Notes under the pieces: model-generated | The model's input: the letters and a program-made list of their open reading frames with translations, nothing else | Databases searched by the model: none | What the model was told of the DNA's origin: nothing | Made by a program: the position numbers and the translations under genes | Shown: piece by piece, positions 1 through 64,000 of the stretch | How positions within the stretch are numbered: the first letter of the stretch is position 1 | Layout of the letters: the number at the start of each line of letters is the position of its first letter | Assembly: GCF_963921235.1 (NCBI RefSeq) | Contig: NC_086097.1 | Coordinates: 40,240,001 to 40,304,000, forward strand | Origin: Mobula hypostoma | Taxonomy: Eukaryota | Reading direction: 5' to 3' | Length of the DNA: 64,000 nucleotides

Positions 1-159
1 AGCCTAGAATTAATTGATGTCTAAAAGTTGGCATCATGGGGCATACATATTGGGCTCTAAAAGATCTCAATTGCTGCGTATCTGTTTGGGAGGAAATGGG
101 GCATTACTAACATTTCTTGAGGGCAGTCTGCTCTGAAATGGAAGTGTGTGGAATGCAAG

Positions 160-462
160 CAGGTCTTTATGCTCACTAAATCCACGCTGACCACCAGGCA
201 CCCACTTTACACCAATCCTATACTAATCTCATGATTGTTTTCCCTGCATTCCCATTCAATTCTACCATTCAAACTACAGTTAGGGGCCACATAAAGGGGC
301 TGTTTAAACTACTAATGAGCATATGGGAGGAAACTGGACCACCTGGAAGAAATCCACCTGATCATATGGAGAGCATGCAAACTCCACACAGACAGCACCT
401 GAGATTAAGGTTAAACCAGGGTCCCTGGAACTGGGAGGCAGCAGCTCCACCACTGTGGCACT
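160..462 (-). mobile_element. tRNA-derived V-SINE (HE1-like), degraded
   Basis: Reverse complement of the V-domain (gggaggaaactggaccacctggaagaaatccac) and of a tRNA-like head at about 400-460. Confidence 0.7.
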
Positions 463-539
463 CCAGTGAGGCAGAGCCAGAGGGAGGAAGCAGGATGCAA
501 GGCTAGAAGGAAAGGATTACAGCCAGCTTCTGGAGCTAC

Positions 540-832
540 TGGGCGGCAGAGTAGCATAGTTCTGTTTTACAGTGCCAGCCATCAGTGATCAGGGTTCAAT
601 TCCCCCCACTGTCTGTAAGGAGTTATAGCATTTTCTCTGTGACTGTGTGGGTTTCCTTTGGGTGCTCTGGTTTCCTGCCACGTCCCAAGAATGCACTGGA
701 TAGGGTTGGTAAGTTGTGGTTGAGGTTGGAATCCTGCTGACACTTGCACATATTTGGACTGTTAGCTATTGACAGAAAATGATGCATTTCACTGTGCGTT
801 TTGAAGTACATGTGACAAATAAAGCTAATCTA
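540..832 (+). mobile_element. V-SINE
   Basis: tRNA-like head with gggttcaattccc B-box; V-domain gtgtgggtttcctttgggtgctctggtttcctgccac; 3' end catgtgacaaataaagctaatct. Confidence 0.8.
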
Positions 833-1049
833 TTACAAATTGGCTCTCCATTGGAAGGGGAGGATTTTCCTTTCATCCTATACAAGCCTTCCTGTTCAGT
901 GATCTGAAACCTGAGGAGTGCTCTGAACCTTGCGCAGGTATGTACCTTAACAGATAAGCTGCCATATTCCCGAGTCACATTTCAGGCAATTGGCTGACAA
1001 TCCAAACCAGTGCTTCAGTTTGTCTGTTGTCTGTGATTTATATTAAGCG

Positions 1050-1500
1050 TAGGTATAAACCTTATTCGTGGGACTAGCAACTGTGCCACAGTGGCAGAAT
1101 CTGTACTGTCATTCTGTTTAATCCCTAGATATCACACAATGCAAACTTACTGGCCAAGTATCAAAGCGTGTAGTACAGAAATTGGTAATTGTTTTTTTAA
1201 CGATGCTGAAAGGCTTAATGAAGTCAGAATTATTTGTTCTTGGATTCATAGCAGCATTACCATTGTTGTCGCGTGCCTTTACAATCAAGAACACAAAATG
1301 TCCAGGAGACATTTCCTTCTGCACCACTGGGTACTTTATACTCAAGAACAAAGCTTCATGCCCACTCTATTAACAGCAGTATCTACACCATAAAAATGTG
1401 AACAGTATCCCCAAACTTTATATATAAAATGCTCATGGCATCCTTAGCTTCCTGGTACTCCAAAATCTGAAGCTGGACTTCAAGAGAACATTAATACTGT
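1050..1500 (+). pseudogene. pol: Probable foamy-like pol remnant (RT thumb/connection region)
   Basis: Frame of ORF 1091: W...FNDAERLNE...LYNQEHK...WVLYTQEQSFMPTLLTAV resembles recalled PFV W...LNTASNLEER...YYNETGK...YVFSKAELKFSMLEKLLTTM. Same strand and upstream of the integrase. Confidence 0.4.
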
Positions 1501-1689
1501 CACACACAATCTCAGGTGAACCAACCGAGCAGGCTATGAGGGGAACAGTTGAAGTCATTTGAATGATGGGAAATGATTTGTAATAGGGGTCAAAATATTG
1601 ATAATATAACAACACAGAACCAAATAAAACTATTTGTTTAATGAAGGTACATCATCTGTTTTGTCTCTCACAAAGGTAAATTCCTGTTG

Positions 1690-2640
1690 AGGAGAGGAAT
1701 ATTAGAAAGACTCATTTTCTCTGAATCTTGCTTCTTTAGATGCAACTTTGCAGTTCAAAATGATAATGATAATATAGGCTCTCCCAAATTAGGTAACCTA
1801 GTGCTCTTTTTGATTCTGCAAATTGACATTTTATCTTTTTCTCTGTCCCTTACAGTTTATTTATTTTTGTCTGCCCAACATGCTCTTTGTATGTGTCCTA
1901 CATTATTGCATTTTCTGCACGTTTCAACTTTAAATCTGCATTGGTTCGGTGTATGTGAGCATCTGCCACAAGGGTAATCCAATTTGTTCCACCAGGCAAG
2001 CCTCCATCTAGACACTGCAATTTTGTTCATTCTCAATTTCACTCTTAATTTCATTATTGAGTGCAACTCACTTGCACCTTTGTCTGCTCTTTCCATTGAT
2101 ACAACGATTTCATCTGCTCTTTTAAATGTGAGTTGTACTTCAGTTAGGAGCCGTTTTTGAATGGTTTCTTGTAAGATTCCACAAACTAAATGACCTCTCA
2201 GTGCATCATTTAGCCCATTACCAAACTGGCAATGACCAGACATTCTCTTCAATTCACCCATATACTGTATGCTGAAATGGACTTCCCTTCCTTTTGATCC
2301 TGCTCATGAAGTCTAAAGTATTTTGCAATCAACAATGGTTTTGGTTTCAATTGTTCCTGCATTACTTTCATGATATCAGCAAAACTCATTTTGGCTGGTT
2401 TTTTTGGAGCAATCAAACTTCTAAGCAAACCATATGCCTTTAAACCCAATGCACTCAGCAGAACAGGTACTTGTTTCTCATTGCCTATTTCAATTGCTTT
2501 AAAATACTGCTCAATTAGCTCAGTATGCATATTCAGTTTATCTCTTGTGCAACTGAATGTCTATCTTTCTGATGTAGCCTGTCATTTCTGCTCTTTTTAT
2601 TTATAATTATTATCACCCAGTGCTAACTGTTTATGAACCC
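1690..2640 (-). mobile_element. gag: Ty3/Gypsy LTR retrotransposon gag (frameshifted, 3'-truncated element)
   Basis: ATG at 2585 (MTGYIRKID); ORFs 2249-2530 and 1857-2261 with LRGHLVCG and CCHC knuckle CRKCNNVGHIQRAC. Confidence 0.9.
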
Positions 2641-2684
2641 ATGAATTCTTCCATTTAAAATAAAATTGCAGCACACTGCTGTGC

Positions 2685-3390
2685 AGCGGGACTTGGGAGT
2701 GCTTGTGCATAAATCACACGAGGTTGGTTTGCAGGCGCAGCAGGCAAATGGAATGTTGGCCTTCATTTGCTAGAGGGATTGAATTTAAGAGCAGGGAGGT
2801 AATGCTCTAACTGTGCAGGGTACAGGTGAGGCCGCATCTGGAGTACTGTCTGTAGTTCTGGTCTCCTTACTTGAAGAAGGATATACTGGCTTTGGAATTG
2901 GTGCAGAGGGGGTTCACCAGGTTGATTCCAGAGATGAGGGGGTTAGACTATGAGGAGAGATTAAGTTGCCTGAGACTGTACTCACTGGAATTCAGAAGAA
3001 TGAGAGGAAATCCTATAGAGACATAAAATTATGAAAGGGATAGATAAGATAGAGGCAGGAAAGTTGTTCCCACTGGTAGGTGAGACTAGAACTAGGGGAC
3101 ATAGCCTCAAGATTCGGGGGAGTAGATTTAGGAAGAGATGAGGAGGAACTGCTTTTCCCAGAGAGTGGTGAATCTGTGGAATTCCCTACCCAAAGAAGCA
3201 GTAGAGGCTACCTCAGTAAATATATTTAAGACAAGGTTGGATAGATTTTCGCATGGTCGGGGAATTAAGGGTTATAGGGAAAAGGCAGGTAGGTGGAGGT
3301 AAGTCCATGGCCAGATCAGCCATGATCTTATTGAATGGCAGAGCATGTTTGTTGGGCATAGTTACATACTCCAGCTCCTATTTCTTATGT
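2685..3390 (+). mobile_element. CR1 LINE 3' fragment inserted in the Gypsy leader
   Basis: RT C-terminus motifs (VRPHLEYC-like, RVVNLWNSLP) and CR1 3' end ctcctatttcttatgt. Confidence 0.9.
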
Positions 3391-3565
3391 ACTGCCTTTT
3401 CTTTTAACTTGACAGTCTCTCACTGTACCTGAAGAAGAATCTGCTATGCTGATTTTTTTTTTTACTTGACTGTTTCTCGCTGCACATTTTTTAACTCAAA
3501 TGTCTTGATGTGCTTCAACATGTGGGTAGTCATCTTGGGTTTGTTTAAAACTTCCTCATTGCCAA

Positions 3566-3805
3566 TGTTATGTTTGGTAACTCCAAAGCACTAAAACTAA
3601 TTGAAAGCGAAACAAAGGAGGTGGAGGATACTCATGCATGTTAATTTTTACTTTAACTGAGGCATGCACTCGTGCTGTGATGGCGTAATGACGTATCCCA
3701 TTTATGTACTTTTACATATAATGTGCAATGCATTATGCAAACGACAAAGAATGCTTAATCAAACAATACATTTCCAAATATTACTGAAATCTTAAATACA
3801 CAACA
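3566..3805 (-). mobile_element. 5' LTR of the Gypsy element, with adjacent PBS at 3553-3564
   Basis: Termini TGTT...AACA. On the minus strand the LTR is followed after 1 nt by TGGCAATGAGGA, a degenerate TGGCGACGAGGA-type Gypsy PBS. Confidence 0.75.
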
Positions 3806-3859
3806 GGCCACCTTTAGGATTCCATGAAATCAATATCATGAAGTGATGTATCATGCACA

Positions 3860-4690
3860 GTGTTAAAGTCTTGTTATGCTTGTCAATGTCAAGGAATACT
3901 ACCAAACACGTCTTTACCTATCCCCCCCGACATTCTGCTTTTCTGCTTTCTGCATGGATTGCTCTCTCCATGATTCCCTTGTCCATTCATCTCTTCCCAC
4001 CAATCTCCCTCCCGGCACTTACCCTTATAAACAGAATAAGTGCTATACCTGCCCATTCACCTCCCTCATCTCCATTCATGGCCTCAAATAGTCCTTCCAG
4101 GTGAGTCAACACTTCACCTGCAATTCTGTTGGGGTCATCTGTGGTATATGGTGCTCCCAAAGTGGCCTCCTCTACATTGGTGAGACCCAAAGTAAATTGG
4201 GGGGGGGGCACTTTTTCAAGCACCTTCATTTCATTCACAACAAGTAGGATTTCCCAAAGACCAACCATTTTAATTCCAATCCCCACATTTGTTCCAACAT
4301 ATCAGTTCATGGCCTCCTCTACTGCCATTATGAGATGACTTCCAGGATGGAGGAGCAACACCTCATATTTTATCTTGATAGTTTCCAACCTGATGGCATG
4401 GACATCAATTTCTCTAAATTTTGATATTTTCTTTTCCTTTCACATTCCCTTTTCTTCCATTCCCCATTCTGGCTCATCTCTTACTTCTCTTCTCCGCAGC
4501 TGTCTAGCATCTCTCCCTGGTGCCCCTCCTCCCTTCCTTTTACCCATGGTCCACTCTCTTCTCCTATCAGATTATATCTTCTTCACCTCCAATTAATTTT
4601 TCCTCCTATCATCTCTCTGCTTCTTACTTCATCCCCCCTTCGTCATCCACCTGACTTCACCTTCTAGCTTGTACTCCTATCCCCACTCTC
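3860..4690 (+). mobile_element. Penelope-like element 3' part (GIY-YIG endonuclease and pyrimidine-rich tail)
   Basis: CYTCPFTS...SFQVSQHFTC...CSQSGLLYIGETQ; MDINFSKF C-terminus; C/T-rich 3' region. Confidence 0.85.
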
Positions 4691-4928
4691 CATTGTGAGC
4701 TTTAAGAGTGTTTTAAGAATATTGTTTGAATTTAAACATGAATTAAATCACTGAAAATAAATGAACCGTGTTTTAAACTCCTTTGTTAGCCATAAGCATC
4801 TTCTCCTTAATGGGCGGGGGGGGGGGGGAACCAAGTGCTCGAATAGTGGATAATGGTAGTTACAATATTGGAATCTCAAAGTTGTATACTGTATACACAC
4901 TTCGATAATAAATGAACCTTTGAACCTT

Positions 4929-5505
4929 TATGAAGCTGATGGTCAAGGTAAAGTTTCGGTATGCCACCCTAAAAAAGATTTTAAAAAAATCAAATTCCTC
5001 CTGTCTACAAACAGGAATCCCTGATTTGAGAAGCCCTCCAGAGGATTTGGATACAATCATGGTGGTGGACAAGCCCCTTATGTGAAATTAGCGATGTTAT
5101 TCTGGTGGCCTTACATGTTGAGTGACTATAAGCAATTTGTTGCATATTGTAAGGAATATCTGGCCTATAATAAAGGAGAGTCCCAAGACCATCTACTATA
5201 AGATAAATAAAAGCAACTGCACCATTGCAGGTGTGGTAAGGTGACTATATTGACCTACTTCCTGTATCCCAAGGCAACCCACCATTTTGGAAACCTAATA
5301 AGTATACTTGTGATAATTGACCTTTGTACAGATATACGTGGTTAGTCTCCATGACAACTTGTAGTCAGACTGCAACCCCGTCACAGCACTCCAAAACTCC
5401 ATGTTCCCATATGCTGACACCCACACCTGCACGTATGCTGACTGAGTGTCTTCCGTTAGTGGTAAAGTCTTTCAAGCCATGTAGCCATGTGTGAACAACA
5501 GGCAC
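4929..5505 (+). pseudogene. pol: Foamy-virus-like integrase, N-terminal domain and first half of the catalytic core
   Basis: With frameshifts: YEADGQGKVSVCHP / QIPPVYKQESLI*EA / NHGGGQAPYVKLAMLFWWPYMLSDYKQFVAYCKEYLAYN / [17 protein letters not shown] / ILVIIDLCT / RYTWLVSMTTCSQTAT / VTALQ. Confidence 0.85.
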
Positions 5506-5507
5506 AG

Positions 5508-6045
5508 ATCAAAGTTCAAAAATTCAAAGTACATTTATTATCAAAGTAGGTATACGGTTTACAACCTTGAGATTCATCTCCTTACAGGCAGCCACAAAAC
5601 AAAGAGAACCCAAATAGAACCCATTGAAACAAAAGAAAACTTGAATACTTAATGTGCAGAGAGAGAAAAAAACAATTCATACAAAGAATAAAAGTAGGCA
5701 AATAGCACTTAGAACTGAAGTTCACAAAAGTGAATTAGTTGCAGGCCACGGCCTCAGTTCAGTAGAGAGACGAGTAAACCTCTTGGGGCAGCAAGCTGAA
5801 GTTCAGTGCAGAAATGAATAAATCTCCAAGCAGTGAGTTGAACACTGGCCTGACACTTGCCTCTGGCGCGGAAATCCTGACCTTTTCAAATTGGCCCAGC
5901 GCTTCAGTGGTCCAAACCTCAGGTTATTCATTGCTCTTGGACCTGGGCTCTGCTTTGCCTTGGGTCTGCCACATTGAATTGCCTCCAAGTATGCTCCAGC
6001 AATGGCCACACCTGGACTCATCCCCTCGAATTGGCCAAACGCGCT
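5508..6045 (-). mobile_element. Non-autonomous non-LTR element with Rex1-type 3' end, inserted in the integrase
   Basis: Begins caaagttcaaaaattcaaagtacatttattatcaaag; the same terminus occurs at about 14503, 54088 and, inverted, at 4865-4928 and about 45890-45920. Confidence 0.65.
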
Positions 6046-6049
6046 TTGC

Positions 6050-6498
6050 TGCATACAAGTGGAGTATAATACTTCATTCCAGCTTCTATCAAGTGGCAAA
6101 GTTGAGTGAAGGAATCGAGAGATTATGTAGGGCTTGGCAAAAGTGATCTACTATAGAGGCAAAATAGGCTACACTTGTCCATAAACAAAGTAGATTACAC
6201 CTCATTTCTTAACATACAATGTCCCCCTAAATACACCCCTGATTGCTAACTCAGGCCAACCATCGCCTACACCAGGGGACTGCAAAAGGAAAAAAAGTTG
6301 CATAAAAATAATTTTGACCCTAGTTTCCAAACTAAGTGGAAACTGCCTTGTCTTGTTACCCAGATTATCAACAATATGACTATGGCAATCAAGACTGGGT
6401 GGAGAAACAAGACTGTAAGTAAAGCTGTCTCCAAAGATAATATCAAACCTGTCCCAGTACGATTTACTCCCCCAGAACGAGTGGTGCTTTTATGTTAG
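6050..6498 (+). pseudogene. pol: Foamy-virus-like integrase, end of core and C-terminal domain
   Basis: SSGKVE*RNREIM*GLAKVI from 6089; PSFQTKWKLPCLVTQIINNMTMAIKTGWRNKTVSKAVSKDNIKP in ORF 6298-6498. Confidence 0.88.
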
Positions 6499-6589
6499 AC
6501 CGGTATATGGGTCCACCACAGAACTCCTACACCCCGACAAGAGGTGGATGTATTGAAAAGATAAAACACATGTTTAGATCTGAAAAGAA

Positions 6590-7255
6590 ATGAAAAACTT
6601 GTTCACTGAGGAACATCTCATTGATACATTGCCCAGGGATAATACATCCAGACTGCATTGTTGTTTACAGAGTAAGGCAGACTCAAACTTCAGGAGGAAA
6701 TGATGCTTTTGCTGTATTTTACTTTTACTATGTATAGTACTGTTAATTTCTGCCTTATTTACTATTTGCTTTCTCACAGACGAAGTTGCATTTAATGTGG
6801 AAATTGTCTCATCTGGCTCAGTCACCCCTAAAGCTTAATGACTCAGAATATTATTAGAGAGGATCTGTGATCAATAATTCTGCTTTAGATATCAATAAAT
6901 AGCCCTGATCTCTTAGTCATATGTGAACTAATACACTGAAACCCTAACCCTTGTCTGTGGCAAATTGATAGCTCCTGTCCACTTAAGTATTTACTCTGAT
7001 GTCATTGCAGATGAAATGAACGTATGGACAGACAAAGAACCACTTGCAGAAATGATTATTAACACCTTAACAAAACTGAAATATTCTAGCCCAGATATTG
7101 AAGGTCAACTAATAGAGGAATCCTTGACTTGCATCCCTTTTGAAGGGATACACTTGAAAGAAAAGTATAGACACTGTTATGTAATTGAATGATCCCACTC
7201 ATGGGAACATGTCTTCGAAATAGTTAGACTGGACCGTTGTGAAAACCCCTATTTT
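6590..7255 (+). pseudogene. env: Foamy-like env: leader peptide with signal/anchor helix and SU N-terminal block
   Basis: RRK*CFCCILLLLCIVLLISALFTICFL...FNVEIVSSGSV (6692-6825); LSIYSDVIADEMNVWTDKEPLAEMIINTLTKL...EKYRHCYVIE*SHSW...LDRCENP (6965-7250). Confidence 0.8.
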
Positions 7256-7284
7256 TTTTAAAGCAGATTTCTCCAGTAAACACA

Positions 7285-7878
7285 TATTATTTCACGAACA
7301 AACTCTTCTCAGGCTTCCAGCTGAGTACAGATATTGATTTTAAATGATGTTTTGATGATGAGCTCTGCCATCTTCATCAGGGATGATGTCTGGGCATGTC
7401 TAGTCCAATGGCATTTAAACCCCATCGTCCATCCTTCCTGATTAGTTAATCCTCATTCAGTCAGGTTTCCTCTGTCCCACCTTGTTTACAATTGAGTGAA
7501 ATCTTTATCTTTATTAAAATTATTTTCCTCTAGTTTTATTTCAATGGCTTCCTTCACCAAGTGGTCCCAAAAGCCATTGAAATAAAACTAGAGGAAAAGA
7601 ATTTTAACAAAGACCAAGGTCTCACTCTAAATAAGAACTGAAATTTGATAGTAAACAAGGTGGGACAGCAGAAACCTGATTAGATGAGGACTAACCAATC
7701 AGGAGGAACAGGTGATGGGGGTATAAATATTACTGCACTAGAAATGCCCAGGCATCACTCCTGATGATGGTGGTAGAGTTTATCATTGAAACATAGGTTA
7801 GAATCGATATCTGTACCCGGCTGGAAGGCCGAGAAGAGTTTATTCATCATATACTCTGGGAAAGCACTAGATCCTTTT
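7285..7878. mobile_element. Penelope-type inverted-repeat (fold-back) element inserted in env
   Basis: About 7295-7550 is an imperfect reverse complement of about 7575-7848 (aactcttctcaggcttccagc versus gctggaaggccgagaagagtt). Confidence 0.75.
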
Positions 7879-7910
7879 TTCATGTCTTATTGCACTTTCC
7901 CTTTTTGGCC

Positions 7911-8235
7911 AAAAAGGTATCTGAACATACTTACTATGAAGAGTTCAGATGTTCCCTTGTTTCCAATTATGGCTACTATTCCAATCCATTGTTAAATGTC
8001 ACAGTAACATAACAATTTTATGCATTTCTAGGTTATGTTCTAAATAGTTCAGTGAAGCCTTTGATTTGGGTTTCGCATGGGGAAGATCAGATGCTAAGAT
8101 CCACTGAAGCAGAACGTAAGATGAAACTAAAATGCTGGTCAACTGAAACTGGTAAATCCAATGGGCTTTTTAGAGATTTTATTCTTAGCGTCTTTTGTAT
8201 CTACCCAGATTTCTTATTTGCCCATAATTAAACAG
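7911..8235 (+). pseudogene. env: Foamy-like env SU middle block
   Basis: About 108 codons in one frame with two stops (about 8010 and 8229): FRCSLVSNYGYY...KLKCWSTETGKSNGLFRDFILSVFCIYPDFLFAHN*T. Confidence 0.8.
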
Positions 8236-8264
8236 TCGTTTAATTATGGGTAAATAATTAAACA

Positions 8265-11200
8265 GACCATAAGATAGAGGAGAAGAATTAGGCCACATGG
8301 CCCGTTGAGTCTGCTCTGCCATTTCATCATGCTGATCCATTTTTCCTCTCAGCCCCAATCTCCTGTCTTATCCCCATATCCTTTCATGCCGTCTCTAATC
8401 AAGAATCTATCACCTCTGCCTTAAGTATACCCAATGACTTGACCTCCACCACTGCTTGTGGCAAAGGACTCACAGATTCACCACTCTCTGGCTAAAGAAA
8501 TTCCTCCTCATTTCTGTTCTAAGAGGATGCCCCTCTATTCTGAGGCTGTGTCCTCTAGTCTTTGACACCCCAGCATATCCTCTCCACATCCACTCTGTTG
8601 AGGCCTTTCAACATTCAATAGGTTTTAATGAGGTCACCCTTCATTTTTCTGAATTCTATTGAGCACAGGTCCAGAGCCTCATATGAAAAGGCTTTCAATC
8701 TTGGAATCATTTTTGTGAACTTCCTTTGAACCCACTCCAATGTCAGCACATTATTCTTAGATAAGTGGCCTACAACTGCTCAGAATACTCCAAGTGAAGC
8801 CTCCCCAATGCTTTATAAAGCCTCACCATTACATCCTTGCTTTTATATTCTAGTCCACTCAAAATGAGTGCTAACATTGCATTTGCCTTCCTCACCGCCT
8901 ACTCAACCTGCAAGTTTGCCTTTAGGGAATCCCGCATGAGGACACTCAAGGCCTTTGCACCTCAGACTTTTGAATTTTCTTTCCATTTAAAAAATAGTCT
9001 ACACTTTTATTTCTTCTACCAAAGTGCATAACTATACACTTTCTGACACTGTATTCCATCTGCCACTGGTTTGCCTATTCTCCTAATCTGTGTAAGTCCA
9101 TAAATTCTCTTTACTTCCTCAAAACTACCTGCTCCTCCACCAATCTTCATATCATTCACAAACCTAGCCACAAAGCCATCAATCCTGTCATGTAAGTCAT
9201 TGACATATTAATGTAAAAAGAAGCGGTGCCAACACAGACCCCTGTGGAACACCAGTGTTCACCAGCAGCCAATCAGAAAAGGCTCCCTGTATTTGTACCT
9301 TTTACCGACTGCCAATCAGTTAAAGCTTTATCAAAGCTAGAATCTCTCCTGTAATACCATAGGTTCTTAACTTGTTAAGCTGCCTCATGTGTGGCACCTT
9401 GTCATCGGCCTTCTGAAAATCCAAGCACAAATGATCTACTAATTCTTCTTTGTCTATCCTGCTTGTTATTTCTTCAAAGTATTCCAATAGATTTGTCAGG
9501 CAAGATTTTTCCTTGAGGAAACCATGCTGACCATGGCCTATTTTGTCATGTGGCTCCAAGTACCCTGAAACTACGTCCTTAACAATTGACTCCAACATTT
9601 TCCCAACTGCTGAGGTCAAACTAATTGGCCTATAAATTTACCTTTTTCTGTCTCTCTTTTCCTGAAGAGTGGAGCGACATTTGCAATTTTCCATCCTCTG
9701 GAACCATGCCAGAATCCAATAATTTGTGAAAGATCATTACTAACATCTCCTGAATCTCTTCAGCCACCTCTTTCAGAACTCTGGGGTATATCCCATCTGG
9801 AACAGCTGGCTTATCTACCTTCAGACATTTCGCTTTCCCAAGAATCTTCTCCCTAGTAATGGCAACTTCATGCATTTTTGTCCCTTGACACTCTCAAACT
9901 TCCATCATACATTTAGTGTCTTCCACTGATGCAAAATACTTATTCAGTTCATCCACCATTTCCTCGTCCTCCATTACTACCTCTCCAGCATAATTTTCTA
10001 GTGGTCCAATATCTACTCTCGCCTTTCTTTTACACTTTATGTATCTGAAGAAACTTCTGGTATCCCTTTAACATTATTGGATAGCTTATATTCATGTTCC
10101 ATCTTTTCCTTCTTAATGACTTTTTAGTTGCTTTCTGTTTCTTTTTAAAAGCTTTCCAATTCTCTAACTTCCCACTAATCTTTGCTCTATTATATACACT
10201 TTCTTTGGTTTTGTGTTGGCCTTGACTTCTTTTATTAGCCATGGTTTTGTCATCTTTCCTTCAGAATACTTCTTCCTCTTTGGGATGTATATATCTTGTG
10301 CCTTCCGAGTTACCGGGAGAAATTTCAGCCATTGCTGCTTTGCTGTCATCCCTGCCAGTGTTCTTTTCCAATCAATTCAGGCCTTTACTCCACTGTAATA
10401 CTGATACATCTGACTAGCTTCCTTTCTCAAATTTCAGTGTGAATTTGATCTTATTATGGTCACTTCACTAAGGGTTCCTTTACTTTAAGCTCTCTAATCA
10501 ATTCTGGTTCATTGCACAACACCCAATTCAGAATAGGGAACCGCTCGTGGGCTGAATCATAAACAGCTCTAAAAAGCCATCTCATAGGCATTCTAGAAAC
10601 TCCCCCCTCTTGGGATCCACTACAAACTTGATTTTCCCAATTTTACTGCATATTAATATCCCCCATGACGATCATAACTTTTGATATGCATTTTGCATCT
10701 CTTGTGATAATTTGTAGGCCATATCTTTACTACTGCTTGGGGGTCTGCATACAACATTGTATCATTTCTTAATGCATGCATGCATTTCTAAATGACAATA
10801 AATGAGGACTGAGAGTTCTCATAATCTAACTCCCATCAGGGGCTTTTACCCTTGAAGTTCCTTAGCTCTACCCACAATGATTCAACACCTTCCAAGCTTT
10901 TGTGACCTCTTTCTAATAATTTGATTTAATCTTTTACCAACGGTACTACGGCACCACCTCTGCCTACCCATCTGTCCTTTCGATATAATATGTATCCTTT
11001 GACATTAAGCTCCTGGCTATGATTCAGTGGTGCCTATATGTCCTACGTGACAATCTGTAACTGTGCTACAAGTTCATCTACTCTATTCCATGTACTGCAT
11101 ACATCCAAATATAACCCCTTTGTTCCTATATCACCTTTCTCGATTTCGTATGCCCTTTACATTTTTGCCCTATTGTCAGACTCTCCTTGCTAGCAGTCTC

Positions 11201-12740
11201 ACTACACATTGCCTCTATTTTTAAACTAACTACCTCATCCTCAGCATTATCACTCCAGTGCCCATCTTCTGCCAAATTAGGTTAAATCTCTGGAACAGAG
11301 CTAGCAAACCTGCCCACAAGGATATTGGAGCAACACACATTAAATGCTAGAGGAACTCAGCAGGCCAGAGAGCATTTATTGAAAAATGTACAGTCAACGT
11401 TTTGGGCCGAAACCCTTTGGCAGGACCAAAACACCAACTGTACTTTTTTCCATGGATGCTGCCTGGCCTGCTGATTTCCTCCAGTATTTTGTGTGTGTTA
11501 CTCAGATATCTAGCATCTGCAGATTTTCTCTTGTTTGCAAGGATATTGGTCCCGTTTGGATTCAGGTGTAATCCATCTCTTTAGTACAGGTCGTACCTCT
11601 CCCAGAAGAGATCTCAATGATAAATAAATATGAACCCCTGCTCTCTGCACAAGTTCCTCAGCCACGCTTTCATCTACCAAATCATCTTTTTCTTACCCTC
11701 ACTGGTACATGGCATCAATCCAGAGATTACCACTTTGGAGGTCCTGTTTTTCAGCTGTCTACCTAGCTCCTTAAAATCTCTGTTCTCCTCACCTTTCCTA
11801 CCTATGCCATTGGTGCCAATATGTACCAAGACTTCTGGCTACTCCCTTGAGAATTCTGCAGACCTGATCTGAGACCCTGGTACCTAGGAGGCAACATAAT
11901 GTACTGTCCGGGTGTCTCTGTTATGCCCACAGAAACTCATCTCTGTCCCTCTAACTATGGAACCTCTTTTCAGCACTGCAGTCCTCTTCATCCCTCTTCT
12001 CTTCTGAGTCACTGCACCAGACTAGGTCACTGTGGCTCCCACCTTGTAAGTTGTCCCCCTCAACAATATCCAAAGTAGTATAACCTATTATTGAGAGAAA
12101 TGGCCGCAGGGATACTCTGCACTGGTTGTGCATTTCTTTTCCTTCTCCTGACAGCCGCCCAGTTACCTGCCTCCTACAAATTAGAGGTGACTATATCTCT
12201 GTAGCTCCTATCACCTCCTCATTCTCCTGTCTGAGCGGAAGGACGTCAAGCTGCAGCTCCAGTTCTTTAATACATTCTCTGAGGAAATGCAGCTCAGTGT
12301 AACTGGTGCAAGTGTGGTTATCCGGAAGACTTGAAGTCTCCCAGAACTCTGACATCTCACACGCAGGACAAAACACTGCTCCTGGAGCCACTCTCACTGC
12401 AGTACTGTGCCCTAACAGATGAGAAATGAAGAATTCAGAAGAAAAATAGAAACTTATGAGATACTTACCTTGCCCAAGGTTGATCTCACCCTAGCCTGAT
12501 TAGCCAAAGCCACTCTAAACACTGGCCCATTCACCACAATGGCCGTTCAAGACTTGCGCTTAAAATATTTTTGTTCACCTTTTCAAATGGATCCTGCTCA
12601 ATGGATCTTGATCAATGGATCCTTCTTCAACCTGCATTTTTTGGAGTCCAACTCCAAAAAACTGACGTGAATTTCTGTCTTTTTAATCTTGACTGTCCAC
12701 CTGATTTAAGAGACAGTGTCTGACGTAATGATGTCAGTGT
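8265..12740 (-). mobile_element. Near full-length degraded CR1 LINE (ORF1 and ORF2) inserted in env
   Basis: 3' tail at 8265; RT motifs QHGFLKEKSCLTNLLEYFEE and DFQKADDKVPH; ORF1 CPACEM...IKELELQLDVL zinc-finger/leucine-zipper region at 12191-12397. Confidence 0.92.
11329..11537. mobile_element. Short Penelope-derived palindromic element with 12-bp TSD
   Basis: caaggatattgg at 11317-11328 and 11538-11549; internal aaatgctagaggaactcagcaggcca versus tggcctgctgatttcctccagtattt. Confidence 0.85.
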
Positions 12741-12749
12741 AAGGTGCCT

Positions 12750-13592
12750 ATTGTTGGTTTGATTGTAATTGAAGTAAAGGGCTGCAGCTTTTGTTAAGCA
12801 CATAAAATGACTCTCACCTGTTTTCTTGACAAAATCCTACTATTTTCAGACAAGTCTTCAATTATTGCTGTGTATTCAGTTGCATGATGTTGTTGTCAAC
12901 AGGCAGAGGTAAAAAAAACAATTTTGCTCTAAACAGTTTTCATGATTTTTAACAAAATATTAGAGTGAAATTGCCTGCATTGACAGTGCACATTCTCACA
13001 ATAACACTGACCTGATCCTTTGGTTCACTCGGAAGGGAGAAATTTCTGATGAAAACATACTGCTATCAGAGGCTCACTCGCTTTTTAAGGTTTATAGAGG
13101 AAATGACTCTTTGGAGTAATTTGATCATTTAATCTATGTTGCATATCTCAAAACAGAAACACAAGTCCAGTTTTAAGGAATGATTTTTGATAGATGCAAC
13201 GAAGAATGTTCCATAAGGACTTGATATTCATTAACAATGACCAGAAGAAACTAAATTAAAATTGAACTTAATCAAATCGCAGTAATATTTCTCTGTATAT
13301 TATGAGAATAACTGAAATGACACAATAAAAAGTGAGAAACACCTCCTTTCACAAGTTTCCTTTCCAGACTCATTTTTCATACTAAACCTTTGACTAGCTT
13401 AACGCTCCAGTTGAAATGATAGCTAAGACTTTTCCAGCTGTTGCAAATTTAGCTTCTGCAGCAGCAAATTCAGTTCCTGGGTGTGTTGGCACTACTTTAA
13501 ATTGGACTTAGAGACGACTTTTTGCAGTTTTGCAGTGGAGAATTCCCTTAGCTATTGGAATTATTGTTTTCATATTCTTTTTGTTGAGATGA
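12750..13592 (+). pseudogene. env: Foamy-like env TM C-terminal part with membrane-spanning domain
   Basis: 13407-13592: PVEMIAKTFPAVANLASAAANSVPGCVGTTLNWT*RRLFAVLQWRIPLAIGIIVFIFFLLR*. The 12750-13400 part is assigned mainly by position. Confidence 0.7.
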
Positions 13593-14502
13593 AGTCTGCA
13601 AGGATGGAAGTGTGGTGACTTTTGTGTTTTGTACAGCAGTTCCACTCCTAAGGCTTCATTAACTTCCATACCTAACCTGCACTACTGTGGGTTTTATCTC
13701 ATATGGTATATACTTCCTCGTACTTGCCTTTTACCTATTCCTCTGGTTCATCCTTAATCCTAGAAGAGTGAAGAGCAGGGGCTGCCCTGATCCTGCTACC
13801 CTTGCAACTCTCCTTTACCTAGTTCTGATCACTAACGTGACACATGGGTATTAACTGGTCTAATAACACAATCCCACAGAAAGATGAGTATTCAAAGATT
13901 ATTTTTTTACTCATGTATTTGGATGTTGCATATTTACTTTGCAACATGGGTAACTTCATATATATGGTCCTTAACATTTTATACCTTGTAAATGCCTTGT
14001 TCATTGCTAATGATGATACTACTCTATCGTGGTTTACTACTTTGACTTTTAAAACCATCTGTCATATACTTTTTATACGTTGGGAAAAGAATTATCAGGA
14101 GGAGAAAGATCATTATCCCTGAGGAAGGCAATAGTCCTGATAGCCTTTTTACCTATTCTGTTGTGATTTCTTCAGAAATGATGAGGTAATCCTAGTACCT
14201 CTAAGGTCAATAAAGTGTTTTATTGTCACAAGGTAGAAATAATTAAATGTGCTTTACTTACTCTTTAGGTACAAGTATATTGTATGTGATACTCCAAGGA
14301 ACACTAAACCTACCAATACTCCTATTCATATTATATCTAATATTACATTTACATTAATAATTTGTAAATGTGGTTGATAAAATCCCATGGTTTGACAGAA
14401 CAGATTGAGTAGTCCTTGCTCAGTTAAGTTTTCTGGGAAAACATACAAGTTCTTATTTTGGTCCAATCCTTAACAAAGTAAAGGGGGAAGAAATGAACAA
14501 TT

Positions 14503-15120
14503 AAAGGTTCAAAGGTTAATTTATCATCAAAGTGTTCAACTCTGAAATTCTTCTTCTCCAGATAGCCACAAAACCAAGAAAGAAAAGAACAGCAGCACGA
14601 TCATCCACCGCCAAACCCTCCCTCCCTGCACGAAAGAAACAAATAAAAATGGAACAGGCCCATCAACCCCCAATCCCCCTCTCCTGCACACACAAAAAAA
14701 CTGAGAAATATTGGTTTAAAAAAAAGAATAGAGAAAACTGTAAGACTGAAAAAAGAAGTCTATAGTCCAAGTCCATTCCCTCTCTAGTAGCAGAGTGATC
14801 CTACCAGCGATCAAAAGGCAGTCTCCCCTCTCCAGAAGCAGAACGATCCCACCAGAGATCAAAAGGCAGGCAGCCAGCGCTCACCCTTTGCAATCACCTC
14901 AATTGTTTCAATCTCCCTCGTCACTTTAATAAGCGAACAGTGGAAGCTTTAATCAGCAAAATGGAGTCGAACATCGGCTCGCACCTCATATCACATGAGG
15001 TTTGTGCTCGCTGGCTCTGTCTCCTGGAATCCTCTCAGAGACTGTAGAGCGCTGAAACACCCAAAAGATCTCCAAACTGCAAATCGCAGGCTCCAACAGT
15101 CCAAAATCCCTTTCAATTAT
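14503..15120 (-). mobile_element. Non-autonomous non-LTR element with Rex1-type 3' end
   Basis: aaggttcaaaggttaatttatcatcaaagtg terminus shared with the 5508 copy. Confidence 0.6.
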
Positions 15121-15982
15121 ATGCAGAGTTCAGCATCACGAATATAGAGAGAAACTTGTATAGATGGTATGGTTGGTATGAGAATATTAAGGTACAACAG
15201 AGCAATGTGTGATCGCTCCAAGGGAGTGATATAACCACATCTTATGTTGTGATGTTCTTTTCTGGGAGCTTAGAATTAAAGGTATAGACAATTCTCTACA
15301 GGAGAACAGTACTCTTCCTGACTTTTGTGAATGTTTTTATGCATATCATTATATAGTGGAATTGTGTAGCTGATTGAGATAATTAAAATGTAAGATTACT
15401 AATCTTAAGGTAAAGAAGACAGCAGTACACAGTCAGTAATTTGTTTACAAGACTTGTTTTCAGGAAACTTGAGCAAAGTTATGCATCATATCAAAAGCAA
15501 ACCCATGTGAAAGAGATGAACTATCCTCATTTTATTGACAGACATGCCAGCAGACCTGATAAGCTAATGGTGGCAGAGACAGTAATTAGTACTTACAACA
15601 AGAAAATGCCAAGAACTGTATGTGGGAAAGAAGATTTTAAAGATTGACTGATATGGGCTAATAATATGGGCATTGATACATTGTTATTGCGTGTTTATAG
15701 AAGATTATTTTAGTAACGTTCCTTTGAGGTTTGGGAAATTTGTGCAGCAGAGATTGAGGAAATGAGAACTCTAAAGAAAAAATCATACAGGAACCCATAC
15801 TTTGGGCAATGCTTGATGCGTGGTTTGAGCATCAGAATGAAGGGAACCTTTTCTAGCACTGGTAACCTACTGGAATGGATGAAGAAGTGACAGTCAGTTC
15901 CCAAGAGGTGTGTTGACAGGTCTTGATATCGAAGTGATATCGGTAGCAAGAAGGTGGATTAGAAATCTTCACTTAGCAAGGT

Positions 15983-15995
15983 GGGGGGAGGGGGA
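15983..15995 (+). other. Candidate 3' polypurine tract of the provirus
   Basis: ggggggaggggga followed by tatgg (possibly decayed TGTGG), about 2.4 kb downstream of env. Confidence 0.3.
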
Positions 15996-18218
15996 TATGG
16001 TAAATATTCACTCCTTGGATACTTTGCTAACCTTGCTTTCGAAACACAGCATCTTTTAAAGTGGAACAGTTGAAAGTAAACTTCCAACTAACAATTTATT
16101 TAACTTCTAATTGTAAATGAAAGCCAGCCTACAGTTCTTAAAATGTGAATGAAAAGTATTCTTGAAAGAACAGCTTTGCAAATAGGCTCAGTATTTTGAA
16201 GACACTCTGTCTCTAAGAAGTCACTGTAGCTGCTTAATTATTGCTCGAGTAGAGTATGGGATAATGAGTTCGTTGATTTGGGTTATTTTAGGGCAGACAG
16301 GCTAACTCTTAAGTTGCTTAGCTCAAGGAAGCTCATAGAACATGTATAATATAATTTAGCATATCAATTACTGATGTGTTTATAGTTTGAAAGGTTTATG
16401 TACTCAAAGAAGTTAGCTTTACAGCATTAATACCAAGATCTATGTCCCCAAATGATGCTTTTAAACCATGTGTTGAAAGGATATCTGAGGAAATATCACA
16501 TGCTTATGAAGTCTCTCAAGTGGCTGAAAAGGGGTAGAAACATAGAGAGCACTTCAGGCTTGTTAGGAATTGAGCAAGCAACATCAAGAAACATGAAAGA
16601 ACTAGAATCCATTCATCCAGCTTTGGTTTCTGTCACAGGCACTTGTTAGTATGCATCTTTTGTATATCTTTTTAGATTACAGGAATTGTACTTGTTTTGG
16701 GAATCCTTTGTCCTTTTCGTGTTATCCTTTCTGTTTAAGGAATGCTTAATGCTTTAGATTTTGGAAATGGTTTGTGTTATAGAAATGATTTGTATTTTGG
16801 AAATGTTTTATAATGTTTCAAGTTTCAAGATAATAATTTGATAATTCAAGATAAGATAGAAATCCTCTGAGTTTTAAAAGTGTTTCAAGAATGCTGTTTG
16901 GATTTTATCATGTACCGCTGAAATTAAACGAATTGTGTTTTAAATTACTTTGTTACCTGGAAGCTTTTTCTCCTTCCTGGGGAAAGGGGACCCACTGCTT
17001 GAATACAGCTAAACTCAGCGTGGAGAATCAATAGGGAAGTAAATTAGTCTTTGAAGATTGGGTAGTTACTGTATAATCTCCCTTTAGTAAGAGTACTTGT
17101 GGCTATTTACTGTATATCCGATAGGGCTTAAAATCTTCATTTGGGTTTAAAACTTCACGGTCAGCAAGCCCAATACCATCATAATCAAATGACTTTTGGC
17201 GTGGATACCTAAGTACCTATTACAGAAAGTGGCTTCGGATATTATTGGATTTCATGATAATGAGGTTTGACAATTTATTTGCATCAGAATCCTATTTAGC
17301 AAATAAGTTAAATTCACTTATATTAAATTCCTTGAGCCAGCACTGAAAACACGATCCTGTGGTTAATTGAGATTTTCATATTGATGGTGGCTTTTGATCT
17401 TTTTATTCAGTACCTAATATATAAGTTGCACAGTGCACTTATAAACATGAATAACAGTACAATCTTTAATTACGAATGAGACCACTTGGGAAATTAGATT
17501 TTCATGTTGATGTGTCAGTTTTTTTAGTGATTAAGTGGTTAATTGCTTTACAGCTGAAAAGACATCTGTGTTTTTGGGAGCTGGTGCTGAAGTTAATCAA
17601 AGCAAGACTGGAGGCCACACATATTCTTACTACAGGAATGATTCTACTGTTAGAACAGATCAGTGGTGGTTTTTGAAGAGACCTTCTTTTCTACATCTCT
17701 TAAGATAAATGTAATTAATATGCTTAGTGGTCTTGGGTGCTGTCTTGAAAATTTAATTAAATATTGAACAATTAAAAATTAATATTTCTCCTGCACCTGC
17801 TTTTTGTTTTTCTTTATCCCTTTTGATCTCTATGTAGTCACATTAGTGATTTAGTAAACATTTACCTTCTTGATCGATTAGGTACAAGTTATATAAAGAT
17901 GAGGAATATACTCAAAGACTCTGCAGTTGTGATTTTTTTTGTTTCTGTTGAATCCTTCTGTAATATATTTTGAAAACTATCTGGAACAGTGTTTGAATAT
18001 GTGTGCCAGGGCCAAACTAATTTCTGTACCATTCAAACATTAGCACAGGTTTTGCAATCTTCCTGAGACTATGGGCTTGATGATAAAATTACAACTATTG
18101 CCCATAACCTCAGAATAAGAAGGTGGCCATCTCCTTCAATATTTGGATTCCCATGATGACTTCAGATAAGGAATTGCCACCCTATTGAAGATGAAAGGTC
18201 AACAGATATGAGTCCAAG

Positions 18219-18837
18219 TTAGACACATCAAAGTTGCTGGTGAACGCAGCAGGCCAGGCAGCATCTCTAGGAAGAGGTACAGTCGACGTTTCAGGCCAAG
18301 ACCCTGCGTCAGGACGAACTGAAGGAAAAGTGAGTAAGAGATTTGAAAGTGGGAGGGGGAGGGGGAGATCCAAAATGATAGGAGAACATCGACTTCTCTA
18401 ACTTCCGCTAATGCCCCACCTCCCGCTTGTACCCCATCTGTTACTTACTTTTATAAACATTCTTTCTCTCACTCTCCTTTTTCTCCCTCTGTCCCTCTGA
18501 ATATACCCCTTGCCCATCCTCTGGGTTCCACCCCCCCCCACTTGTCTTTCTTCCCGGACCTCCTGTCCCATGATCCTCTCATATCCCCTTTGCCAATCAC
18601 CTGTCCAGCTCTTGGCTCCATCCCTCCCCCTCCTGTCTTCTCCTATCATTTTGGATCTCCCCCTCCCCCTCCCACTTTCAAATCTCTTACTAACTCTTCC
18701 TTCAGTTAGTCCTGATGAAGGGTCTTGGCCCGAAACGTCGACTGTACCTCTTCCTAGAGATGCTGCCTGGCCTGCTCCATTCACCAGCAACTTTGATGTG
18801 TGTTGCTTGAATTTCCAGCATCTGCAGAATTCCTGTT
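18219..18837 (+). mobile_element. Young Penelope-like 3' fragment with inverted terminal duplication and TSD
   Basis: 18222-18387 is a near-perfect reverse complement of about 18637-18803; tgagtccaag flanks at 18209-18218 and 18838-18847. Confidence 0.9.
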
Positions 18838-19017
18838 TGAGTCCAAGGTAAGTTGGTTTAGGACTTGGATAGAAACTGGAAGGTGCCAACATGATCCTTC
18901 TTGCCGACCTTGCTGGTAGATATTGAAGGGTGTGAAATTCTGCTATGCCCTCTGCAGTGCCAATTTACCAGTGATGAAGGGCAGATGAATACTGTGATTG
19001 TTGACAAGAACACCTAA

Positions 19018-19490
19018 ATAGTAGTAGTAGTAGTAGTAGTAGTAGTGCAACTACTTGAGTTGAGTATGATGTTCTCCAAAGAAGTTGTCTATTGGTAGGT
19101 CCTCAGGTGGATTCCCTTAATGGTGAATGCCTCTGCACAACTCTGTTTCATGTGCTGAGGGTGATGCATATGCAACCATCACACTGTCCTTGACAGACTG
19201 GGGTCAGGAACCAAGGGCATAGAGTGCAAGACAACTGAGGACCCTTCACTGCTATTGTAATGTGTCATCAATTTCCACCAACTCCACTGTAGAGGTCTTG
19301 GTGGGATTGCTCTTTGCTTGGAACTTCTCCTTGATCTTACTGCCACATGTGACCCTACAGGAGCTAAGTGCCTCATGGCTAAACTCCAGACATCACTCTC
19401 AGGAACTCTCAGAAACTCTCAAGCCTCTCCACCAAGACAAGGTGATGATCTGAGAATCATCACCTTGTTGTCTTGGAGAGGCTTGTGTGT
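19018..19490 (-). mobile_element. Internally deleted RTE-type element with (TAG)n tail
   Basis: (TAG)n at 19018-19045; RTE-like 5' UTR motif accttgttgtcttggagaggcttgtgtgttcc near 19460-19492. Confidence 0.55.
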
Positions 19491-19911
19491 TCCCACCTAA
19501 ATTGTACTTTGACTGGAAGCACATCAATGTTGCATCATTGTCTCTTGGTCCAAATTCTGGGAATTCCATCCCCAACAGAGCTCTGTCGGAGTACCTTCAC
19601 AAGGACAGGAGTGTTGGAGCTCTTTCATGCTTTGGAATGACCATCTGGGGCAACAGTACCCTTCAAGCTCGGGCGCTCCTCCTCCCCGATTGTTAGTTGA
19701 TTATTTTGCCCTGTCTTGTTTCAGTGCACTGCCTGTGCCTTGTTTCTCTTCTCTATTTGTTCTCTCTGTTTAGTTTGCCTTTGCTCGGTCTTGTGTTTAC
19801 CCATCCTGTGTGTAGTGATTCTTGAGGCCTAGTCGATATTCTCAACAAACCAATCCACAAGTAAAGATACTTCTTTCAACTCTGTCCTTTCCTTTTTTCA
19901 ACCTGATTGTG

Positions 19912-19993
19912 GCTGATCAGCCATGATCACAGTGAATGTGATTACTGGCTCGAAGGGCCGAATGGCCTACTCCTGCACCTATTGTCTATTGTC
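19912..19993 (+). mobile_element. CR1 extreme 3' end
   Basis: gatcagccatgatc...ggctcgaagggccgaatggcctactcctgcacctattgtctattgtc. Confidence 0.85.
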
Positions 19994-20744
19994 AACCCCA
20001 CCCTCATCTCTAGTCTCCTCTATACTGGTCCACCTGGTCTAAGCCTCTCCCATTGATTGAAGAGACCATAACAACCCCTAATCAAACCCAGCCCAGCAAC
20101 CACCCCTGTTATTGCCCAATTACTGATGGGCAATAACTACCAGCTATACAGGTATTTAGAAAAATGGCTTGTCTTTGGTAACTGGAAACTCAAACATTTT
20201 TAAGGTATTGATGCTGATATTTTTTAACAATCTTTAATAGATTTCATTATAAAAATAGTCAAGCAGACATGCTTCCCCGTTGAATATTATGTGAACATCT
20301 CCAGGAATCATTGGCTTTATCAACATGATACATGTCCATCGAATTCACAGATCTTAATTTAGCAAGCCAAGTGAAACCACCTTTATGTCTTATTTTGCTG
20401 AAATATCAAGTTATTGATTATAGAAGGAAATCAAATAAAGTTATTTCACTGTATGAAACAATCCTACATGATGCACAGTGATTGAAAAGCCTTCTGTCTA
20501 AGCAGAATGAAAGATGAAGTAGCTTCAAAGTTTGATATGCTTGATATTACAGTGCAATCATTATACCCTGAGCCAAGCAATGCTGCAAATTTGTAATTAC
20601 TTTTGATAGCAGTCAGCCAATTGCTAGTCCACATTACTATATCCATTTACTTTGCTGTGCAAATGCAAAGACTTGAATTCTCTTATGGAATGAAAAACAA
20701 AGTTAATTTATATTGAGAGCATCAAACTACAATGGAAGAATTTC

Positions 20745-20890
20745 ACAAACAAAAGAAAATCTTCAGATGCTGGAAATCCAAGCAACACACACAAAATGCT
20801 GGTGAACGCAGCAGGCCAGGCAGCATCTATGGAAAGGAGTACCGTCGACATTTCCGGCCGAGACCCTTCAGAAGGACTGAGGAAGGGTCT
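20745..20890. mobile_element. Penelope terminal fragment
   Basis: gatgctggaaatccaagcaacacacacaaaatgctggtgaacgcagcaggccaggcagcatctatgg. Confidence 0.8.
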
Positions 20891-21105
20891 AGCTTTAACC
20901 CGTTCTCTAATTTACTGAATTGGATGAAAATAGGGTATCAAATCAGAGACAACCAAATTAATTATACCCTGACATGCCTTTTATACATGGATGATTTGAA
21001 ATTATGCACTCTTTCATCGGTAAAGCTAAAGCATTAATTCAGAGAGTAGGACTATGTTCTAAAGATATAAACATGAACTTCAAGGGTTAAAAAAATCTGC
21101 AAAAC
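20890..21105 (+). mobile_element. R4/Dong-clade non-LTR retrotransposon, RT core fragment
   Basis: NPFSNLLNWMKIGYQI...LTCLLYMDDLKLC...SKDINMNF. Confidence 0.8.
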
Positions 21106-23425
21106 AGAGCTCTATAATGGCAATGAGAGCACCTGAAGAGTGCCATCCAAAATGCAGCTGTCGAGGTAGTTGTGTACTCCTCAAGAAGAAACAGGGACTG
21201 CTTTGATTAAAATGATGTTGAAACACGGAACCTGCTCCAAAAGAAACACTCCTCCCAGCATTTGGTGCTGTCGAGACCCGACACCCAAGCGGCCAAGGCA
21301 GAATACAGAGCTTCATGCAGCACCCTGCGTGCCAAACTGAGTCAGATGCAAAACGATTGGTGGACTGCCCTAACAGAACGAACGCACCGCTATGCAGACA
21401 CCGGCAACATTCGAGGCTTCTACAAATTGTTGCCTGTAGTGTATGGTCTGACTCTTCAGGTTCAAGCCCCTCTACTCTCATCCAATGGCTCCAGCCTGCT
21501 GACGGACAGGAAGCCATCATGAAGAGATGTACAGAGCACTATGAGAGCCATTTGGGGGATAATCGTCAAGTACGAGAAGCATCCATTGAATGATTCCAGC
21601 ATGAGGTCAGGCTTAAGGCTGATGGCCCACCAACTCTGGACGAGGTCCAAGCTGCCACTTCCAAGCTGAAATGCCATAAAGCTCCAGGCATTGATGGGAT
21701 CCCAGTGGAAGCATACAGAATGGGTGGAGACATTCTCCTGAGCGAACTCATAAAGCTGATCACACGCTGTTGGGAGAAACGTTCAGTCCCAAATGAACTT
21801 TGCAGCATGTAATTGTCTCCCTATATGAAAACAACGGGTAGAAATTAGATTGCTCAAACTACAGAGGCATTACCCTGTTGTCCTCCACTGGGAAAATCCT
21901 CACCAGAATTCCCTTGGACAGAATCATCCCTACCATTACCGAATGCAACCTCACAGAGAGTCAGTGTGGATTCAATGTGAACAGCGGCATATCCAACATG
22001 ATCTTTGTCCTGCGCCAGATACAGGAGAAGTGTCGTGAATAGAACATGGGACTGTACGTGGAATTCATTGACTCGACCAAGGCCTTTGATACATTCAGCT
22101 GTGATGGTCACTGGAAGATTCTGTCGAAGCTCGGCTGTCCCATGAAATTCCTCACTATCCTACAGCAGCTCCATGAAGGCTAAAGAGGTCAGGTTAAATA
22201 CAACGGTGACAGTCTGACCCGTTCCCCATCAGTACTGGTGTGAAACAAGGCTGTGTTTTAGCACCTACGCTCTTTGCCATCTTTTTCAGCGTTATGCTGT
22301 GGGAAGCGAGAGGAACCACCTCGAAGAGCATCTACATTCAGTTCCGCATTGATGGAAATATCTTCAACATCGGCCGCCTTCTCGCCTGAACAAAATCCAT
22401 GCAGGAGCCCATTCTCGAGCTACTATATGTGGTGGATGGTGCTCTTCTCGTGCACACAGAGGATGCCGTACAGGCTGCAGTCACTCAGTTCATTGAGGCT
22501 GCAAGGGCTGTCAGGTTAACAGTCAGTCTGAAGTAAACAATGATCCTCCATCAGAAGCCCCCTCATGGTGTTTACAACCCAGCTCAGATCACCATTGAAA
22601 ACCATCATCTCACCACAGTTGAGCAGTTAACCTACCTGGACAGTGTCATCTCCAACAACACTACGGTAGTAAGGGACGTTGACAATCGACTCACCAGAGC
22701 CAGCAGTGCCCTCAGGCATCTCCAGAAACATGTGTGGAAGAACCATCAGCTGTGTTTATCCAGAAAAATCCAGGGGTACAGAGCTGCCGTCGTTACAACA
22801 CTGCTATACGGCTCCAAAGCCTGGGTCTTGTACCAGAAGCAAATCTGGTTGCTCAAGCACGTCCATCAGTGCTGCCTCTGCTCCATCATGGTATCACCTG
22901 GCAGGATCGTGTCTCCAATCACGAGGTCCTGGAGAAGGCTCAACTTCTAAGCACTGAAGCCACTTTGCTGCTCAAGCAGCTCTGCTGGTCAGGCCACATG
23001 CCTCACATGGACAACAACTGCAGATTATCGAAAGCAGTACTCTACAGAGAACTCTCTCAGGGCAAGAGAGATCTTGGTGCCCCGTGCAAGTGGTACAAAG
23101 ACCAATTTAAGGAGCAACTTTCTCAGGGAAAAATCGAAGTCAAGGAGTGGCAGCAGCTGGCTTATGACAAAGACTGCTGGAGGAGGCTGATTCACAGAGC
23201 AGCCAAGAATTTTAAGGATTCCGGAAGAATGGCTGCTGAAGAGAAGAGGAAATGCAGGAAGGATCCTACTACCCAAGTGCTCTCATGCCAGCTGTTTCCA
23301 CTTCCGCACTGCTCCAAACTCTGCAGATCCAGAACTGGCCTCCACAGTCAGCAGAGATTGTGGTATCTCTCCTGAGGACTCTTCTTCCCTCTTGATCTTC
23401 GCAAGCGAAGAACTGGCCATAAGTA
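21106..23425 (+). mobile_element. RTE (BovB-like) LINE, 5'-truncated and degraded
   Basis: KAPGIDGIPVE, NYRGITLLS, GVKQGCVLAPTLF, YRAAVVTTLLYGSKAW; C-terminal CSKLCRSRTGLHSQ. Confidence 0.9.
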
Positions 23426-23750
23426 AAAATACGTTTGTATAACGAAGGCAATAATCACTTTTGCTATATCCGTACTAATGCATTCTTTTGGCATAATATC
23501 TTGGTCTGAAAGTGATCTAGAAAATTTATAAAGAAAATAAGAACTGAAATGACAAATTTTTGAAAACTCCATGTACAGTCAAAGCTCACAGATTAACACT
23601 ACCTAGGACAGAGGAGGAAGAGGTCTAACAGACATAACAAAATTACACAACAGTACAGATAAAGCTTCAAAGAAAATATTTTCATCAACAAAAATAAGAT
23701 TTAGCTCTCCCCTCGAGCATATGCGATTCGGGTAAGAAGTACACATCACT
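23426..23750 (+). mobile_element. R4/Dong element, second fragment
   Basis: AIITFAISVLMHSFGIISWSESDLENL*RK...RLTLPRTE/GGRGLTDI. Confidence 0.8.
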
Positions 23751-24913
23751 GTGGTTCGTCCATTGTCATCAATGAAGACTTCGATACTATTAGTCACTTT
23801 GAGACTGGATGCGATGTGTCCAAAGATGACTGGTCAGGCCAATTCGGGCGCGGAATGTCCTGGCACATGTTGGGCAGACATGTGTAGGCACTGCAGTTGT
23901 TGCGCTGGTGGCTCTGGACTTGCGCAGCTCGCGCTTATGTTGTGCTTCAGCAATGCGCCTTGGTTCGTAAGCTTGACAGCCCTTGTGGATGAGGCCGCGC
24001 CAGGTAGGGCGGTTTTGTGCCAGCATTTCCCAAGAGATCGTGTCTATGTCAAGCGACTTCAGCGAGGCCTTTAGTGTAACATTTCTTCTGCCCTCCATGC
24101 GAGCATCTTCCAGCAGAGGGTTCCCCAAAAAGGAGCTGCTGGAGTATGCGCTCGTCTGGCATGAGGATGACATGACCTGCCCACTGGGTCTGTGCTCTCA
24201 TCAGCAGTGTGTGGACTGATGGTAGACTTGCTCTAGAGAGAACTTCAGTGTCTGGTACTTTGTCTTGCCATCTGATGCCTAATATTCAGTGAAGACAAGT
24301 CATGTGGAAATGGTTGAGCTGTCTTCCATGCCTTTGATACACAGTCCACGTTTCACAGGCATACAGGAGGGTAGTGAGTACCACAGCTCTGTAGACCTTC
24401 AGTTTTGTTGCTGGACTGACTCCTCGACGTTCCCATACAGTGGAGCACAGTCTACCGAAAGTAGAACTTGCCTTCGCTATTCTGCAGTTAATTTCTGTAT
24501 CAATAGTCACTGCTCGGGAGAGAGTGCTGCCAAGGTAAGTAAACTGGTCCGCTGCCTGTAGTTTCTGTCCTTTGACTGTGATTTTCGGTTCTGTGTACAG
24601 TGCATGAGGGCCAGGCTGGTGCATGACTTCGGTCTTTTTGATGTTGCTGGTGAGTCCAAAGTTGTCACAAGCCATGGAGAATTTGTCCATATTGACTTGC
24701 ATCTCTGGCTCCGAGCCAGCATACAGGGCGCAGTCATTGGCAAAAAGGAAGTCTCTCAGAACAGTCTCCTTCACTTTGGTAATAGCTTGAAGTCTCCCCA
24801 GGTTGAAGGGCTTCCCATCCACTCTGTACTTGAGGCTAATTCCAGCATCACTGTCCTGGAAGGCATCATTCAGCATGGCAGAAAACATCATGCTGAACAG
24901 TGTGGGTGCGAGG
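23751..24913 (-). mobile_element. RTE LINE 3' half (second family, younger)
   Basis: ORFs 24286-25020 (LAPTLFSMMFS, DFLFAND, LLYACETWTVY) and 23790-24173 (CPTCARTFRARIGLTSH). Confidence 0.92.
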
Positions 24914-25170
24914 ACACTAATCTTAAAGGAAAGCACAACCCAGAAAAATGAAGAAATTATCAATATAGAAGAAAAAATTAAGCAATGGAATAGCGTGACC
25001 CTGCATGGAAGGGTCCTCATGATCTGAGCAGATTAGATGTTGACAAGGAAGTGTCAAATACCTGGTACATAGTTGGAGACTGCTTTCCAGGAACAAAGGG
25101 GTTGCTTGTAGTTTTGCAGTAAACAGGTGGTTAACAAAAAAAAATTATTAAAAATTTATAATAAAAGACC
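24914..25170 (+). mobile_element. R4/Dong element, third fragment
   Basis: NLK...EEKIKQWNSVTLHGR/PHDLSRLDVDKEVSNTWYIVGDCFPGTKGLLV. Confidence 0.78.
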
Positions 25171-25179
25171 AAAAAATTC

Positions 25180-26010
25180 AAGAGCTTTGACCAGTGGCCA
25201 ATCCAAACATTGGAAATTTTAAGGGGAGAGGACTTCAATCAGGCAGCAGAGGGTCAGTACAGTGAAAAAGTGCTTTGACCAGTGACCAATCGGTATTTGT
25301 GATTGCTTTGCAAGAGCAAGTTAAAGGAAGGCAGTCTGAGTGGACAGAGTCAGAGTGGTGATCTTGAGGCTTTGGCTCTTCGATGCTTCCGCGAAAGAAA
25401 AGCTCAAGGTTAAGTTTTTTCCCTTCCCTTCTTTATATTTGCTCAGTTAGAATAGTAGAGATGCCAGGCAGAATAGTTGAATGCTTGTCTTGCTGGTTGT
25501 GGGAAGGCAATGAAACTCTCGGTGTTCCTGATGACTACAACTCCGAGAAGTTGCATCCAGCTACAACTTCTAACAAACTGCATTAAGGAGTTGGAGCTGG
25601 AACTGGATGAACTCCGGGTCGATCAGGAAGCAGAAGGGATGATAGATAAGACATATAGAGAGGTAGCTACACCCAAGGTGCAGGACACAGGAGACTGATG
25701 ACAGTCAAGAAGGGGAAAGAGGTTAGGAGCCCAGTGCAGAGTATCCCTGCGGCCACCCCCCTCAACAACAGGTATATCACTTTGGATACTGTTGGGGGAT
25801 GACCTAACAGAAGAAAGTTATACAGGTTGAGTCTCTGATATTGAGTCTGCCTCTGAGATTCAGAAGGGAAGGGAGAGAAAAGGCACCCTGTGGTGATAGG
25901 GGTTGCATTAGTTAAAAGAATGGACAGGAGGTTCTGTGTGTGAGAACAAGAATGCTTCCCAGGTGCCAGAGTCTGGGATATTTTGGATCGAGTCCTTAGC
26001 ATTCTTAAGT
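25180..26010 (+). mobile_element. CR1 5' UTR and ORF1 (zinc finger/leucine zipper, esterase start)
   Basis: MPGRIVECLSCWLWE; IKELELELDELR; VVIG...CFPGARVWDI. Confidence 0.85.
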
Positions 26011-26011
26011 G

Positions 26012-27530
26012 ATCATGCTTTTTCCTGATCTTCTTGCTGATCTCTCTGTACGCTACAGCTCCTGTTGTTGTGTTCTTAGTTTTCTTCAGGTCTCTTCCGG
26101 TGTCACAGATTTCCAGGACCTCCTCTGTCACTCAGGGTTGGGTTTTCTGGTGGTGTTTTCCATGTATCTCATTGACTGTTTCTGTAATCACTTTAATGAA
26201 TTTAGCTGCCAATGCTTCAGTATCTCTAGCAAGCATCAGCATTGGTGCAAATGTTCCACCTACTGTAGATTTGAAGGATCTGGCGATGGAGAAGTCCTTC
26301 AGTCTGTCCAAGTTGAATTTCATTCTGATGTTCTTGGGCTTCTTGACTTCCTTCAGGCTGATTCTAAAGTTCATTATCACCAGTCTACCTACGATGTATT
26401 CCATAGGGCGCATGTCAGGCCCAGCATCATGACGCCTTATGCTCTCCAAGGGTGTTCGCAAGCACCATGATGTTGTAGCTGGTGAACTTGAGTAGGTGTA
26501 ATCCTCGCTCATTGGTTATGGCATTATAGAAGAGGCCACAAAATTCCTTCCAGACTTTCCTCTAGTCTACACCCATTTTGGCATTCCAGACCACCCCCGC
26601 CCCCGGATAAATAGAATGTCTTTTTTGTCCACCTTGTCAATAATGCCCTGGAGTTGGGTGTAGAATTCCTCCACTTGATCATCCCCATAGTCAGTTTTTG
26701 GTGCGTAGGCCTGTATTACTGTGATGTGGGAAGGCACTGCTCTAAGATGGGGAGATAAGCCTGCTGAATACTAGGTGCTACCCAAGTACTGAGTTCTTGA
26801 TGCTCTTGTTGACAAGAAATCCTATACCATTGGCATGTTTGTTAAGTTCTCCACTGTAGTAGAGTATATGGCCTTCCTCAGTTCACCGAGGTTTTCCCAC
26901 CTGTCTCTAGAGTCCCACAATGCGCCAGGTACACATCTCTAGCTCATAAGCGAGCTCCTGCAGTTTCCCTGCTTGAGCAAGTCTTCTCATGTTCCCTGTG
27001 GCTAATGAGATGTAATCTCTCCCATGGACATTTTGTGGTGAGGTTACACCAGTAGCATACTTAACACCTCTGCCCTGGTGTGCAACAGACGCTGTGGTCC
27101 TTGGTGACCCATGCGGTGACCGAGTCAGTATAGGGTCTGTTGCTATGTCCATCACATCACATGTCTTGGGCTGGTGAGGCCTGGTGGCGCCCATCCCTCT
27201 CCAGGCCAGACCACAGCGAATATCCTACAACTCGGTAGCTCGCCCTGGTCTTGAACATGCGGCCGTGGTAGTTCTTTGGGAATCTTATCCACCCTGACTG
27301 GTGACTTTGTTGGTGAGCTCCTTCATCCAGTGGTGCCGTGCTAAAGCACCCCCTCACATTGCTTAGCCCACCAGCTGAAGCGGTGTACCAGGAACGTGCC
27401 ACTTGGAGGCAGATGCGAGAGATGTAGGAAATGGATGAGGACCAGTGATGTCCGTCCACCCTACTCGGTAGAGTACAGCTGCCAGGCATCAAAGGTACCA
27501 CATCTATCCAGAGACCCCTACAGCACAAGG
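26012..27530 (-). mobile_element. RTE-type LINE 5' half (5' UTR and AP endonuclease)
   Basis: NMRRLAQAGKLQELAYELE...IVGL; ITVIQAYAP; EEFYTQLQ. Confidence 0.85.
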
Positions 27531-28825
27531 CACATGATGCAGTAGGCCAAAGTCAGCAGGGTTTCCTTAAAGGTAAATCTTGCCTGACAAACCTGTTGGA
27601 ATTCTTTGAGGAAATAACAAGCAGGATAGAAAGAGGAGAACTGGTTGTGTGGATTTTCAGAAGGCCTTTGATAAGGTGCCACACATGAGGCTGCTCAGCA
27701 AGCTTGAAACCCATGGTGTTGCAGGAAAGAAACCAGCATGGACAGAGCATTGGGTGGCTGGCAGGAAACAGGGAGCAGAAATAAGGGAGTCTTTCCTGGT
27801 TGGCTTTTGCGAGTGGTGTCCTTCTGTTAAGGGGTTGGCGTTAGGACTGCCTTTTTTTTTACATTGTATGTCAATGGTTTGGATGACAGAATTGATGGCT
27901 TTGTGGCTAAAGTTGCAGATGATACAAAGATAGGAGGAGGGGTAGGTAGTGTTGAGGAAGCAGGGCAACTGCAAAAGGACTTAGAAAGATTAGGAGGATG
28001 GATAAAGTAGTAGCAGATGGAATATAGATTCAGGAAGTGTATGGTCATGCACTTTGGTAGAAAGAATAAAAGTGTAGACTATTTTCTAAACGGAGAGAAA
28101 ATTCAAAAAACAGAGATACAAAGGGTCCTCATGCAGGATTCCCTAAAAGTTAGCTTGCAGGTTGAGTTAGTGGTGAGGATGGTAAATGCAATGTTAGCAT
28201 TAATTTCGAGAGGTCTAGAATATAAAAACAAAGATGTAATAAGACTCTTTAAGGCACTGGTGAGATCTCCCTTTTAGTATTGTGAGCAGTTTTGGGCCCC
28301 TTAACTAAGAAAGGAGTGCTGACTTTGGGGTGAATTCACGAATATAATTCTGGGAATAAAAAGCTTATCATATGAGGAGCGTTTGGTGGATCCGGGCCTG
28401 TACTCACTAGAATTTAGAAAAATAGTGGGGGGTATCATTGAAACCTATCGAATGTTGAAAGGCCTGGATGGAGTGGATGTGTAGGAGATGTTTCCTATAG
28501 AAAGGGGAGTCTAGGACCAGAGGGCACCACCTCAGAATAGAGGGACGTCCATTTAGAATGGAGATGAGGAAAAACTTCTTCAGCCAGATGGTGGAGAATC
28601 TGTGGAATTCGTTTCCGGGGGCAGCTGTGGAGGCCAGGTCATTGGGTGTATCTAAGACAGAGGTTAATAGATTCTTGATAAGTCAGGGCGTGAGATATTA
28701 TGGGGAGAGGCAAGAGAATGGGTTTGAGAGGAAAATGGAACAGCCATGATTAAATGGTGGAGTAGACTAAATGGGTCAAATGGTCTAATTCTGCTCCTAT
28801 GTCTTAAGGTCTTATAGTCTTATAG
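27530..28825 (+). mobile_element. CR1 RT and 3' end
   Basis: DFQKAFDKVPH; FFSQMVENLWNS; (gtctta..)n tail at about 28800-28825. Confidence 0.92.
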
Positions 28826-29104
28826 TAAAATTGAAAGTTTACTTTTTAAAATACCAAGTAGTGTACAGTGACTGTTAGTCAGAGAAAATCCTGATGTACC
28901 CATAAAAACTGATATTTGGAACTTCACCGTTATCTACAATAGGTAAAGTTAGCTAATGACATTTAGACTTAGCGTTACATAGTGAGTGCTGAGAATAAAG
29001 AAGATAATGTTTATTATTTATTCGGGTGTACGTAGCACAATTTTGGAAGGTTTCGCAATAGTAAGGACACTGTGTTTCAAGGATAAAGGGATATAAATAA
29101 ATCC

Positions 29105-29670
29105 GTGACACAAGAAATTCAACACACACAAAGTGCTGGAGGAACTCAGCAGGTTAGGCAACATTCTAGGAAACGAACGCATAGTCAATGTTTTGAGCCG
29201 AGACCTTTCTTCAGGGCTGGAAAGGAAGGGGGAAGATGCCAGAATAAAAAGGTGAGGGGGGTGGGGAGGATGATAGCTAGAAGGTGATAGGTGAAGCTAG
29301 GAGGCTGGAGATGAAGAAATCTGCTAGGAGAGGAGAGTGCAGCACAGGGGAATGCCAAGGAGGGGAACCAGGAGAGGTGATAGGCACATGAGAAGAGGTA
29401 AGAGGCCTGAGTGGGGAATAGAAGAAGAGGGAAGGGGGAGGGAATTTTTCTTATTAGAAGGAGAAACTGATATTTATGCTATCCGGTTGGAAGCTACCCA
29501 AATAGAATATAAGACGTTGCTCCTGTGGGTCGCCTTTTCGAGGCACAAGAGGAGGACATGTGCTGACCTGTCGAATGGGAATGAGATTTGGAATTAATGT
29601 GTTTGGCCATCGGGAAATTCCACTTTTAATGCATGGGGTGGAGGTGCACAACGAGCTGGTGCCCCATAGA
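29105..29670 (-). mobile_element. Penelope-like 3' fragment
   Basis: EQRLIFYLGSFQPDSINISF; terminal aaagtgctggaggaactcagcagg motif. Confidence 0.85.
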
Positions 29671-30185
29671 TAAATAAATTCATTGAGTGGAGTGTCTGTG
29701 TACTGTATGATGTGTCATAGCATCCACCAACCTTTCCATATCTGTGGAATGACATACAATTTAACTGCAAGTAAGGAGCACCTCTTTTTCAGAAGGTTGG
29801 AGAAATATAATTTCTCATTAAAAAGGTATCATTTTGCAATGTACGATAAAGAAAGGTTGCACATTAATACTGATTAGAACCATTAAGTTCACCAGTACTT
29901 CTGCAGAAAATTGCGAGCAAATTCTTGGACAGACAGGGGCCATAAAAGATAGGAGCAGAATTAGGCCGTTCGTTTCCATGGTCATCAGAGCCATGGATTG
30001 AGTCTGGGATTTATGCAGCACACACAGGAAGCTTCCAAAGCACTTTAGGATTGGAAGACGTTGAGGCAAAGCATTCTTGTGGAAGCAGCCATGACATACA
30101 AAACAACATTCTTCACTTTCTGCATTCGAAACTGCACCGAGAGGTGAAGTTACATCTTTGAAAAGGCAGAAACCATTTCAAACAC

Positions 30186-30204
30186 CTCTCTCTCTCTCTC
30201 TCTC
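30186..30204 (+). repeat. (CT)n microsatellite
   Basis: ctctctctctctctctctc. Confidence 0.9.
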
Positions 30205-31079
30205 CAGACTGCTCAGTAACATCACTGTGTATGTAAGTTTGCTTACAACTCTACAACATGATTAAAGTTCTTGCTCATAGGGCCCAAGAAAACATTTTGT
30301 TACACAGAAAGAATTTCTAAACAATGAATAAACATGAAGTATTTTGTTTGTCATCATTGTCTATAATACTGCTTTTTTGTGTTACACTTCTACAGATAGC
30401 TTTATTAGTTCATGCCAAAAGGTGTTAACATTAAATTGAATTCAGACTAAAACAGGTTTTACCTCATAATTTAAATGTATGCTCTGATTTTGTTACAGGA
30501 AAGAGTTGAAAGTCATTTCAGTGCTCTCAGACATGGAATGGTACCTTCTTTATCAAACAAAATGAATATCCTCAATCTGCTCATTGCTTCAGGAGGAATA
30601 TGATATAAAAGTACAAATCTAATAAAAGAGAAGTTAAAGATATAACACAAATACATGATGGAATGCTTTCATTTAACAGGTTTTAATTTATTCCTGGGAA
30701 TGCTGATATCAGTAGGAAGACCAACATTTATAATGTATTATTCCTGCAACTGAAAAGCCAATTACAAAAACAAAACACATTAGCCAAAGATACATACAGG
30801 CCAGACCAGATAAATTCAGCAATTATTATTTCCATGGACATTAAAGGACTTTAATAACAGTCCTACTGTTTCATGGTCATTTTATTTCTAACTATTTTTC
30901 TTTTCAAATCAAGTTCAAATGACCATCATAGGGTCTAAACATAAGACCACTGGTTTATTACTAATATAATTTTCACAGTCTATGTGCTAAAGCAGATTCA
31001 CCAAAACACTTAAGAAGTGAATGTGCAAAATTAAGTTTATAATATTACATTGATGTAGATTGAAAATTCGTTGACAGAT

Positions 31080-31313
31080 TTTTTTTTAAGCGTGTCATAC
31101 CAGACATTCAGCCATTCTTGTCTGGCACGTGGTGTCAGGATTAACCAGGTCACGTTATGAATGATCCTGACTCGATCCTTGTATTTTTTTTAATGAGGCC
31201 GAGTGGCTAGCATGACACTCAACCAAGCATGGATGGAAAGCGTGCTCGGGGGTGGCCCGATCTGGATTCGAACTCAGGAGCATTCAGTCGGGAGTCCGGC
31301 ACTGATCTCATGG
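31080..31313 (-). mobile_element. tRNA-derived SINE
   Basis: Minus strand carries a GAGTTCGAATCC B-box (31264-31275) and A-rich runs at about 31190 and 31085. Confidence 0.7.
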
Positions 31314-31869
31314 TCAGTGATTTCTAGGTGATTTAGCCAACAGCAAAGGTCAGATTGTGGGGCTGAAGGAATGAGGAGGATTATACATTGCTGCCCGAAC
31401 TTCTTTTCCAACTTTAATTTAAGTATTCATATGTCAGGGTCCACTTAAGGAACAGGCCTGATCAAGCCTTTAGCTCTTACAGTTTAAAATCAAACCAGCA
31501 AAGCGTTTGGTAATAAATTTCTAAAGAGCTGGTGAGTTAAAGCTGCCAAATCCTGCACTGCTCTACTGGAGGACAAACTTTTCAGGAATGCCATGCACAG
31601 TGCCTGAGGGAGGGGGGTAGGGCTGCTGAAAGAATCAAATCCATCTTCAAATTCCATAAAACTCACTTGTAAACAACAGAGGACCTACCTGAAGCCACTG
31701 TATAAGTGATGGGATCTCAAGATGTCCTATAGCAAGTAGATATGACAATGGATATGAAATATGCCACAAGCTATTTGCTTGTAACTATATTACAGGAAAT
31801 TTATAGGCCTATGCAACACAGATAAACTGACAGCATTATTTCAGTGACTACCATGCATTATTCATTTAT

Positions 31870-32112
31870 CGTGTAGTTTAGGTTTCTCGATGCTAAAGTA
31901 ATTTGACAGGGGTATGGGAACTGGAGTGATACGACTGAGGATGGGACAGATGGTTTACAAACAGGCACTGTGTAGTGAAAATGCTCGCAAGTGCAGGCTG
32001 ATGTTAGGGTAAAATTGCAGTCAGCAGGATGAGTTGCAATGTACAAGGGCAACAAAATTGAAAAGGGTGATGAAGTGATCAATACAGGATTGAAGGTGTT
32101 ATATTTAAATGA
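31870..32112 (+). mobile_element. CR1 ORF1 end / ORF2 start (host of the nested stack to 38960)
   Basis: GLKVLYLN endonuclease start at about 32088-32111; the element resumes at about 34390. Confidence 0.7.
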
Positions 32113-34388
32113 ATAAATTGACTTTATTTCTTATATCCTTCACAGACATGAGGAGTAAAAATCTTTGTTACTTCTCCATCTAAATGTGTAATGTGCAATC
32201 ATAGTAATTTATAATAAATAGAACAGTCAATGTAATATAGAGTACACTCAAATCAGCATGAGTTAATCAGTCTGATGGCCTGGTGGAAGAAGCTGTCCCA
32301 GAGCCTGCTGGTCCTGGCTTCCATACTGCAGTACTGCTTCCCGGATGGTAGCAGCTGGAATAGATTGTGGTTGGGGTGACTCAAATGCCCAGTGATCCTA
32401 TGGGCCCTTTTCACACACCTGTCCTTGTAAATGTCTTGAATCATGGGAATTTCACAACTACAGATGTGCTGGGCTGTCCACACCACTCTCTGCAGAGTCC
32501 TGCAATTAAGGGAGATACAGTTCTCATACCAGGCAGTGATGCAGCCAGTCAAGATGCTCTCAATTGTGTCCCTGTAGAAAGTTCTTGGGATTTGGGGGCC
32601 CATACCAAACTTCCTCAGTTGTCTGAGGTGAAAGAGGCACTATTGTGCCTTTTTCACCACATAGCTGATGTGTACAAATCACGTGAGGTCCTCAGTGATG
32701 TGGATGTCAAGGAGCTTAAAGCTGTTTACCCTCTCAGCTGCAGATCCATTGACATCAATGGAGGTCAGCCTGTCTCCATCCCTCCAGTAATCCATTACCA
32801 GCTCTTTTGTTTTTGCAAAATTGAGGAAGAGGTTGTTTTCTTGACACCACTGTGTCAGTCCCTGTAGGCCACCTCATTATTGTTTGAGATAAGGCCAATC
32901 AATATAGTGTCGTCAGCAAATTTAAGTAGCAGATTGGAACTGTGGGTGGTGATACAGTCATGGGTATACAGGGAGTAAAGGAGGGGACTCAGTACTGTAT
33001 TGAGAGTCAGAGGGTTGGAGGTGAGGGAGCCCACTCTTACAACCTGCTGGCGATCTGACAGGAATTCCAGGATCCGGCAGCACAAGGCAGGGTCAAGGCC
33101 GAGGTCTCTGAGCTTCTTGTCGAGCCTGGATGGAACAATGGCGTTGAATGCTGAGATGTAGTCCAAGAACAGAACTCTCATATAAGCCTCCTCCTTCTCC
33201 AGATGTGTAAGGACAGTATGTAGAGCAGTGGCTATTGCATCATCTGTCGATCGGCTGTGTCAGTAGGCAAATTGTAGGAGGTCCAGTTTGGGTGGTAGCA
33301 AGCTGCAGATGTAAGCCCTAACCAGCTTCTCAAAGCATTTGCTTATTGAGGTGAGTGCGACAGGACGGCAGTCGTTCAGGCATGTTACCTTGGTCTTTTT
33401 TGGTACAGGGACAATGGTGGATAATTTGAAGCAGGAAGGCACACTACACTGGGAGAGGGAGAGATTAAAAATGTCAGTAAACACACCTGCCAGTTGTGCT
33501 GCACATCCTGAGTACTCGCCCTGAGATGCCATCCGGTCCCACAGCCTTGCGACTGTCCACTCGTTGGAAACATCTGCGTACCTCAGCCTCAGAGATGGCC
33601 AGGTTGCAGGCTGTAGCGGTGGCTTTCCTCAGAGGCTCAGAGTTAGCGACATCAAACCAAGCATAAAAGCAATTGAGCTCAACTGCAAGAGAGGCTGTGA
33701 ATGTTGGCGGCACAACATTTGGCTTTGAAGTCTGTGATGATATGCAGGCCTCCTCAAATCATGTATGTTGTCTGTTGTGGATCTTGACTCAATCTTGTCC
33801 GTATATTGTTGCTTTGCAGCCTTGATAGCTTTGCTCAGATCATAGCTGCTTTTCTTGAGCTCCAGCTGATTGCCAGCAATGTAAGTTCTATGTCATGTGG
33901 TAAGTGCTGCTTGCATGGAACTATACTTCCAGGGTTTCTGGCTCAGGAAGACCCTGACAGACTTCTGCAGGACAACATCATCGATGAACTTCTGGATGAA
34001 GCACGTGACTCCATTAGTGAACTTGGAGACATCCTGATCATGGAAGGCATTTCAGTGGACGTTATCAAAGCAGTCCTGCAGCATGGAGGCTGATTGGTCG
34101 GACCAACAGTGGATGGTGTTAACTATGGCCGCCTCTTGTTTCAGCTTCTGCCTGTACGTCCGCAAAAGCAGTATCGAAGAGACCTGATTTTCCAAAAGCT
34201 GGCCGAAGGAGAGCTTTGTAAGTGTTGTGGAAGGGAGTGAAGCAGTGGTCAAGTGTGTTATCTCCACGAGTGCTCACCTGGATGTGCTGACAAAACTTGA
34301 GGCTTTCGTCAGCAAAGCTCATTTAAAGTCACTGATGATGATGAAGGCAACCTCTGGGTGTGCAGTCTCCAGCGTGTTGATGGTTCAT
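32113..34388 (-). mobile_element. Rex1/Babar non-LTR retrotransposon
   Basis: [51 protein letters not shown]. Confidence 0.93.
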
Positions 34389-34407
34389 CATCATCCAAGG
34401 ATACACA

Positions 34408-35099
34408 TGTAGCCCCCTTGGCCAGCCTCAGGGTTGCTCAGCTCACTGTTATCTAGGGAAACAGCCCTTGGCTCCACCAAACTGGGTAATTAGTTTGTGT
34501 GGATGCTGTGTGATGTACTCCACCCCACCAAAATAACAGACAATACACCAGATACAATTAAATGAATTACAGTTTATAGATATTACTGGAACTATATCAT
34601 TAATAGAGATAAAGTATAAAAAGGAAAATAAAAGGCACCACACTTATCAAAGTTCAATCTCTTGGTGCACAAACAGTTGGAGCTCAGGACCCTCTTTCAC
34701 CCTGCGACCCCCTCGGGCCACCTTGACCTGCCGCCTGGGACCAACAACGGTGGTCAACCAGACGCTCCACAGGAGTCCGTCTCCTCACCGAACACCCTGG
34801 ACCTCGAACTCCTGCTTGGGGTCCGACCCCGTTAGGAGACTCACAGCACCTGGTCCATCCTCTGTCTCTCTCTCTCTCCCGCCTTCTGCCCAAAAACCCG
34901 CGCATACAATATCTTACAGACACACAAAGCATAACAACTATCCCAATTGGTTTATTCATCCTCTTATCAATAGATAATCCAAAACAAACTACTAGCGGGA
35001 GGACTTTCTCAGCAGTTAACATAAAGAAGCCCTTTCAATTATAACATAACAGAGAAGCCATTTTAATTAGACTACACAGTGACAAAAAAAACCCTTTCA
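34408..35099. mobile_element. Solo LTR (692 bp) with 4-bp TSD CACA
   Basis: TG...CA termini; caca at 34404-34407 and 35100-35103; removing it restores the CR1 sequence ggatacaca-ttatatcaaaaggacagg. Confidence 0.85.
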
Positions 35100-36461
35100 C
35101 ACATTATATCAAAAGGACAGGCAGGTAGGCAGAGGGTGGCGTGGCTCTGCTGGTTACAAAAAATGAAATACAAATTACAAAAGGAGGTAGAAAATGCATA
35201 TTAAAAGGGCAATGTTATGATCGTCATGTGGGATTTCGATACACTGGTAGATTGGGAAAATCAGGTTGGTGATGGATCCTAAGAGGAGGAATATCTAAGA
35301 TGGCTTTTAGAGCAGTTTGTAGTTGAGCCCACTAGGGGATCAGCTATTATGGAATGGGTGTTGTGCAATGAACCAGAATTCATTAGTGAGCTTAAGGTAA
35401 AGGATCCCTTTGGAGCAGTGATCATAACATGATAGAATTCACCCTGCAATATGCATAGGGAAAGCTAAAGTCAAATGTATCAGTGGAGTAAAGGGAATTA
35501 CAGAGGCATGAGAGAGAAGCTCGCCTAAATTGATTGGAAGGGGATATTAGCAGGGATGGTGGCAGAGCAGTAATAACTCGAATTTCTGGGAGCAGTTTGG
35601 AAGGTGCCAGATAGATAAATCCCAAAGTTGAAGTATTCTAAAGGCAGGATAACACAACCATGGCTAAGTCAAAGTCAAAGGGAAGTCAAAGTCAACATAA
35701 AAGCCATAGTGAGGGAATATATTAGACAAAAAAAAATTAGTGGGAAGTTAGAGGATTGGGAAGGCTTTAAAAACCAACCAAAGGCAACTAAAAAAGTAAT
35801 TGAGGGAAAAGGTATAATGTGAAGGTAAGCTAGCCAATAACAGTAAAAGAGAGGTGAGAGTCTATATCTGACAGCTGGAAAATCACACTGAAGAGGTGTG
35901 AATGGGGGACAAAGAAATGGTGGAAGAACTGAAGTATTTGCATCCCAGTCTTCACTGTGGAAGACAAACAGTATGTCAGAAGTTCGAGGGTGTCAGGGGG
36001 CAGAATTGAGTGAAGTTGCCATTACTAAGGAGAAGATTCTTGGGAAAATGAAAACTCTGAAGGTAGATAAGTCACCTGCACCAGATGGTCTACATGTCAG
36101 GTTTCTGAAAGAGGTGGCTGAAGAGATTGTGGAGGCATTTGTAATGACCTTTCAAGAATCAATAGATTCTGGCATGTTTCTGGAGGACTGAAAAATTGCA
36201 AATGTCACTCCACTATTCATGAAGGGAGATAGGCAGAAGAAAGGAAATTATAGGCCAGTTAGTCATACCTCTGGTTGGTAAAATGTTGGAGTCGATTGTT
36301 AAGGATGTGGTTTCAGGATACCTGGAGACGTGATAAAGTAGGCCAAAGTCAGTATGGTTTCCTTAAGGGAAAATCTCACCAAACCAATCTGTTGGAATTA
36401 TTTGAAGAAATAACAAGGATAGACAAAGGAGAATCAGTGGATGTTGTGTACTTGGATTTTT
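35100..36461 (+). mobile_element. Older CR1 ORF2 (endonuclease to RT)
   Basis: GRGGGVAL-like motif, KSPAPDGLH, NYRPVS, QYGFLKGKS. Confidence 0.9.
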
Positions 36462-37645
36462 AAAAGGCCTTTGACAAGGTGCCACATAGGAGATTAGTGT
36501 GCAAACTTAAAGCACACGGTATTGGGGGTAAGGTATTGGTGTGGGTGGAGAATTGGTTAGCAGACAGGAAGCAAAGAGTGGGAATAAACGGGACCTTTTC
36601 AGAATGGCAGGCGGTGACTAGTGGGGTACCGCAAGGCTCAGTGCTGGGACCCCAGTTGTTTACAATATATATTAATGACCTGGAAGAGGGAATTAAATGC
36701 AGCATCTCCAAGTTTGCGGATGACACGAAGCTGGGTGGCAGTGTTAGCAGTGAGGAGGATGCTAAGAGGATGCAGGGTGACTTGGATAGGTTGGGTGAGT
36801 GGGCAAACTCATGGCAGATGCAATTTAATGTGGATAAATGTGAAGTTATCCACTTTGGTGGCAAAAATAGGAAAACAGATTATTATCTGAATGGTGGCCG
36901 ATTAGGAAAAGGGGAGGTGCAACGAGACCTGGGTGTCATTATACACCAGTCATTGAAAGTGGGCATGCAGGTACAGCAGGCGGTGAAAAAGGCGAACGGT
37001 ATGCTGGCATTTATAGCGAGAGGATTCGAGTACAGGAGCAGGGAGGTACTACTGCAGTTGTACAAGGCCTTGGTGAGACCACACCTGGAGTATTGTGTGC
37101 AGTTTTGGTCCCCTAATCTGAGGAAAGACATCTTTGCCATAGAGGGAGTACAAAGAAGGTTCACCAGATTGATTCCTGGGATGGCAGGTCTTTCATATGA
37201 AGAAAGACTGGATGAACTGGGCTTGTACTCGTTGGAATTTAGAAGATTGAGGGGGGATCTGATTGAAACGTATAAGATCCTAAAGGGATTGGACAGGCTA
37301 GATGCAGGAAGATTGTTCCCGATGTTGGGGAGGTCTAGAACGAGGGGTCACAGTTTGAGGATAGAGGGGAAGCCTTTTAGGACCGAGGTTAGGAAAAACT
37401 TCTTCACACAGAGAGTGGTGAATCTGTGGAATTCTCTGCCACAGCAAACTGTTGAGGCCAGTTCATTAGCTATGTTTAAAAGGAAGTTAGATATGGCCCT
37501 TGTGGCTACAGGGGTCAGGGGGTATGGAGGGAAGGCTGGGTTCTGAGTTGGATGATCAGCCATGATCATAATAAATGGCGGTGCAGGCTCGAAGGGCCGA
37601 ATGGCCTACTCCTGCACCTATTTTCTATGTTTCTATGTTTCTATG
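36462..37645 (+). mobile_element. Young 5'-truncated CR1 with uninterrupted 355-aa RT C-terminal ORF (36479-37546)
   Basis: SGVPQGSVLGP, KFADDTKL; no stops; (tttctatg)3 tail. Confidence 0.97.
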
Positions 37646-38960
37646 TAACAAGTTAAGCACCCATGGTATTACAGGAAAGCTACTAACATGGATAGAGCTT
37701 TGGCTAACTGGCAGGAGGCATAGAGCTCCATTAAAGGGAACCTTTTCTGGTTGATTGCCAATGACTCATGGTGTTCCACAGTGGTCTGTGTTGGAATTGC
37801 TTCTTTTTACATTATATATAAATGATTTAGATGACGGAGTTGATTGCTTTGTGGCTAACTTTGCCGGCAACATGAAGATATGTGTAGGGGCAGGTAGTGT
37901 TGAAGGAGAGAGGTTGCAGAAGGACTTAGACAGATTGAGGGAATAGGCCAAGTAGTGACAGATGGAATACAGTATCAGAAAGTGTATGGTCATGCACTTT
38001 TGTAGAATAAATGAAAAAGTAGGCAATTTTTAAATGGACAGAAAATTCAAAAATTTGAGGTGCAAAGGGACTTGGGAGTTCTTGTCCTAAAGGTAATTTT
38101 CATGTACGGGATCTTACTTTTGTTACATTTAAAATGGCGATTTTGTTATGTTAATCTGGGGAATGCGGCTTTGTTGTGCTTTAACGCTGAAGAGAGTTTG
38201 CGCTAACAGTTTGTTTTACTTTAAAATGAGATAACAGAGTTCTATTAGCCAATGGGTGGTTATGTATCGTTTTGTTTTTGGATGCCATGCTGTATGATAT
38301 GACTGTGGACTGAGTTTTGGCGGGGAGTCGGAGGAGAGACGAGGAAGACCACGGACGGGTGGAGAGGCTCCGGTCGATCACTCAGGGTGGTCCCGAGCCA
38401 TGAGTCGACGGAATTCGGGTGGTCGTCTGAAGTCGAATTGAGCTCCAACGGTAGCGCGCGAAGAACTTGGACTTTGATAAGTGTTGGCGCCTTTTTTTTC
38501 ATTACTTTCCTCTGTATCAAATGTATATTAATGTCATAGAATTAGTAATATCTATAAAGTGTATTTGTTAAAATTCACTGGGTGTGCTGGCTGATGATTG
38601 ATTCGGGCAGCAACCGACACTGTGGGGAGTGTTGAGGCGGGTGCTGGGCTGGATTTCCCCGAGACATACACGAGCCAATATAACGGAACGTTACATTCAG
38701 GTGAGCAAATCAAATGCAATGTTAGCATTCATTACGAGAGGACTAGAATATAAAAGCAAGGATGTGATGTTGAACCCAAGTCACTGGGTATATTTAAGGC
38801 AGAGGTTAATAGATTCTTGATTAGTCAGGGCATAAAGAGATACGGGAAGGCGGCAAGAGATTGGGGCTATAGGGAAATGCATCAGCCTTGATGAAATGGT
38901 GAGCAGACAAGATGGGCCATATTGCCTAATTCTGCTCCCATAGCTATGGTCTCATAGCCT
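37646..38960 (+). mobile_element. Older CR1 RT and 3' end (continuation), interrupted by an LTR
   Basis: HGVPQWSVLE...YINDLDDG; 3' end ctgctcccatagctatggtctcatag. Confidence 0.88.
38103..38695. mobile_element. Solo LTR (593 bp) with 4-bp TSD TTCA
   Basis: TGTA...TACA termini; ttca at 38099-38102 and 38696-38699; CpG-rich. Confidence 0.9.
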
Positions 38961-39199
38961 TATGTTGTTAGACTTACTTTTAAAGCTTACTGAAAGCAAA
39001 CATTCTTGCAAAACAACATGGCAATCAATAAGTGTCACTGAATGCATTCCTTTGTTTGAGGGTATCATTATATACATTTCTCAAAATTATATTATCTCAG
39101 GGTTATTTTATTGTTTACAGGATGTAGTTTACACACCAAACAAATTTACATCAGAGTGGCTCTGAAGACAATGTCAATGATCACCCTTCAGGAAATTGC

Positions 39200-39660
39200 A
39201 TTGGACAGCGTATAGGGGGTCTTAAGCAAGGAAAAACATATGGGACCCAAGCTGAGGACTTGTGTCGTATGTAAAATTAGAAGTGTTGAAAATAATGAAT
39301 GGCACTTCAATTTTCAGCAAAGGACAAAGTGTCCCTAAGAATTATTGGACAGCAGGCTCAACATCAATAATAGTAAAGATGCAAGAGTGTGTTACAATGG
39401 AACCATTTCAGATCATCTGACAACATTGAAGGTAATAAACAAAGTCTAAACTGGCTTCCTGAAGGGAAAGTCATGCTAACAAATTAATTGCAAATCCAGA
39501 GAAAGTATTTGAATTGTTGGAAAAAGAAAATGCAAAACAACTCTTGACTTTGCAGAAGTATTTGACAAGGTCCCTTAAGTGGGATAGAGATAACATGATG
39601 AATCTTTGGATCAGAGGGGAACTCCCAAGAATAGAAAAGGATTTTAACAGAAAGGGGACA
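39200..39660 (+). mobile_element. Very old CR1 remnant
   Basis: ggcttcctgaagggaaagtcatgctaacaaattaatt (GFLKGKSC-TNL). Confidence 0.55.
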
Positions 39661-40449
39661 TGTGATGCACTATTCATGCAATGCATATATAAATATAGTT
39701 ATTTAAGTTTGGGTGCAATAACTGCTGGTTTTCATTCAAGCCAGTATTAAATTTAATATATAGCATTTCCAATGACATAAAACATATTTGTCACTGTATA
39801 TATTATACTGCATGTTAGGTATAACCAGTCAAAGTGAAAATCAGGAATTGGGCAACCTCTGGAGTGGGAAACAAAACTAACATTTTGTTCAATGACCTTT
39901 AGTCAGAGCAGATAACAGTGATTAGAGGAGTTTAAGTAATTATGGAGAAAAGGATGACGATGGGTAGAAAAGGCCAGAATACAGAAGATGATTGACCAAA
40001 GGATAGGAGTGATTTGATCAGAAACAGAATGGAGAGGATGGAGGAGAATTGTCATTGTGCCAAATGAAGGAACAAAGGTGGGAATTAGAAGGACAGCGTA
40101 TTTTACAGTCAAGGGAAAGAGTAGGGCTGACAGATCCAATATTGTAACAGACATGGCTTGGATGATTCTAAATGGGGATACAATTTCGAACTGCACAAAT
40201 AAATTTTAAGAATAGATTAAATATCTGATACGTTACTTATGGTTTTGAAGTAGATTGATTTACCTGATATACTAGAGGGTGAGTGGGTGCTTAAAGTGGG
40301 GCAACATAAAAAAAAACACAATGGCAGCTTAGCTTTGAAACAGACACACCAATGTGTCTCTCAAATTTCCAAATTCACAGGACTTACTCAGTGTGTGCAG
40401 TTCAGCTAAGTATCAGTCGAAGCTATACTGGTTACAGGAAAACCAAGAG

Positions 40450-43400
40450 TCAGAGCCATAGAGAAGTGCAGCACAGAAACAGGTCTTTTGGCCCATCTAG
40501 TCCTTGCCAAAAGTATTTAACCTGCCTACTCCCATTGACCTGCATCAGGACCTTTGCTCTCCATAACCCTGCTAGCCATGTACTTATCCAAACTTCACTT
40601 AAACGTTGAACTCGAGCTTGCATGGACCACTTGTGCTGGCAGTTCATTCCACACTCTCATAACCCTCTGAACGAAGAAGCTTCTCCTCATGTTCCCCTTA
40701 AACTTAAACCCATGATCTCTGATTGTAGTCCCACCCAACCTCTGGGGAAAAAGCCTACTTGCATTTACCCCATCTATATCCCTTATAATTTTCTATACCT
40801 CTACCAACTCTTCTCTCAATTTTCTATGTTCTAAGGAATAAAGTCCTAAACTATTTATTTTTCCTTATAATTCAGGTCCCTGTACTCCTTCAAACTTGTT
40901 TATATCTTTCATGTATGTAGGTGACCAAAATTGTACACAATATTCCAAATTAGGCCTACCAGGGTCTTATACAACTTCAATACAACATCCCATCTTCTGT
41001 ACTCAATGCATTGATTTATGAGGCCAGTGTGCCAAAAGCTTTCTTTATGACCCTGTCTACCTGTGTTTCTGTGTTCAATTATGGACCTGTATTCTCAAAT
41101 CCTTTTGTTCTACAACACTCCTCAGTGCCCTACCGTTCACTGTATAAAACGACACTGGTTGGTCCTACTGAAGTGCAACACCTTGAACTTGTCTGCATTA
41201 AATTCCATCTGTCATCCTTCAGCCCATTTTTCCAGCTGATGCAGGTAACTCTGTGCAAGACATGATAACCTTTCTTGCTGTCCACCATATCCCCAACCTT
41301 GGTGTCATCCACAAGTTTGCTGGTCCAATTATCCACATTAACATCCATATCACAGCTATAGATGACAAACAACAACGAACCCAGCATTGATCCCAGCGAT
41401 ACACCACTAGTCACAGGCCTCCAGTCAGAGAGGCAGACATCTACCTCTACTCTCGGGCTTCTCCCAGAAAGGTAATGTCCAATCCAATTTTCTAACTCAT
41501 CTTGAATGCCGAGCAACTGAAACTTTATGACCAGCCTCCCATGCGGGATCTTGTCTTTTCGTGTGTTTACTTTAAAAACTAATGACATTATGGTCGCTGG
41601 ATGCAAAATGTTCCCCAACACAAACTTCTTTCGTCTGCTCTTTCTCATTCCCTAATAGCAGATTATCCATTGCACACACTCTCAATAGGACTTCTACGTA
41701 CTGACTAAGGAAACTTCCCGGAACACATTTGACAAGATCTCATCTAGTCCTTTTACAGTATGGGAGTCCCAGTCAATTTGTGGAAAATTAAAACTACCTA
41801 GGATAACAACCTTATATTTCTGTCACAGTGGGGCACTGGTAACAGACCCAAATGCAAGACACAGACACTAAAATACAAGGAACAGGACTTGACTAGAGTA
41901 GGGACGTGACAGGATACAGACAAGGATCAGGGACAAGAACACAAATTTGGGCTAGGGAAAGCAGGACCAGGACTAAAAACTATGGACTAGGAGGCAAGGT
42001 TTCAACTCCAAGCCTGAGACTGGACAAGTACCCAGAACCTGGGTCTTGTCTCAGGCCCGGACGTCAAAACCAGGCAAGGACATGGCATGGCTGCAGGCTG
42101 GGGTCTTGGGTCTCAAGCTTGGCTGCGGGATCGTCGAGGCTAGGGTTCTTGGAGCTTGGCTGCAGGATCGTCGAGGCTAGGGTTCTTGGAGCTCAGAGAC
42201 AAACTGGGAACCGAACATCAACATAGAGCCAGGACTTATCCTTCAATAAGCCAGGATTCATCTTTAACACAACACTAACGTGAGACAGGACAGAACATAG
42301 ACATAGAGCCAGGACTTATCCTAAGACAAGCCAGGACTCAACTTCATCTCCACACCAAGGTGGGACAGATCCCTCCATCAGGTAACAGCAGAACAGCCAG
42401 ACTTGCCCCACAGAGGCAAGGACAAGACAAGACAGCAGAACAGCCTGTCTTACTCCAGAGAGGCAAGGACAAGACAGATCCCCCCACAGGGCAACAGCAA
42501 AACAGCCCAGCTTACCCCACAGAGGCAAAGACAAGAAGAGACAAACACCAAAGAACAACAGACAGTGCCATCTCTGCTCCAGGGAAGCTCCAAGTCTCAG
42601 TTTGGCCAGCAACCTCAGCTGGCTACAGAAACAGCCAGATCCCTACCTAGCTCAGAGTGGCTGGCAGCCACTCAGCTGGCCCAGGAAACAGCCAAATCCA
42701 TACCACAAAGACAGCTCCAACTACCAACAGCAAGGCTCAATAAAGCAATGGTTCTCCAACACAGCCTAAAGATGACAAGTGGCCGCTCTAGCCTTCCACC
42801 AGCAAGTCACTCCCAGGGGAACTGACAAGACAAACCAGCAGCCCACAATCAACTCCAAGGCTACTTACTTATATTCCAAGCCTCAAGATGGGAATCAGGT
42901 GCCTATGATTAACTCACCCAAACGAGGGACAGCTGGAAGACCCGGAGTCCTGAGTCCACGGACCGGACCGTGAACCGGAATGTGGACTTCACGGACCAGA
43001 CCGGACCATGACAGTTTCTTGCAACAGTCTGCGTTCTCTCTAAAAATTTGTTCATCTCACTCCCTGTAATATAGATCCATTAATTTGCTAATGTGCCATA
43101 TCTTTCTAATTTCTCAATTCCACTCATAACACCAGTCTCCAGTCTGACCTGACTGAGCACTGCCATGACATTTTCCCTGACTAGTAATGCCACCCCTCCT
43201 CCTTTAATCCCTCCCACTCTGTCATTTCTGAAACAAAGGAAGCCCCAAATATTGAGCTGCTAGTCCTGTTCCTCCTTCAACCAAGTCTCACTAATGGCTA
43301 CAACCTCCTAATTCCAGATGTTGATCCATGCCCAGAGCTCATCCACCTTTTTTATGATACTTCTTGCATTGAAATACAGGCAGCTCATGACACTAGCTGC

Positions 43401-43640
43401 ACCATGCTCGACCTTTTGATTCCTGACTTTTTCTGAGATCTTACCAACATCTGCCTCTACAATCTTTCCACTAACTGTTCTGGCATTCTGGTTCCCATCC
43501 CCCCGCAACTCTAGTTTTAACCCCACCGTGGGCATTAACAAACCTTCTTGCTAGGATATTAGTCCTGTTCCAGTTCACATCTCCTCTGTACAGGTCCCAC
43601 CTTTCCTGTGAGAGAGCCCAATGATCCAAAACTCTTATGC
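40450..43640 (-). mobile_element. Degraded, internally deleted CR1 (hosts the LTR at 41821)
   Basis: 3' tail at about 40450; WRPVTSGVSLGSMLG, KLVDDTK; CLYFNARSIIKKVDEL. Confidence 0.88.
41821..43013. mobile_element. Solo LTR (1193 bp, Gypsy-type) with internal tandem duplications
   Basis: TGTCA...TGACA; 5-bp flanks atttc and gtttc; repeated ggatcgtcgaggctagggttcttggagc, agccaggact and gcaaggacaagac units. Confidence 0.85.
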
Positions 43641-44374
43641 CTCCCTCCTACACCAACAATAGACGCTTTCAATTTTTCATCTGCCCCCTCACTCTGCTAG
43701 CAGCTAGATATATATTGAATCACTGTTTGAAGCATTTCCAGTTATCGGTTAGATTGCCACTAAACTGCATAGGTGCAGAAGGACTTAGCTAATCCATGTC
43801 GGGAGCTCTTGGCCTCCCACCTGCATTTCTTGGTGAATCCGGTGAACTTTGGGAACAAAGTGCTCACTCATCTCGCTGGCCCGCTTCTCTCCAACACATG
43901 CTGCTTCTACCTTTCGTACATACACAGTCACTTTCTTATTCGTGCACGGTATTTATTCACTGTCCATGTTTGCACCTCACACCGTCTTCTGACACCACGT
44001 TATGTTTGTTCTTAATAAAGACAAGCTTGGCGTGGGTTTACATTAGAACATTTTATTGCTGGGAACTGAAGTTCTTTATGATGCTTATATAATAACGCAG
44101 TCCTTCCTGCACATGCTGGAGCTGTGGAGTTTCTCTATACCTGGAGGATTTGTTTTTTTGGGATTCTTTTACTTCCAGTCAAGTTGGCACCTGCGTACAA
44201 TGCTCCTTTGGGTGACATCTCCTGGATGGATTCATTTCTTTTATGTCTTTTACATTTGTTTCTCATCTTGAATGTGATTCTGGAATGGTTGGCGTCAGTG
44301 TTCTGCTGTTTGAAGATCGTTTGAGTGCTTCAGTGCTCTGCAGTCTCCACTAGGATTCTGGGAGGCAGAGGTAG

Positions 44375-45210
44375 CGTGAGTGAACAATATAATGTTGGAA
44401 AATGCACGGTCATGCATTTTGGTAGTAGAAATAAATGTGCAGACTATTTTCTAAATGGAGGAAATCCAAAAATCTGAGATGCAAAGGGACTTGGGAGCCC
44501 TTGTGCAGAACACCTTAAAGGTTAACTTGCAGGTTGAGTTGGTGGTGAGGAAGGCAAATGCAATGTTAGCATTCATTTCAAGAGGTCGAGAATACAAGAG
44601 CAGGGATGTGATGCTGAGTCTTATAAGGCACAGGTGAGGCCTCACCTTGAGTATTGTGTACAGTTTTGGGCTTCTCATCTTAGAGGAGATGTGCTGGCGC
44701 TGGAGAGGGTCCAGAAGAGGATCACAGGGATGATTCCAGGAATGAAAGGGTTATTATACGAGGAACGTTTGATGGCTCTGGGTCCGTACTCGCTGGAATT
44801 TAGGAGGATGAAGGGTGATCTCATTGAAACCTTTCGAACTTTGAAAGGCCTAGACAGAGTAGATGTGGAAAGGATGTTTCCCATGGTGGGAGAGTCTAGG
44901 AGAAGAGGCACAGCCTCAGGATGGAGGGGCGTCCATTCAAGACAGAGATGCTGAGAAATTTCTTTAGCTAGAGGGTGGTGACTTTGTGGAATTTGTTGCC
45001 ACATACAGCTGTGGAGGCCAGGTCATTGGGTGTATTTAAGGTAGAGTTTGATAGGCTCTTGATTGGACGTGGCATCAAAGCTTATGAGGAGAAGGCCGGG
45101 AAATGGGGTTGAGGAGGAGAAAAAAAAGGATCAGCCATGATTGAATGGCGGAGCAGACTCGATGGGCCAATTGGCCTAATTCTGCTCCCATATCTTATGG
45201 TGTTATGGAA
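44375..45210 (+). mobile_element. CR1 3' fragment
   Basis: RPHLEYCVQFW; tail tcttatggtgttatgg. Confidence 0.93.
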
Positions 45211-45920
45211 CCTCGTGGTAAGAGGGCTGCAGGCTGGTGCACAAGCAGATATTTGACCCCATTTTGCCTGTTATAGCTTCCATTGTTCACTAATTAATGC
45301 AACAAAGGGGATTCAAACATCAATGCGAGTGCTGAAGTTTGGAGATGGTTCAGATGTTCTGACACTCTACAGTCTCTGAGAGGATTCTGGGAAGCAGAGG
45401 TAGTGTGCACAAACCTCGTACTGGTCAGGCTGCAGGATGGGGCACAAGCTAATGCTTGGCACCATTTTGCCAATTAAGGCGATAAAAACATTGTACCGGA
45501 GAGGGGAGAGCCTGCCACTGCACCTAGAGAGCGTTGCACAGGTTTATTCTGTGTTTTGGATGCGGACTTGGACTATAAAATTTTTTTTGTTCAATATTAT
45601 AGTTTTTATATTCTATGTATTTTCACCCAATCTTCTCATTGTTTTTTCTGCTAGGAGGGGAATTTGCGGGTTGATGTGTCCGTATTTTTGTGCAGGAGGA
45701 GGGATTTAGGGGTCGATGTGTCATTTTGTTTGTTTTTTGTGCAGGAGGAGGGACTTGGGGGTTAACGTGCCTGTTCCATTTTAGTTTGTTTTTATTTTGT
45801 GGGGAGGTGGGCTTTAGGGGTTGATGATCGTGCTGCCTTTCTTGGTTTCATGGCTACCCAGAGAACTGAAGAATTTCAGCGTGGTGTACTTTGATAATGA
45901 AGTAAACCTTTGAACCTTTT
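45210..45920 (+). mobile_element. Non-autonomous element with Rex1-type tail and internal repeats
   Basis: Ends tactttgataatgaagtaaacctttgaacc; repeated tttttgtgcaggaggaggga units; 45381-45407 duplicates 44353-44379. Confidence 0.55.
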
Positions 45921-46087
45921 AGGTGTTAGAAAGAAGAAGAGCATGTTTAGCTCGGCTTCTTTCAAAAAGACTCCAAACATAGCTTCAGAGAACCTGAGAC
46001 TTTGTTTCCGCAGCACAGCTGAAGGGTCCTTTCCCTGTGCAGCTGCATTAATTCCGAAAGCAGAGGTGGAGCATTACACCTTTAAGT

Positions 46088-46310
46088 AGAAACATAGAGT
46101 ACTGCAGCACAGTAACGGCCTTTCAGTCCATCTGGCCTATGCTAACCTAACCTCTGCCAATCACCCACAGATCCCATCCACCAGCACACGGATCATATCC
46201 CTCCAAATCTCGGCCGTCCATGTACCTGTCCAACCTCCTGTTGAATGTTACAATTGAACCTGCATGTGACCATGACACTGGCACCACCCTGAGTGAAGAA
46301 GGCCTGTGGT
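46088..46310 (-). mobile_element. CR1 3' end remnant
   Basis: GSIVTFNRRLDRYMDGRDLEGY. Confidence 0.8.
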
Positions 46311-46379
46311 TGACCTGTGTGTGGTCCAGAAATAGCCATTTTTCCCAGGAAGTTCGTGGAATCGAAGGAGGAAAAAAAA

Positions 46380-46610
46380 GGCAGCCAAAAGCATTCTGAT
46401 GTGCAGATTGAGCAGCATCTGTGTGAGGAAAGGATCTGTCGAGAGAGTCATCCAGACCAGAGAGTGGAGAGGAAAGATGGCCTGTACAAAGAGGAGAAGG
46501 GGAAAAATGAGAAAAAGAGCCAGGATGATTGGTACACTGAGGAGAGGTGTCAGATAAAAGGCAAAATATGTCTTTTGCTCCAGGTTCCAGCATCTGTAGT
46601 TTCTTATGTT
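46380..46610. mobile_element. Degraded Penelope terminal remnant
   Basis: gagcagcatctgtgtgag...gctccaggttccagcatctgtag. Confidence 0.5.
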
Positions 46611-48004
46611 TTCGAGGTAGAGGAAGAAAACTTATTTTTAAAAGTAGCAAACGATCTTGGAATCCATCCACCTAGAGAAAATATGTAGACTGTATTTATG
46701 ATAGACATGACTTCATAGAATGATGTCAGTTATAGCAAAGCAAGTAGAAATTTATCCCTTCATGTCCATGCTGGTAGTTAAATCAAAATTATTTTTGACA
46801 CAAGATAAAAATTTAAATGCCAAATGATTAAACTGTCCCTCTCGGGGATAATGAGTAATATTTTCCAAATTGTGATATGGCAAAGTATAGCCAAAGTATA
46901 TTGAAGAAAATAAATCTCACTTTTTATTATAAAATATCCACTGAAATTGTTAGCCTGAAGCTTCTTTCCATTAAAGCTGTTATTCACATGATTATTTCCT
47001 GGAAACACAAAAGCTAAACAAGAAAAATAAAACTCACAACAAATAAAAACAAATTTACTAAGTTATCATTATCAATGAAGTGATAGTGATATGAAAATAA
47101 GGACAGAAACAAAATAAAATTAGAAGTAAGCAAGTTATTTGATTATGAACTGAAAGAAAGAAACAAAAGGCAAGTAAGCAGAAAGGGTAACGATAATCAT
47201 TGAGTTCAGAAATTATCCCAGAACAGGCTATGCCCTCAGCTGGAAATTATGATATAAGAGTTGTATATAAGATGACTAAGGAGAAAATGGTGAATATTAT
47301 TATGAATGTTATTGAGGATTGTGGCAGGTTATAATATCAGGGAGGTGTCTCAGAGACATAAATGTACTTCAAAGATCAGAAACAGGCAGGCAAGTATGAA
47401 TTTGGCAAAAAAGCAAGAATTTAGAAATGTATTGAAGAAGATAACTTATTGAAAGCATCTTCATGGACGACATGCAAAACATCCCCTGCAATCTAGCAAA
47501 AAACAGTAATGTAATCTCATAATCATCAGCATTAGAATGGCCTTTAAGCAATGTACCGCATGTGTTTAAAACCTTGCTCAAGAACATAGACGCTGTGTTA
47601 ACATACAACACAAACATAAAATGTGGCTTACTGAAGGTCTCTGAAGGAACTTTCTCTGGAAAGTATACCCTTAGTATTACTTTTAAATGTATGAGCTAAC
47701 TGTGAACTTTTGCTCCCACCGCTAGATCGATTATTTCATCAGAGGTAATCCCCCTAAAATCAACAGTGATATATGATTCAGTCTGTATGTATACTGCAAA
47801 GCTTTGCTGCAGTATTGGTTGTCACCAACAGAGGAAATCTGGTATGACAGATAGATTATGGCTGATGTAGTGTACAGGACCAGAGAAAATGTTAGAGCAG
47901 GACCGCTCTCCGTGATTCAGAAGCAGTTGTTACATCTGGGTGACATGGATATTGGCAACCTAATGAAATCAACACAGGTAGATTTGTCACCTACCTGTCA
48001 GCTT

Positions 48005-49177
48005 GAAAAATTCTGGCCATTCTCCTCTGACCTCTGTCATTAACAAGGTGTTTTCACCCACAGAACTGCCACTCACTGCATGTCTTTTTTACGCCACTCT
48101 CTGTAAACTCTAGAGCAGGATTTCTTAACCAGGGCTCCATGAGGGGCTGTGTTTAAAAAAACTGAGCATCATTTTTTGAACTTAGTGCAACACTATTGAA
48201 AAACATCAGCTTCTCTATCCAGGTTGATGAGTCAACAGATTTCACCAATAAATATATATATATAGCATTTGTAAGATTTGTAAATGATGGTGAAATTCAA
48301 GAAAGCTTTTTCTGTTGCAAAGAGCTGCCTGAAACAAGCAAAGGCCAAGATATATTTAATGTTTTGTCTTCACATCTGGAAACAAAAGGTCTGTAGTGGA
48401 GGAACTGTGTTGACATCTGTACTGATGGTGCCCCATCAATGGTTGGCACCAGGAGAGGTTTTGTTTCTCTTGTGAAAAAAAAGAAAATCCTGACGTTGTC
48501 ATAACACTTCAACATTGTAAACAAATCTTCATGCTGTAAATAGCATTAATTAAAATCAATTTACAACCTTTATTTAAATTAAATCTATCGAGCCTACTTT
48601 AAAAAAATTAAATCCCATTTTGGCTTAAGCCAGTTCTTTAACAGAAATTTATTATGTTTGCCTTATGATTTTTTAAAATTTATGAAAGGGAAATAAAGAG
48701 ATTAATTTCTAGAAAGGTAAGCTAAGCTTAACTACCTTTTTTTTTCCAAGAAAGGTTGGCTAAAAAATTCATTCTGTACTGAAAAGAGCATTGATAATTA
48801 TTTTTGGTTTATTAAATCTACAACTTCTGATCACGCTAACGTGCCATGGGCTGTAGATATAATAATTTTTATGCAGGGATTCCCAGAGAGTGGAAATTAT
48901 TTCAAGGTTTCCTTCATGGCAAAAAGGTTAAAAAAGGCTGCTCTAGAGACAGTTGTGTGTAAAAATCCCAGGAGATCAGGAGATACTCAAACCACAGCAT
49001 CTGGCACCAACAATCAAAGTCACTTAGATCACTCTTCTTCTTTCCCATCCTAATGTTTGGTCTGAATGACAACTGTACTTCTTCACCATGTCTGCATCGA
49101 GTTGCTGATGCATGATTGGCTGTTTAGAGACTTGCATTTACTAGAAGGTGTACAGGCATACCTAATAAAGTGGCAGA
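48005..49177. mobile_element. Tc1/mariner-like non-autonomous element (host of the hAT)
   Basis: cacccacagaactgccactcactg; right end tacctaataaagtggc resembles Tc1-like TIRs. Confidence 0.65.
48116..48940 (+). mobile_element. hAT Charlie/Buster DNA transposon, internally deleted
   Basis: TSD CTCTAGAG at 48108-48115 and 48941-48948; TIRs CAGGATTTCTTAACC and GGTTAAAAAAGGCTG; transposase FSIQVDESTD...CVDICTDGAPSMVG. Confidence 0.95.
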
Positions 49178-49184
49178 ATGCTTT

Positions 49185-50342
49185 TTCTGAATTTCAGTTC
49201 AGCATTCAACACTATTGTCCCATGGACCTTGGTGAACAACTCCTTGGTCTAAATACACCACTGTGCAATTGAGGGTTGGACTTCCTAACCAACAGACCTC
49301 AGATAGACAGTCCTCCCTCCTCCTCATCCTGAACATGGTTGCCCCTCTCCCCCCATGCCCCCCCTCGGACTGTGTGACTAGTCCACTGCTGTACACTCTG
49401 TTCATGCATGGCCAAACACACAAGCAATAATATTGTGAAGTTCGCCAATGACGTGGCTGTGGTGGGGCTCATCCCCAAAAGTGATGTGAAGAGGTGGAAG
49501 AGCTCAAGGCCTGGTGCCAGGCAAACAATCTCTTCCTCAATGTCAACAAGACAAGGGAGATGGTTATCAACTTACGGAAAACCTGAACCACTCATGTCAT
49601 ACACCATTTACATCAGTGACACAGCAGTGGAAACTACAAGCAGTTTCACCTCCTGGGAGTTCACATCTTCCACAATTTCTCATGGCCCCAGGACATATCC
49701 TTCACAGTCAAGAAAGATGATCAATGCCTCTATTTTCTAAGGAGGCTAAAGAGAGCTAGACTATGCACGTCAATACTCACAATCTTCTACAGACATGCAG
49801 TTGAGAGCATGCTAACAAACTGCATCATTGTGTGATATAGAAACTTCATTGCGGGATACAGAAGGACTCTACAATGGATAGTTAAAGCCTCCTAGTGCAT
49901 CAGCAGCACCAGCTATTTAGCATCAGGAACATACAGTATTTACTAAAAGATGCTGGGAAAGGGCCACCAACCCTGCTCAACAGTTTGCTCCACTCCTATC
50001 AGTTTAGAAGCTACACAATGTCACCAGATTCAAAAACAGTTACTTCTTCCAAGGCATCACACCTCCACCCACTAACCCACCCCTCCACCACTACCTTATC
50101 ATTTCCTGTCTGAGTCACCTTATGTACAAACATTCCTGTACCTAGCATCACTTTATGGACATGCAATCAATCTATGTACTGTATAGAAGCTATCTTATGT
50201 GTTTATATTCACTGTGCTTTTATTGTGTTCCTTATGCTTATTGTGCTTTTTTATGCTGCATCAGATCTGGAGTAACAATCATTTAATTCATCTTTGCACT
50301 TATGTACTGATAAATGACAAGAAACAAATATGAACCTTGAAT
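49185..50342 (+). mobile_element. Rex1/Babar RT and 3' end, degraded
   Basis: FSSAFNTIVP; LSPLLYTL; KFANDVAVVGLI. Confidence 0.88.
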
Positions 50343-51184
50343 GCACTTGAGAGAATTCACTCTATCTACACTTACGCAAGTTAACCGTTAGTTAATACTC
50401 TCAGTTTACTGTCTCAGTAATCGATGAACAGTGTTCAGACAAAAACAGAATTCTATACTTTAGAGTATGAAGTCTTGATCTGAGGTGATTCGAAATAATC
50501 TTCCATTGTCAATCGTGATATTATAACTGAGATACGAAAGTAATCTTCTCTTTCTTCTCAGAATCGAAGAAGACTTGCTTCCACACCTTTTTGTGGGTTT
50601 AGGGGCAGCCTGTGTGGGAAGTGCAGTCACTTCCCCTTCTTCAAGGGAGCCAGGTAATGTCCAGCCACGACATGGCTCAGAATAGAGTGTCAAGTTTGAG
50701 GGTCTGATATCGGGTGAGCGAACGACCTGATTAGCCCAATGTGTCTGTCTGTGAGTAACCGAGGCTTTAATGTGGGTAATGTTGGACTGGGAAAGAATCT
50801 CAACATTGCTTTACATATTGCTCATGCTCCAGATTTGCTGGGAGTATAATAATAGGACTCTGGACCCTGAGTTTAATGTCTCAAACCACAAACTAAATCC
50901 ATTCACTCATTTACATTCTCTGAGTCGATTGATCACAGAAACACAACATGTTCGTGTTTTGATGTCCATGTTGCTGGCTTCCAAGATACAGACTTCTCAA
51001 GTGGGAAGCAGTCTGGCACTGTAGAATTCATATGCTCATTCAAATTAGAGTTGGCTGAAAGTCCTCTGCAAGCCAGTGTCATTTTCTTCCTGCGATATCA
51101 TCTCCAGTCTATTCTGGTTAATAGCCATGCTGAATGCTCTAAAACTATTCCAATGCAATCTTTGATTAAAATGTTTGTACTTTT

Positions 51185-51485
51185 AGAATCTATAAAAACC
51201 TAGAATAGTACAGGCCAAAAACCATTTGGCCGCTTGTGCCCGAACCAGCTCTTTACTCAGCATACTCACTCAATAGGCCCTTACTGCCCAACGAACCCAC
51301 ACTGTTCAATTACAATGATGTAACCAGTTAGCTACTGACATTTATGTCTTTGCAATGTGAGAGGAAACTGGACCATCCAGAAGAAACCCACACGGTCGCG
51401 GTCACTGGGAGAATATACGAGCTCCCTAGTGGTTACGTTGAACCCAGCTCACTGGTGCATTAATAGTGTTACGCTATGCCGGCAC
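51185..51485 (-). mobile_element. Degraded V-SINE
   Basis: tgtgagaggaaactggaccatccagaagaaacccacacgg. Confidence 0.65.
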
Positions 51486-51494
51486 CCATCAAGA

Positions 51495-51815
51495 AAGATT
51501 AGTTTATCTGTCATATGTACATCGAAACATTGAAATACACAGTGAAATATGTTATTTGTGTCACTGACCAACAGAGTGCATGATGTGCTGGGGGCAGCCA
51601 ACACGTGTCACCATTCTTCTGGCGCCAACACAGCATGCCCACAACTTACTAACCTGTACATCTTTGGAAAGTGGGAAGAAACCAGATCACCCAGAGGAAA
51701 CCCACAGGGTCACAGGGAGAGCGTACAAACTGCTTACAGACAGCTGCGGAAATTGAGTACTGATCGCGGTACTGTAAAGCCTTATGCTAACTGCTATGCT
51801 TCCATGGTGTGCACC
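51495..51815 (-). mobile_element. V-SINE (same family as 540-832)
   Basis: agattagtttatctgtcatatgtac tail; gtgggaagaaaccagatcacccagaggaaacccac. Confidence 0.8.
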
Positions 51816-51856
51816 ATCTGGTCCAATAAGAGGGCAATCTAGTTAGTGTCCTTTCC

Positions 51857-52070
51857 ACAAACGCAAGAGATTTTGCAGATGCTGTAAATCCTGAGGAACA
51901 CATACAAAATGCTGGAGGAACTCAGCAAGTCAGGCAATACATATGGAAAGGAGTAAGCAGTTAATATTTCAGGCCGTGACTTTCATTAGGTCTCGGCCTG
52001 AAAGGTCAACTGTTTATTCCTCTCCATAGATGCTGTTTAACTTGTTGAGTTCCTCCGGCATTTTATGTGC
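51857..52070. mobile_element. Penelope-derived palindromic short element
   Basis: aaaatgctggaggaactcagcaag versus cttgttgagttcctccggcatttt. Confidence 0.8.
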
Positions 52071-53759
52071 AGTGCCCTCTCCTCTGTTATTTCTTCATAA
52101 CACATCTTCCCTTGTAGGTTGGAGATTTATTGCAAGCAGAAGCTGATGTGCTGATTGTATTAGCTGTCTTATCCTGCATTTCATTTCTGCAGGGGAATGA
52201 GCAAATGAAATAAAAAAAATCTATTTCCAATTCTTCCTTTAGCCATCAGATCATTTAATATTTTGACCTGTTTAATGATTTTCGTTATCATGCTCAAAAT
52301 ACGAACTAGCTAATTAAATGTTGCATCAGGCAAAATCCTACAGCATAATATTAAGACCTTGAACAAAATTAAAGGAAACCAAGCCTACAGAGTTGCAGAA
52401 AATCTGGTTTAATTTTATATGGAATCTCGATGATTCCTTCATTCCGAGGAAACCATTATATATTTAGTATTGCTGATTAAGGGCTATTAAGTGTTTTTAA
52501 ACAGTCCATCAATTCCTTCATTTTCTCAAATTACTGAAAATTATCATTTTATTCAGAATAAGATTTAATATTTGCCTTGCATTTTCTTCCCATAAATAAT
52601 GACTGGCATCAAAGAACACTCCCCAACCCCCCCTCCCCCGGGCATTTCTGAATAATTCCCTTTCACAAATCAAATCAACTTTGTTTGACCAATAGAGATA
52701 TGTAGATGTCAAATTAAAAGACAGGAAATAAATTTCACGGTAAAATTATTGCCAGTAAAACATATGATTATTCATGTAACTGATCATTTTCACCTATTTT
52801 AAAGACTGCATATCAGAAATTTAGATCTGGATACTTGATAAAAGATGTTCACCAAAATCTAGAAGGGTGAAACTTCTCTACTTGGCCCACAATTTATTTT
52901 CTTGTAAAATCTGTTGTTGCAATTGTTTTGGTATTGAATAACAATTTTTTTCAGAGTAATTTGGTACAAGGTTATTCAAAACGCAGTTGAAGCAAAACCT
53001 GTGGATTCACCTTCAGGAAACGGAATTATCAAATGACTTTCAATTGGTTAAGACTTAATCCCACTACTAGCAGTCTAAAGAAAAACTAAGTAAAATTCAG
53101 AAGAAATTTAAAGTTCCAAGGATTTGCGGCTCTGCTTAGCCAAACCAAATCAATTAGGTCTGCAATTTTTCTTAGCCTGATGTTAATGTAACTCTGGTTT
53201 TGTTCTCCTAGACCCTAACGTACCTTGCTTAATAAATTGGAGTACAAATGAGCAGTGTACCTTTGGCACTTGACACTCACCTTTATAATTGAGATGCCCA
53301 GTTCGTTGACCAGTTAAGTTCTTTTAATTACTTGTTGCTACAAATAAAAATAAATGTATTTTTCATGGTTACTGCATGGTTACTCTTTGGACACACTAAA
53401 TCAGAAGCTAAACAAACTAATTTTCTACTTGATCAATTGCCTGAAGCACTCACTCGACCATGAATACAATAATGGTAAAGATGGAAGAGGTTTTAGTTAG
53501 CTATGGGAAATGTGACAGAAATGGTATGTCTGATTGGCTGGAAACAGGGATTCAATTTATCAGCACCGCACACCTTGAACCCTGCTTAAGCAATGCCGGC
53601 AGAAAGGGGATCTGTGAACTGATTGCAGCTTATTGAGTGGTTGGCAGAGTGCACTCCACACTTCCTATTTGCAGTGGTCAATGGTTTCATCAGGAAACTA
53701 CACTGAGACAAAATAAAGGCTTTACAAATCCGGTTCAATATCTGCAGAACGTGAAGCAT

Positions 53760-55490
53760 AGAACAATCCAGCACAATAACATGTCGTTTGATCCACAATG
53801 GCTCTTTCGACTGTGATGCCAATTTAAACTAATCCCTGCCTGCACATGGTCTTATCCAACCACGTGCCTGTCTAATGTTGCTATTGTATTTGCTTCCACT
53901 ACTGCCCCTGGCAACACATCCCAGGCACCTACCACTCTCTATGTAAAATGATAACCTCCCAAATCTCCCTTGAACTTACCTCTTCTCACCTTAAATCTAT
54001 GCCATCTATTAGTTGACATCTCCACCCTGGGAAAAAGACTCTATCTGCCCTATCTGGTCCTATCATAATTTTATATGTTTGGATAGGTCAAAGTTCAAAG
54101 GAAATTTATTATCCTCCATATATAACCCTGAGATTCATTTTCTTTCAGGCATACTCAGTGAATCCAAGAACCATAATAAAATCAATGAATGACTGCATCC
54201 AACAAGATGGACAAACAAGCAATGTGCAAAAGACAAGCTCTGCAAATATAAAAGGAAAAAAGACATAATGATAATAATAATAAATAAATAAGCAATAATT
54301 ATAAAGAACATGAGAAGAAGAGTACATGAAAGTGAGTCCATTGGTTGTGGGAACAGTTCAGTGAAGGGTCAAATGAAGCTAAGTGAAGTTATCCCCTCTG
54401 CTTCAGGAGCCTGATGGTTGAAGGGTAATAACTGTTCTTGAACATGGTGGTGTGAGTCCTGAGGTTCCTGTACCTTCATCCTGATGCAGCAGTGGGAAGA
54501 GAGCATGATCTGGGTGGTGGCGGTCCCTGATGATGGATGCTGCTTTCCTGCGACAAAGCTTCATGTAGCTGTGCTCAGTGGTGGGGAGAGCTTTACCTGT
54601 GATAGACTGGGCCATAACAATTGTTTTTTGTAGGATTTTCCATTCAAGGGCATTGGTATTCCTATAGCAGGCTGTGATGTAACCAGACAATGTACTCTCC
54701 ACCACAGAAGTTTCTCAAAATTTAAGATGTCAGGCCAAATCTCGTAAGCTCCTAAGGAAGTGGAGGTTCTGCTGTGCTTTCTTCTTAATTGCACTGAGCA
54801 CAGGACAAGTCCTCTGAAATGATAACACCAAGGAATTTAAAGTTGCTGACCCTCTCCTCCACTGATTCCCCAATAACGATTGGCTCATAGACCTCCGGTT
54901 TCCTCATCCTGAAATCAATAATCAGCTCCTTGTTCTTGCTGACATTGAGAGAGAGGTTGTTGCTGCAGCACCACTCAACATATTTTCAATCTCCCTCTTA
55001 TATGCTGATTCTTCAGCATCTTTGATTTGGCCAGCGACAGTGGTGTGCTCAGCCAACTTAAATATGGCATTGGAGCTGTGCTCAGCCAGACTATCGAAAG
55101 TGTAAAGAGAGTAGAGCAGGGGGCGAAGCATTCAGCCTTGTAGTGCACCTATGCTGGTGAAGATTGTGGAGGAGATGTTGTTGCCAATCAGAACCTAATG
55201 GGATCCGCAAGTGTGGAAATTGAGGATCCAACTGCACAAAGATATATTGTGGCCAACGTCTTGACACTTGTTAATTAGTTTTGAGGGAAAGATCACTCAT
55301 GTCACTACTCAGCTTCCAACACTTGAAAATAAACAATACAAAGTTGAAATAAACTTTGCTTATACCCAAAACTCTCTAATCTAAACAATATCCTGGTGAA
55401 CCTCTTTTGTCCCCTTTCCAAACTTCCACATCCTTCTGATAATGCAGAAACCAGAACAGTACCTAAATGACACCTAACCAAATGTTCTAT
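53760..55490 (-). mobile_element. Old CR1 3' fragment split by a Rex1 insertion
   Basis: ccaggcacctaccactctctatgtaaaa; aatatcctggtgaacctcttttg; ccagaacagtac. Confidence 0.65.
54088..55290 (-). mobile_element. Rex1/Babar 3' half
   Basis: PLLYSLYTFD...FKLAEHTTV; VESTLSGYITACY; HHPDHALF. Confidence 0.88.
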
Positions 55491-56084
55491 AGTTTGTGCA
55501 TCTTCACTGCTGAATCAAGTTATATTGTCATTGGAACTGGCTTAGCAAACGAGCAAAATGCATGGGAATACCCACATTTTCAGTTCATCCAGTTAAGTGA
55601 ATTTTAATCTAATTTCTTCAAGCTTGGCTTAGTAACTGATAATAAGTACATTCACATATTCCTACCTTTTATATTTTTCATTCAGCATTTATTCCTTAAC
55701 TATCTTATAACGGCTATGGAAGAAGGATAGATTTAGTTTTTACATTTACTGAAAGCCTTTCACTAATGTAATCACCACACAGTGAGTTATATGATCAACT
55801 ATTAATAAAGTGGCAGAACACAGAGGAGATATGGCTTAATGTTTTTACAATTTGAAAATTGAAGCATCATCATAATCCCATGTCCTCACCTCAGTAAAGT
55901 CATATTATCACTGATCAGAATGAAATTGCCAATTTTCCACAAAACAGCAATGTGTAAGGTTAGACAATTCCTTATAACAAAACATAATTTTATACAATAA
56001 CAGTTTGTAATACTTATCTATATGCTTTTATGTGTAGGCAAGATGGGAGTAGAGAGTAGGGGCTGGAATTAGAAGAGATAGGGA

Positions 56085-58180
56085 TTCAAATTCAAGATCA
56101 AGGTCAAGTATATTGTCATTCAACTACATACATGCAGAATACCAAATGCAACAACATTCCTCCAGATCAAGGTGCACAGCGCTATACATACAACTCTCAT
56201 ACAACACATAACGTATATTACCACAAATAAATTAACTAATGATAAAATACTGTATACTCCAGAAGATTGACATGTAGCACAAGATGCATTTATGAAGCAG
56301 GTTAAGCAATAAGCAGAGTAACGCTACTGGCGCTTCATACCTAATGACACCTGGATGGCTGCAGGGAGTTCAGTAGTCTCACGGTCTGGGGGAAGAAATA
56401 GTTACCCAAGCTAACTCTCCTTGTCTTAATGCAATGGTATCTCCTGCATAGGCAGGGCTCCCTATAAACATCTCAGATGGGGGGGTATGAGAGACCCCAG
56501 TGAACCTCTCAGCAGTCCTTGCAATCCTTCGTTGGGTCTTGTGGTCTGCAATTCCCATTTCAGATGCTGATGCAGTTGTCAGGACACTTGATGGTGCTCT
56601 TGTAAAAATTGGTCAGAAAGGGGCGTGGGGGCCCTAGCTTGCTGCAATCTCCTCAGGAAGAGAAGACATCAGTGTGATTCCTTTACTGAAGAGGTAGTGT
56701 TGAGGGGCCAGGCTGTGCTTTCTAGACTAAAGGGTAGTGTGGAGGGACCAAGAGCGATCATCCATTATGTGCACTCCCAGAGACCTGGTGCTCCTAACTT
56801 TCTCCACGGAGGTGCCCTTTATGTGTATGGAGTAGTGCTCCGCCTGCATCTTCCTAAAGTCCACAGTCATCTCCTTAGTCTTGTCCACTTTGAGACTCAA
56901 GTTGTGCTCGCACCATTCTGCCAGCCATTCCACCTCCTCTGTACGCCGTCTCATCATCATTGTCAATGTGGCCAGCCGCTGTTGTGTCATCAGAGAACTT
57001 GATGATTCGGTTTGAACTGGATCTGGCAGTACAGTCATGCGTCAGCAGTGTGAACAGCAGCGGGCTGAGCACACAGCCCCTGCGGGGGTGGGGGGGGGGG
57101 AAACGCCAGCTCTCAGCGTATTGGAGCTAGAGATGTTGCTGCTAGCATGGACTGACAGTAGTCAGTCTTCAAGTAGTCCAAGATCCAGTTACACAGCGAG
57201 GTGCTGAGACCTAATGAGGGCAGTTCACCGACCAGCTTCTGAGGGATGATCATATTAAATGTCGACCTGGTCGATAAACAGCATCCTGACGTATAAGGTT
57301 CCATTTTCCAAGTGGGTCAGTATGGAGTGGAACGTAGAGGCAAAGGATCCAATGTCGCAGGAAGATGGGTTTTAATGAAATCTCTTACCAGCCGCTCAGA
57401 GCACTTCATTACTGTTAAGGTCAGAGTCACTGGGCAGTAGTCGTTAAAGCAGGTTACTGTCACACTCTTGGGCATCAGGCTGCCTTGAAGCCTATGGAAT
57501 CAGTGGTCTGCCCCAGAGAGATGTTGAAGATGTCTGGTGGAGACTCTGTTAACCTGGCTGCATGGTCCATCAGCACCTGAACAGTTATGTTACCAGGCCC
57601 TGCAGCTTTATAAGGGTTGACCCTGACTAGGGTCTTCCTCACATCAGCTGCAGCCAGACTGAGTGCCTGCTCCTTGGGTGGAGGAAGCCCTCCTCGTTGG
57701 CACCTCGTTCCATGTATCAGACCGTGGATAGAAAGCGTTCAGCCTATCAGGAGGAGCGACATCACTGTCATTGATGCGTGGGTGCACTTGCAGACTGTTT
57801 TGGTCTGAATGCCTCATGTTTCTGGTGTCACAGAAATAGATGTATACTTTTTGTCTTCCTGATGGCGCAGGAAAGCACTGCCCTTGCTGACTTAAGAGAC
57901 ATCTTACTCCCAGAACTGAAGGTAGCATCTTGATCTCTCATGGGTGCCCGGACCTATGCTGTTAACCACAGCTTCAGATTTGCCCTCAAGTGTTTACTAA
58001 CAATAACATACTCAATGCATTTCTCAATCTAGCCAGTCACAGATCTTGCATATTCCTCGATGTTAATGTAATGGTCATAGGAAGCCACCTCCTTGAATAT
58101 ATTCCATTTGAAAAACAGTCCTGTAATACTGAGATTTTTCCTTCGGGCCAGATCTTTATTTCCTTTTGAACTGCTTTGTC
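56085..58180 (-). mobile_element. Rex1/Babar element, degraded
   Basis: LSPLLFTLLTHDC...[19 protein letters not shown]; (tcaaga)-like tail at 56085-56108. Confidence 0.88.
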
Positions 58181-59689
58181 AGAGAATAATTATTCCTTGT
58201 CCAAGAATAATTTTCAAGGACTTCTTGGTTCAGTGCCTCTCGGGCAGTGAAGGATGAGAAAGTGGGTGGGTGGTGATTTGGTGCTGGGGTAGGGGGAGGA
58301 CTGCAAGGCTACATTAGTATGTAGCAATTTTTGTAGTGCAGCCTTAATAACATTAAGAATCCACCAAAGGAGGGCTTTTCAGATAATCTTGGGATTAATT
58401 CTAATCATAATAGCATAAATTTATTAATTTATCTATGTGATTTGACAACAGCATGATATATTATGGATATAAAGTTACCCGCTATCTAAACCACCTCAGG
58501 GATTTGTGTTTCTGGAGTTAGGAAGTTAATGGTTTTCCATGTGCATCAATCCTGTCCATGTTCTCACTTCCATTAACTGAATTAATCGGAGGTAGAAATT
58601 ATCCTGAGTCACTGGTGTTAAACAATTTCTGGCTTAAGGATTTTCATTTGCATGCATTGTTCTAGATTTCAATGGAACCAGTCACATCCTTCCATCATAT
58701 TTGCTTAAGGTGACAGAGTGTTCAGCTCATTTGCAGCTCTATAGATAATGAAAAAGTCCATGCACACATTTAGTCAGGAGGGGAGTACGATGGACAACCA
58801 ATATTCTTTTATCCGTTTTTTGACAGAAATCTAGGATGAATTTCTACCTCACGGAATTTTCTTTACATCATTGATTTAAGATGCAGTGTTGCCTTCCATA
58901 TTACTTGACAGGTTAGCTCAGTAAGTATAAAGAATATGATTTTATGGTTGCTACACAGCTTGAACAAATGTGATGTTTCGAAGTGTACAGAATTTCAACA
59001 TATTGTGCTCCATTGTACAGCTGAAGCATTAAATTCCTAATTACATTTCTAGATCTCCACAGCTTATTTTAAATTGTAAATTCATTAAAACTATGACTGT
59101 GGAATACAGGAGAAAAATGAAGCATATAATTAATATTTTAATTAAATTTTGATTTTTCTCCCAGAAAGAAACAAAAAGAAAAGATATTAAAATCACATCA
59201 AGATTAACAACATCGTACAGGATATCTTATTTCAAAAAGATGCACTTAAATTAAATTGAATAGGGAAAACTCTATAAGCTGGCTAGAGTCACCCTGCATG
59301 AAGAAAGAAGATTGTGCTTGTTAGAGGCTAGTTCAAAATCGTATCCATCTATCTTAAATCTTTAATGTTCCCCACTCCAGCAGAAAGGCAGAGTAGGGTT
59401 GTTTTCTTATCATTGTACAATGTTCAGTTGCACCTCAACTTCTACAATGATGAAATCCATTCCCACATGTGTCAACAAATGAATCATCTTCAGTCTTGGG
59501 TTGATAACTGGCAAATAATATTCTTGCTATCTCCAGCGAGAAAGAATTTCATTAACACACCTTGATATTCAATGCTCTTACCAACGTAGGATCACACGTA
59601 AGGAAAATTCTGAAGTTAACCAGGCAGAGATAAGCAGTATTACTGGAAAAAACGAGTAAGAGGACAGGTAAGTGATGGTAATAAGAACT

Positions 59690-60050
59690 GGAATGTTATA
59701 TCATTGTTAGACTGCACCTGAAATGCTGTGTGACACACTGTAAGAAGGATGTGATTGCGCTGGAGAGGGTGCAGATGTGATTCACCATGATGTTGCCTGG
59801 ATAGGAGCATTTCGGTTGTAAGGAGAGATTAACTGGGAGTCATTTACCCTGGTGTGCAGGAGGTTGACCTGATAAAGGCATACAGAACTATGGTGCGGAC
59901 AGAGAGATTAGATAGCAAAACTACTTTTCTTGAAGTAGTGGTGTCTTGAACAGGAGGCTGTAGATTTAAAGTTATGAGGCTAAGGGTGAATTTGAGGGGA
60001 ATATCTTCGCACAGAGGGTGGCTGGATTCTGCAACACTTTTTCAGTGTTG
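59690..60050 (+). mobile_element. Very old CR1 3' remnant
   Basis: gttagactgcacctgaaatgctgtgtg; ttcgcacagagggtgg. Confidence 0.65.
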
Positions 60051-60999
60051 GGTACAATCAAACAGACTCTATATTATCCTGTGATGCTGTGATTACCTCT
60101 TCAACTGCCTCTTCTGATCACTGCCTTCAATGTTCTTTTTTAATTATTGTCCCTGTCATTTCCCGACCAGACCTTAAACTCCATATCAGAATCCTAAACA
60201 AGCATCATTCTGATCCAACACATTTTCATTGTGTTGAAGGTTTACTTGTCTCAGCCTCGCACCTTCTCCTGGTTCCTGCCCTTCATTTCCATCACCCATT
60301 CCAAGCAGTCCCTCTTTGATCATCTTTCCTTTCCCTGGAATGGTGGTGGGCCAAAAGATGAAGCTTTTGAGTCAATAAACTTACCGAGGACTCCTTAAAG
60401 TTGAACAGAGCTTGCCACTCTCATACTAAAAGGCATTCATGGCTCAACATTGTGGATGGCTCAGATCGAGCCAAACGGCTGCTCCCTAATTCCAGTATAA
60501 AGACCTGGGTCTAGACAAACAAGTACACATTATCTGAAAAAAAAATTTAAAAGAAGAATGGAATGAGCACAGCAATAAAAATACTGCAGAGGTGTTACAA
60601 AATGCGGACCTGCAGTTAAGCATGGTTAAATTGATCTGGAGACATTGTTCTTCAATAATTTCCCACTTCTGTACCAAAGGCAATGCAAATGACAGCTCTA
60701 GTAGTTGAAGCTGATAGGGTAAATCAGTACTCTCTTCACAGCTGCTGATGAGAATCCCAGCATGTTCTTCTTCATTTCAGTTGGAATTCTATTTTTTCAT
60801 TTACCTATTAATGATATTTTGTAAACTTTCTAAAATTTTACTAATTTAATACGTGATAATAGGGAACAAAAGAAAAATAATTGAATATTATTAATGAAAT
60901 AAGTCTTATGAAATTTCATATTCATGGGACAAATGATATTAAATATTTTGATCTACTGTTCTGTGATGGCAGAGATGCTGGAGCTGGTATGGGAGAGAG

Positions 61000-61500
61000 C
61001 TGGAGCCTGTACCGGGTTGGGGGCTGGACCCTTCGATCGATGCTGCCCTCTAGTGTTTGCTCTTAGGAAAGCAATTTGGATTGAATTAAATCTGCAGCTG
61101 ACCCAGTGCAAGATAAGGAACTGTTCTGTACTTGTTCTTGCAGAAATGTGGCTCCAGGACAATATCCCATGCACCATCAGTCTACAGGCCATGACACTCA
61201 GGGACTTGGGTTATATTATTTTTATGAGTGACTGCATGTTTTTCTGCTATTGTAATTATGTATGCTCTATGTGCTGTGTGACTGTTAGTACTGTGTTCGG
61301 TACCTTGTCCCGAGAGGAATACTGTTTTGTTGGCTGTATTCATGTGTATGGTTAAATACCCTCGTATACAACCATATGAAACAGGCTTCCTCTGGGGCTA
61401 AGATGCAAAGCACAGTACCAACAGTCATTTACAGCACAAGGCACATATAACACACTAAGATAGCAGTAAACATACAGTCACACAAAAATATATGATAAGA
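61000..61500. mobile_element. Rex1-derived non-autonomous fragments
   Basis: IRNCSVLVLAEMWLQDNIP (endonuclease N-terminus) fused to a T/G-rich 3' UTR, followed by an opposite-orientation 3' UTR. Confidence 0.55.
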
Positions 61501-61802
61501 GTTCTGTATTGGGTGAGGCGCGTGAAGACGACTTTCAGATTTAGGATTTATATTCCAAATCAGCTCTTACTGTGGTGTCAAAACTTTCCATTATCTACAA
61601 ATCTTCCACTGGGCCTAACCAATGAAATTATCAAATTATTTTTAATTCTAACAAAACACCAGTCTTCCTTCAAAATTATTACAGGAAACATGGGCTGAGA
61701 ACAGGTGCTGGACTGAAAGCAAGGGGACTGTGTATCTGAACAGAAGCATAAGATAAGCATAAATGTATATTCCGTGCAGCAGAATTTAAATATTAAAAGA
61801 TG

Positions 61803-62118
61803 AAAGATTAGATGTATTTGTCACATTTACATCAAAGCATCAAAACTACAATAAAATGCACTGTTAGTGTCAATGACCAACACAGTGCTGGGGGCAGCCC
61901 TCAAATGTCGCTACACTTCTGGTGCCAACATAACATGCCCACAATTTACCAAGCCCAGCTCATTCATTAGGAATGTGGAAGGAAACGGGAGTGTCTGGAG
62001 GAAACCTACGTTGTCACCTGTAGAATGTACAACTCATTAGAGAGCAGCAGGAATGGATCTTCGATCTCACAGCTGTACGCTGTAAAGTGTTATGCTAACC
62101 ACTTCACTATTGTGCCAT
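61803..62118 (-). mobile_element. V-SINE
   Basis: Same tail and V-domain as 51495-51815. Confidence 0.8.
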
Positions 62119-62654
62119 CTCCCAAGTTTAACCCAGAAGGGGACTATTAATTCAATCATGATTCTTTGATTATGGAGTTGTAAAGGATTTGGGAAGGTAA
62201 AATTTTCTATCTAACTTGCTTTGAGTGGGGGGGGGGGGGGTAAATATAAATAAATAATAATTTCTCTTTAAGTAACACTTTATTTAAACATCTAAAACCC
62301 TTTCAGATCCAAGTAAGAGGGACTATTTTCGCATAGAATCCCTAGGGAAACTTTGTGCCAGTCACAGCCCAATAAAAATTTTATTCAGCACCTGCTGGGC
62401 ACATCCACAGTAAATCGAGTTGACTTTCATGCATCACATGCAAATTCCTTCACTCGCATTATACAGACAGGCACCAAGCTAGTACTAGTACACATGAGAT
62501 AACCAGTCTGTAAAGAATGACACAGGCTGGTTGGCATTTTGCAGCAAAACATTGATGTACATTTTCAAGATATAAATATTTGCCTACTAATTGCAGTGGG
62601 ATCATCACAGGCAAACTTAACTCTCCTGCAAACTTTAGCCTAAGCACTCAGGAT

Positions 62655-62885
62655 CAAGACAACACACACAAAATGCTGGAGGAACTCAACAGGCCAAGCA
62701 GCATCTATGGAAAAGAGTTTCAGGCTGAGATCCTTCATACAGTAGGTGACTCCAACAGACTTGCAGGTAAAGTGTCCCATCACCTGGAAGGACTGTTTGG
62801 GGCCCTGAATGATAGTGAGGGAGGAGGTGTAGGGGCAGGTGTGGCACTTGTTCTGCTTGCAAGGATAAGTACCAGGCAGATATTT
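62655..62885 (-). mobile_element. Penelope fragment
   Basis: GTYPCKQNKCHTCPYTSSLTIIQGPKQSFQV. Confidence 0.85.
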
Positions 62886-62959
62886 ATGTACCCTCCTGGT
62901 CATAAGTCATAAATACTCAGGATCAGGATCAGGGTCTATAGAAGTGAGGCAAAGTGTGG

Positions 62960-63480
62960 TAAGATCATGGACCCTATACAGATACAGAGCAAGAGGTATT
63001 TGAGGTCTTGAGGCAAATTAAGTTGGAGAAATCTCCAGAGCCTGGCAAGGACCCTGAAGGAGGCTAATGCAGAAATTGCAGGGGCCCTAGCAGTGATATT
63101 TAAAACATCCTTAGCTACAAGTGACATGCCAGAGGATTGAAGGATAGCTAATGTTGTTCTATTGTTTAAGAACGGCTCTAAGAATAAAGGCCTGGTGAGC
63201 CTGACAACAGTAGTGGGAAAGTTATTGGAAGTTTTTCAAAGGGGTCAGATATATGAGTATTTGGATAGACAGGGACTGATTAGGGATAGTGGTACGTCCT
63301 CTCTAACTAATCTTGTAGATCTTTTTCAAGGAAGTTGTCAGGAAAGTTGATGAAGGGCAGGCAATGGATGTTATCTATACGGACTTTAGCTAGGCCTTTG
63401 ATAAGGTCCTGCATGCGAGCTTGCTCAAGAAGGTTCAGTTGCTTGACATTCAAGATGAGGTAGTAAATTGGATTAGACAT
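62960..63480 (+). mobile_element. CR1 RT fragment
   Basis: PED*RIANVV; VSLTTVVGKLLE; DFS*AFDKV. Confidence 0.85.
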
Positions 63481-64000
63481 TAGTCATAGTCATAGTCATA
63501 CTTTATTGATCCCGGGGAAAATTGGTTTTCGTTACAGTTGCACCATAAATAATAAATAGTAATAGAACCTTAAATAGTTAAATAGTAATATGTAAATTAT
63601 GCCAGTAAATTATGAAATAAGTCCAGGACCAGCCTATTGGCTCAGGGTGTCTGACCCTCCAAGTGAGGAGTTGTAAAGTTTGATGGCTACAGGCAAGAAT
63701 GACTTCCTATGACGCTCTGTGTTGCATCTCGGTGGAATGAGTCTCTGGCTGAATGTACTCCTGTGCCCACCCAGTACATTATGTAGTGAATGGGAGACAT
63801 TGACCAAGATGGCATGCAACTTAGACAGCATCCTCTTTTCAGACACCACCGTGAGAGAGTCCAGTTCTATCCCCACAACATCACTGGCCTTACGAATGAG
63901 TTTGTTGATTCTGTTGGTGTCTGCTACCTTCAGCCTGCTGCCCCAGCACACAACAGCAAACATGATAGCACTGGCCCCCACAGACTCGTAGAACATCCTC
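63481..64000 (-). mobile_element. Young Rex1/Babar 3' end (runs off the window)
   Basis: Open frame MFYESVGASAIMFAVVCWG...RKSFLPVAIKLYN; (tagtca)3 tail. Confidence 0.92.

Follow-up and report, generated by a model that had tools for sequence, protein, structure and literature searches.

Between 4694 and 17181, the 64-kb window (the whole stretch of DNA analysed here) very probably holds a dead copy, truncated on its 5' side, of an old and high-copy family of foamy-like (spumaretrovirus-related, class III) endogenous retroviruses (ERVs). Approximately 6.2 kb of viral sequence remains in this segment, ordered along the plus strand as an LTR fragment, an integrase gene, an env-like gene of ~2.2 kb, a post-env region of ~1.8 kb, a polypurine tract and a 3' LTR of 1.18 kb, and interleaved with five later repeat insertions which together amount to ~6.3 kb (Table 1). 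Gag, protease, reverse transcriptase (RT) and RNase H are absent from this copy, and no obvious host gene was found in the window. The view put forward in a preliminary description of this DNA, that a foamy-like retrovirus integrated into the germ line long ago and was later broken by transposon insertions, is supported. That description took the locus for a lone hidden provirus, which is not the case: the window copy is one among hundreds of decayed copies.

Table 1. Features of the foamy-like element and of the repeats inserted in it (window coordinates)
Feature	Position	Strand	Remarks
5' LTR fragment, or fragment of another LTR copy of the family	4694-4862	+	Corresponds to 3' LTR 16868-17036
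High-copy SINE-like repeat, short fragment	4865-4928		Between LTR fragment and integrase block
Integrase N-terminal part: zinc-binding region (~5058-5171) and start of catalytic core	4929-5507	+	Several frames, with stops
Later high-copy SINE-like repeat insertion	5508-6045		Paralogue join 5482-5506 to 6051
Integrase gene end (presumed C-terminus)	6046-6498	+	82-codon open frame 6250-6495, stop 6496-6498; collinear with paralogues
Env-like gene, first part	6419-7291	+	Leader-like region; hydrophobic span 6704-6790; 86-codon open piece 6932-7189
Later repeat insertion, inverted internal structure, MITE-like	7292-7885		Paralogue join 7291 to 7886
Env-like gene, middle part	7886-8264	+	Collinear in paralogues; no family match
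Later LINE insertion	8265-12740	-	Absent in paralogues
Env-like gene, last part	12741-13592	+	Membrane span 13518-13586, stop 13590-13592
Post-env region, first part	13593-14502	+	Short open frames only; collinear in paralogues; no Pfam match
Later SINE-like repeat insertion	14503-15120		Paralogue join 14501-14504 to 15114
Post-env region, second part	15121-15980	+	Internal-region matches stop at 15980
Polypurine tract	15981-15998	+	Purine run with two interruptions, directly 5' of 3' LTR
3' LTR, ~1.18 kb	15998-17181	+	Genomic LTR matches

Extent of the element and its LTRs

The limits of the element lie at about 4694 and 17181, not at 1050 and 17800 as had been proposed. On the 3' side the LTR matches end at 17181-17193, short of 17800. 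On the 5' side the block 1050-1689, which had been read as a possible RT portion of pol, lies outside the element: it is single-copy, matches only itself in the genome and has no family or Pfam match. Comparison of this block and the 10 kb upstream of it with the RT-RNase H and gag-leader sequences of the paralogues (blastn and tblastx) revealed no similarity. Since 1050-1689 lacks similarity to the family, 1690-4690 is not demonstrably an insertion into the provirus. The gene order suggested previously is thus retained from integrase through the env-like gene and post-env region to the LTR, but not for the RT block, nor for leader, surface and transmembrane segments as matches to foamy Env.

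The LTR region has at least 58 matches in the genome (40 of 3602 candidates scored), many of which span query positions 899-928 to 2082-2094, equivalent to window positions 15998-16027 to 17181-17193. A comparison of the window with itself aligned 4696-4814 with 16868-16981 at 74.8% identity (E = 2e-16), and a local alignment of the LTR fragment with the 3' LTR covered 208 positions at 76% identity (K2P distance 0.29). As this identity is no higher than that between unrelated copies of the family, the piece at 4694-4862 may not be the provirus's own 5' LTR; it is also present in the 5' LTRs of the paralogues L025 and L026. In these two copies a putative primer-binding site lies no more than a few bases past the end of the LTR, and it matches the tRNA-Lys site of AciFLERV, as given in the supplement of PMC5512871, at 12 of that site's first 15 bases.

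Collinearity across the insertions

The plus-strand blocks between the proposed insertions had been regarded as pieces of one element, and this is confirmed, because paralogous copies hold them contiguously. The paralogues were drawn from the same 3.48 Gb genome, in locus sets of 19, 6 and 17. The join 7291|7886 was observed in six of the 19 loci (L002, L005, L007, L008, L012 and L020) and in seven of the 17 (L029, L030, L034, L036, L038, L040 and L041). Thirteen of the 19 and seven of the 17 loci join 8239 to 12847, with 160-245 bp unaligned between the two sides. The join 14504|15114 occurs in 6/19 and 1/17 loci, and 5482-5506|6051 in 2/19, 3/6 and 3/17. Where a locus lacks a given join, one side is missing or the locus has insertions of its own. 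Six insertions had originally been proposed for excision; four of them are bridged directly by these same-genome paralogues.

The inserted sequences have features of their own. The short fragment 4865-4928 resembles, by self-comparison, the inverted ends of two of the other inserts, 5515-5575 (82.8%) and 14502-14535 (91%); correspondingly, the end of 14503-15120 resembles 4897-4930 in inverted orientation. For 5508-6045 the contig depth is very high, loose ends carry poly-A, and contigs from three other organisms (B, E and F) share the insertion junction. Contigs covering 7292-7885 contain joints between opposite strands at 7405-7417/7706. On its minus strand, 8265-12740 encodes RVT_1 (E = 1.5e-14) and GDSL-like (E = 3.2e-5) domains, and its junction at 12740/12741 is bridged by a contig of organism F.

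Polymerase

The strong evidence from Pol comes from the paralogues and not from the window itself, in which 4929-5507 matches Pfam Integrase_H2C2 with E = 0.0021, under the gathering score, and has prototype foamy virus (PFV) integrase as its top PDB match with E = 0.14. A phmmer search of the PDB with 6046-6498 gave no integrase match, and we presume from its position that this block is the integrase C-terminus. At the DNA level the integrase of the window is 72-78% identical to that of the paralogues. One of these, L042, has the window's integrase (75.7% over 559 bp), the start of the env-like gene (72%) and the LTR. When the read-through translation of its RT-RNase H region was compared with the PDB, the best matches were to foamy virus Pr125Pol (7o24, E = 2e-33; 7o0g, 6.8e-33; 7o0h, 1.7e-27) and PFV (7kse, 2.8e-27; 7ksf, 6.6e-27), the best of them a single stretch of ~500 residues. 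The next-best match was Ty3 RT (E = 2.4e-4), and every other retroviral RT gave 0.28 or higher. The integrase core of L042 matched eight PFV integrase sequences (E = 2e-9 to 1.2e-8), followed by an integrase catalytic-domain entry (8.5e-4) with named HIV entries just behind. In a further paralogue, L023, RNase H matched that of PFV (2lsn, E = 9.2e-8), and all seven matches at E<=1 were foamy entries.

The foamy affinity claimed for the family is therefore upheld, in that, among proteins of solved structure, those of foamy viruses are by far the closest to its Pol. The best-hit contrast, the gene content and the primer-binding site together point to a probable foamy-like element rather than another class III element. 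No match to Gag_spuma or to a protease family was found in the paralogue copies scanned, and the frames of the window contained neither a dUTPase nor any additional Pfam domain.

Env-like gene and post-env region

The hydrophobic span at 6704-6790 reaches a KD maximum of 3.21 and that at 13518-13586 a value of 2.19; the same env-like ending is visible in read-through translations of aligned copies. Two adjacent in-frame stops lie at 6836-6841, 15-16 codons past the first membrane span. Among aligned copies, 17 of 23 have the stop at 6836 and 17 of 26 that at 6839. Beyond this double stop, read-through translations of several copies run on in the same frame with few stops. The sequence at 13593-14502 occupies the place of the foamy virus accessory genes.

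The preliminary description relied chiefly on a resemblance of three successive segments to the leader, surface and transmembrane regions of foamy Env, but this homology found no support in Pfam, in the PDB, among 1.84 billion proteins or in the predicted fold. The foamy virus Env family (PF03408) had no match in the window or in three paralogues, nor in a strict first pass across the whole genome. In a phmmer search of the PDB the env-like parts matched no Env, though foamy Env entries (8RM0 and 8RM1) have reportedly been deposited. The last part of the gene gave 0 matches at E<=0.001 against 1,835,955,588 proteins. The predicted fold of the last 200 residues has a pLDDT of 62 and a pTM of 0.23, and a Foldseek search with it returned none at E<=0.001. 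An empty Env search is to be expected even given homology, because fish and shark foamy-like ERVs are likewise described in parts of PMC10699275 as lacking detectable Env domains. In foamy Env one membrane span is located close to the start of the protein and a second at its very end (PMC11468914). In our view the env-like gene most likely encodes a very diverged Env of foamy type, as judged by its position after pol and by its membrane spans near the start and at the end.

Copy number, age and orthology

The family comprises hundreds of copies, every one of them decayed. The 86-residue ORF at 6932-7189 has at least 130 matches in the genome at E<=0.001 (150 of 222 candidates scored), 12741-14502 at least 71 (40 of 1041 scored) and the RT-connection/RNase H DNA at least 46 (40 of 290 scored). 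These matches, like those of the LTR region, all have ~65-80% identity, and the longest open frame among the 86-residue matches listed is 282 residues.

A search for orthologous loci had been advised. The LTR/flank junction at 17181 is bridged by contigs from organisms B, E and F, with differences at 14/1087, 37/684 and 48/798 letters; the locus is orthologous in these three other organisms. An exogenous foamy-like virus would have entered the germ line and given rise to hundreds of copies. In the window copy the 5' half may have been removed by deletion, and what remained would have decayed neutrally since, leaving a sequence that is presumably inactive as a virus.

Alternative interpretations

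It is possible, though we consider it rather unlikely, that Pol is foamy-like but the env-like region is non-homologous to foamy Env, being another type of envelope, an acquired gene or two genes; in the last case a small membrane protein ended by the common double stop would be followed by a second ORF. Such an origin would account for the empty homology searches, the low-confidence fold and the recurrence of the double stop among the copies. The two-gene arrangement would be similar to that of ray-finned fish foamy-like ERVs, for which passages of PMC5512871 describe accessory ORFs, acc3 and acc4 of AciFLERV, located between pol and env. The region nevertheless follows directly after pol, its membrane spans are placed as in foamy Env (PMC11468914), the frame continues past the double stop in several copies, and Env domains are also undetectable in the published relatives covered by those parts of PMC10699275. 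These points favour the diverged foamy-type Env.

Only PDB proteins enter the Pol contrast, so the family could in principle be a class III ERV of another lineage, ERV-L-like or unnamed, which matches foamy viruses best since no other class III polymerase structure has been solved. We regard this as improbable given the length and strength of the RT-RNase H match, the env-like gene, the long post-env region, the lack of a dUTPase or extra Pfam domain in the window frames and a primer-binding site of foamy type; ERV-L is not known to carry env and uses a different primer. Still harder to credit is a Ty3/Gypsy-type LTR retrotransposon with an env-like ORF rather than a retrovirus. Integrase_H2C2 also occurs in Ty3/Gypsy elements and L023 contains a Ty3-like RT fragment, but this fragment is absent from the other copies and reads as a foreign insertion, while the RT of the family matches foamy Pol with E = 2e-33 and Ty3 with E = 2.4e-4, and its RNase H matches that of foamy viruses. 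A foamy-like retrovirus thus remains our preferred identification.

Comparison with known foamy-like elements

Foamy-like ERVs had been described as rare in cartilaginous fish, which overstates the case. An element from elephant shark (CmiFLERV) is presented in parts of PMC5512871, and parts of PMC10699275 report a search of 12 chondrichthyan genomes, from 2023, which yielded a catshark consensus, ERV-Spuma.0-Sca. The window element is a true fossil of a virus, but elements of this type have been described from fishes before. With these two elements, as portrayed in those portions of the two papers, the family shares a foamy-like Pol, an old, decayed and endogenous state, and Gag and Env domains undetectable by standard searches; for elephant shark, the corresponding passages of PMC5512871 list only pol as detected. 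Beyond them, the window family offers an env-like gene, a post-env region, a polypurine tract, a primer-binding site, LTR limits and a locus found across organisms.

A tRNA-Lys-type primer-binding site immediately after the 5' LTR is common to the family and to AciFLERV, AliFLERV and DrFV-1, as described in parts of PMC5512871. The foamy-like ERVs of ray-finned fish also share LTRs of >1 kb, extra post-env sequence, high copy number and an Env hardly or not recognisable by similarity (the last according to passages of PMC10699275 that quote the DrFV work). The window family is far more decayed than these, with ~70% pairwise identity.

Prototype and simian foamy viruses provide the best RT-RNase H and integrase matches and share the gene order. 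Like exogenous foamy viruses in general, the family has envelope-gene spans near the N-terminus and at the C-terminus and a region 3' of env, the site of tas and bet in foamy viruses. In contrast to them, its env-like gene matches neither Foamy_virus_ENV nor the solved Env, and at ~2.2 kb it falls short of foamy Env by about a quarter; the latter has ~980 residues (982 positions in the Pfam model). With ERV-L and other class III ERVs the family has in common a class III type of polymerase and an old, high-copy, decayed state, but it differs from them in possessing an env-like gene, a post-env region and a primer-binding site of foamy type.

Extent and integrity of the copy

The window (G000:C1:40240001-40304000) comes from an assembly of 3.48 Gb in 200 contigs, and the ERV region of the window is without long open frames. 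When window 901-18602 was scanned against Pfam (three + frames, stops read as X, E ≤ 1), the single relevant match was a weak one to Integrase_H2C2 (E = 0.0021, below the gathering score) at approximately 5058-5171. The other match, to Otospiralin (E = 0.044), is unrelated, and no reverse transcriptase was matched in these frames at this threshold. Since the window alone makes a thin case, evidence was drawn from relatives in the same genome. With 40 of 1041 candidates scored, window 12741-14502 has at least 71 genomic matches, the long ones at about 65-77% identity.

Collinearity was checked by comparing three sets of loci (19 loci, 17 loci and six upstream stretches) with the window. The blocks that the preliminary description had retained between the insertions are contiguous in paralogous loci and are thus pieces of one element, and four, though not all, of its six proposed excisions are borne out almost to the base by the paralogue joins listed in the table. 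A minus-strand LINE (RVT_1, E = 1.5e-14) makes up the largest insert (8265-12740), with a GDSL-like esterase domain (E = 3.2e-5) upstream of its reverse transcriptase. The proposed outer limits were not retained. Region 1050-1689, which had been read as a possible RT part of pol, is single-copy in the genome and has no Pfam match; neither it nor the 10 kb upstream of it resembles the RT-RNase H or gag-leader regions of the paralogues. The 3' end had been placed at 17800; LTR matches stop at 17181.

Coordinates of the element, its joins in paralogous loci, the distribution of its parts among copies and its shared 3' junction (window positions unless stated; L numbers are paralogous copies elsewhere in the same genome; B, E and F are other organisms whose contigs were compared with the window)
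Feature	Position or source	Observation
LTR fragment	4694-4862	matches 16868-17036 of 3' LTR
Repeat fragment, 64 bp		between LTR fragment 4694-4862 and integrase
Purine run	15981-15998	directly before 3' LTR
3' LTR	15998-16027 to 17181-17193	limits from LTR matches in genome
Join	5482-5506 to 6051	2/19 and 3/17 loci, 3/6 upstream stretches
Join	7291 to 7886	direct in 6/19 and 7/17 loci
Join	8239 to 12847	160-245 bp unaligned between; 13/19 and 7/17 loci
Join	14504 to 15114	direct in 6/19 and 1/17 loci
5' LTR, primer binding site, ~296 bp leader	L025, L026	
RT-RNase H-integrase	L042	
Integrase, env-like gene, post-env region, LTR	window, L002, L012, L040	
LTR/flank junction 17181	organism B contig, 17114-18200	14 differences
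LTR/flank junction 17181	organism E contig, 17062-17745	37 differences
LTR/flank junction 17181	organism F contig, 17056-17853	48 differences

The succession of an LTR fragment, a short repeat and then integrase indicates that the window copy has lost everything between the 5' LTR region and integrase. It is no working virus and is without gag, protease, RT and RNase H; stops and frame changes pervade each of its remaining genes, and the copy carries five repeat insertions. There is no sign of current activity or of a role in the host. The same part of the LTR adjoins pol in paralogue L042 (element-oriented 108-204, next to RT) and in the window (4694-4862, next to integrase). On the strength of these two copies, deletions that begin within the 5' LTR and extend into pol may recur in the family.

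Two further repeats were noted in the window. An inverted repeat pair (18215-18386 versus 18809-18638, 93.6%; within 18195-18964) is part of a highly abundant repeat that recurs in pieces at 11320-11540 in the LINE insert, at approximately 20740-20890 and at many paralogous loci. On the + strand, 36464-37546 holds a 360-codon open frame for the C-terminal portion of a LINE reverse transcriptase. Being far better kept than anything in the ERV, it is probably a young LINE copy.

Affinity of Pol and assignment of the family

RT-RNase H is absent from the window's own copy, and the Pol evidence for that part comes from paralogues. Sequence from the lost 5' portion survives in three paralogues. L042 is 75.7% identical to the window over 559 bp of integrase and 72% at the beginning of the env-like gene, also shares the LTR, and can be translated without a change of frame from RT through RNase H to integrase if stops are read as X. 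Its RT-RNase H region matches foamy Pol structures with E values of 2e-33 (7o24), 6.8e-33 (7o0g), 1.7e-27 (7o0h), 2.8e-27 (7kse) and 6.6e-27 (7ksf), the best match being one stretch of approximately 500 residues. Beyond the foamy structures, Ty3 RT is matched at 2.4e-4, and murine-type and HIV RTs at 0.28 or worse. The integrase core of L042 matches eight sequences of prototype foamy virus (PFV) integrase at 2e-9 to 1.2e-8; after these come an integrase catalytic-domain entry at 8.5e-4 and, slightly weaker, named HIV entries. The RNase H of another copy, L023, matches the PFV RNase H domain with E = 9.2e-8, and that of L026 does so weakly (0.018-0.058). For the window's own integrase the top match is also PFV integrase, at E = 0.14 only, and its presumed C-terminus gave no relevant match in a phmmer search of the PDB. 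Word-indexed searches, which miss such decayed reads, returned no proteins for L023 RNase H-integrase or L042 RT-RNase H-integrase.

Together with the primer binding site described below, these matches make the family foamy-like, within the class III ERVs, as judged against Pol proteins of solved structure. A Ty3/Gypsy LTR retrotransposon was considered as an alternative; for the same L042 query Ty3 RT stands at 2.4e-4 against 2e-33 for foamy Pol, and the RT does not place the family there. ERV-L is the other class to be weighed. ERV-L is not known to have an env gene, whereas the window family has an env-like gene of approximately 2.2 kb with two membrane spans after pol. ERV-L elements carry a dUTPase after integrase, and no dUTPase was matched by Pfam in the window frames.

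An RVT_1 fragment in L023 (E = 1.9e-6) was tried as the RT of the family and rejected: it scores on Ty3 and not on foamy RT, and is absent in other copies. It lies in a Ty3/Gypsy-type fragment (element-oriented, approximately 4800-6200; best PDB match Ty3 RT) that has entered this foamy-like copy between its 5' LTR and RT-connection region. The gag-pol region of L025 (2790-3250) contains an inserted Tc1/mariner-type transposase (DDE_3, E = 2.3e-12).

Primer binding site, leader and gene order

Past the LTR end, L025 and L026 carry sequence that agrees with the tRNA-Lys site of AciFLERV, a cichlid foamy-like ERV, in 12 of the first 15 bases. The AciFLERV site is printed in the supplement to PMC5512871, whose authors liken it to that of most mammalian foamy viruses. 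Judged from these bases, the primer binding site of the family is of the foamy type, either tRNA-Lys1,2 or the related tRNA-Asn, between which the decayed copies do not separate. The leader that follows, approximately 296 bp, is common to both copies with 80.7% identity. The order LTR-gag-pol-env-accessory region-LTR was found as a composite of several copies, none of those examined having all parts.

Foamy Gag is without a Cys-His box and has glycine-arginine-rich boxes. In the post-leader regions of L025 and L026 (two copies only) no C-X2-C-X4-H-X4-C motif was found in any frame, and in one of the two (L025:1150-1300, approximately 250 codons past the primer binding site and presumed to be gag) there are 18 G+R in 40 residues. 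Gag_spuma was not matched in the copies scanned. These traits recall foamy Gag, and carry too little weight to count.

The env-like gene

The preliminary description had relied above all on an Env of spumaretroviral type. The architecture agrees with that reading, and sequence homology does not come to its aid, all searches being empty. Foamy_virus_ENV (PF03408) was not among the Pfam matches of the three + frames scanned (window 901-18602, E ≤ 1), nor did it match L002, L012 or L008 at E ≤ 10; a strict first look through the whole genome also gave none, but can miss matches under approximately 60 bits and does not prove absence. With phmmer against the PDB (E ≤ 10), window 6290-8263 had no matches, and frame 1 of L012 had an unrelated WW-domain match and no Env. 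Structures of foamy Env, 8RM0 and 8RM1, are reported to be in the PDB, and the PDB copy searched may lack them. An exhaustive HMMER search with the L008 read-through of the whole env-like gene (751 residues) found nothing at E ≤ 0.001 among 1.84 billion representative proteins. The last 200 residues were modelled with AlphaFold2 from 20 aligned read-through rows (pLDDT 62, pTM 0.23, helices only), and Foldseek of this model against the PDB returned nothing at E ≤ 0.001; the model is too poor to count either way.

The env-like gene of the window starts where pol ends. We note one strongly hydrophobic span near its start (6704-6790, KD hydrophobicity 3.21) and another at its very end (13518-13586, 2.19), with the stop a few codons later; the same two spans are present in L008. 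According to PMC11468914, foamy Env spans the membrane exactly twice, in the leader peptide and in TM. In PMC10699275, Gag and Env domains are given as undetected in shark and lamprey foamy-like ERVs, and the env of zebrafish DrFV as without detectable homology. As these published fish ERVs also lack a detectable Env, an empty search is usual for fish elements and is not counter-evidence. In our view, the chances that the env-like gene is a true foamy-type Env are about even. The fuller interpretation, in which it would be an extremely diverged Env consisting of a leader peptide with its own span, SU and a TM with a terminal anchor, and the first recognised envelope of the lineage, is somewhat less likely than that.

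The stops in this gene were compared by aligning 27 paralogous copies pairwise to window 6419-7291, and several of its in-frame stops recur in other copies. Two adjacent stops, 6836 and 6839 (6836-6841), which lie 15-16 codons past the first membrane span, are common to 17/23 and 17/26 aligned copies respectively, whereas stops 6701 and 6914 are private to the window (2/21 and 1/25 copies). Some of the remaining shared stops may fall outside the true reading frame of the copies. It is possible that most copies derive from a progenitor in which the env-like frame was already interrupted at the double stop; such an env-defective progenitor would point to spread inside the genome and not to reinfection. 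Two other explanations of the same pair are possible: the leader-like part may be a separate small gene with the double stop as its ORF boundary, placed shortly after the first span, or the two sites may have mutated recurrently. If the gene is a true foamy-type Env, the double stop common to most copies would mark a lineage that kept multiplying within the genome once its envelope gene had been disrupted, and hundreds of copies would be available in which to study the evolution of such an Env. If, in addition, the host is a cartilaginous fish, the foamy Env architecture would be placed at the base of the jawed vertebrates.

Age and proposed history

The search for paralogues and orthologous loci succeeded on both counts, with hundreds of copies in the genome and the 17181 junction in organisms B, E and F. 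Family copies are approximately 70% identical to each other, and among 130 listed matches of an 86-residue env-like piece the longest open frame is 282 residues. Contigs of organism B also bridge 5507/5508, 6045/6046, 7291/7292, 7885/7886 and 8264/8265; 5507/5508 is bridged by contigs of E and F as well, and 12740/12741 by a contig of F. It follows that the provirus, with some at least of its insertions, was in place before the organisms compared diverged; they now differ by up to approximately 6% at the locus. A pair of LTR fragments gives a K2P distance of 0.29 over 208 positions, equivalent to approximately 73-294 My at 2e-9 to 0.5e-9 substitutions per site per year, but was not used as a clock because the two pieces may belong to different proviruses.

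The history that we propose would begin with infection of the germ line by a foamy-like virus, followed by amplification to internal copies in the hundreds and LTR candidates in the thousands (3602 were counted at first look). The 5' half of the window copy would then have been deleted, repeats would have been inserted into what was left, and neutral decay would have followed.

Comparison with known foamy-like ERVs

Foamy-like ERVs are used for dating the origin of retroviruses. Sampling of basal vertebrate lineages is sparse, and foamy-like ERVs there have been described almost only by pol. The present family is well delimited: LTR limits, polypurine tract, primer binding site, pol, env-like gene and post-env region are all placed, and its high copy number, with at least one locus common to several organisms, gives access to a minimum age. 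In practice it is of value as material for study: should a link between the env-like gene and foamy Env be established, knowledge of that envelope would be extended; otherwise this is one more decayed class III family.

The comparison with published elements draws on the accessible parts of PMC10699275, PMC5512871, PMC11468914 and bioRxiv 10.1101/2021.11.23.469661. Within these, foamy-like ERVs are well documented in ray-finned fishes, the coelacanth and amphibians (PMC10699275, PMC5512871). For cartilaginous fishes, the same portions describe an elephant shark element by pol only (PMC5512871) and a catshark consensus (PMC10699275). The window family adds to the known foamy-like ERVs, or is possibly an already published lineage. 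The published chondrichthyan foamy-like ERVs are less well delimited than the family described here, which adds to them a candidate envelope gene.

Follow-up and report, generated by a model that had tools for sequence, protein, structure and literature searches.

The stretch at positions 4929-6498 of the window, by which the whole 64,000-nucleotide piece of DNA analysed here is meant, is best explained as the integrase end of the pol gene of a 5'-truncated and heavily decayed provirus. This provirus would belong to an old, multi-copy family of endogenous retroviruses (ERVs) whose Pol is nearest to that of the foamy viruses (Spumaretrovirinae) among the references sampled, a reading to which we give a probability of about 0.85. 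The window comes from the genome of Mobula hypostoma, a 3.48-Gb assembly of 200 contigs, in which other copies of the family, here called sister copies, were found. The ancestral protein would have been a retroviral integrase composed of an N-terminal extension domain, an HHCC domain, a DD35E core and an SH3-like C-terminal domain; judging by its protein family, it probably trimmed the ends of the viral DNA and joined them to host DNA. Invasion of the germline and amplification would then have been followed by a long decay, of which the copy in the window may be regarded as a neutral fossil.

Similarity to foamy viruses can be read from the window's own sequence. A read-through of the integrase, 320 codons long and with its 11 breaks and 7 stops each written as X, was compared by phmmer with a panel of 116 Pol references, consisting of 14 foamy, 4 other ERV-like and 4 Copia sequences and 94 others that are almost all Gypsy-type by their Pfam domains. 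All 14 foamy-virus Pols were matched, at 54-72 bits, and the best of the 102 other Pols (Gypsy, other ERV-like, Copia) reached 33 bits, in a panel that had been assembled by similarity to foamy integrase and from which ERV-L, epsilon-type, lokiretrovirus and fish foamy-like sequences are missing. None of 200 shuffled versions of the read-through gave any reported match, the opposite strand of the window integrase matched none of the Pol references, and the match of the window to foamy Pol is well above chance. By tblastn against the window, with scores summed for each of the 116 references, foamy Pols made up 14 of the 15 highest-ranked. Their matches follow each other in Pol order, with the zinc domain at 5058-5171, the core at 6053-6256 and the C-terminal domain at 6313-6474, and identity is about 25-37% in the main alignments of at least 32 aa. 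Outside 4929-6498, no foamy Pol-like stretch was found in the 64-kb window.

Searches with single domains gave fainter signals of the same kind. In a six-frame Pfam scan of window positions 1-14000, Integrase_H2C2 was matched at 5058-5171 (E 0.0016, 19 bits, under the 25.5-bit cut-off) and rve was not matched in the window itself. Two sister ORFs matched rve (E 0.0053 and 0.014, below cut-off) and two matched SH3_11 (E 0.01 and 0.00089, both under the 25-bit cut-off); no Pfam family reached its curated cut-off in the window integrase or in any sister ORF. The integrase of the foamy virus PFV was the sole PDB integrase matched by single pieces of the window, as the top match of the zinc domain (E 0.0022) and at E 0.9 for the core. 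The C-terminal piece matched no integrase in the PDB and no Pfam family, and its similarity to foamy Pol residues 1079-1125 consists of a colinear tblastn alignment of weak E-value (references P0010 and P0014). The initial annotation had reported foamy-type motifs in all domains of the integrase, which holds for the zinc domain and the core, where PFV or other foamy sequences are the best matches; for the C-terminal domain the evidence is thinner, being made up of the sub-threshold SH3_11 matches and the weak alignment.

The six peptide strings on which that annotation was based were all found within 4929-6498 at the places given for them, but they are spread over three reading frames. The string QIPPVYKQESLI*EA (the asterisk standing for a stop) lies at about 4991-5035 in frame 2, HGGGQAPYVKLAMLFWWPYMLSD within 5025-5201 in frame 0, the third one, of 11 residues, starts at 5243 in frame 2, and RYTWLVSMTTCSQTAT lies at about 5330-5377, also in frame 2. 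The string SSGKVE*RNREI is in frame 2, with its E at 6104 and its TGA at 6107, and SFQTKWKLP...VSKDNIKP is found within 6250-6498 in frame 1. By coordinates, the integrase is made up of 12 in-frame pieces, in frames 0, 2, 0, 2, 0, 2 and 1 before a repeat insertion and 2, 0, 1, 2 and 1 after it. It contains at least 10 frame changes and at least seven in-frame stops, and four of these seven stops are TGA.

All domains are read on the forward strand. The N-terminal extension domain is represented by its C-terminal part, at 4929-4982 in frame 0, and a profile of the family aligns there from residue 25 of PFV integrase. It is followed by the zinc-binding HHCC N-terminal domain at 4985-5177, in frame 2 and then 0, with a TGA at 5027, and by the first part of the catalytic core at 5180-5481, in frames 2, 0, 2 and 1, with TAA stops at 5204 and 5237 and a TGA at 5443. 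An interspersed repeat of 568 bp (5483-6050), inserted in the core, separates the second Asp of the catalytic triad from its Glu. The remainder of the core (6053-6274; frames 2, 0, 1 and 2) has TGA stops at 6107 and 6144 and a TAG at 6165, as well as an extra TAG at 6128 that falls in a gap skipped by the read-through. The putative SH3-like C-terminal domain covers 6277-6498 in frame 1, aligning colinearly to foamy Pol as described above. The outer limits of the stretch had been placed correctly, with sister homology beginning at 4928/4929 and the last frame stopping at 6496-6498.

The catalytic triad, which had been said to be retained, is indeed present: once the window is aligned with foamy-virus integrases, their catalytic columns are occupied in it by D, D and E, with codons at 5243, 5440 and 6104 as derived from the places of the strings and the frame listing. 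The TGA at 6107 comes directly after the catalytic Glu and, as had been proposed, stands at a conserved Arg, the residue that foamy viruses have there. Since the sister copy L024 reads CGA at the same codon, this stop fits a C-to-T decay at a CpG. TGA also seems, by eye and uncounted, to be the commonest stop within the integrase matches of sister copies; an excess of this kind, like the share of TGA among the window stops, would fit CpG decay of CGA codons. At the zinc-ligand columns the window has a non-His residue, His, Cys and Tyr, the first His and the second Cys being lost. The four ligands are collectively present in sister ORFs, both His in L025 and both Cys in L033.

The repeat at 5483-6050 is recognised as an insertion because sister copies align over 4929-5482 and resume at 6051, their alignments skipping from 5482 to 6051. 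Genome-wide, it has 4,569 first-look candidates, and 39 scored matches elsewhere are 70-84% identical to it. The outline of the integrase given by the initial annotation was right in its strings, triad and boundaries, and had missed the 568-bp repeat, the part of the N-terminal extension domain and the two lost zinc ligands. The copy in the window is unable to encode an integrase, given that it has no sequence upstream of the integrase and bears the frame changes, the stops, the inserted repeat and the mutations at two zinc ligands. On another point, many sister copies in the family alignment share a wrong open frame past the middle of the integrase core; a frameshifted lineage could itself have been amplified.

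More of the ancestral pol gene is preserved in the sister copies. A family profile was made from 33 natural, unaltered ORF fragments of these copies and compared with integrases of solved structure. It matched PFV integrase at E 1.2e-19 (74 bits) over residues 25-235, a span that takes in the core and the two domains before it (N-terminal extension and HHCC), whereas the other solved integrases were matched at E 0.004 (HTLV-2), 0.007 or worse (HIV-1) and 0.16 (Ty3). In a large protein collection the profile had one match, a simian foamy virus Pro-Pol (E 1.3e-10), among the 5,587 proteins of 353-2,000 aa sharing short words, out of 5.8 billion. Taken singly, a sister ORF of 186 aa had no match among the longer proteins of the 5.8-billion collection that share short words with it, and one of 201 aa was searched against 1.84 billion representatives with no match at E 0.001. 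By tblastn, foamy Pols are colinear with sister copies through reverse transcriptase (RT; Pol residues about 340-605), RNase H (about 617-741) and integrase (about 785-1125), and at an E limit of 1e-3 no references but foamy ones matched the RT and RNase H that immediately precede the sister integrases. The RNase H just upstream of the sister integrase matched the retroviral/cellular RNase_H family of Pfam in three ORFs (best E 7.5e-5, below cut-off). Gag_spuma and Spuma_A9PTase had no match among the 54 sister ORFs scanned with Pfam.

The integrase fragment belongs to a provirus remnant that spans 4929-17187 and includes an env-like region and a 3' LTR. Sister homology sets in at 4928/4929 in nine of nine sister loci, with nothing upstream that is colinear with sister copies, and because it begins there and the 64 kb hold no other foamy Pol-like stretch, the remnant is considered truncated on its 5' side at 4929. 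Downstream, blastn against sister copies gave colinear homology blocks at 6051-7288, 7882-8239, 12847-14489 and 15115-16085. The first part of the env-like region (6590-8239, forward strand) starts with an ATG at 6590; a TGA interrupts this frame at 6701, a long, membrane-anchor-like hydrophobic stretch comes after it, and the decayed frames are common to sister copies. The interrupted frame and the hydrophobic stretch could be likened to a membrane-anchored Env leader. Sister colinearity ends at 8239 and resumes at 12847, and an unrelated repeat block is inserted between these points, at 8264-12846. The block includes a minus-strand LINE reverse transcriptase, matched by the Pfam family RVT_1 at E 5.9e-14 at about 9.2-9.6 kb (a position converted from residue numbers); as a whole, the LINE-type reverse transcriptase stretch nested in the env-like region runs over about 9200-10400 of the minus strand, and related LINE pieces lie at 2739-3390 of the window.

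The remainder of the env-like region and a post-env internal region, both decayed, occupy 12847-15977 on the forward strand, where blastn shows colinearity with copies A, C and D and where ORF clusters are common to sister copies. They are followed by a polypurine-tract-like run at 15978-15995, read from the sequence and putative in its role, which is placed directly 5' of the 3' LTR (15998-17187, forward strand, about 1.19 kb). The latter is identified as an LTR because it matches both flanks of other copies and has a TG start and a CA end; an LTR pair of the same length was found in one sister copy. Annotators should mask 4929-17187 as what is left of a retrovirus, with repeats nested in it, and should not take it for a gene. 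Two other features were seen further upstream. An unrelated repeat that abuts the remnant at 4928 contains about 13 consecutive G at 4812-4824, shortly before the truncation point. On the minus strand, two open frames, of 148 and 103 aa, lie side by side at 1857-2560. One of them has a CCHC zinc-knuckle-like motif and resembles the Gag of another retroelement; these frames are unrelated to the foamy-like integrase family.

Evidence for a foamy-type Env in the family is faint. Out of 214 env-region ORFs scanned with Pfam, one matched Foamy_virus_ENV, at E 0.0011, below cut-off and over profile positions 364-414. This ORF comes from a sister copy (L014:2283-2513), is homologous to window 8013-8228, and had as its sole PDB match a foamy gp130 chain, at E 0.78. 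A 147-aa env-region ORF matched only an unrelated isomerase in the PDB (E 0.88). When Gag and Env of 10 foamy genomes were compared by tblastn with the window and 12 copies, E-values were 0.035-0.78 and none was better, those of Env alone being 0.08 or worse. A genome-wide scan for Foamy_virus_ENV gave no match, but it used a stricter first look under which the controls were silent too, and is uninformative.

The relationship of the family to other integrases was further addressed by a tree calculated with IQ-TREE (LG+C20+F+G4) from 45 rows and 412 columns. Besides the window read-through and seven natural sister fragments, the rows were 10 integrases from the 14 foamy viruses, four other ERV-like sequences, four Copia sequences and, for Gypsy, 18 of the 74 database sequences together with one integrase from the same genome. 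The window and the seven sister fragments form one clade at 100/100 (ultrafast bootstrap / SH-aLRT), and this clade joins the 10 foamy viruses at 99/98, apart from the 19 Gypsy rows, in a tree without alpha, beta, delta, epsilon, lenti, ERV-L, lokiretrovirus or fish FLERV (foamy-like ERV) rows. The same union was found in quick trees with support of 95 and 92. Branches are long, with 1.4 changes per column for the family and 0.5 for the foamy viruses. What the sequences support by the term foamy-like is thus a position nearest to foamy viruses among the sampled references only.

Such a position could also be taken by an integrase of another spuma-related or basal retroviral lineage, be it ERV-L-like class III or an undescribed one, its foamy look arising from the lack of closer references. 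An origin of this kind would suit a panel without ERV-L, lokiretrovirus, epsilon-type and fish foamy-like references, the identity to foamy integrases of just about 25-37% (tblastn alignments of at least 32 aa), and the Env and Gag that have no significant similarity to foamy Env and Gag. We nevertheless consider it unlikely, because the family and the foamy viruses are grouped at 99/98 and because RT, RNase H and integrase all favour foamy references. The env region points the same way, its sole sub-threshold viral-envelope match being Foamy_virus_ENV (E 0.0011) and the sole PDB match of the ORF concerned being the foamy gp130 chain (E 0.78). Moreover, typical ERV-L elements are env-less, unlike this family with its env-like region.

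It is far less likely still that the integrase derives from a Ty3/Gypsy retrotransposon, although Ty3/Gypsy integrases have in common with it an H2C2 zinc finger and an rve core. Gypsy Pols match the zinc-finger stretch at 5058-5177, weakly, with 24-33 bits, and the top non-foamy phmmer match of the read-through (33 bits) is a Gypsy-type Pol. Gypsy scores are at least 21 bits lower than foamy ones, this being the amount by which the lowest foamy score exceeds the best Gypsy score; the family profile gives E 0.16 for Ty3 against 1.2e-19 for PFV, and the tree sets the family apart in a clade separate from the 19 Gypsy rows kept of 75. The RNase H upstream of the sister integrases is of retroviral type, matching Pfam RNase_H and not the RT_RNaseH families borne by Gypsy matches, and the Gypsy integrase of the same genome (L029/L030) is just 31-33% identical to the family core. 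The initial annotation had named best matches or a tree placement among Ty3/Gypsy integrases as what would speak against a foamy-type integrase; neither was seen, and a Ty3/Gypsy identity was rejected on best matches, the profile search of solved structures and the tree. As for L029 (G000:C76:13055000-13064999) and L030 (G000:C1:93529000-93538999), they hold a separate Gypsy-type element, with long frames of 347, 316 and 578 aa and a preservation far better than that of the foamy-like family. A host gene, a domesticated integrase or a chance resemblance, for which no support was found, is the least likely origin of all and was rejected, as at least seven stops, at least 10 frame changes and a repeat lie within the coding stretch, at least 148 sister copies are decayed, and 0 of 200 shuffles had any match.

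The integrase of a foamy-like ERV thus being the preferred reading, the size and age of its family can be considered. The first 572 bases of the stretch were found at 40 other loci with 73-79% DNA identity (40 scored of 235 candidates), and at the protein level a 92-aa core ORF of a sister copy gave 150 scored matches of 1,395 candidates. Two of these 150 belong to the separate Gypsy element, which gives at least 148 scored family copies and about 1,400 candidates. All inspected copies are decayed, the longest open integrase frames being of 201 and 186 aa. In two sister copies the LTRs of a pair were compared, with an identity of 75.5% over 1,186 nt in one and 80% over 352 nt in the other, a difference of 20-25%. 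This identity is similar to that between copies, and the history of the family is compatible with a single old burst of amplification and neutral decay after it. With a rate of 1e-9 substitutions per site per year, which is an assumption, the LTR divergence implies an insertion age on the order of 100 million years or more.

It is possible, though on balance doubtful, that the foamy-like lineage represented by the family is undescribed and both unusually prolific and very old, its copies still having an env-like region. If this is true, it would be among the oldest directly datable foamy-like invasions and an instance of a foamy-like virus with an env being amplified on a mass scale. The history of foamy viruses, which are regarded as some of the oldest retroviruses, is reconstructed from endogenous fossils. 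A lone dead integrase fragment adds little to that record. The family, with its many copies, its env-like region and its very divergent LTRs, could add a well-populated old lineage to it and could help to date early foamy-like invasions. The main interest is modest and resides in the apparent copy number and age of the family.

Some known systems are close to the one described here. The integrase of exogenous foamy viruses, as seen in PFV (PDB 3L2Q/3OYK), has the order of domains proposed for the ancestral protein of the family, with N-terminal extension, HHCC, DD35E core and SH3-like domain. PFV or another foamy integrase was the best match in every search that had matches, and the catalytic D, D and E align. 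On the other hand, the profile alignment shows a short segment, behind the first catalytic Asp of the family, that is lacking in PFV integrase, and in contrast to exogenous foamy viruses the copy in the window is endogenous, truncated and dead, with an adjacent env that is nearly without foamy Env similarity.

What the window holds is a dead fragment of a repeated ERV of a kind already described in lower vertebrates. Foamy-like ERVs are recorded from teleosts, amphibians, coelacanth, reptiles, birds and cartilaginous fish (PMC5512871, PMC10699275, PMC5210030; see also PMC4422223). These elements, known as FLERVs or ERV-Spuma, are likewise old and endogenous, have a foamy-like Pol and are found in lower vertebrates, with Gag and Env often too divergent to be recognised (PMC5512871, PMC10699275, PMC5210030). 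The available text of one of these papers places shark FLERVs basal to the foamy group of tetrapods and lobe-finned fish (PMC5512871), and that of a 2023 study states that neither Gag nor Env domains could be found in its shark elements (PMC10699275). Published FLERVs are set beside the family by description, and the family may be one of them. In copy number the two differ: at least 9 and at least 23 copies are termed high for fish foamy-like ERVs in the part of the former paper at hand (PMC5512871), whereas in Mobula hypostoma 148 or more copies of the family were scored, from among about 1,400 candidates.

Follow-up and report, generated by a model that had tools for sequence, protein, structure and literature searches.

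A decayed, probably foamy-virus-like envelope remnant in a multi-copy endogenous retrovirus family of Mobula hypostoma

The window analysed here, a stretch of 64,000 nucleotides of Mobula hypostoma DNA, carries the remains of an endogenous retrovirus (ERV). A blastn comparison with 16 sister copies showed that the element spans positions 4929 to ~17200 and that it is broken by four interruptions. The env remnant occupies positions 6422–8239, where it is split by a 586-bp repeat at 7296–7881, and this env copy lies directly behind a foamy-like integrase. The features of the element are listed in Table 1.

Table 1. Features of the ERV copy in the window, with the evidence for each.
Feature	Positions	Strand	Evidence
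Integrase N-terminal part (extension domain and zinc-binding HHCC)	4929..5506	+	Integrase_H2C2, 25.8 bits on 5025–5201
Unclassified repeat inserted in integrase	5507..6050		Window 5506 joined directly to 6051 in sister copies, e.g., L044
Integrase C-terminal part to pol stop (ORF 6250–6498)	6051..6498	+	SH3_11, E 0.061
Leader-peptide-like frame (frame 2), overlapping the pol end	6422..6841	+	Read-through P0007; same frame and helix in sister copies
Linker from leader-like frame to SU, frame 0, ending in TGA at 6924–6926	6834..6926	+	DNA alignments of copies
SU blocks 1 and 2, frame 2	6932..7261	+	Read-through P0001; homologous row L046 matches PF03408
586-bp insertion, inverted dimer of a ~310-bp repeat	7296..7881		Missing from sister copies
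SU continued, frames 2 and 0	7882..8239	+	Read-through P0002; window row aligns with block-3 rows of other copies
LINE insertion, 4.6 kb, cutting env	8240..12846	-	RVT_1, 33.7 bits on 9320–9637, minus strand
Element continuation, family-conserved ORF pieces, hydrophobic stretches at ~13660–13850	12847..14503	+	blastn to copies
Further repeat insertion	14504..15113		14503 joined to 15114 in copies, e.g., L034
Element 3' part (possible accessory region and LTR)	15114..17200	+	Sister-copy coverage stops near 17200

The homology of the window copy to its sister copies begins abruptly at 4929–4939 in the blastn comparison. As this start falls within the integrase, we conclude that the window copy is 5'-truncated. 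An LTR pair was sought by comparing window positions 4401–5000 with 15001–18500, and no match was found. Elsewhere, the repeat inserted in the integrase has just short partial matches, while the repeat at 14504–15113 has a relative on the other strand at window positions 45333–45918. The interval from window 8239 to 12847, which holds the LINE, is spanned in sister copies by ~230 bp.

The 586-bp repeat that separates the second and third blocks of SU had been called a Penelope insertion in the first-pass annotation. It is a real insertion, as its flanks abut in 15 of the 16 sister copies compared, but its Penelope identity is not backed by any profile. The repeat and its reverse complement match at 74.6% along 558 of the 586 bases, and the ~310-bp unit is extremely abundant, with 5918 first-look candidates genome-wide. 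In another locus (L049), this unit adjoins an ORF with a motif that we take to be GIY-YIG-like. It is therefore plausible that the insertion is the tail of a Penelope-like element; a Pfam scan of the GIY-YIG-like ORFs gave no match.

All of the amino acid strings quoted in the first-pass annotation are present on the plus strand exactly where it had placed them. Block 1 consists of SIYSDVIADEMNV at 6986–7024 followed by LAEMII at 7043–7060. Block 2 begins with YRHCYVIE at 7166–7189 (the codon of the HCY cysteine is at 7175–7177) and continues past an in-frame TGA at 7190–7192 to a W at 7202–7204 and LDRCENP at 7229–7249. Block 3, read in frame 0, comprises WSTETGKSNGLFRDFILSVFCIYPDFLFAHN, a stop, and T at 8136–8234, with the N, the stop and the T at 8226–8234. 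In frame 2, positions 8006–8053 encode N-I-T and ILCISRLCSK, a stop, and F, and the cysteine codon of interest is at 8021–8023. The SU region of the window is interrupted by stops at 7190–7192, 7259–7261, 8010–8012 (frame 0), and 8229–8231 (frame 0).

The leader-like features belong to frame 2 and come after the pol stop at 6496–6498. A basic patch, SNFRRK, at 6686–6700 is followed by a stop at 6701–6703 and then by a run of 24 hydrophobic residues, CFCCILLLLCIVLLISALFTICFL, at 6704–6775. Stops interrupt this frame at 6554, 6575, 6581, and 6701, and TAA TGA at 6836–6841 ends it. The hydrophobic helix is kept, in position, in all the copies read, and its distance to block 1, counted from these reads, is ~78 residues; the comparable spacing in foamy viruses is ~88 residues. 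The foamy leader likewise has a basic cytoplasmic side and then a signal-anchor, and its further hallmarks are a tryptophan motif and a furin site ahead of SU. In the search with PF03408, no match covered the leader-like part (none at profile positions 1–126), and the hydrophobic runs weakly matched unrelated membrane families in Pfam. Thus, the basic patch and the 24-residue helix reported behind the pol end do exist, but the foamy leader identity proposed for them found no profile match, and the hydrophobic segment may be read as a foamy leader peptide on the grounds of its position, topology, and spacing.

The window copy taken by itself gave only negative results. Its read-throughs P0001, P0002, 6938–7255, and 7896–8240 did not match PF03408 (E ≤ 0.5 to 1), its own ORFs and read-throughs had no Pfam match at E ≤ 0.5 and did not reach the gathering cut-off of 27 bits, and its block 3 had no PDB match at E ≤ 10. 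The resemblance of the window copy alone is not above chance; at the level of the family, it is.

The window copy is one member of a multi-copy ERV family with hundreds of copies in the 3.48-Gb genome that was searched. DNA searches with two env pieces yielded at least 41 matches each (40 of 257 and 40 of 163 candidates scored) at 73–81% identity. Protein searches with the read-throughs yielded at least 151 and at least 150 matches (150 of 510 and 150 of 480 candidates scored), and stops are present inside nearly all of those listed. The mean pairwise p-distance of the copies is 0.221 (sd 0.017, range 0.167–0.273; 428 pairs), which corresponds to a K2P distance of 0.267, and the divergence of the window copy is average (0.221). 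This pattern is that of a star-like burst in which every lineage has accumulated about 0.13 substitutions per site. At general vertebrate neutral rates, such a burst would date back tens to more than 100 million years.

Each copy examined carries several stops, and some of them are shared. The stop triplet closing the leader-like frame occurs in 25 of 29 copies, and the TGA just upstream of SU (window 6924–6926) is common to 28 of 30 copies. A frame-by-frame reading of the aligned copies showed that near position 6924 each of the three frames has a stop within ~45 nt. The shared stops, together with the star-like divergence, indicate that the env of the progenitor was already interrupted, and hence that the spread was intragenomic, whether it proceeded by retrotransposition or through complementation in trans. 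Intragenomic spread is the usual route to high ERV copy numbers. It should be added that an apparent open frame of 795 amino acids (C91, 51.8 Mb) proved to be the RT ORF of a LINE that continues into the leader region, and that frame tracing by stop density on a reference copy switched between frames too often, so that no conclusion was drawn from it.

For the family as a whole, the similarity to foamy Env was examined with PF03408, the Pfam family Foamy_virus_ENV. A six-frame scan of the genome returned six weak matches (best E 0.0145), five of which fall on this family's equivalent of block 3, and the same scan returned no match in 14 control genomes. Among the 89 ORFs read in the three forward frames of 16 copies, seven matched the profile: six on block 3 (profile positions 338–396, E 4.6e-05 to 0.074) and the remaining one on block 1 (positions 169–207, E 0.21). 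We also prepared 45 single-frame read-through rows of sister copies, in which stops were written as X. The profile was matched by 12 of these 45 in-frame rows at E ≤ 0.1, and no other Pfam family was matched by more than one of them; in an itemised run, 12 of 29 env rows matched at E ≤ 0.5. As a control, the same 45 DNA stretches were read off-frame or on the reverse strand, and none of the 135 resulting frames matched PF03408. These matches are not independent of one another, since all the copies share one ancestor.

The highest score, 27.4 bits against the cut-off of 27, was obtained with row L024:1302-1916 (profile positions 302–406), the sole row of the 45 that reached the cut-off. Row L046:6333-6653 scored 16.2 bits over positions 169–252, spanning blocks 1 and 2 up to the E-H-C-E-K cysteine, and the other scores were mostly 10–23 bits. 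The matches are collinear: blocks 1 and 2 correspond to profile positions 166–252, while block 3 with its flank corresponds to positions 302–420. The SU motifs thus occur in the order and with the spacing seen in foamy SU, and the alignments to the structures 8rm1 and 8aez agree with this. The three pairings with PFV Env that had been proposed by eye are all reproduced in the alignments printed by HMMER. In short, profile similarity to foamy Env is present in the sister copies and nothing scored better; neither a paramyxovirus-type F family nor a host family came up in any scan.

When the L024 row was compared with 177,635 PDB sequences, three matches were obtained at E ≤ 10, and all of them are foamy "Envelope glycoprotein gp130" (8aez/8aic, E 0.0098; 8rm1, E 0.016; 8rm0, E 0.045). 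The top PDB match of the L046 row was likewise gp130 (8rm1_A), with an E value of 0.77 that is not significant alone. The earlier view that the element is of the foamy type, rather than lokiretrovirus-like or ERV-L-like, agrees with PF03408 being the sole recurring Pfam family and with gp130 giving the only PDB matches of the best row.

Other searches with env material were negative. With a profile built from the 45 rows of the family, foamy Env was not retrieved from the PDB, and a search of 1.84 billion representative proteins returned no match at E ≤ 0.001. Word-indexed protein searches yielded nothing for env (in the "longer" and "near" lengths) or for an integrase piece. A structure predicted from the family alignment (A1) with AlphaFold2 was poor (mean pLDDT 55.4, pTM 0.33). 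When it was compared with the PDB by Foldseek, 53 rows came back at E ≤ 10; none of them reached E ≤ 0.001, and foamy Env was not among them. As the model is too poor, the fold test counts neither for nor against the assignment. For the TM (fusion) subunit, none of the 81 downstream ORFs matched PF03408, and the downstream read-through P0008 had no foamy match in the PDB. The remaining part of SU and TM may have been deleted, replaced, or decayed beyond detection.

The alignments were then read at the level of single residues, with the numbering of PMC9988990; C235 was placed by means of a 91-residue offset between 8rm1 and 8aez. According to the available text of that source, the crystallised RBD construct spans Env residues 218–552, the glycosylation site N8 (N390) stands alone among the SU sites in being strictly conserved throughout the foamy viruses, and the disulfide DS2 joins C235 and C318. 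In the family, the N of the motif A-L-N-x-T falls on chain residue 173 of 8aez (N390), the cysteine of F-C-I-S on residue 101 (C318), and the cysteine of H-C-Y on C235. The family has thus kept the N8 sequon as well as the two DS2 partners. Accordingly, the conserved N-x-T/S position claimed for block 3 is borne out, the N aligning to SFV N390, where the window itself reads N, stop, T. The cysteine of D-Y-C-I-Y also aligns with an SFV cysteine, at chain position 163 of 8aez. As to the proposed check of the cysteines, both DS2 cysteines align, but an equivalent of C228, the DS1 partner, is absent from the alignment of the L046 row. The DS2 partner cysteines are in different frames in most copies. 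In the window and in most other copies, the FC..SKW motif, which bears C318, is read in another frame than block 3. It is because of this frame difference that the C318 motif had been missed in the first-pass annotation.

The pol gene of the family was compared with the same structures. All five PDB matches of the RNase H piece (copy L049) at E ≤ 1, with E values of 4.9e-12 to 2.5e-07, are to Pr125Pol (7o0g, 7o24), RNase H (2lsn), and peptidase A9/RT/RNase H (7kse, 7ksf), entries that we take to be foamy virus proteins. The integrase pieces of the copies matched PFV integrase (E 5.3e-06 and 2.3e-04) in an alignment that takes in the N-terminal extension domain, and their other PDB matches were two gyrase rows at E 0.36. 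In addition, SH3_11 scored 33.5 bits in copy L042, above its cut-off of 25. Pol thus appears closest to foamy virus Pol among the solved structures, a comparison that is one-sided because ERV-L and lokiretrovirus proteins are absent from them. The env region had been put forward as the strongest evidence for a foamy origin; it does match foamy Env at the family level, but the evidence from pol is stronger (RNase H, E 4.9e-12).

We consider it highly probable, judging from these alignments, that positions 6422–8239 are the decayed 5' half of a foamy-virus-like (class III) ERV env, comprising a leader-like signal-anchor segment and the N-terminal half of SU with the start of the RBD. The element could also be foamy-like by its pol while the resemblance of its env is a short chance or convergent motif, the region being a non-homologous env, an accessory gene, or non-coding DNA. 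The low bit scores and the negative window copy fit such a view, as do the failure of the family profile to find foamy Env and the closure of all three frames near 6924 in nearly all copies. A chance motif, however, would hardly produce two separate collinear matches with matching spacing, at profile positions 166–252 and 302–420, nor PDB matches of the best row that are all foamy gp130, nor the alignment of the N8 sequon together with both DS2 cysteines. It is also at odds with the empty control frames (0 of 135) and with five of the six best genome-wide PF03408 matches falling on one block, and we regard it as improbable. Still less credible is a lokiretrovirus-like or ERV-L-like element with an F-type envelope or none, in favour of which nothing was found. 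Pfam scans of 89, 85, 45, and 39 proteins brought up no F-protein family, the SU blocks match foamy SU, and the solved structures matched by RNase H and integrase are, apart from the two gyrase rows, foamy proteins only, with the same one-sidedness as above, ERV-L and lokiretroviruses not being represented there. The foamy fusion subunit itself resembles paramyxovirus F, as stated in the available part of PMC11468914, so that F-likeness in TM would not discriminate between these readings.

A narrower doubt concerns positions 6704–6775: instead of a leader, the stretch between pol and SU might hold an independent small membrane ORF, or its hydrophobicity might be due to chance. The frame, which is not that of SU, is shut by TAA(TGA) in 25 of 29 copies, profile positions 1–126 of PF03408 are without a match, and the weak matches of the hydrophobic runs are to unrelated membrane families. 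On the other hand, the position of the segment is constant in all copies read, it follows the pol end as the start of foamy env does, and it precedes block 1 by ~78 residues, near the foamy value of ~88. Its order of basic side and then signal-anchor is also the topology of the foamy leader. A small ORF or a chance run is thus rather unlikely, and of the alternatives considered here it carries the most weight.

If the region is a foamy-like env remnant, the infectious ancestor would have encoded an Env precursor of the gp130 type, made up of a type II leader peptide, SU, and TM. Following endogenisation, a copy with an already interrupted env would have spread in the genome, by retrotransposition or with complementation in trans. 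The window copy would then have been truncated at its 5' end and struck by at least four transposon insertions, and it is presumably without function today.

Like foamy virus Env gp130 (PF03408; the SFV RBD structures 8aez/8aic; 8rm0 and 8rm1), the env of the family follows pol and has a segment resembling a signal-anchor ahead of SU. Its SU motifs are collinear with those of gp130, and the N8 sequon, the DS2 cysteines, and the extra cysteine at position 163 of 8aez each have a counterpart. It differs from gp130 in that the identity is weak, the motifs are split over two frames with many stops, the C228 partner of DS1 was not seen, and the RBD past about profile position 420, the furin sites, and the entire TM went undetected. 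Foamy-like ERVs are known from mammals, reptiles, amphibians, the coelacanth, ray-finned fishes, sharks, and jawless fishes, and in the element of a newt, gag, pol, and env all resemble those of SFV (available text of PMC5512871). By their description in the same text, the foamy-like ERVs of fishes and amphibians (NviFLERV, CoeEFV, AciFLERV) resemble the present family as ancient, defective, multi-copy class III elements with a foamy-like pol, and some of them have an env that is recognisably SFV-like (PMC5512871). The ERV-Spuma elements of sharks and jawless fishes are also foamy-like by Pol, as far as the available parts of PMC10699275 and PMC5512871 describe them. In contrast to the family studied here, which has an SU remnant, the ghostshark element is described there as having no detectable Env domain or any gene but pol (PMC10699275, PMC5512871). 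Lokiretroviruses are similar in being ERVs of non-mammalian vertebrates with an env gene (available text of PMC7947760), but in the present family there is no F-type match and the SU blocks are of the foamy type.

Foamy-like ERVs serve to date the origin of retroviruses. To our knowledge, their env is mostly undetected outside tetrapods, the coelacanth, and some ray-finned fishes. It is possible, though we put this forward only tentatively, that the present family offers the first foamy-type Env SU to be recognised in a foamy-like ERV lineage of basal vertebrates, one in which published surveys found pol only, with elements of the RBD lower subdomain, N8, and DS2 preserved. In methodological terms, a family-level scan of read-through frames with off-frame controls recovers env where single copies fail.

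That a decayed, high-copy family keeps the N8 sequon, the DS2 cysteines, and the collinear helices suggests that these features of the RBD are ancient. The earlier expectation that the locus could inform the evolution of the RBD is justified in so far as N8 and DS2 are retained, but as nothing beyond the N-terminal part of SU can be recognised, the conclusions that it allows are limited. The practical value is limited accordingly, as about half of SU can be recognised and no TM subunit was found. The remnant itself is probably a fossil without function, of moderate value for the deep history of foamy viruses. If the assignment is true, the core fold of the foamy RBD, the buried N8 glycan, and DS2 would be older than the split between the host lineage and tetrapods, and the hundreds of copies would provide a data set on the evolution of the RBD across several hundred million years.

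The env gene of the foamy-like endogenous retrovirus (ERV) was found to carry a further foamy-type surface-subunit (SU) motif. The PDB sequence search showed that its equivalent in L024, a sister copy of the ERV, aligns with the simian foamy virus segment that bears C318, one cysteine of the receptor-binding domain disulfide DS2, together with LYSKW. The motif was overlooked in the first-pass annotation because its frame differs from that of the SU segment recognized at 8136-8234 (frame 0).

Features in and around the ERV copy (window positions)
Feature	Position	Strand	Remarks
Gag-like ORFs with zinc knuckle	1857-2560	-	zf-CCHC
ORF with GIY-YIG-like motif	3987-4420	+	
Insertion in env	7296-7881		inverted dimer of ~310-bp unit
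Further foamy-type SU motif	8006-8053	+	frame 2; N-I-T, ILCISRLCSK, stop, F
LINE inserted in env	8240-12846	-	4.6 kb; RVT_1 domain
Repeat inserted in 3' part of ERV	14504-15113		

A weak match to the foamy virus Env profile PF03408 (positions 761-816, the TM region; E 0.4) was also seen at L004 (G000:C55:30670919-30671086, minus strand), a locus without DNA similarity to the ERV family. Either the match arose by chance, or some other foamy-like element has left a remnant there.

The inverted dimer is self-complementary at 74.6% across 558 bases. Its unit gave 5918 first-look candidates genome-wide, single units being 84-88% identical, and the units look much younger than the ERV family. The RVT_1 domain of the LINE (33.7 bits) lies at 9320-9637, and several sister copies of the ERV adjoin related reverse transcriptase ORFs, such as the 702-aa ORF at L047:2521-4629. 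The repeat in the 3' part has a second, inverted copy at 45333-45918 with 75-78% identity.

Upstream of the truncated provirus, the Gag-like ORFs (zf-CCHC, 19.1 bits, under the cut-off) are part of another LTR retroelement. The GIY-YIG-like motif is of a kind typical of Penelope-like elements; its ORF had no Pfam match, and similar ORFs are present at two loci elsewhere (L035:5511-5843 and L049:8159-8395). The short stretch at 4694-4851, upstream of the truncation point, resembles the 3' terminal region of the ERV family (16852-17181) via the copy L005. Direct self-comparison gave a negative result. The stretch may be an LTR fragment.

What the first reader, a model, noticed from the sequence alone, without database searches (positions are those of the whole stretch)
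12750..13592. Env TM anchor resumes beyond a 4.5-kb CR1
Seen: KTFPAVANLASAAANSVPG...LFAVLQWRIPLAIGIIVFIFFLLR ~ recalled PFV DVWPAAASALQGIGN...FSLLGYLKPILIGVGVILLVILIFK, a small-residue membrane-proximal region followed by a Pro-containing membrane span. Its position after the CR1 5' end is what is expected if the CR1 landed inside env.
Basis: partly seen in the sequence, partly recalled or inferred. Interest (0 to 1): 0.75.

Follow-up and report, generated by a model that had tools for sequence, protein, structure and literature searches.

The report
Foamy-virus env fossil split by CR1
A short stretch just past a 4.6-kb jumping gene matches the membrane anchor of foamy-virus envelope proteins and is likely the tail of a dead foamy-like retrovirus in what is probably a shark or ray genome, with about 1 kb of its envelope gene likely lost where the jumping gene landed; this is a known kind of viral fossil.

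Summary
The quoted peptide is real (13425-13589, + strand) but has an unmentioned stop at 13509 and fills only a fifth of the interval. Against a profile of 27 natural foamy-virus (FV) Envs, 13380-13592 lands on the Env C-terminus: 17.2 bits, 0 of 1000 codon shuffles, best of 1194 window tiles. All 27 FV Envs align there; none of 8 lentiviral or betaretroviral Envs gives a comparable match. Left of the LINE lie FV-like integrase and Env residues ~70-391, in order. Three corrections. The LINE's 5' end is at ~12846, so 12750-12846 is not env. 12847-13379 shows no detectable FV similarity. About 335 Env residues are unaccounted for, most likely deleted at the junction. Three other organisms share the LINE junction, and related copies without it exist. 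No gag, RT, accessory gene or LTR pair was detected. New member of a known kind; modest interest.

The parts
4929..5342 (+). Decayed FV-like integrase: zinc-binding domain and start of the catalytic core
   Evidence: Pfam Integrase_H2C2 E 9.5e-5, below the curated cut-off; best PDB hits are PFV integrase, E 0.005; tblastn to FV Pol residues 782-895, E down to 3e-5; FV Pol profile E 1.5e-4
5500..5930 (.). High-copy repeat inserted in the integrase (edges approximate)
   Evidence: Depth 82,000-126,000 in bin 5362-5692 in 4 of 4 runs; 5515-5575 matches 4871-4934 inverted
5928..6459 (+). Rest of the integrase core and C-terminal SH3-like domain
   Evidence: FV Pol profile positions 930-990 (E 7.8e-4) and 1083-1125 (E 0.037); 8 of 10 PDB hits are integrases, the named ones PFV, best E 0.0077; Pfam SH3_11 E 0.11
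6500..7287 (+). env, first arm: leader peptide with first hydrophobic span and SU N-terminus, FV residues ~70-271 (start inferred)
   Evidence: 18.9 bits, ends at residue 271, 0 of 60 shuffles; 8 of 15 tiles land in order
7288..7853 (.). 566-nt palindromic high-copy insertion (MITE-like) inside env
   Evidence: 74% self-complementary over 586 columns; depth 29,000-49,000 in bin 7348-7678
7854..8235 (+). env, second arm: first half of the receptor-binding domain, FV residues ~270-391
   Evidence: 17.4 bits, ends at residue 386, 0 of 100 shuffles; local alignment to profile 345-391; weaker under the protein-level model, 18 of 200 against the whole profile
8214..8267 (.). Junction scar: 20-nt inverted copy followed by a 14-nt direct re-copy of the flank
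   Evidence: 8214-8233 against 8238-8257 inverted, 19 of 20; 8224-8237 against 8254-8267 direct, 13 of 14
8263..12846 (-). Full-length, decayed CR1-type LINE, 4.58 kb
   Evidence: RVT_1 E 1.5e-14 and GDSL esterase E 3.4e-5; 3' tail like sister copies in the window; 5' end from loose ends behind 12840; the same 5-mer at 8263-8267 and 12847-12851
12847..13379 (+). Low-copy family sequence between LINE and anchor; probably diverged env ectodomain, not shown
   Evidence: No FV Env similarity; depth of the same order as the env arms; related contigs begin to match at 12847; base make-up A 0.35, like FV env at 0.32-0.34
13380..13592 (+). env end: membrane-proximal region and membrane span, FV residues ~905-980; stops at 13383, 13395, 13509 and 13590
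13593..14500 (+). Further low-copy family sequence where accessory genes and the 3' LTR would lie; not identified
   Evidence: Depth 155-316 over 13306-14298, as for the env arms; no Tas or Bel2 profile hit and no second copy in the window

Best explanation
The stretch 13380-13592 matches the C-terminal membrane anchor of foamy-virus Env and is likely the end of env of one dead foamy-like provirus, which a CR1-type LINE split inside env, with about 1 kb of env likely deleted at the junction. Shown: FV-like integrase, Env residues ~70-391 and Env residues ~905-980 lie in order on the + strand; a palindromic element and the LINE interrupt env; every frame is broken by stops; three other organisms carry the same LINE-flank junction. 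Inferred: an ancient FV-like virus entered the germ line and left some tens of related loci; this copy decayed; the LINE inserted by target-primed reverse transcription, primed where its tail repeat matches the target; the second half of the receptor-binding domain, the furin site, fusion peptide and first heptad repeat were lost during that insertion or in a later repair beside it, which left the inverted-plus-direct scar at 8214-8267. The remnant would make no protein. 12847-13379 is most likely the diverged second half of the TM ectodomain, by position only.
For: Anchor: 17.2 bits at profile end 982; 0 of 1000, 0 of 1000 and 1 of 1000 composition-keeping shuffles; best of 1194 tiles. 27 of 27 FV Envs align best within residues 902-984, 22 of 27 with at most 4 of 200 shuffles as good; 8 of 8 non-FV Envs give only 11-18-residue matches. 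The two top frameshift-aware peaks in 128 kb are the first env arm and the anchor. Left arms: 0 of 60 and 0 of 100 shuffles, continuous across the palindromic insert, so this Env keeps FV spacing where it can be measured. Integrase: FV Pol hits, and none at the integrase from the lentiviral or betaretroviral Pol ORFs at E<0.05. Depth 110-455 on both sides of the LINE in 4 of 4 runs. Gap: 178 codons against ~515 residues; profile 401-900 found in none of 426 tiles, top 10.0 bits, where 4 of 4 control tiles score 13-19. Related contigs without the LINE go on before 12847 with other letters: 22 in X5, 21 in X11, and X2 record 17; by eye these letters are unlike the window's left flank. Target-site deletion is a described outcome of non-LTR insertion (PMC2881922, passages).
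Against: 12847-13379 cannot be placed on FV Env, even when forced into the expected position (141 of 200 shuffles as good), although the TM ectodomain is well conserved among mammalian FVs. The pre-span part alone is weak: 30 of 1000 and 9 of 500. Under the protein-level model a background stretch on the - strand ending near 6351 scores 25.6 bits against 26.4. Pfam's foamy Env model and the PDB gave no hit for any env piece, and tblastn with FV Envs gave none at E<0.05. The span is less hydrophobic than in FVs and is followed by a stop after 2 residues, where FVs have 9-17. The same 5-mer at both LINE ends looks like a target-site duplication, which a deletion during insertion would not predict. 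No contig was seen that links the two env arms. All reference Envs that carry a name are mammalian.
Confidence: 0.72

Rival explanations
1. The LINE inserted cleanly, with a 5-nt target-site duplication, into an env that was already about 335 residues shorter than mammalian FV Env, either family-wide or by an older deletion.
For: The same 5-mer sits exactly at both LINE ends, and both LINE ends are intact.
Against: Four of the five letters on the left also belong to the LINE's tail repeat. Related contigs carry other letters before 12847 (compared by eye). The first 390 residues keep FV spacing. An Env without furin site and fusion peptide could not work as a class I fusogen (PMC11468914, passages).
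Confidence: 0.11
2. The two sides come from different elements: the anchor is FV-like but belongs to another provirus or a rearranged piece, or 12847-13379 is an unrelated low-copy insert.
For: 12847-13379 has no FV similarity; depth over 12975-13305 is about 1.5 times that of the neighbouring bins; the left junction carries a rearrangement scar; no contig links the arms.
Against: Order, strand and spacing fit one provirus; depth is of one order across the arms; contigs of other organisms run through 13139-13565 and, apparently as one 1275-nt record, 12994-14267, though these are probably orthologues and so not independent.
Confidence: 0.11
3. The peptide is a chance reading of A+T-rich DNA: small residues followed by a hydrophobic run.
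For: 40 equally hydrophobic stretches in the window; a 25.6-bit background peak; no Pfam or PDB hit; the site was first picked by eye.
Against: Block shuffles that keep the small-then-hydrophobic make-up reach the score 0-1 times in 1000; best of 1194 real tiles by 6 bits; FV-specific; right strand and order.
Confidence: 0.06

Closest known systems
Foamy viruses (Spumaretrovirinae), Env gp130; 15 genomes and 12 proteins
   Same: Order integrase-env; N-terminal hydrophobic span; SU residues to ~391; C-terminal membrane-proximal region and span.
   Different: Broken in every frame; no furin site, fusion peptide or heptad repeats found; about 335 residues short; no tail after the span; no gag, RT, tas, bel2 or LTR pair detected.
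Foamy-like ERVs of fish and amphibians: CmiFLERV, CoeEFV, NviFLERV, AciFLERV (PMC5512871, passages); ERV-Spuma.0-Sca (PMC10699275, passages)
   Same: Decayed germ-line copies with FV-like pol, often carrying other mobile elements.
   Different: PMC5512871 detected only pol in the ghostshark, and PMC10699275 reports no Env domain detected in its shark and jawless-fish elements; here env is recognisable. No sequence comparison with these elements was possible.
Cartilaginous-fish endogenous foamy virus (Wang, Chen, Cui 2023, J Virol 97:e0181622)
   Same: By its title, the same kind of element in the host group inferred here.
   Different: Unknown: only the title was seen, in the reference list of PMC10581153; the paper is not held. 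This element may belong to that family.
CR1-clade LINEs (label recalled, not from a repeat library)
   Same: Esterase-type first ORF, RT, short tandem 3' tail, about 4.6 kb.
   Different: Endonuclease domain not detected by Pfam at E 0.01; carries its own nested palindromic insert at 11321-11510.

Membership tests
Foamy-like endogenous retrovirus | Integrase closest to foamy viruses | tested here: met
   FV Pol hits only among the fetched retroviruses; PFV integrase best in the PDB. Gypsy and fish epsilon integrases were not available as rivals, so this is not a phylogenetic placement.
Foamy-like endogenous retrovirus | RT groups with spumaviruses in a tree | not testable with these tools
   No RT of this element in the window; no whole genome held.
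Foamy-like endogenous retrovirus | env homologous to FV Env, downstream of pol | tested here: met
   Three collinear pieces, 17-19 bits, 0 of 60, 0 of 100 and 0 of 100 shuffles; Pfam's own model gave no hit.
Foamy-like endogenous retrovirus | Two membrane spans in Env (leader peptide and C-terminal) | tested here: met
   6713-6826 on profile 70-106 (weak alone; in order); 13521-13586 on 950-971. Architecture from PMC11468914, passages.
Foamy-like endogenous retrovirus | Furin site, fusion peptide and heptad repeats between SU and the anchor | tested here: inconclusive
   Not found in 426 tiles; either deleted in this copy or too diverged.
Foamy-like endogenous retrovirus | Accessory genes between env and the 3' LTR | tested here: inconclusive
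   No Tas or Bel2 profile hit at 13593-14500; PMC5512871 reports an amphibian accessory region with no similarity to FV genes, so a blank is expected either way.
Foamy-like endogenous retrovirus | Paired LTRs, primer-binding site, gag | tested here: inconclusive
   No second copy of 13593-14500 in the window and no Gag profile hit at the element; the 5' half appears lost or lies elsewhere. The primer-binding site was not searched.
CR1-clade LINE (8263-12846) | Esterase-type ORF1 followed by RT | tested here: met
   Lipase_GDSL_2 E 3.4e-5 (below cut-off), RVT_1 E 1.5e-14.
CR1-clade LINE (8263-12846) | Short tandem-repeat 3' tail | tested here: met
   One tail unit here; further units in 3 of 6 sister 3' ends printed.
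CR1-clade LINE (8263-12846) | RT groups with CR1 rather than L2 or other clades | not tested
   No reference LINE sequences were available.
Co-opted (domesticated) env gene | Intact reading frame | tested here: not met
   4-22 stops per frame in each env part, longest open stretch 86 codons; two large insertions.

The most novel reading that the evidence does not exclude
An undescribed foamy-virus lineage of rays or sharks, present as some tens of loci, whose Env already has the mammalian FV layout (leader-peptide span, receptor-binding domain, C-terminal anchor). One insertion is shared by species about 10% apart in neutral DNA, so it would give a dated minimum age for the FV-type fusion protein in cartilaginous fish, where the papers read here found only pol.
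Probability: 0.3. Interest if true: 0.55.

Novelty: new member of a known kind. Interest (0 to 1): 0.3.

Why it matters
Foamy-like ERVs with nested mobile elements are well described in fish, so the locus itself is ordinary debris. Its value lies in env. The two shark studies read here found no Env (PMC5512871, PMC10699275), and FV Env shares a structural core with paramyxo- and pneumovirus F proteins (PMC11468914). An env recognisable at both ends, at a site shared by several species, is a usable fossil for the age of that fusion protein. A 2023 paper on cartilaginous-fish foamy ERVs, seen by title only, may already cover it.

Tried and rejected
Pfam on env pieces: no foamy Env hit. PDB by sequence: nothing for three env pieces (only a lectin and P-II proteins at E 0.4-1.6). 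phmmer against 1.84 billion representatives with the first env arm: 2 hits, both tandem-repeat proteins, rejected as composition artefacts. Word-index searches with an env piece and the integrase: 0 of 158 and 0 of 39 candidates; the FV TM profile found 35 proteins, all 40% or more like the first query, none obviously from fish. No viral contig related to the integrase. tblastn of FV Envs: nothing at E<0.05. hmmsearch of the Env profile: no single domain significant, though four of the top eight distinct places fall in order in this element. Placing 12847-13379: two loose alignments (profile 423-516 and 713-751, 16-19 bits) are noise-level and were rejected; forced placements failed. Gag, Tas and Bel2 profiles: no hit at the element. 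Rfam: none. No RNA holder listed; this says nothing on expression. In one search the joint table was filled by repeat copies (15 of about 12,700 shown), so a joint across the LINE could not be seen. The language-model atlas search was not run, so look-alikes there are untested. No structure was predicted: the frames are broken. Paper searches showed no paper on a ray foamy env in this library; two J Virol papers are not held. No supplements were opened; those of PMC5512871 and PMC10699275 may hold related elements.

Full report
Observation. The frame has further stops at 13383, 13395 and 13509; the last lies between the two quoted halves. The peptide fills about a fifth of the stated interval. 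Its best 19-residue hydrophobicity is 2.19, lower than in 15 of 15 FV Envs (2.76-3.31), and 40 stretches in the window's six frames reach that value. The look of a membrane span is therefore no evidence by itself.

Reference set. A motif scan of the viral collection gave 23 retrovirus genomes. I took 15 as foamy viruses by their ORF layout and 8 as lenti- or betaretroviruses (the labels are mine, from layout and recall, and several FV genome lengths match named FV records). Twelve more FV Envs were added, 27 in all. I built Env profiles and wrote two frameshift-aware aligners, one on residues and one on codons with a mutation model. Their penalties were set by hand, so only comparisons with shuffles and with real tiles carry meaning.

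The anchor is FV-like. Under the residue model the two highest peaks in 128 kb of both strands are the first env arm (27.6 bits) and the anchor (26.4), but background reaches 25.6. Shuffles of 12847-13600 reach 26.4 in 0 of 150 trials against the whole profile and 1 of 500 against its end. Under the codon model 13380-13592 scores 17.2 bits and ends at profile position 982. That score is reached by 0 of 1000 codon shuffles, 0 of 1000 shuffles that keep the pre-span and span blocks apart, and 1 of 1000 three-block shuffles; the tile over this site is the best of 1194 real tiles, 18.5 bits against 12.5. The pre-span part alone is weak (30 of 1000). In pairwise alignments 27 of 27 FV Envs match within residues 902-984, 22 of them with at most 4 of 200 shuffles as good; the 8 other Envs give 11-18-residue matches, two of them (z about 3) near residue 520, far from any anchor. 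Pfam, the PDB and tblastn saw nothing, so the signal is real but faint.

The rest of the provirus. FV-like integrase lies at 4929-5342 and 5928-6459, split by a high-copy repeat. Env follows: 6560-7287 ends at FV residue 271 (0 of 60 shuffles) and 7854-8213 at residue 386 (0 of 100). In sliding tiles, 8 of 15, 4 of 6 and the last 3 of 14 land in order. A 566-nt palindromic element separates the first two arms without loss of register. Depth of contigs from four other organisms is 110-455 over the integrase, the env arms and 12975-14298, against tens to hundreds of thousands over the repeats. The tool warns that depth is no copy number; with single contigs at about 6-15, I infer some tens of related loci. 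Gag, RT, Tas, Bel2 and a second LTR were not detected. Every frame is broken.

The LINE. On the - strand it has an esterase-type first ORF and RT, and its 3' tail matches sister copies at 8264-8271. Its 5' end is at about 12840-12846: 50-69 contigs in each of 4 of 4 runs leave the window there with unrelated flanks. So 12750-12846 belongs to the LINE, or at least to a repeat joined to it. Contigs from three other organisms bridge that junction: 5 differences in 376 nt (X5), 29 in 294 (X11), 55 in 592 (X15). X5 also bridges the 3' junction (record 22); for the other runs no such piece was among those listed. Both provirus and LINE are thus older than species about 10% apart. No host rate was measured, so I give no date.

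The gap. The left arm ends at FV residue ~391-400 and the anchor piece starts at ~905. Between the LINE and the anchor lie 534 nt, 178 codons, where FVs have about 515 residues. By the numbering in PMC11468914 (passages; the furin motif of my reference falls at 568) that span holds the second half of the receptor-binding domain, the furin site, the fusion peptide and both heptad repeats. The 534 nt match no part of the profile, and profile positions 401-900 are found in none of 426 tiles while 4 of 4 control tiles score 13-19 bits. This counts against a plain resumption of env, and the identity of 12847-13379 stays open. Related contigs without the LINE start to match at exactly 12847 and carry some 200 further letters before it: 22 in X5, 21 in X11, and one listed record in X2; no such row was among those shown for X15. 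By eye those letters are unlike the window's left flank. The left junction has a 20-nt inverted copy and a 14-nt direct re-copy of the flank, the kind of scar that template switching during repair leaves (my knowledge). The same 5-mer stands at both LINE ends, but four of its letters are also the LINE's tail unit. The simplest account is insertion into env plus loss of about 1 kb at the junction. Target-site deletion is a described outcome of non-LTR insertion (PMC2881922, passages); a clean insertion followed by an adjacent deletion fits as well, and I cannot tell the two apart.

Host. No host gene was found in 22 long ORFs (3 RT hits). That the host is a cartilaginous fish is inferred: from my recall of the LINE 3' ends, and from two earlier AI notes on this genome, which I did not check.

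Comparison with what is known. Foamy-like ERVs are reported from amphibians and fish, including the ghostshark, where only pol was detected (PMC5512871, passages). A catshark element is reported with no Env domain detected (PMC10699275, passages). The elephant-shark ERVs with env in PMC4422223 (first of two parts read) group with snakehead and epsilon viruses. PMC6955096 (passages) uses Env as a query for FV-like ERVs. A 2023 paper on a cartilaginous-fish endogenous foamy virus was seen only as a title and could not be read. The element works like, and passes the testable marks of, a foamy-like ERV; the RT tree that defines membership could not be built.

Verdict. Observation partly confirmed, interpretation right in its core and wrong in two details. 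A new member of a known kind. Interest 0.3.

Noticed in passing
window 7288-7853: 566-nt palindromic high-copy element, 74% self-complementary, inserted in env without loss of register.
   Followed up: partly
window 11321-11510: 190-nt palindromic element nested in the LINE, with relatives at 18223, 18706, 20781, 29120, 51893 and 62660; depth above 500,000.
   Followed up: no
window 12705-12840: The first ~135 nt of the LINE's 5' end are shared by many copies that differ further in (49-66 contigs per run go loose before 12705, agreement about 0.68), as if subfamilies swap the inner 5' UTR.
   Followed up: no
window 4871-4934, 5515-5575, 14502-14535, 45729-45919: Pieces of one repeat family bound the provirus on both sides and also sit inside its integrase.
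   Followed up: no
window 24289-25032 (-) and 32858-33259 (-): Two further RT fragments (E 3.9e-4 and 5.8e-7) that did not match this LINE in the self-search; element type not determined.
   Followed up: no
window 51481-51681: Weak match to the protease part of three FV Pols (E 0.011-0.023); perhaps a fragment of an LTR element.
   Followed up: no
window 33608-33862: Top single hmmsearch domain for the FV Env N-terminus (4.3 bits, E 0.29); no other env piece nearby, treated as background.
   Followed up: partly
window 42364-42543: Three diverged copies of a 47-71-nt purine-rich unit inside overlapping long ORFs.
   Followed up: no

Follow-up and report, generated by a model that had tools for sequence, protein, structure and literature searches.

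Decayed remnants of probable accessory genes in the interval from env to the 3' LTR of a multi-copy foamy-like endogenous retrovirus in Mobula hypostoma

In mammalian foamy viruses, the stretch between env and the 3' long terminal repeat (LTR) carries tas (bel1) and bel2/bet (PMC8003144), and it is this same genomic position that the segment examined here occupies. Teleost foamy-like endogenous retroviruses (FLERVs), including AciFLERV/AcERV, AliFLERV, DrFV-2, and PpERV-1, are described as having two or three unknown ORFs after env, some of them under purifying selection (PMC5210030, PMC5512871); post-env unknown ORFs are found here too, as remnants. The accessory proteins of teleost FLERVs were compared through their published descriptions (PMC5210030, PMC5512871). 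For amphibian endogenous foamy viruses (NviFLERV-1, with acc, and ERV-Spuma-Rbi, -Smu, and -Ame), the same position is reported to hold putative accessory genes, one or two in number, that have no known relatives (bioRxiv 10.1101/2020.12.18.423569). The elephant shark element CmiFLERV has a foamy-like Pol, as here, and is described with pol as the only gene detected (PMC5512871), whereas LTRs, env, and a post-env cassette are present here in hundreds of copies. As far as the available text of four reports on shark spuma-like ERVs goes, no accessory genes are given for these elements (PMC10699275, PMC4422223, PMC8227577, bioRxiv 10.1101/2021.11.23.469661). Nor was a description of the present cassette found in the literature on foamy-like ERVs that was searched, with most subscription papers lying outside that search.

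The window (the whole 64,000-nt stretch of contig NC_086097.1 that was analyzed) carries the segment between an env stop codon (13590-13592) and a polypurine tract with the 3' LTR (15998-17181), which confirms the accessory-gene position assigned to it in an earlier note made from the letters of the window. That note had recognized no repeat here apart from one insert; genome-wide this is wrong, since 314 candidate places were found in the host's own genome for window 13550-14500 and 325 for window 15130-16100, with long matches of both halves at 66-78% identity (40 places scored per half). Env sequence is joined to the segment in 18 of 20 10-kb stretches of other copies, hand-picked as the most complete-looking matches, and 13 of the 20 extend to the 5' half of env or to integrase; the linkage to env in other copies that the earlier note had raised is thereby borne out. 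Because it is multi-copy, joined to env, and placed before an LTR, the segment is viral, an internal part of a multi-copy foamy-like ERV, and not host DNA. In the window copy it is split by a later insertion specific to this locus, a 610-nt retroelement fragment on the minus strand (14504-15113) flanked by a 6-bp duplication, CAATTA (14498-14503 and 15114-15119). The bounds given earlier for this insert (14503-15120) were nearly right and are corrected here by means of the duplication. Matches at 0 of 58 non-self loci have the insert between the segment halves, which abut at 14503/15114 in many other copies. The insert matches repeats elsewhere in the window and belongs to a very abundant retroelement; contigs of other organisms lie over it at very high depth. 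In another copy (L153:1404-2090), a member of this retroelement family inserted independently, at a different cassette site and in the opposite direction.

Stop-to-stop ORFs of at least 50 aa that overlap window 2000-22000 number 152. At the 5' end of the window copy, an LTR remnant (4694-4866, plus strand) matches the 3' part of the LTR (75% between 4696-4814 and 16868-16981, with the LTRs of other copies matching 4693-4866) and directly adjoins integrase; no 5' part of this LTR was found upstream of the remnant in the window. With the remnant set against integrase (window 4694-4930), gag, protease, and reverse transcriptase (RT) have been lost from the window copy. The broken integrase end of pol (4926-6498, plus strand) is interrupted by other DNA at about 5505-6100 and is collinear in other copies. 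It gave a Pfam Integrase_H2C2 match at E=9.7e-5, below the curated cut-off, and a PDB sequence search with its C-terminal piece gave no match. A broken 5' part of env (6500-8240, plus strand, start approximate) is placed by its position and its collinearity in other copies; 7290-7880 within it is absent from other copies, and Pfam gave no match to this part. LINE-like inserts separate it in the window copy from the 3' part of env (12847-13592, plus strand), which ends in a hydrophobic anchor and then the stop, the latter common to 22 of 26 copies. Both parts are assigned to a putative env from position, from the C-terminal hydrophobic anchor, and from a presumed likeness of the 3' part to foamy Env.

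Several other features were observed in the window and beside neighboring copies. A 360-aa open frame at window 36464-37546 (plus strand) encodes a LINE-type reverse transcriptase, which we take to be of a CR1/L2-like family, and is the youngest-looking of several related window copies. Beside another provirus copy, a 1,090-aa open frame (L094:4822-8091, minus strand) is probably a young LINE. At window 18215-18809, a common short repeat occurs twice in inverted orientation, as 172-nt arms that are 94% complementary and 251 nt apart, and window 42364-42543 holds three imperfect tandem-like copies of 71 nt, at spacings of 47 and 62 nt.

The polypurine tract (15979-15997, plus strand) was read from the window sequence, and in 30 of 49 matched stretches at least 10 of the 12 nt that precede the LTR are purines. 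The 3' LTR that follows is 1,184 bp long (15998-17181, plus strand), with bounds taken from the ends of other copies' matches and TG...CA as the ends of the family. Window 16000-17200 has 3,485 candidates in the own genome, about ten times the number of internal-part candidates (solo LTRs). Both ends could be located in 10 of 19 LTR loci examined; among these 10, three have perfect 4-bp flanking duplications, two have duplications agreeing at three of four positions, four continue into internal sequence, where no duplication is expected, and one is unresolved. A long LTR with TG...CA ends and a 4-nt target duplication, by which foamy-like ERVs are recognized, is thus found here. One other copy, L086, keeps its 5' LTR and, after it, a primer-binding-site-like 16-mer, seen in this copy only, which presumably resembles a tRNA-Lys primer-binding site. 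The gag-pol part of the same copy contains an array of about 68-nt units (L086:2565-3076). GGGTG at the border of the polypurine tract and the LTR is described as a feature of foamy-like ERVs (PMC5210030); here that border is G-rich and variable, with GGG/TG in 6 of the 49 matched stretches.

The window copy lacks RT. An 81-aa RT piece of another copy (L085) had five PDB matches (7O0H, 7O24, 7O0G, 7KSF, and 7KSE), all of them foamy Pol (best E=1.7e-8). Among 45 matches, no younger intact foamy-like pol was found, the longest open frame being 145 aa. The foamy Env domain PF03408 was detected neither in the window frames nor in a genome search with a stricter filter, whereas amphibian endogenous foamy viruses carry a Foamy_virus_ENV domain by CD-search (bioRxiv 10.1101/2020.12.18.423569); the Env of teleost FLERVs is also described as lacking detectable homology (PMC5210030).

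The earlier note had pointed to three frames on the plus strand of the segment. Stop to stop, these span 13841-14122, 15414-15647, and 15717-15890 (93, 77, and 57 aa, respectively), but taken one by one within the window none exceeds the length expected by chance, and the start of the first is local to the window copy, where about 55 nt present in other copies are absent at 13851/13852. The window's own frames are chance-length mosaics of old frames. From other copies, 82 non-redundant natural pieces out of 113 were aligned, and the share of copies with a stop was counted for each position and frame. The five longest sense runs from env to the LTR in these 82 pieces measure 119, 98, 92, 86, and 81 codons, a sum of 476 versus 275 expected under a dinucleotide null (0 of 2,000 simulations). 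On the antisense strand the sum was 317 versus 317 expected (P=0.46), on the sense strand of the LTR 213 versus 192 (P=0.23), and in the env 3' control 308 versus 221 (P=0.0095). A column-shuffle null agrees for the cassette and misses env (P=0.15). The method was checked on 30 pol copies, where one frame had 12 shared stops versus 52 and 44 in the other two. Taken singly, the accessory segments showed no significant periodicity in base composition (the best P was 0.06). Calling frames by codon usage was dropped because it failed cross-validation, with 11 of 21 cases correct. Because the excess of long stop-free runs is confined to the sense strand, the segment was very likely once coding, and the proposal of the earlier note that it holds remnants of accessory genes is supported.

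Several frame steps are near ties (for example, 18 versus 17 copies), so the number and borders of the ORFs given here are provisional. The ORF-A remnant (13676-14112, plus strand) comprises about 160 hydrophobic codons, with shared stop-free runs at 13673-13972 (119 codons) and 13885-14110 (81 codons), a shared ATG near 13703, and one ambiguous frame change near 13890-13970. The share of T at codon position 2 is 0.45 versus 0.35/0.37 (P=0.04-0.055); for the env anchor, used as a control, it is 0.61 versus 0.39 and 0.47 (P=0.07). The product of ORF-A is predicted from sequence to be a small multi-pass membrane protein, a prediction with modest support because hydrophobic windows occur in all three frames of this T-rich region. 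Shorter overlapping open runs of 30-57 codons (14113-14395, plus strand) may be the start of ORF-B or the tail of ORF-A. The ORF-B remnant (14396-15357, plus strand), split by the insert into 14396-14503 and 15114-15357, has shared stop-free runs of 98 and 92 codons, and copy L019 has a natural 132-aa frame for it. Nine shared stops, in all three frames, cluster at 15357-15407. Beyond them, the ORF-C remnant or remnants (15410-15975, plus strand), predicted to be soluble and helical, consist of open runs in shifting frames, 52, 51, and 86 codons long; the 86-codon run extends to the polypurine tract. AlphaFold models from two shallow alignments were of low confidence (pTM 0.33 for ORF-C and 0.36 for the other). 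TATAA is common to 12 of 26 copies at about 13632 and to 33 of 44 at about 15378; no canonical TATAAA in the 3' end of env is shared among copies. On the minus strand, a 107-codon run without shared stops overlaps ORF-C (window 15637-15959), and antisense runs in the LTR are nominally long (P=0.03).

Protein searches with the ORF-A and ORF-B alignments, and a search of the window's 93-aa ORF among longer proteins, returned nothing at E<=0.01. The ORF-C profile had one match among 1.84 billion representatives, P0001, a 1,722-aa repetitive protein matched via four summed repeats, which was rejected as spurious. Pfam searches with 21 window reads and 23 natural pieces gave only sub-threshold noise in the cassette, PDB sequence searches with three profiles gave nothing below E=0.17, and Foldseek searches of BFVD and PDB with the ORF-B model gave nothing at E<=0.001. 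In the ESM Atlas, ORF-A fell among unnamed clusters at 0.81-0.85 without a usable match, and ORF-C had none; Rfam gave no match in window 1-30000. ORF-A may resemble IFITM/CD225 over five residues, and ORF-C may contain something like a BC box; neither lead had Pfam support, and both were rejected. Within a sensitivity limited by decay, no sequence or profile similarity to Tas/Bel2 was found in Pfam, PDB, or protein collections, nor any fold similarity between mammalian Tas/Bet and the cassette ORFs, in agreement with the absence of Tas or Bet motifs reported earlier. Three natural pieces were searched against the own genome, and the 150 places scored for each yielded no intact copy; 12 places that were fetched, including those with the longest frames, are broken copies whose long frames come from neighboring inserts.

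The family is old. Measured against the commonest letter of each alignment column, pieces of other copies are 10-20% different (median about 13%) and the window copy 15-16%; the divergence is star-like with little sub-family structure. One exception is a 20-nt deletion (9 copies, near window 14445) that tends to occur together with a 10-nt insertion (6 copies, near 15830), at P=0.006 before correction for the 21 pairs compared, a hint of a template sub-lineage. The locus is covered at about 97-99% by contigs of organism B. Of the contigs of organism E, one crosses from the LTR into host DNA, with 37 differences over 684 nt, and another crosses the insert's right junction, so provirus and insert both predate the split from that organism. 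Breaks are shared widely among copies. In env, no frame is open across 13117-13420, stops are shared (one by 11 of 13 copies and another by 15 of 19, for example), and breaks occur at single-base runs; shared breaks of this kind recur in the 5' part of env and in the cassette. Many shared stops are present in 75-95% of copies. Pol keeps one frame over about 2 kb and is far less damaged than env and the cassette, but it carries three shared stops of non-CpG type, at one of which the copies divide 13 to 7, and is therefore not clearly intact. Collecting copies to restore the ORFs, as suggested earlier, thus recovered shared open runs but no clean ORFs, because the breaks are common to most of this genome's copies. 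It is likely that the family spread from already-defective templates. Copying inside a genome in cis or with helper proteins has been described (PMC8922424), and foamy RT is reported to make more insertions and deletions than HIV-1 RT (PMC8003144).

Taken as a full account, the env-to-LTR part of this multi-copy foamy-like ERV is probably the decayed remains of a cassette that held two or three accessory genes specific to this lineage. Single-copy host DNA between unrelated repeats, which the earlier note had named as the finding that would overturn its reading, retains next to no probability: it is refuted by the copy counts and the linkage to env, and no point in its favor was found. It is also quite unlikely that a single longer gene, possibly a captured host membrane-protein gene, takes the place of two or three native accessory genes. 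Open runs do tile most of 13676-15357 in changing frames, as in the broken env, and hydrophobic windows recur at about 14245-14330 and 15310, but the nine shared stops at 15357-15407 close all three frames, the matches fetched from protein searches of the own genome are copies of the ERV family, and neither Pfam nor PDB gave a match.

A long non-coding spacer or 3' regulatory region, with open runs arising from composition by chance, is very improbable. The sense-only excess over both shuffle and dinucleotide nulls speaks against it, as do the ORFs described at the same position in known foamy-like ERVs (PMC5210030, PMC5512871); the lack of homologues, the weak codon periodicity, and the fact that T-rich DNA reads as hydrophobic in any frame are what it would explain. 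Equally improbable is a history in which the cassette was coding and the virus amplified, still intact, by reinfecting the germ line, with alignment drift or mutation hot spots at single-base runs accounting for the breaks that copies share. Such a history would fit the bimodality of several frame steps, the slight sub-family structure, and the concentration of breaks at single-base runs, which are unstable after integration too. Against it, the shared stops occur in 75-95% of copies that differ by only about 13% from the column yardstick, and the same method keeps one pol frame open over about 2 kb.

If the segment is a decayed accessory cassette, its genes would, by analogy with foamy viruses, have been expressed from spliced or internal-promoter transcripts. 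The ORF-A product might have worked at membranes of the host, with a surface or restriction protein as one possible target, and ORF-B and ORF-C may have had Tas/Bet-like regulatory or counter-defence roles without sharing sequence with Tas or Bet. A burst of copies would have come from templates with env and the accessory genes already broken, largely by slips at single-base runs, after which Gag/Pol, acting in cis or supplied by a helper, would have let the family multiply within the genome; env and the accessory genes would thus have served infection and not intracellular copying. The accessory genes are now non-functional fossils. By position, the cassette works like the acc region of fish FLERVs, and in total length it is presumably similar to the mammalian tas/bet region. 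Tas is a nuclear transactivator, whereas the first ORF here looks membrane-bound by prediction. The accessory genes of teleost FLERVs are described as lacking transmembrane motifs (PMC5210030), in contrast to the predicted hydrophobic ORF-A. Compared with the teleost elements, the present one shows no evident additional ORFs from pol to env, and all its copies are old and broken.

What these genes did is read from position and analogy, since no intact copy or homologue was found, and this limits the value of the finding. The host group of CmiFLERV is, we presume, related to that of the present host. A tentative and rather doubtful extension is that this is the first env-plus-accessory layout for a foamy-like virus of cartilaginous fishes and that the Tas slot would hold a multi-pass membrane protein from a new family, an early membrane-acting counter-defence factor that would have been discarded with env on the switch to intragenomic copying. 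The cassette extends the complex, accessory-gene-bearing foamy-like layout to another deep lineage, and it suggests that accessory genes at the post-env position were reinvented, possibly including a membrane protein of a kind reported missing in teleost FLERVs. With a mostly open pol beside commonly broken env and accessory genes, the family offers a natural test of which genes are needed for intragenomic multiplication.
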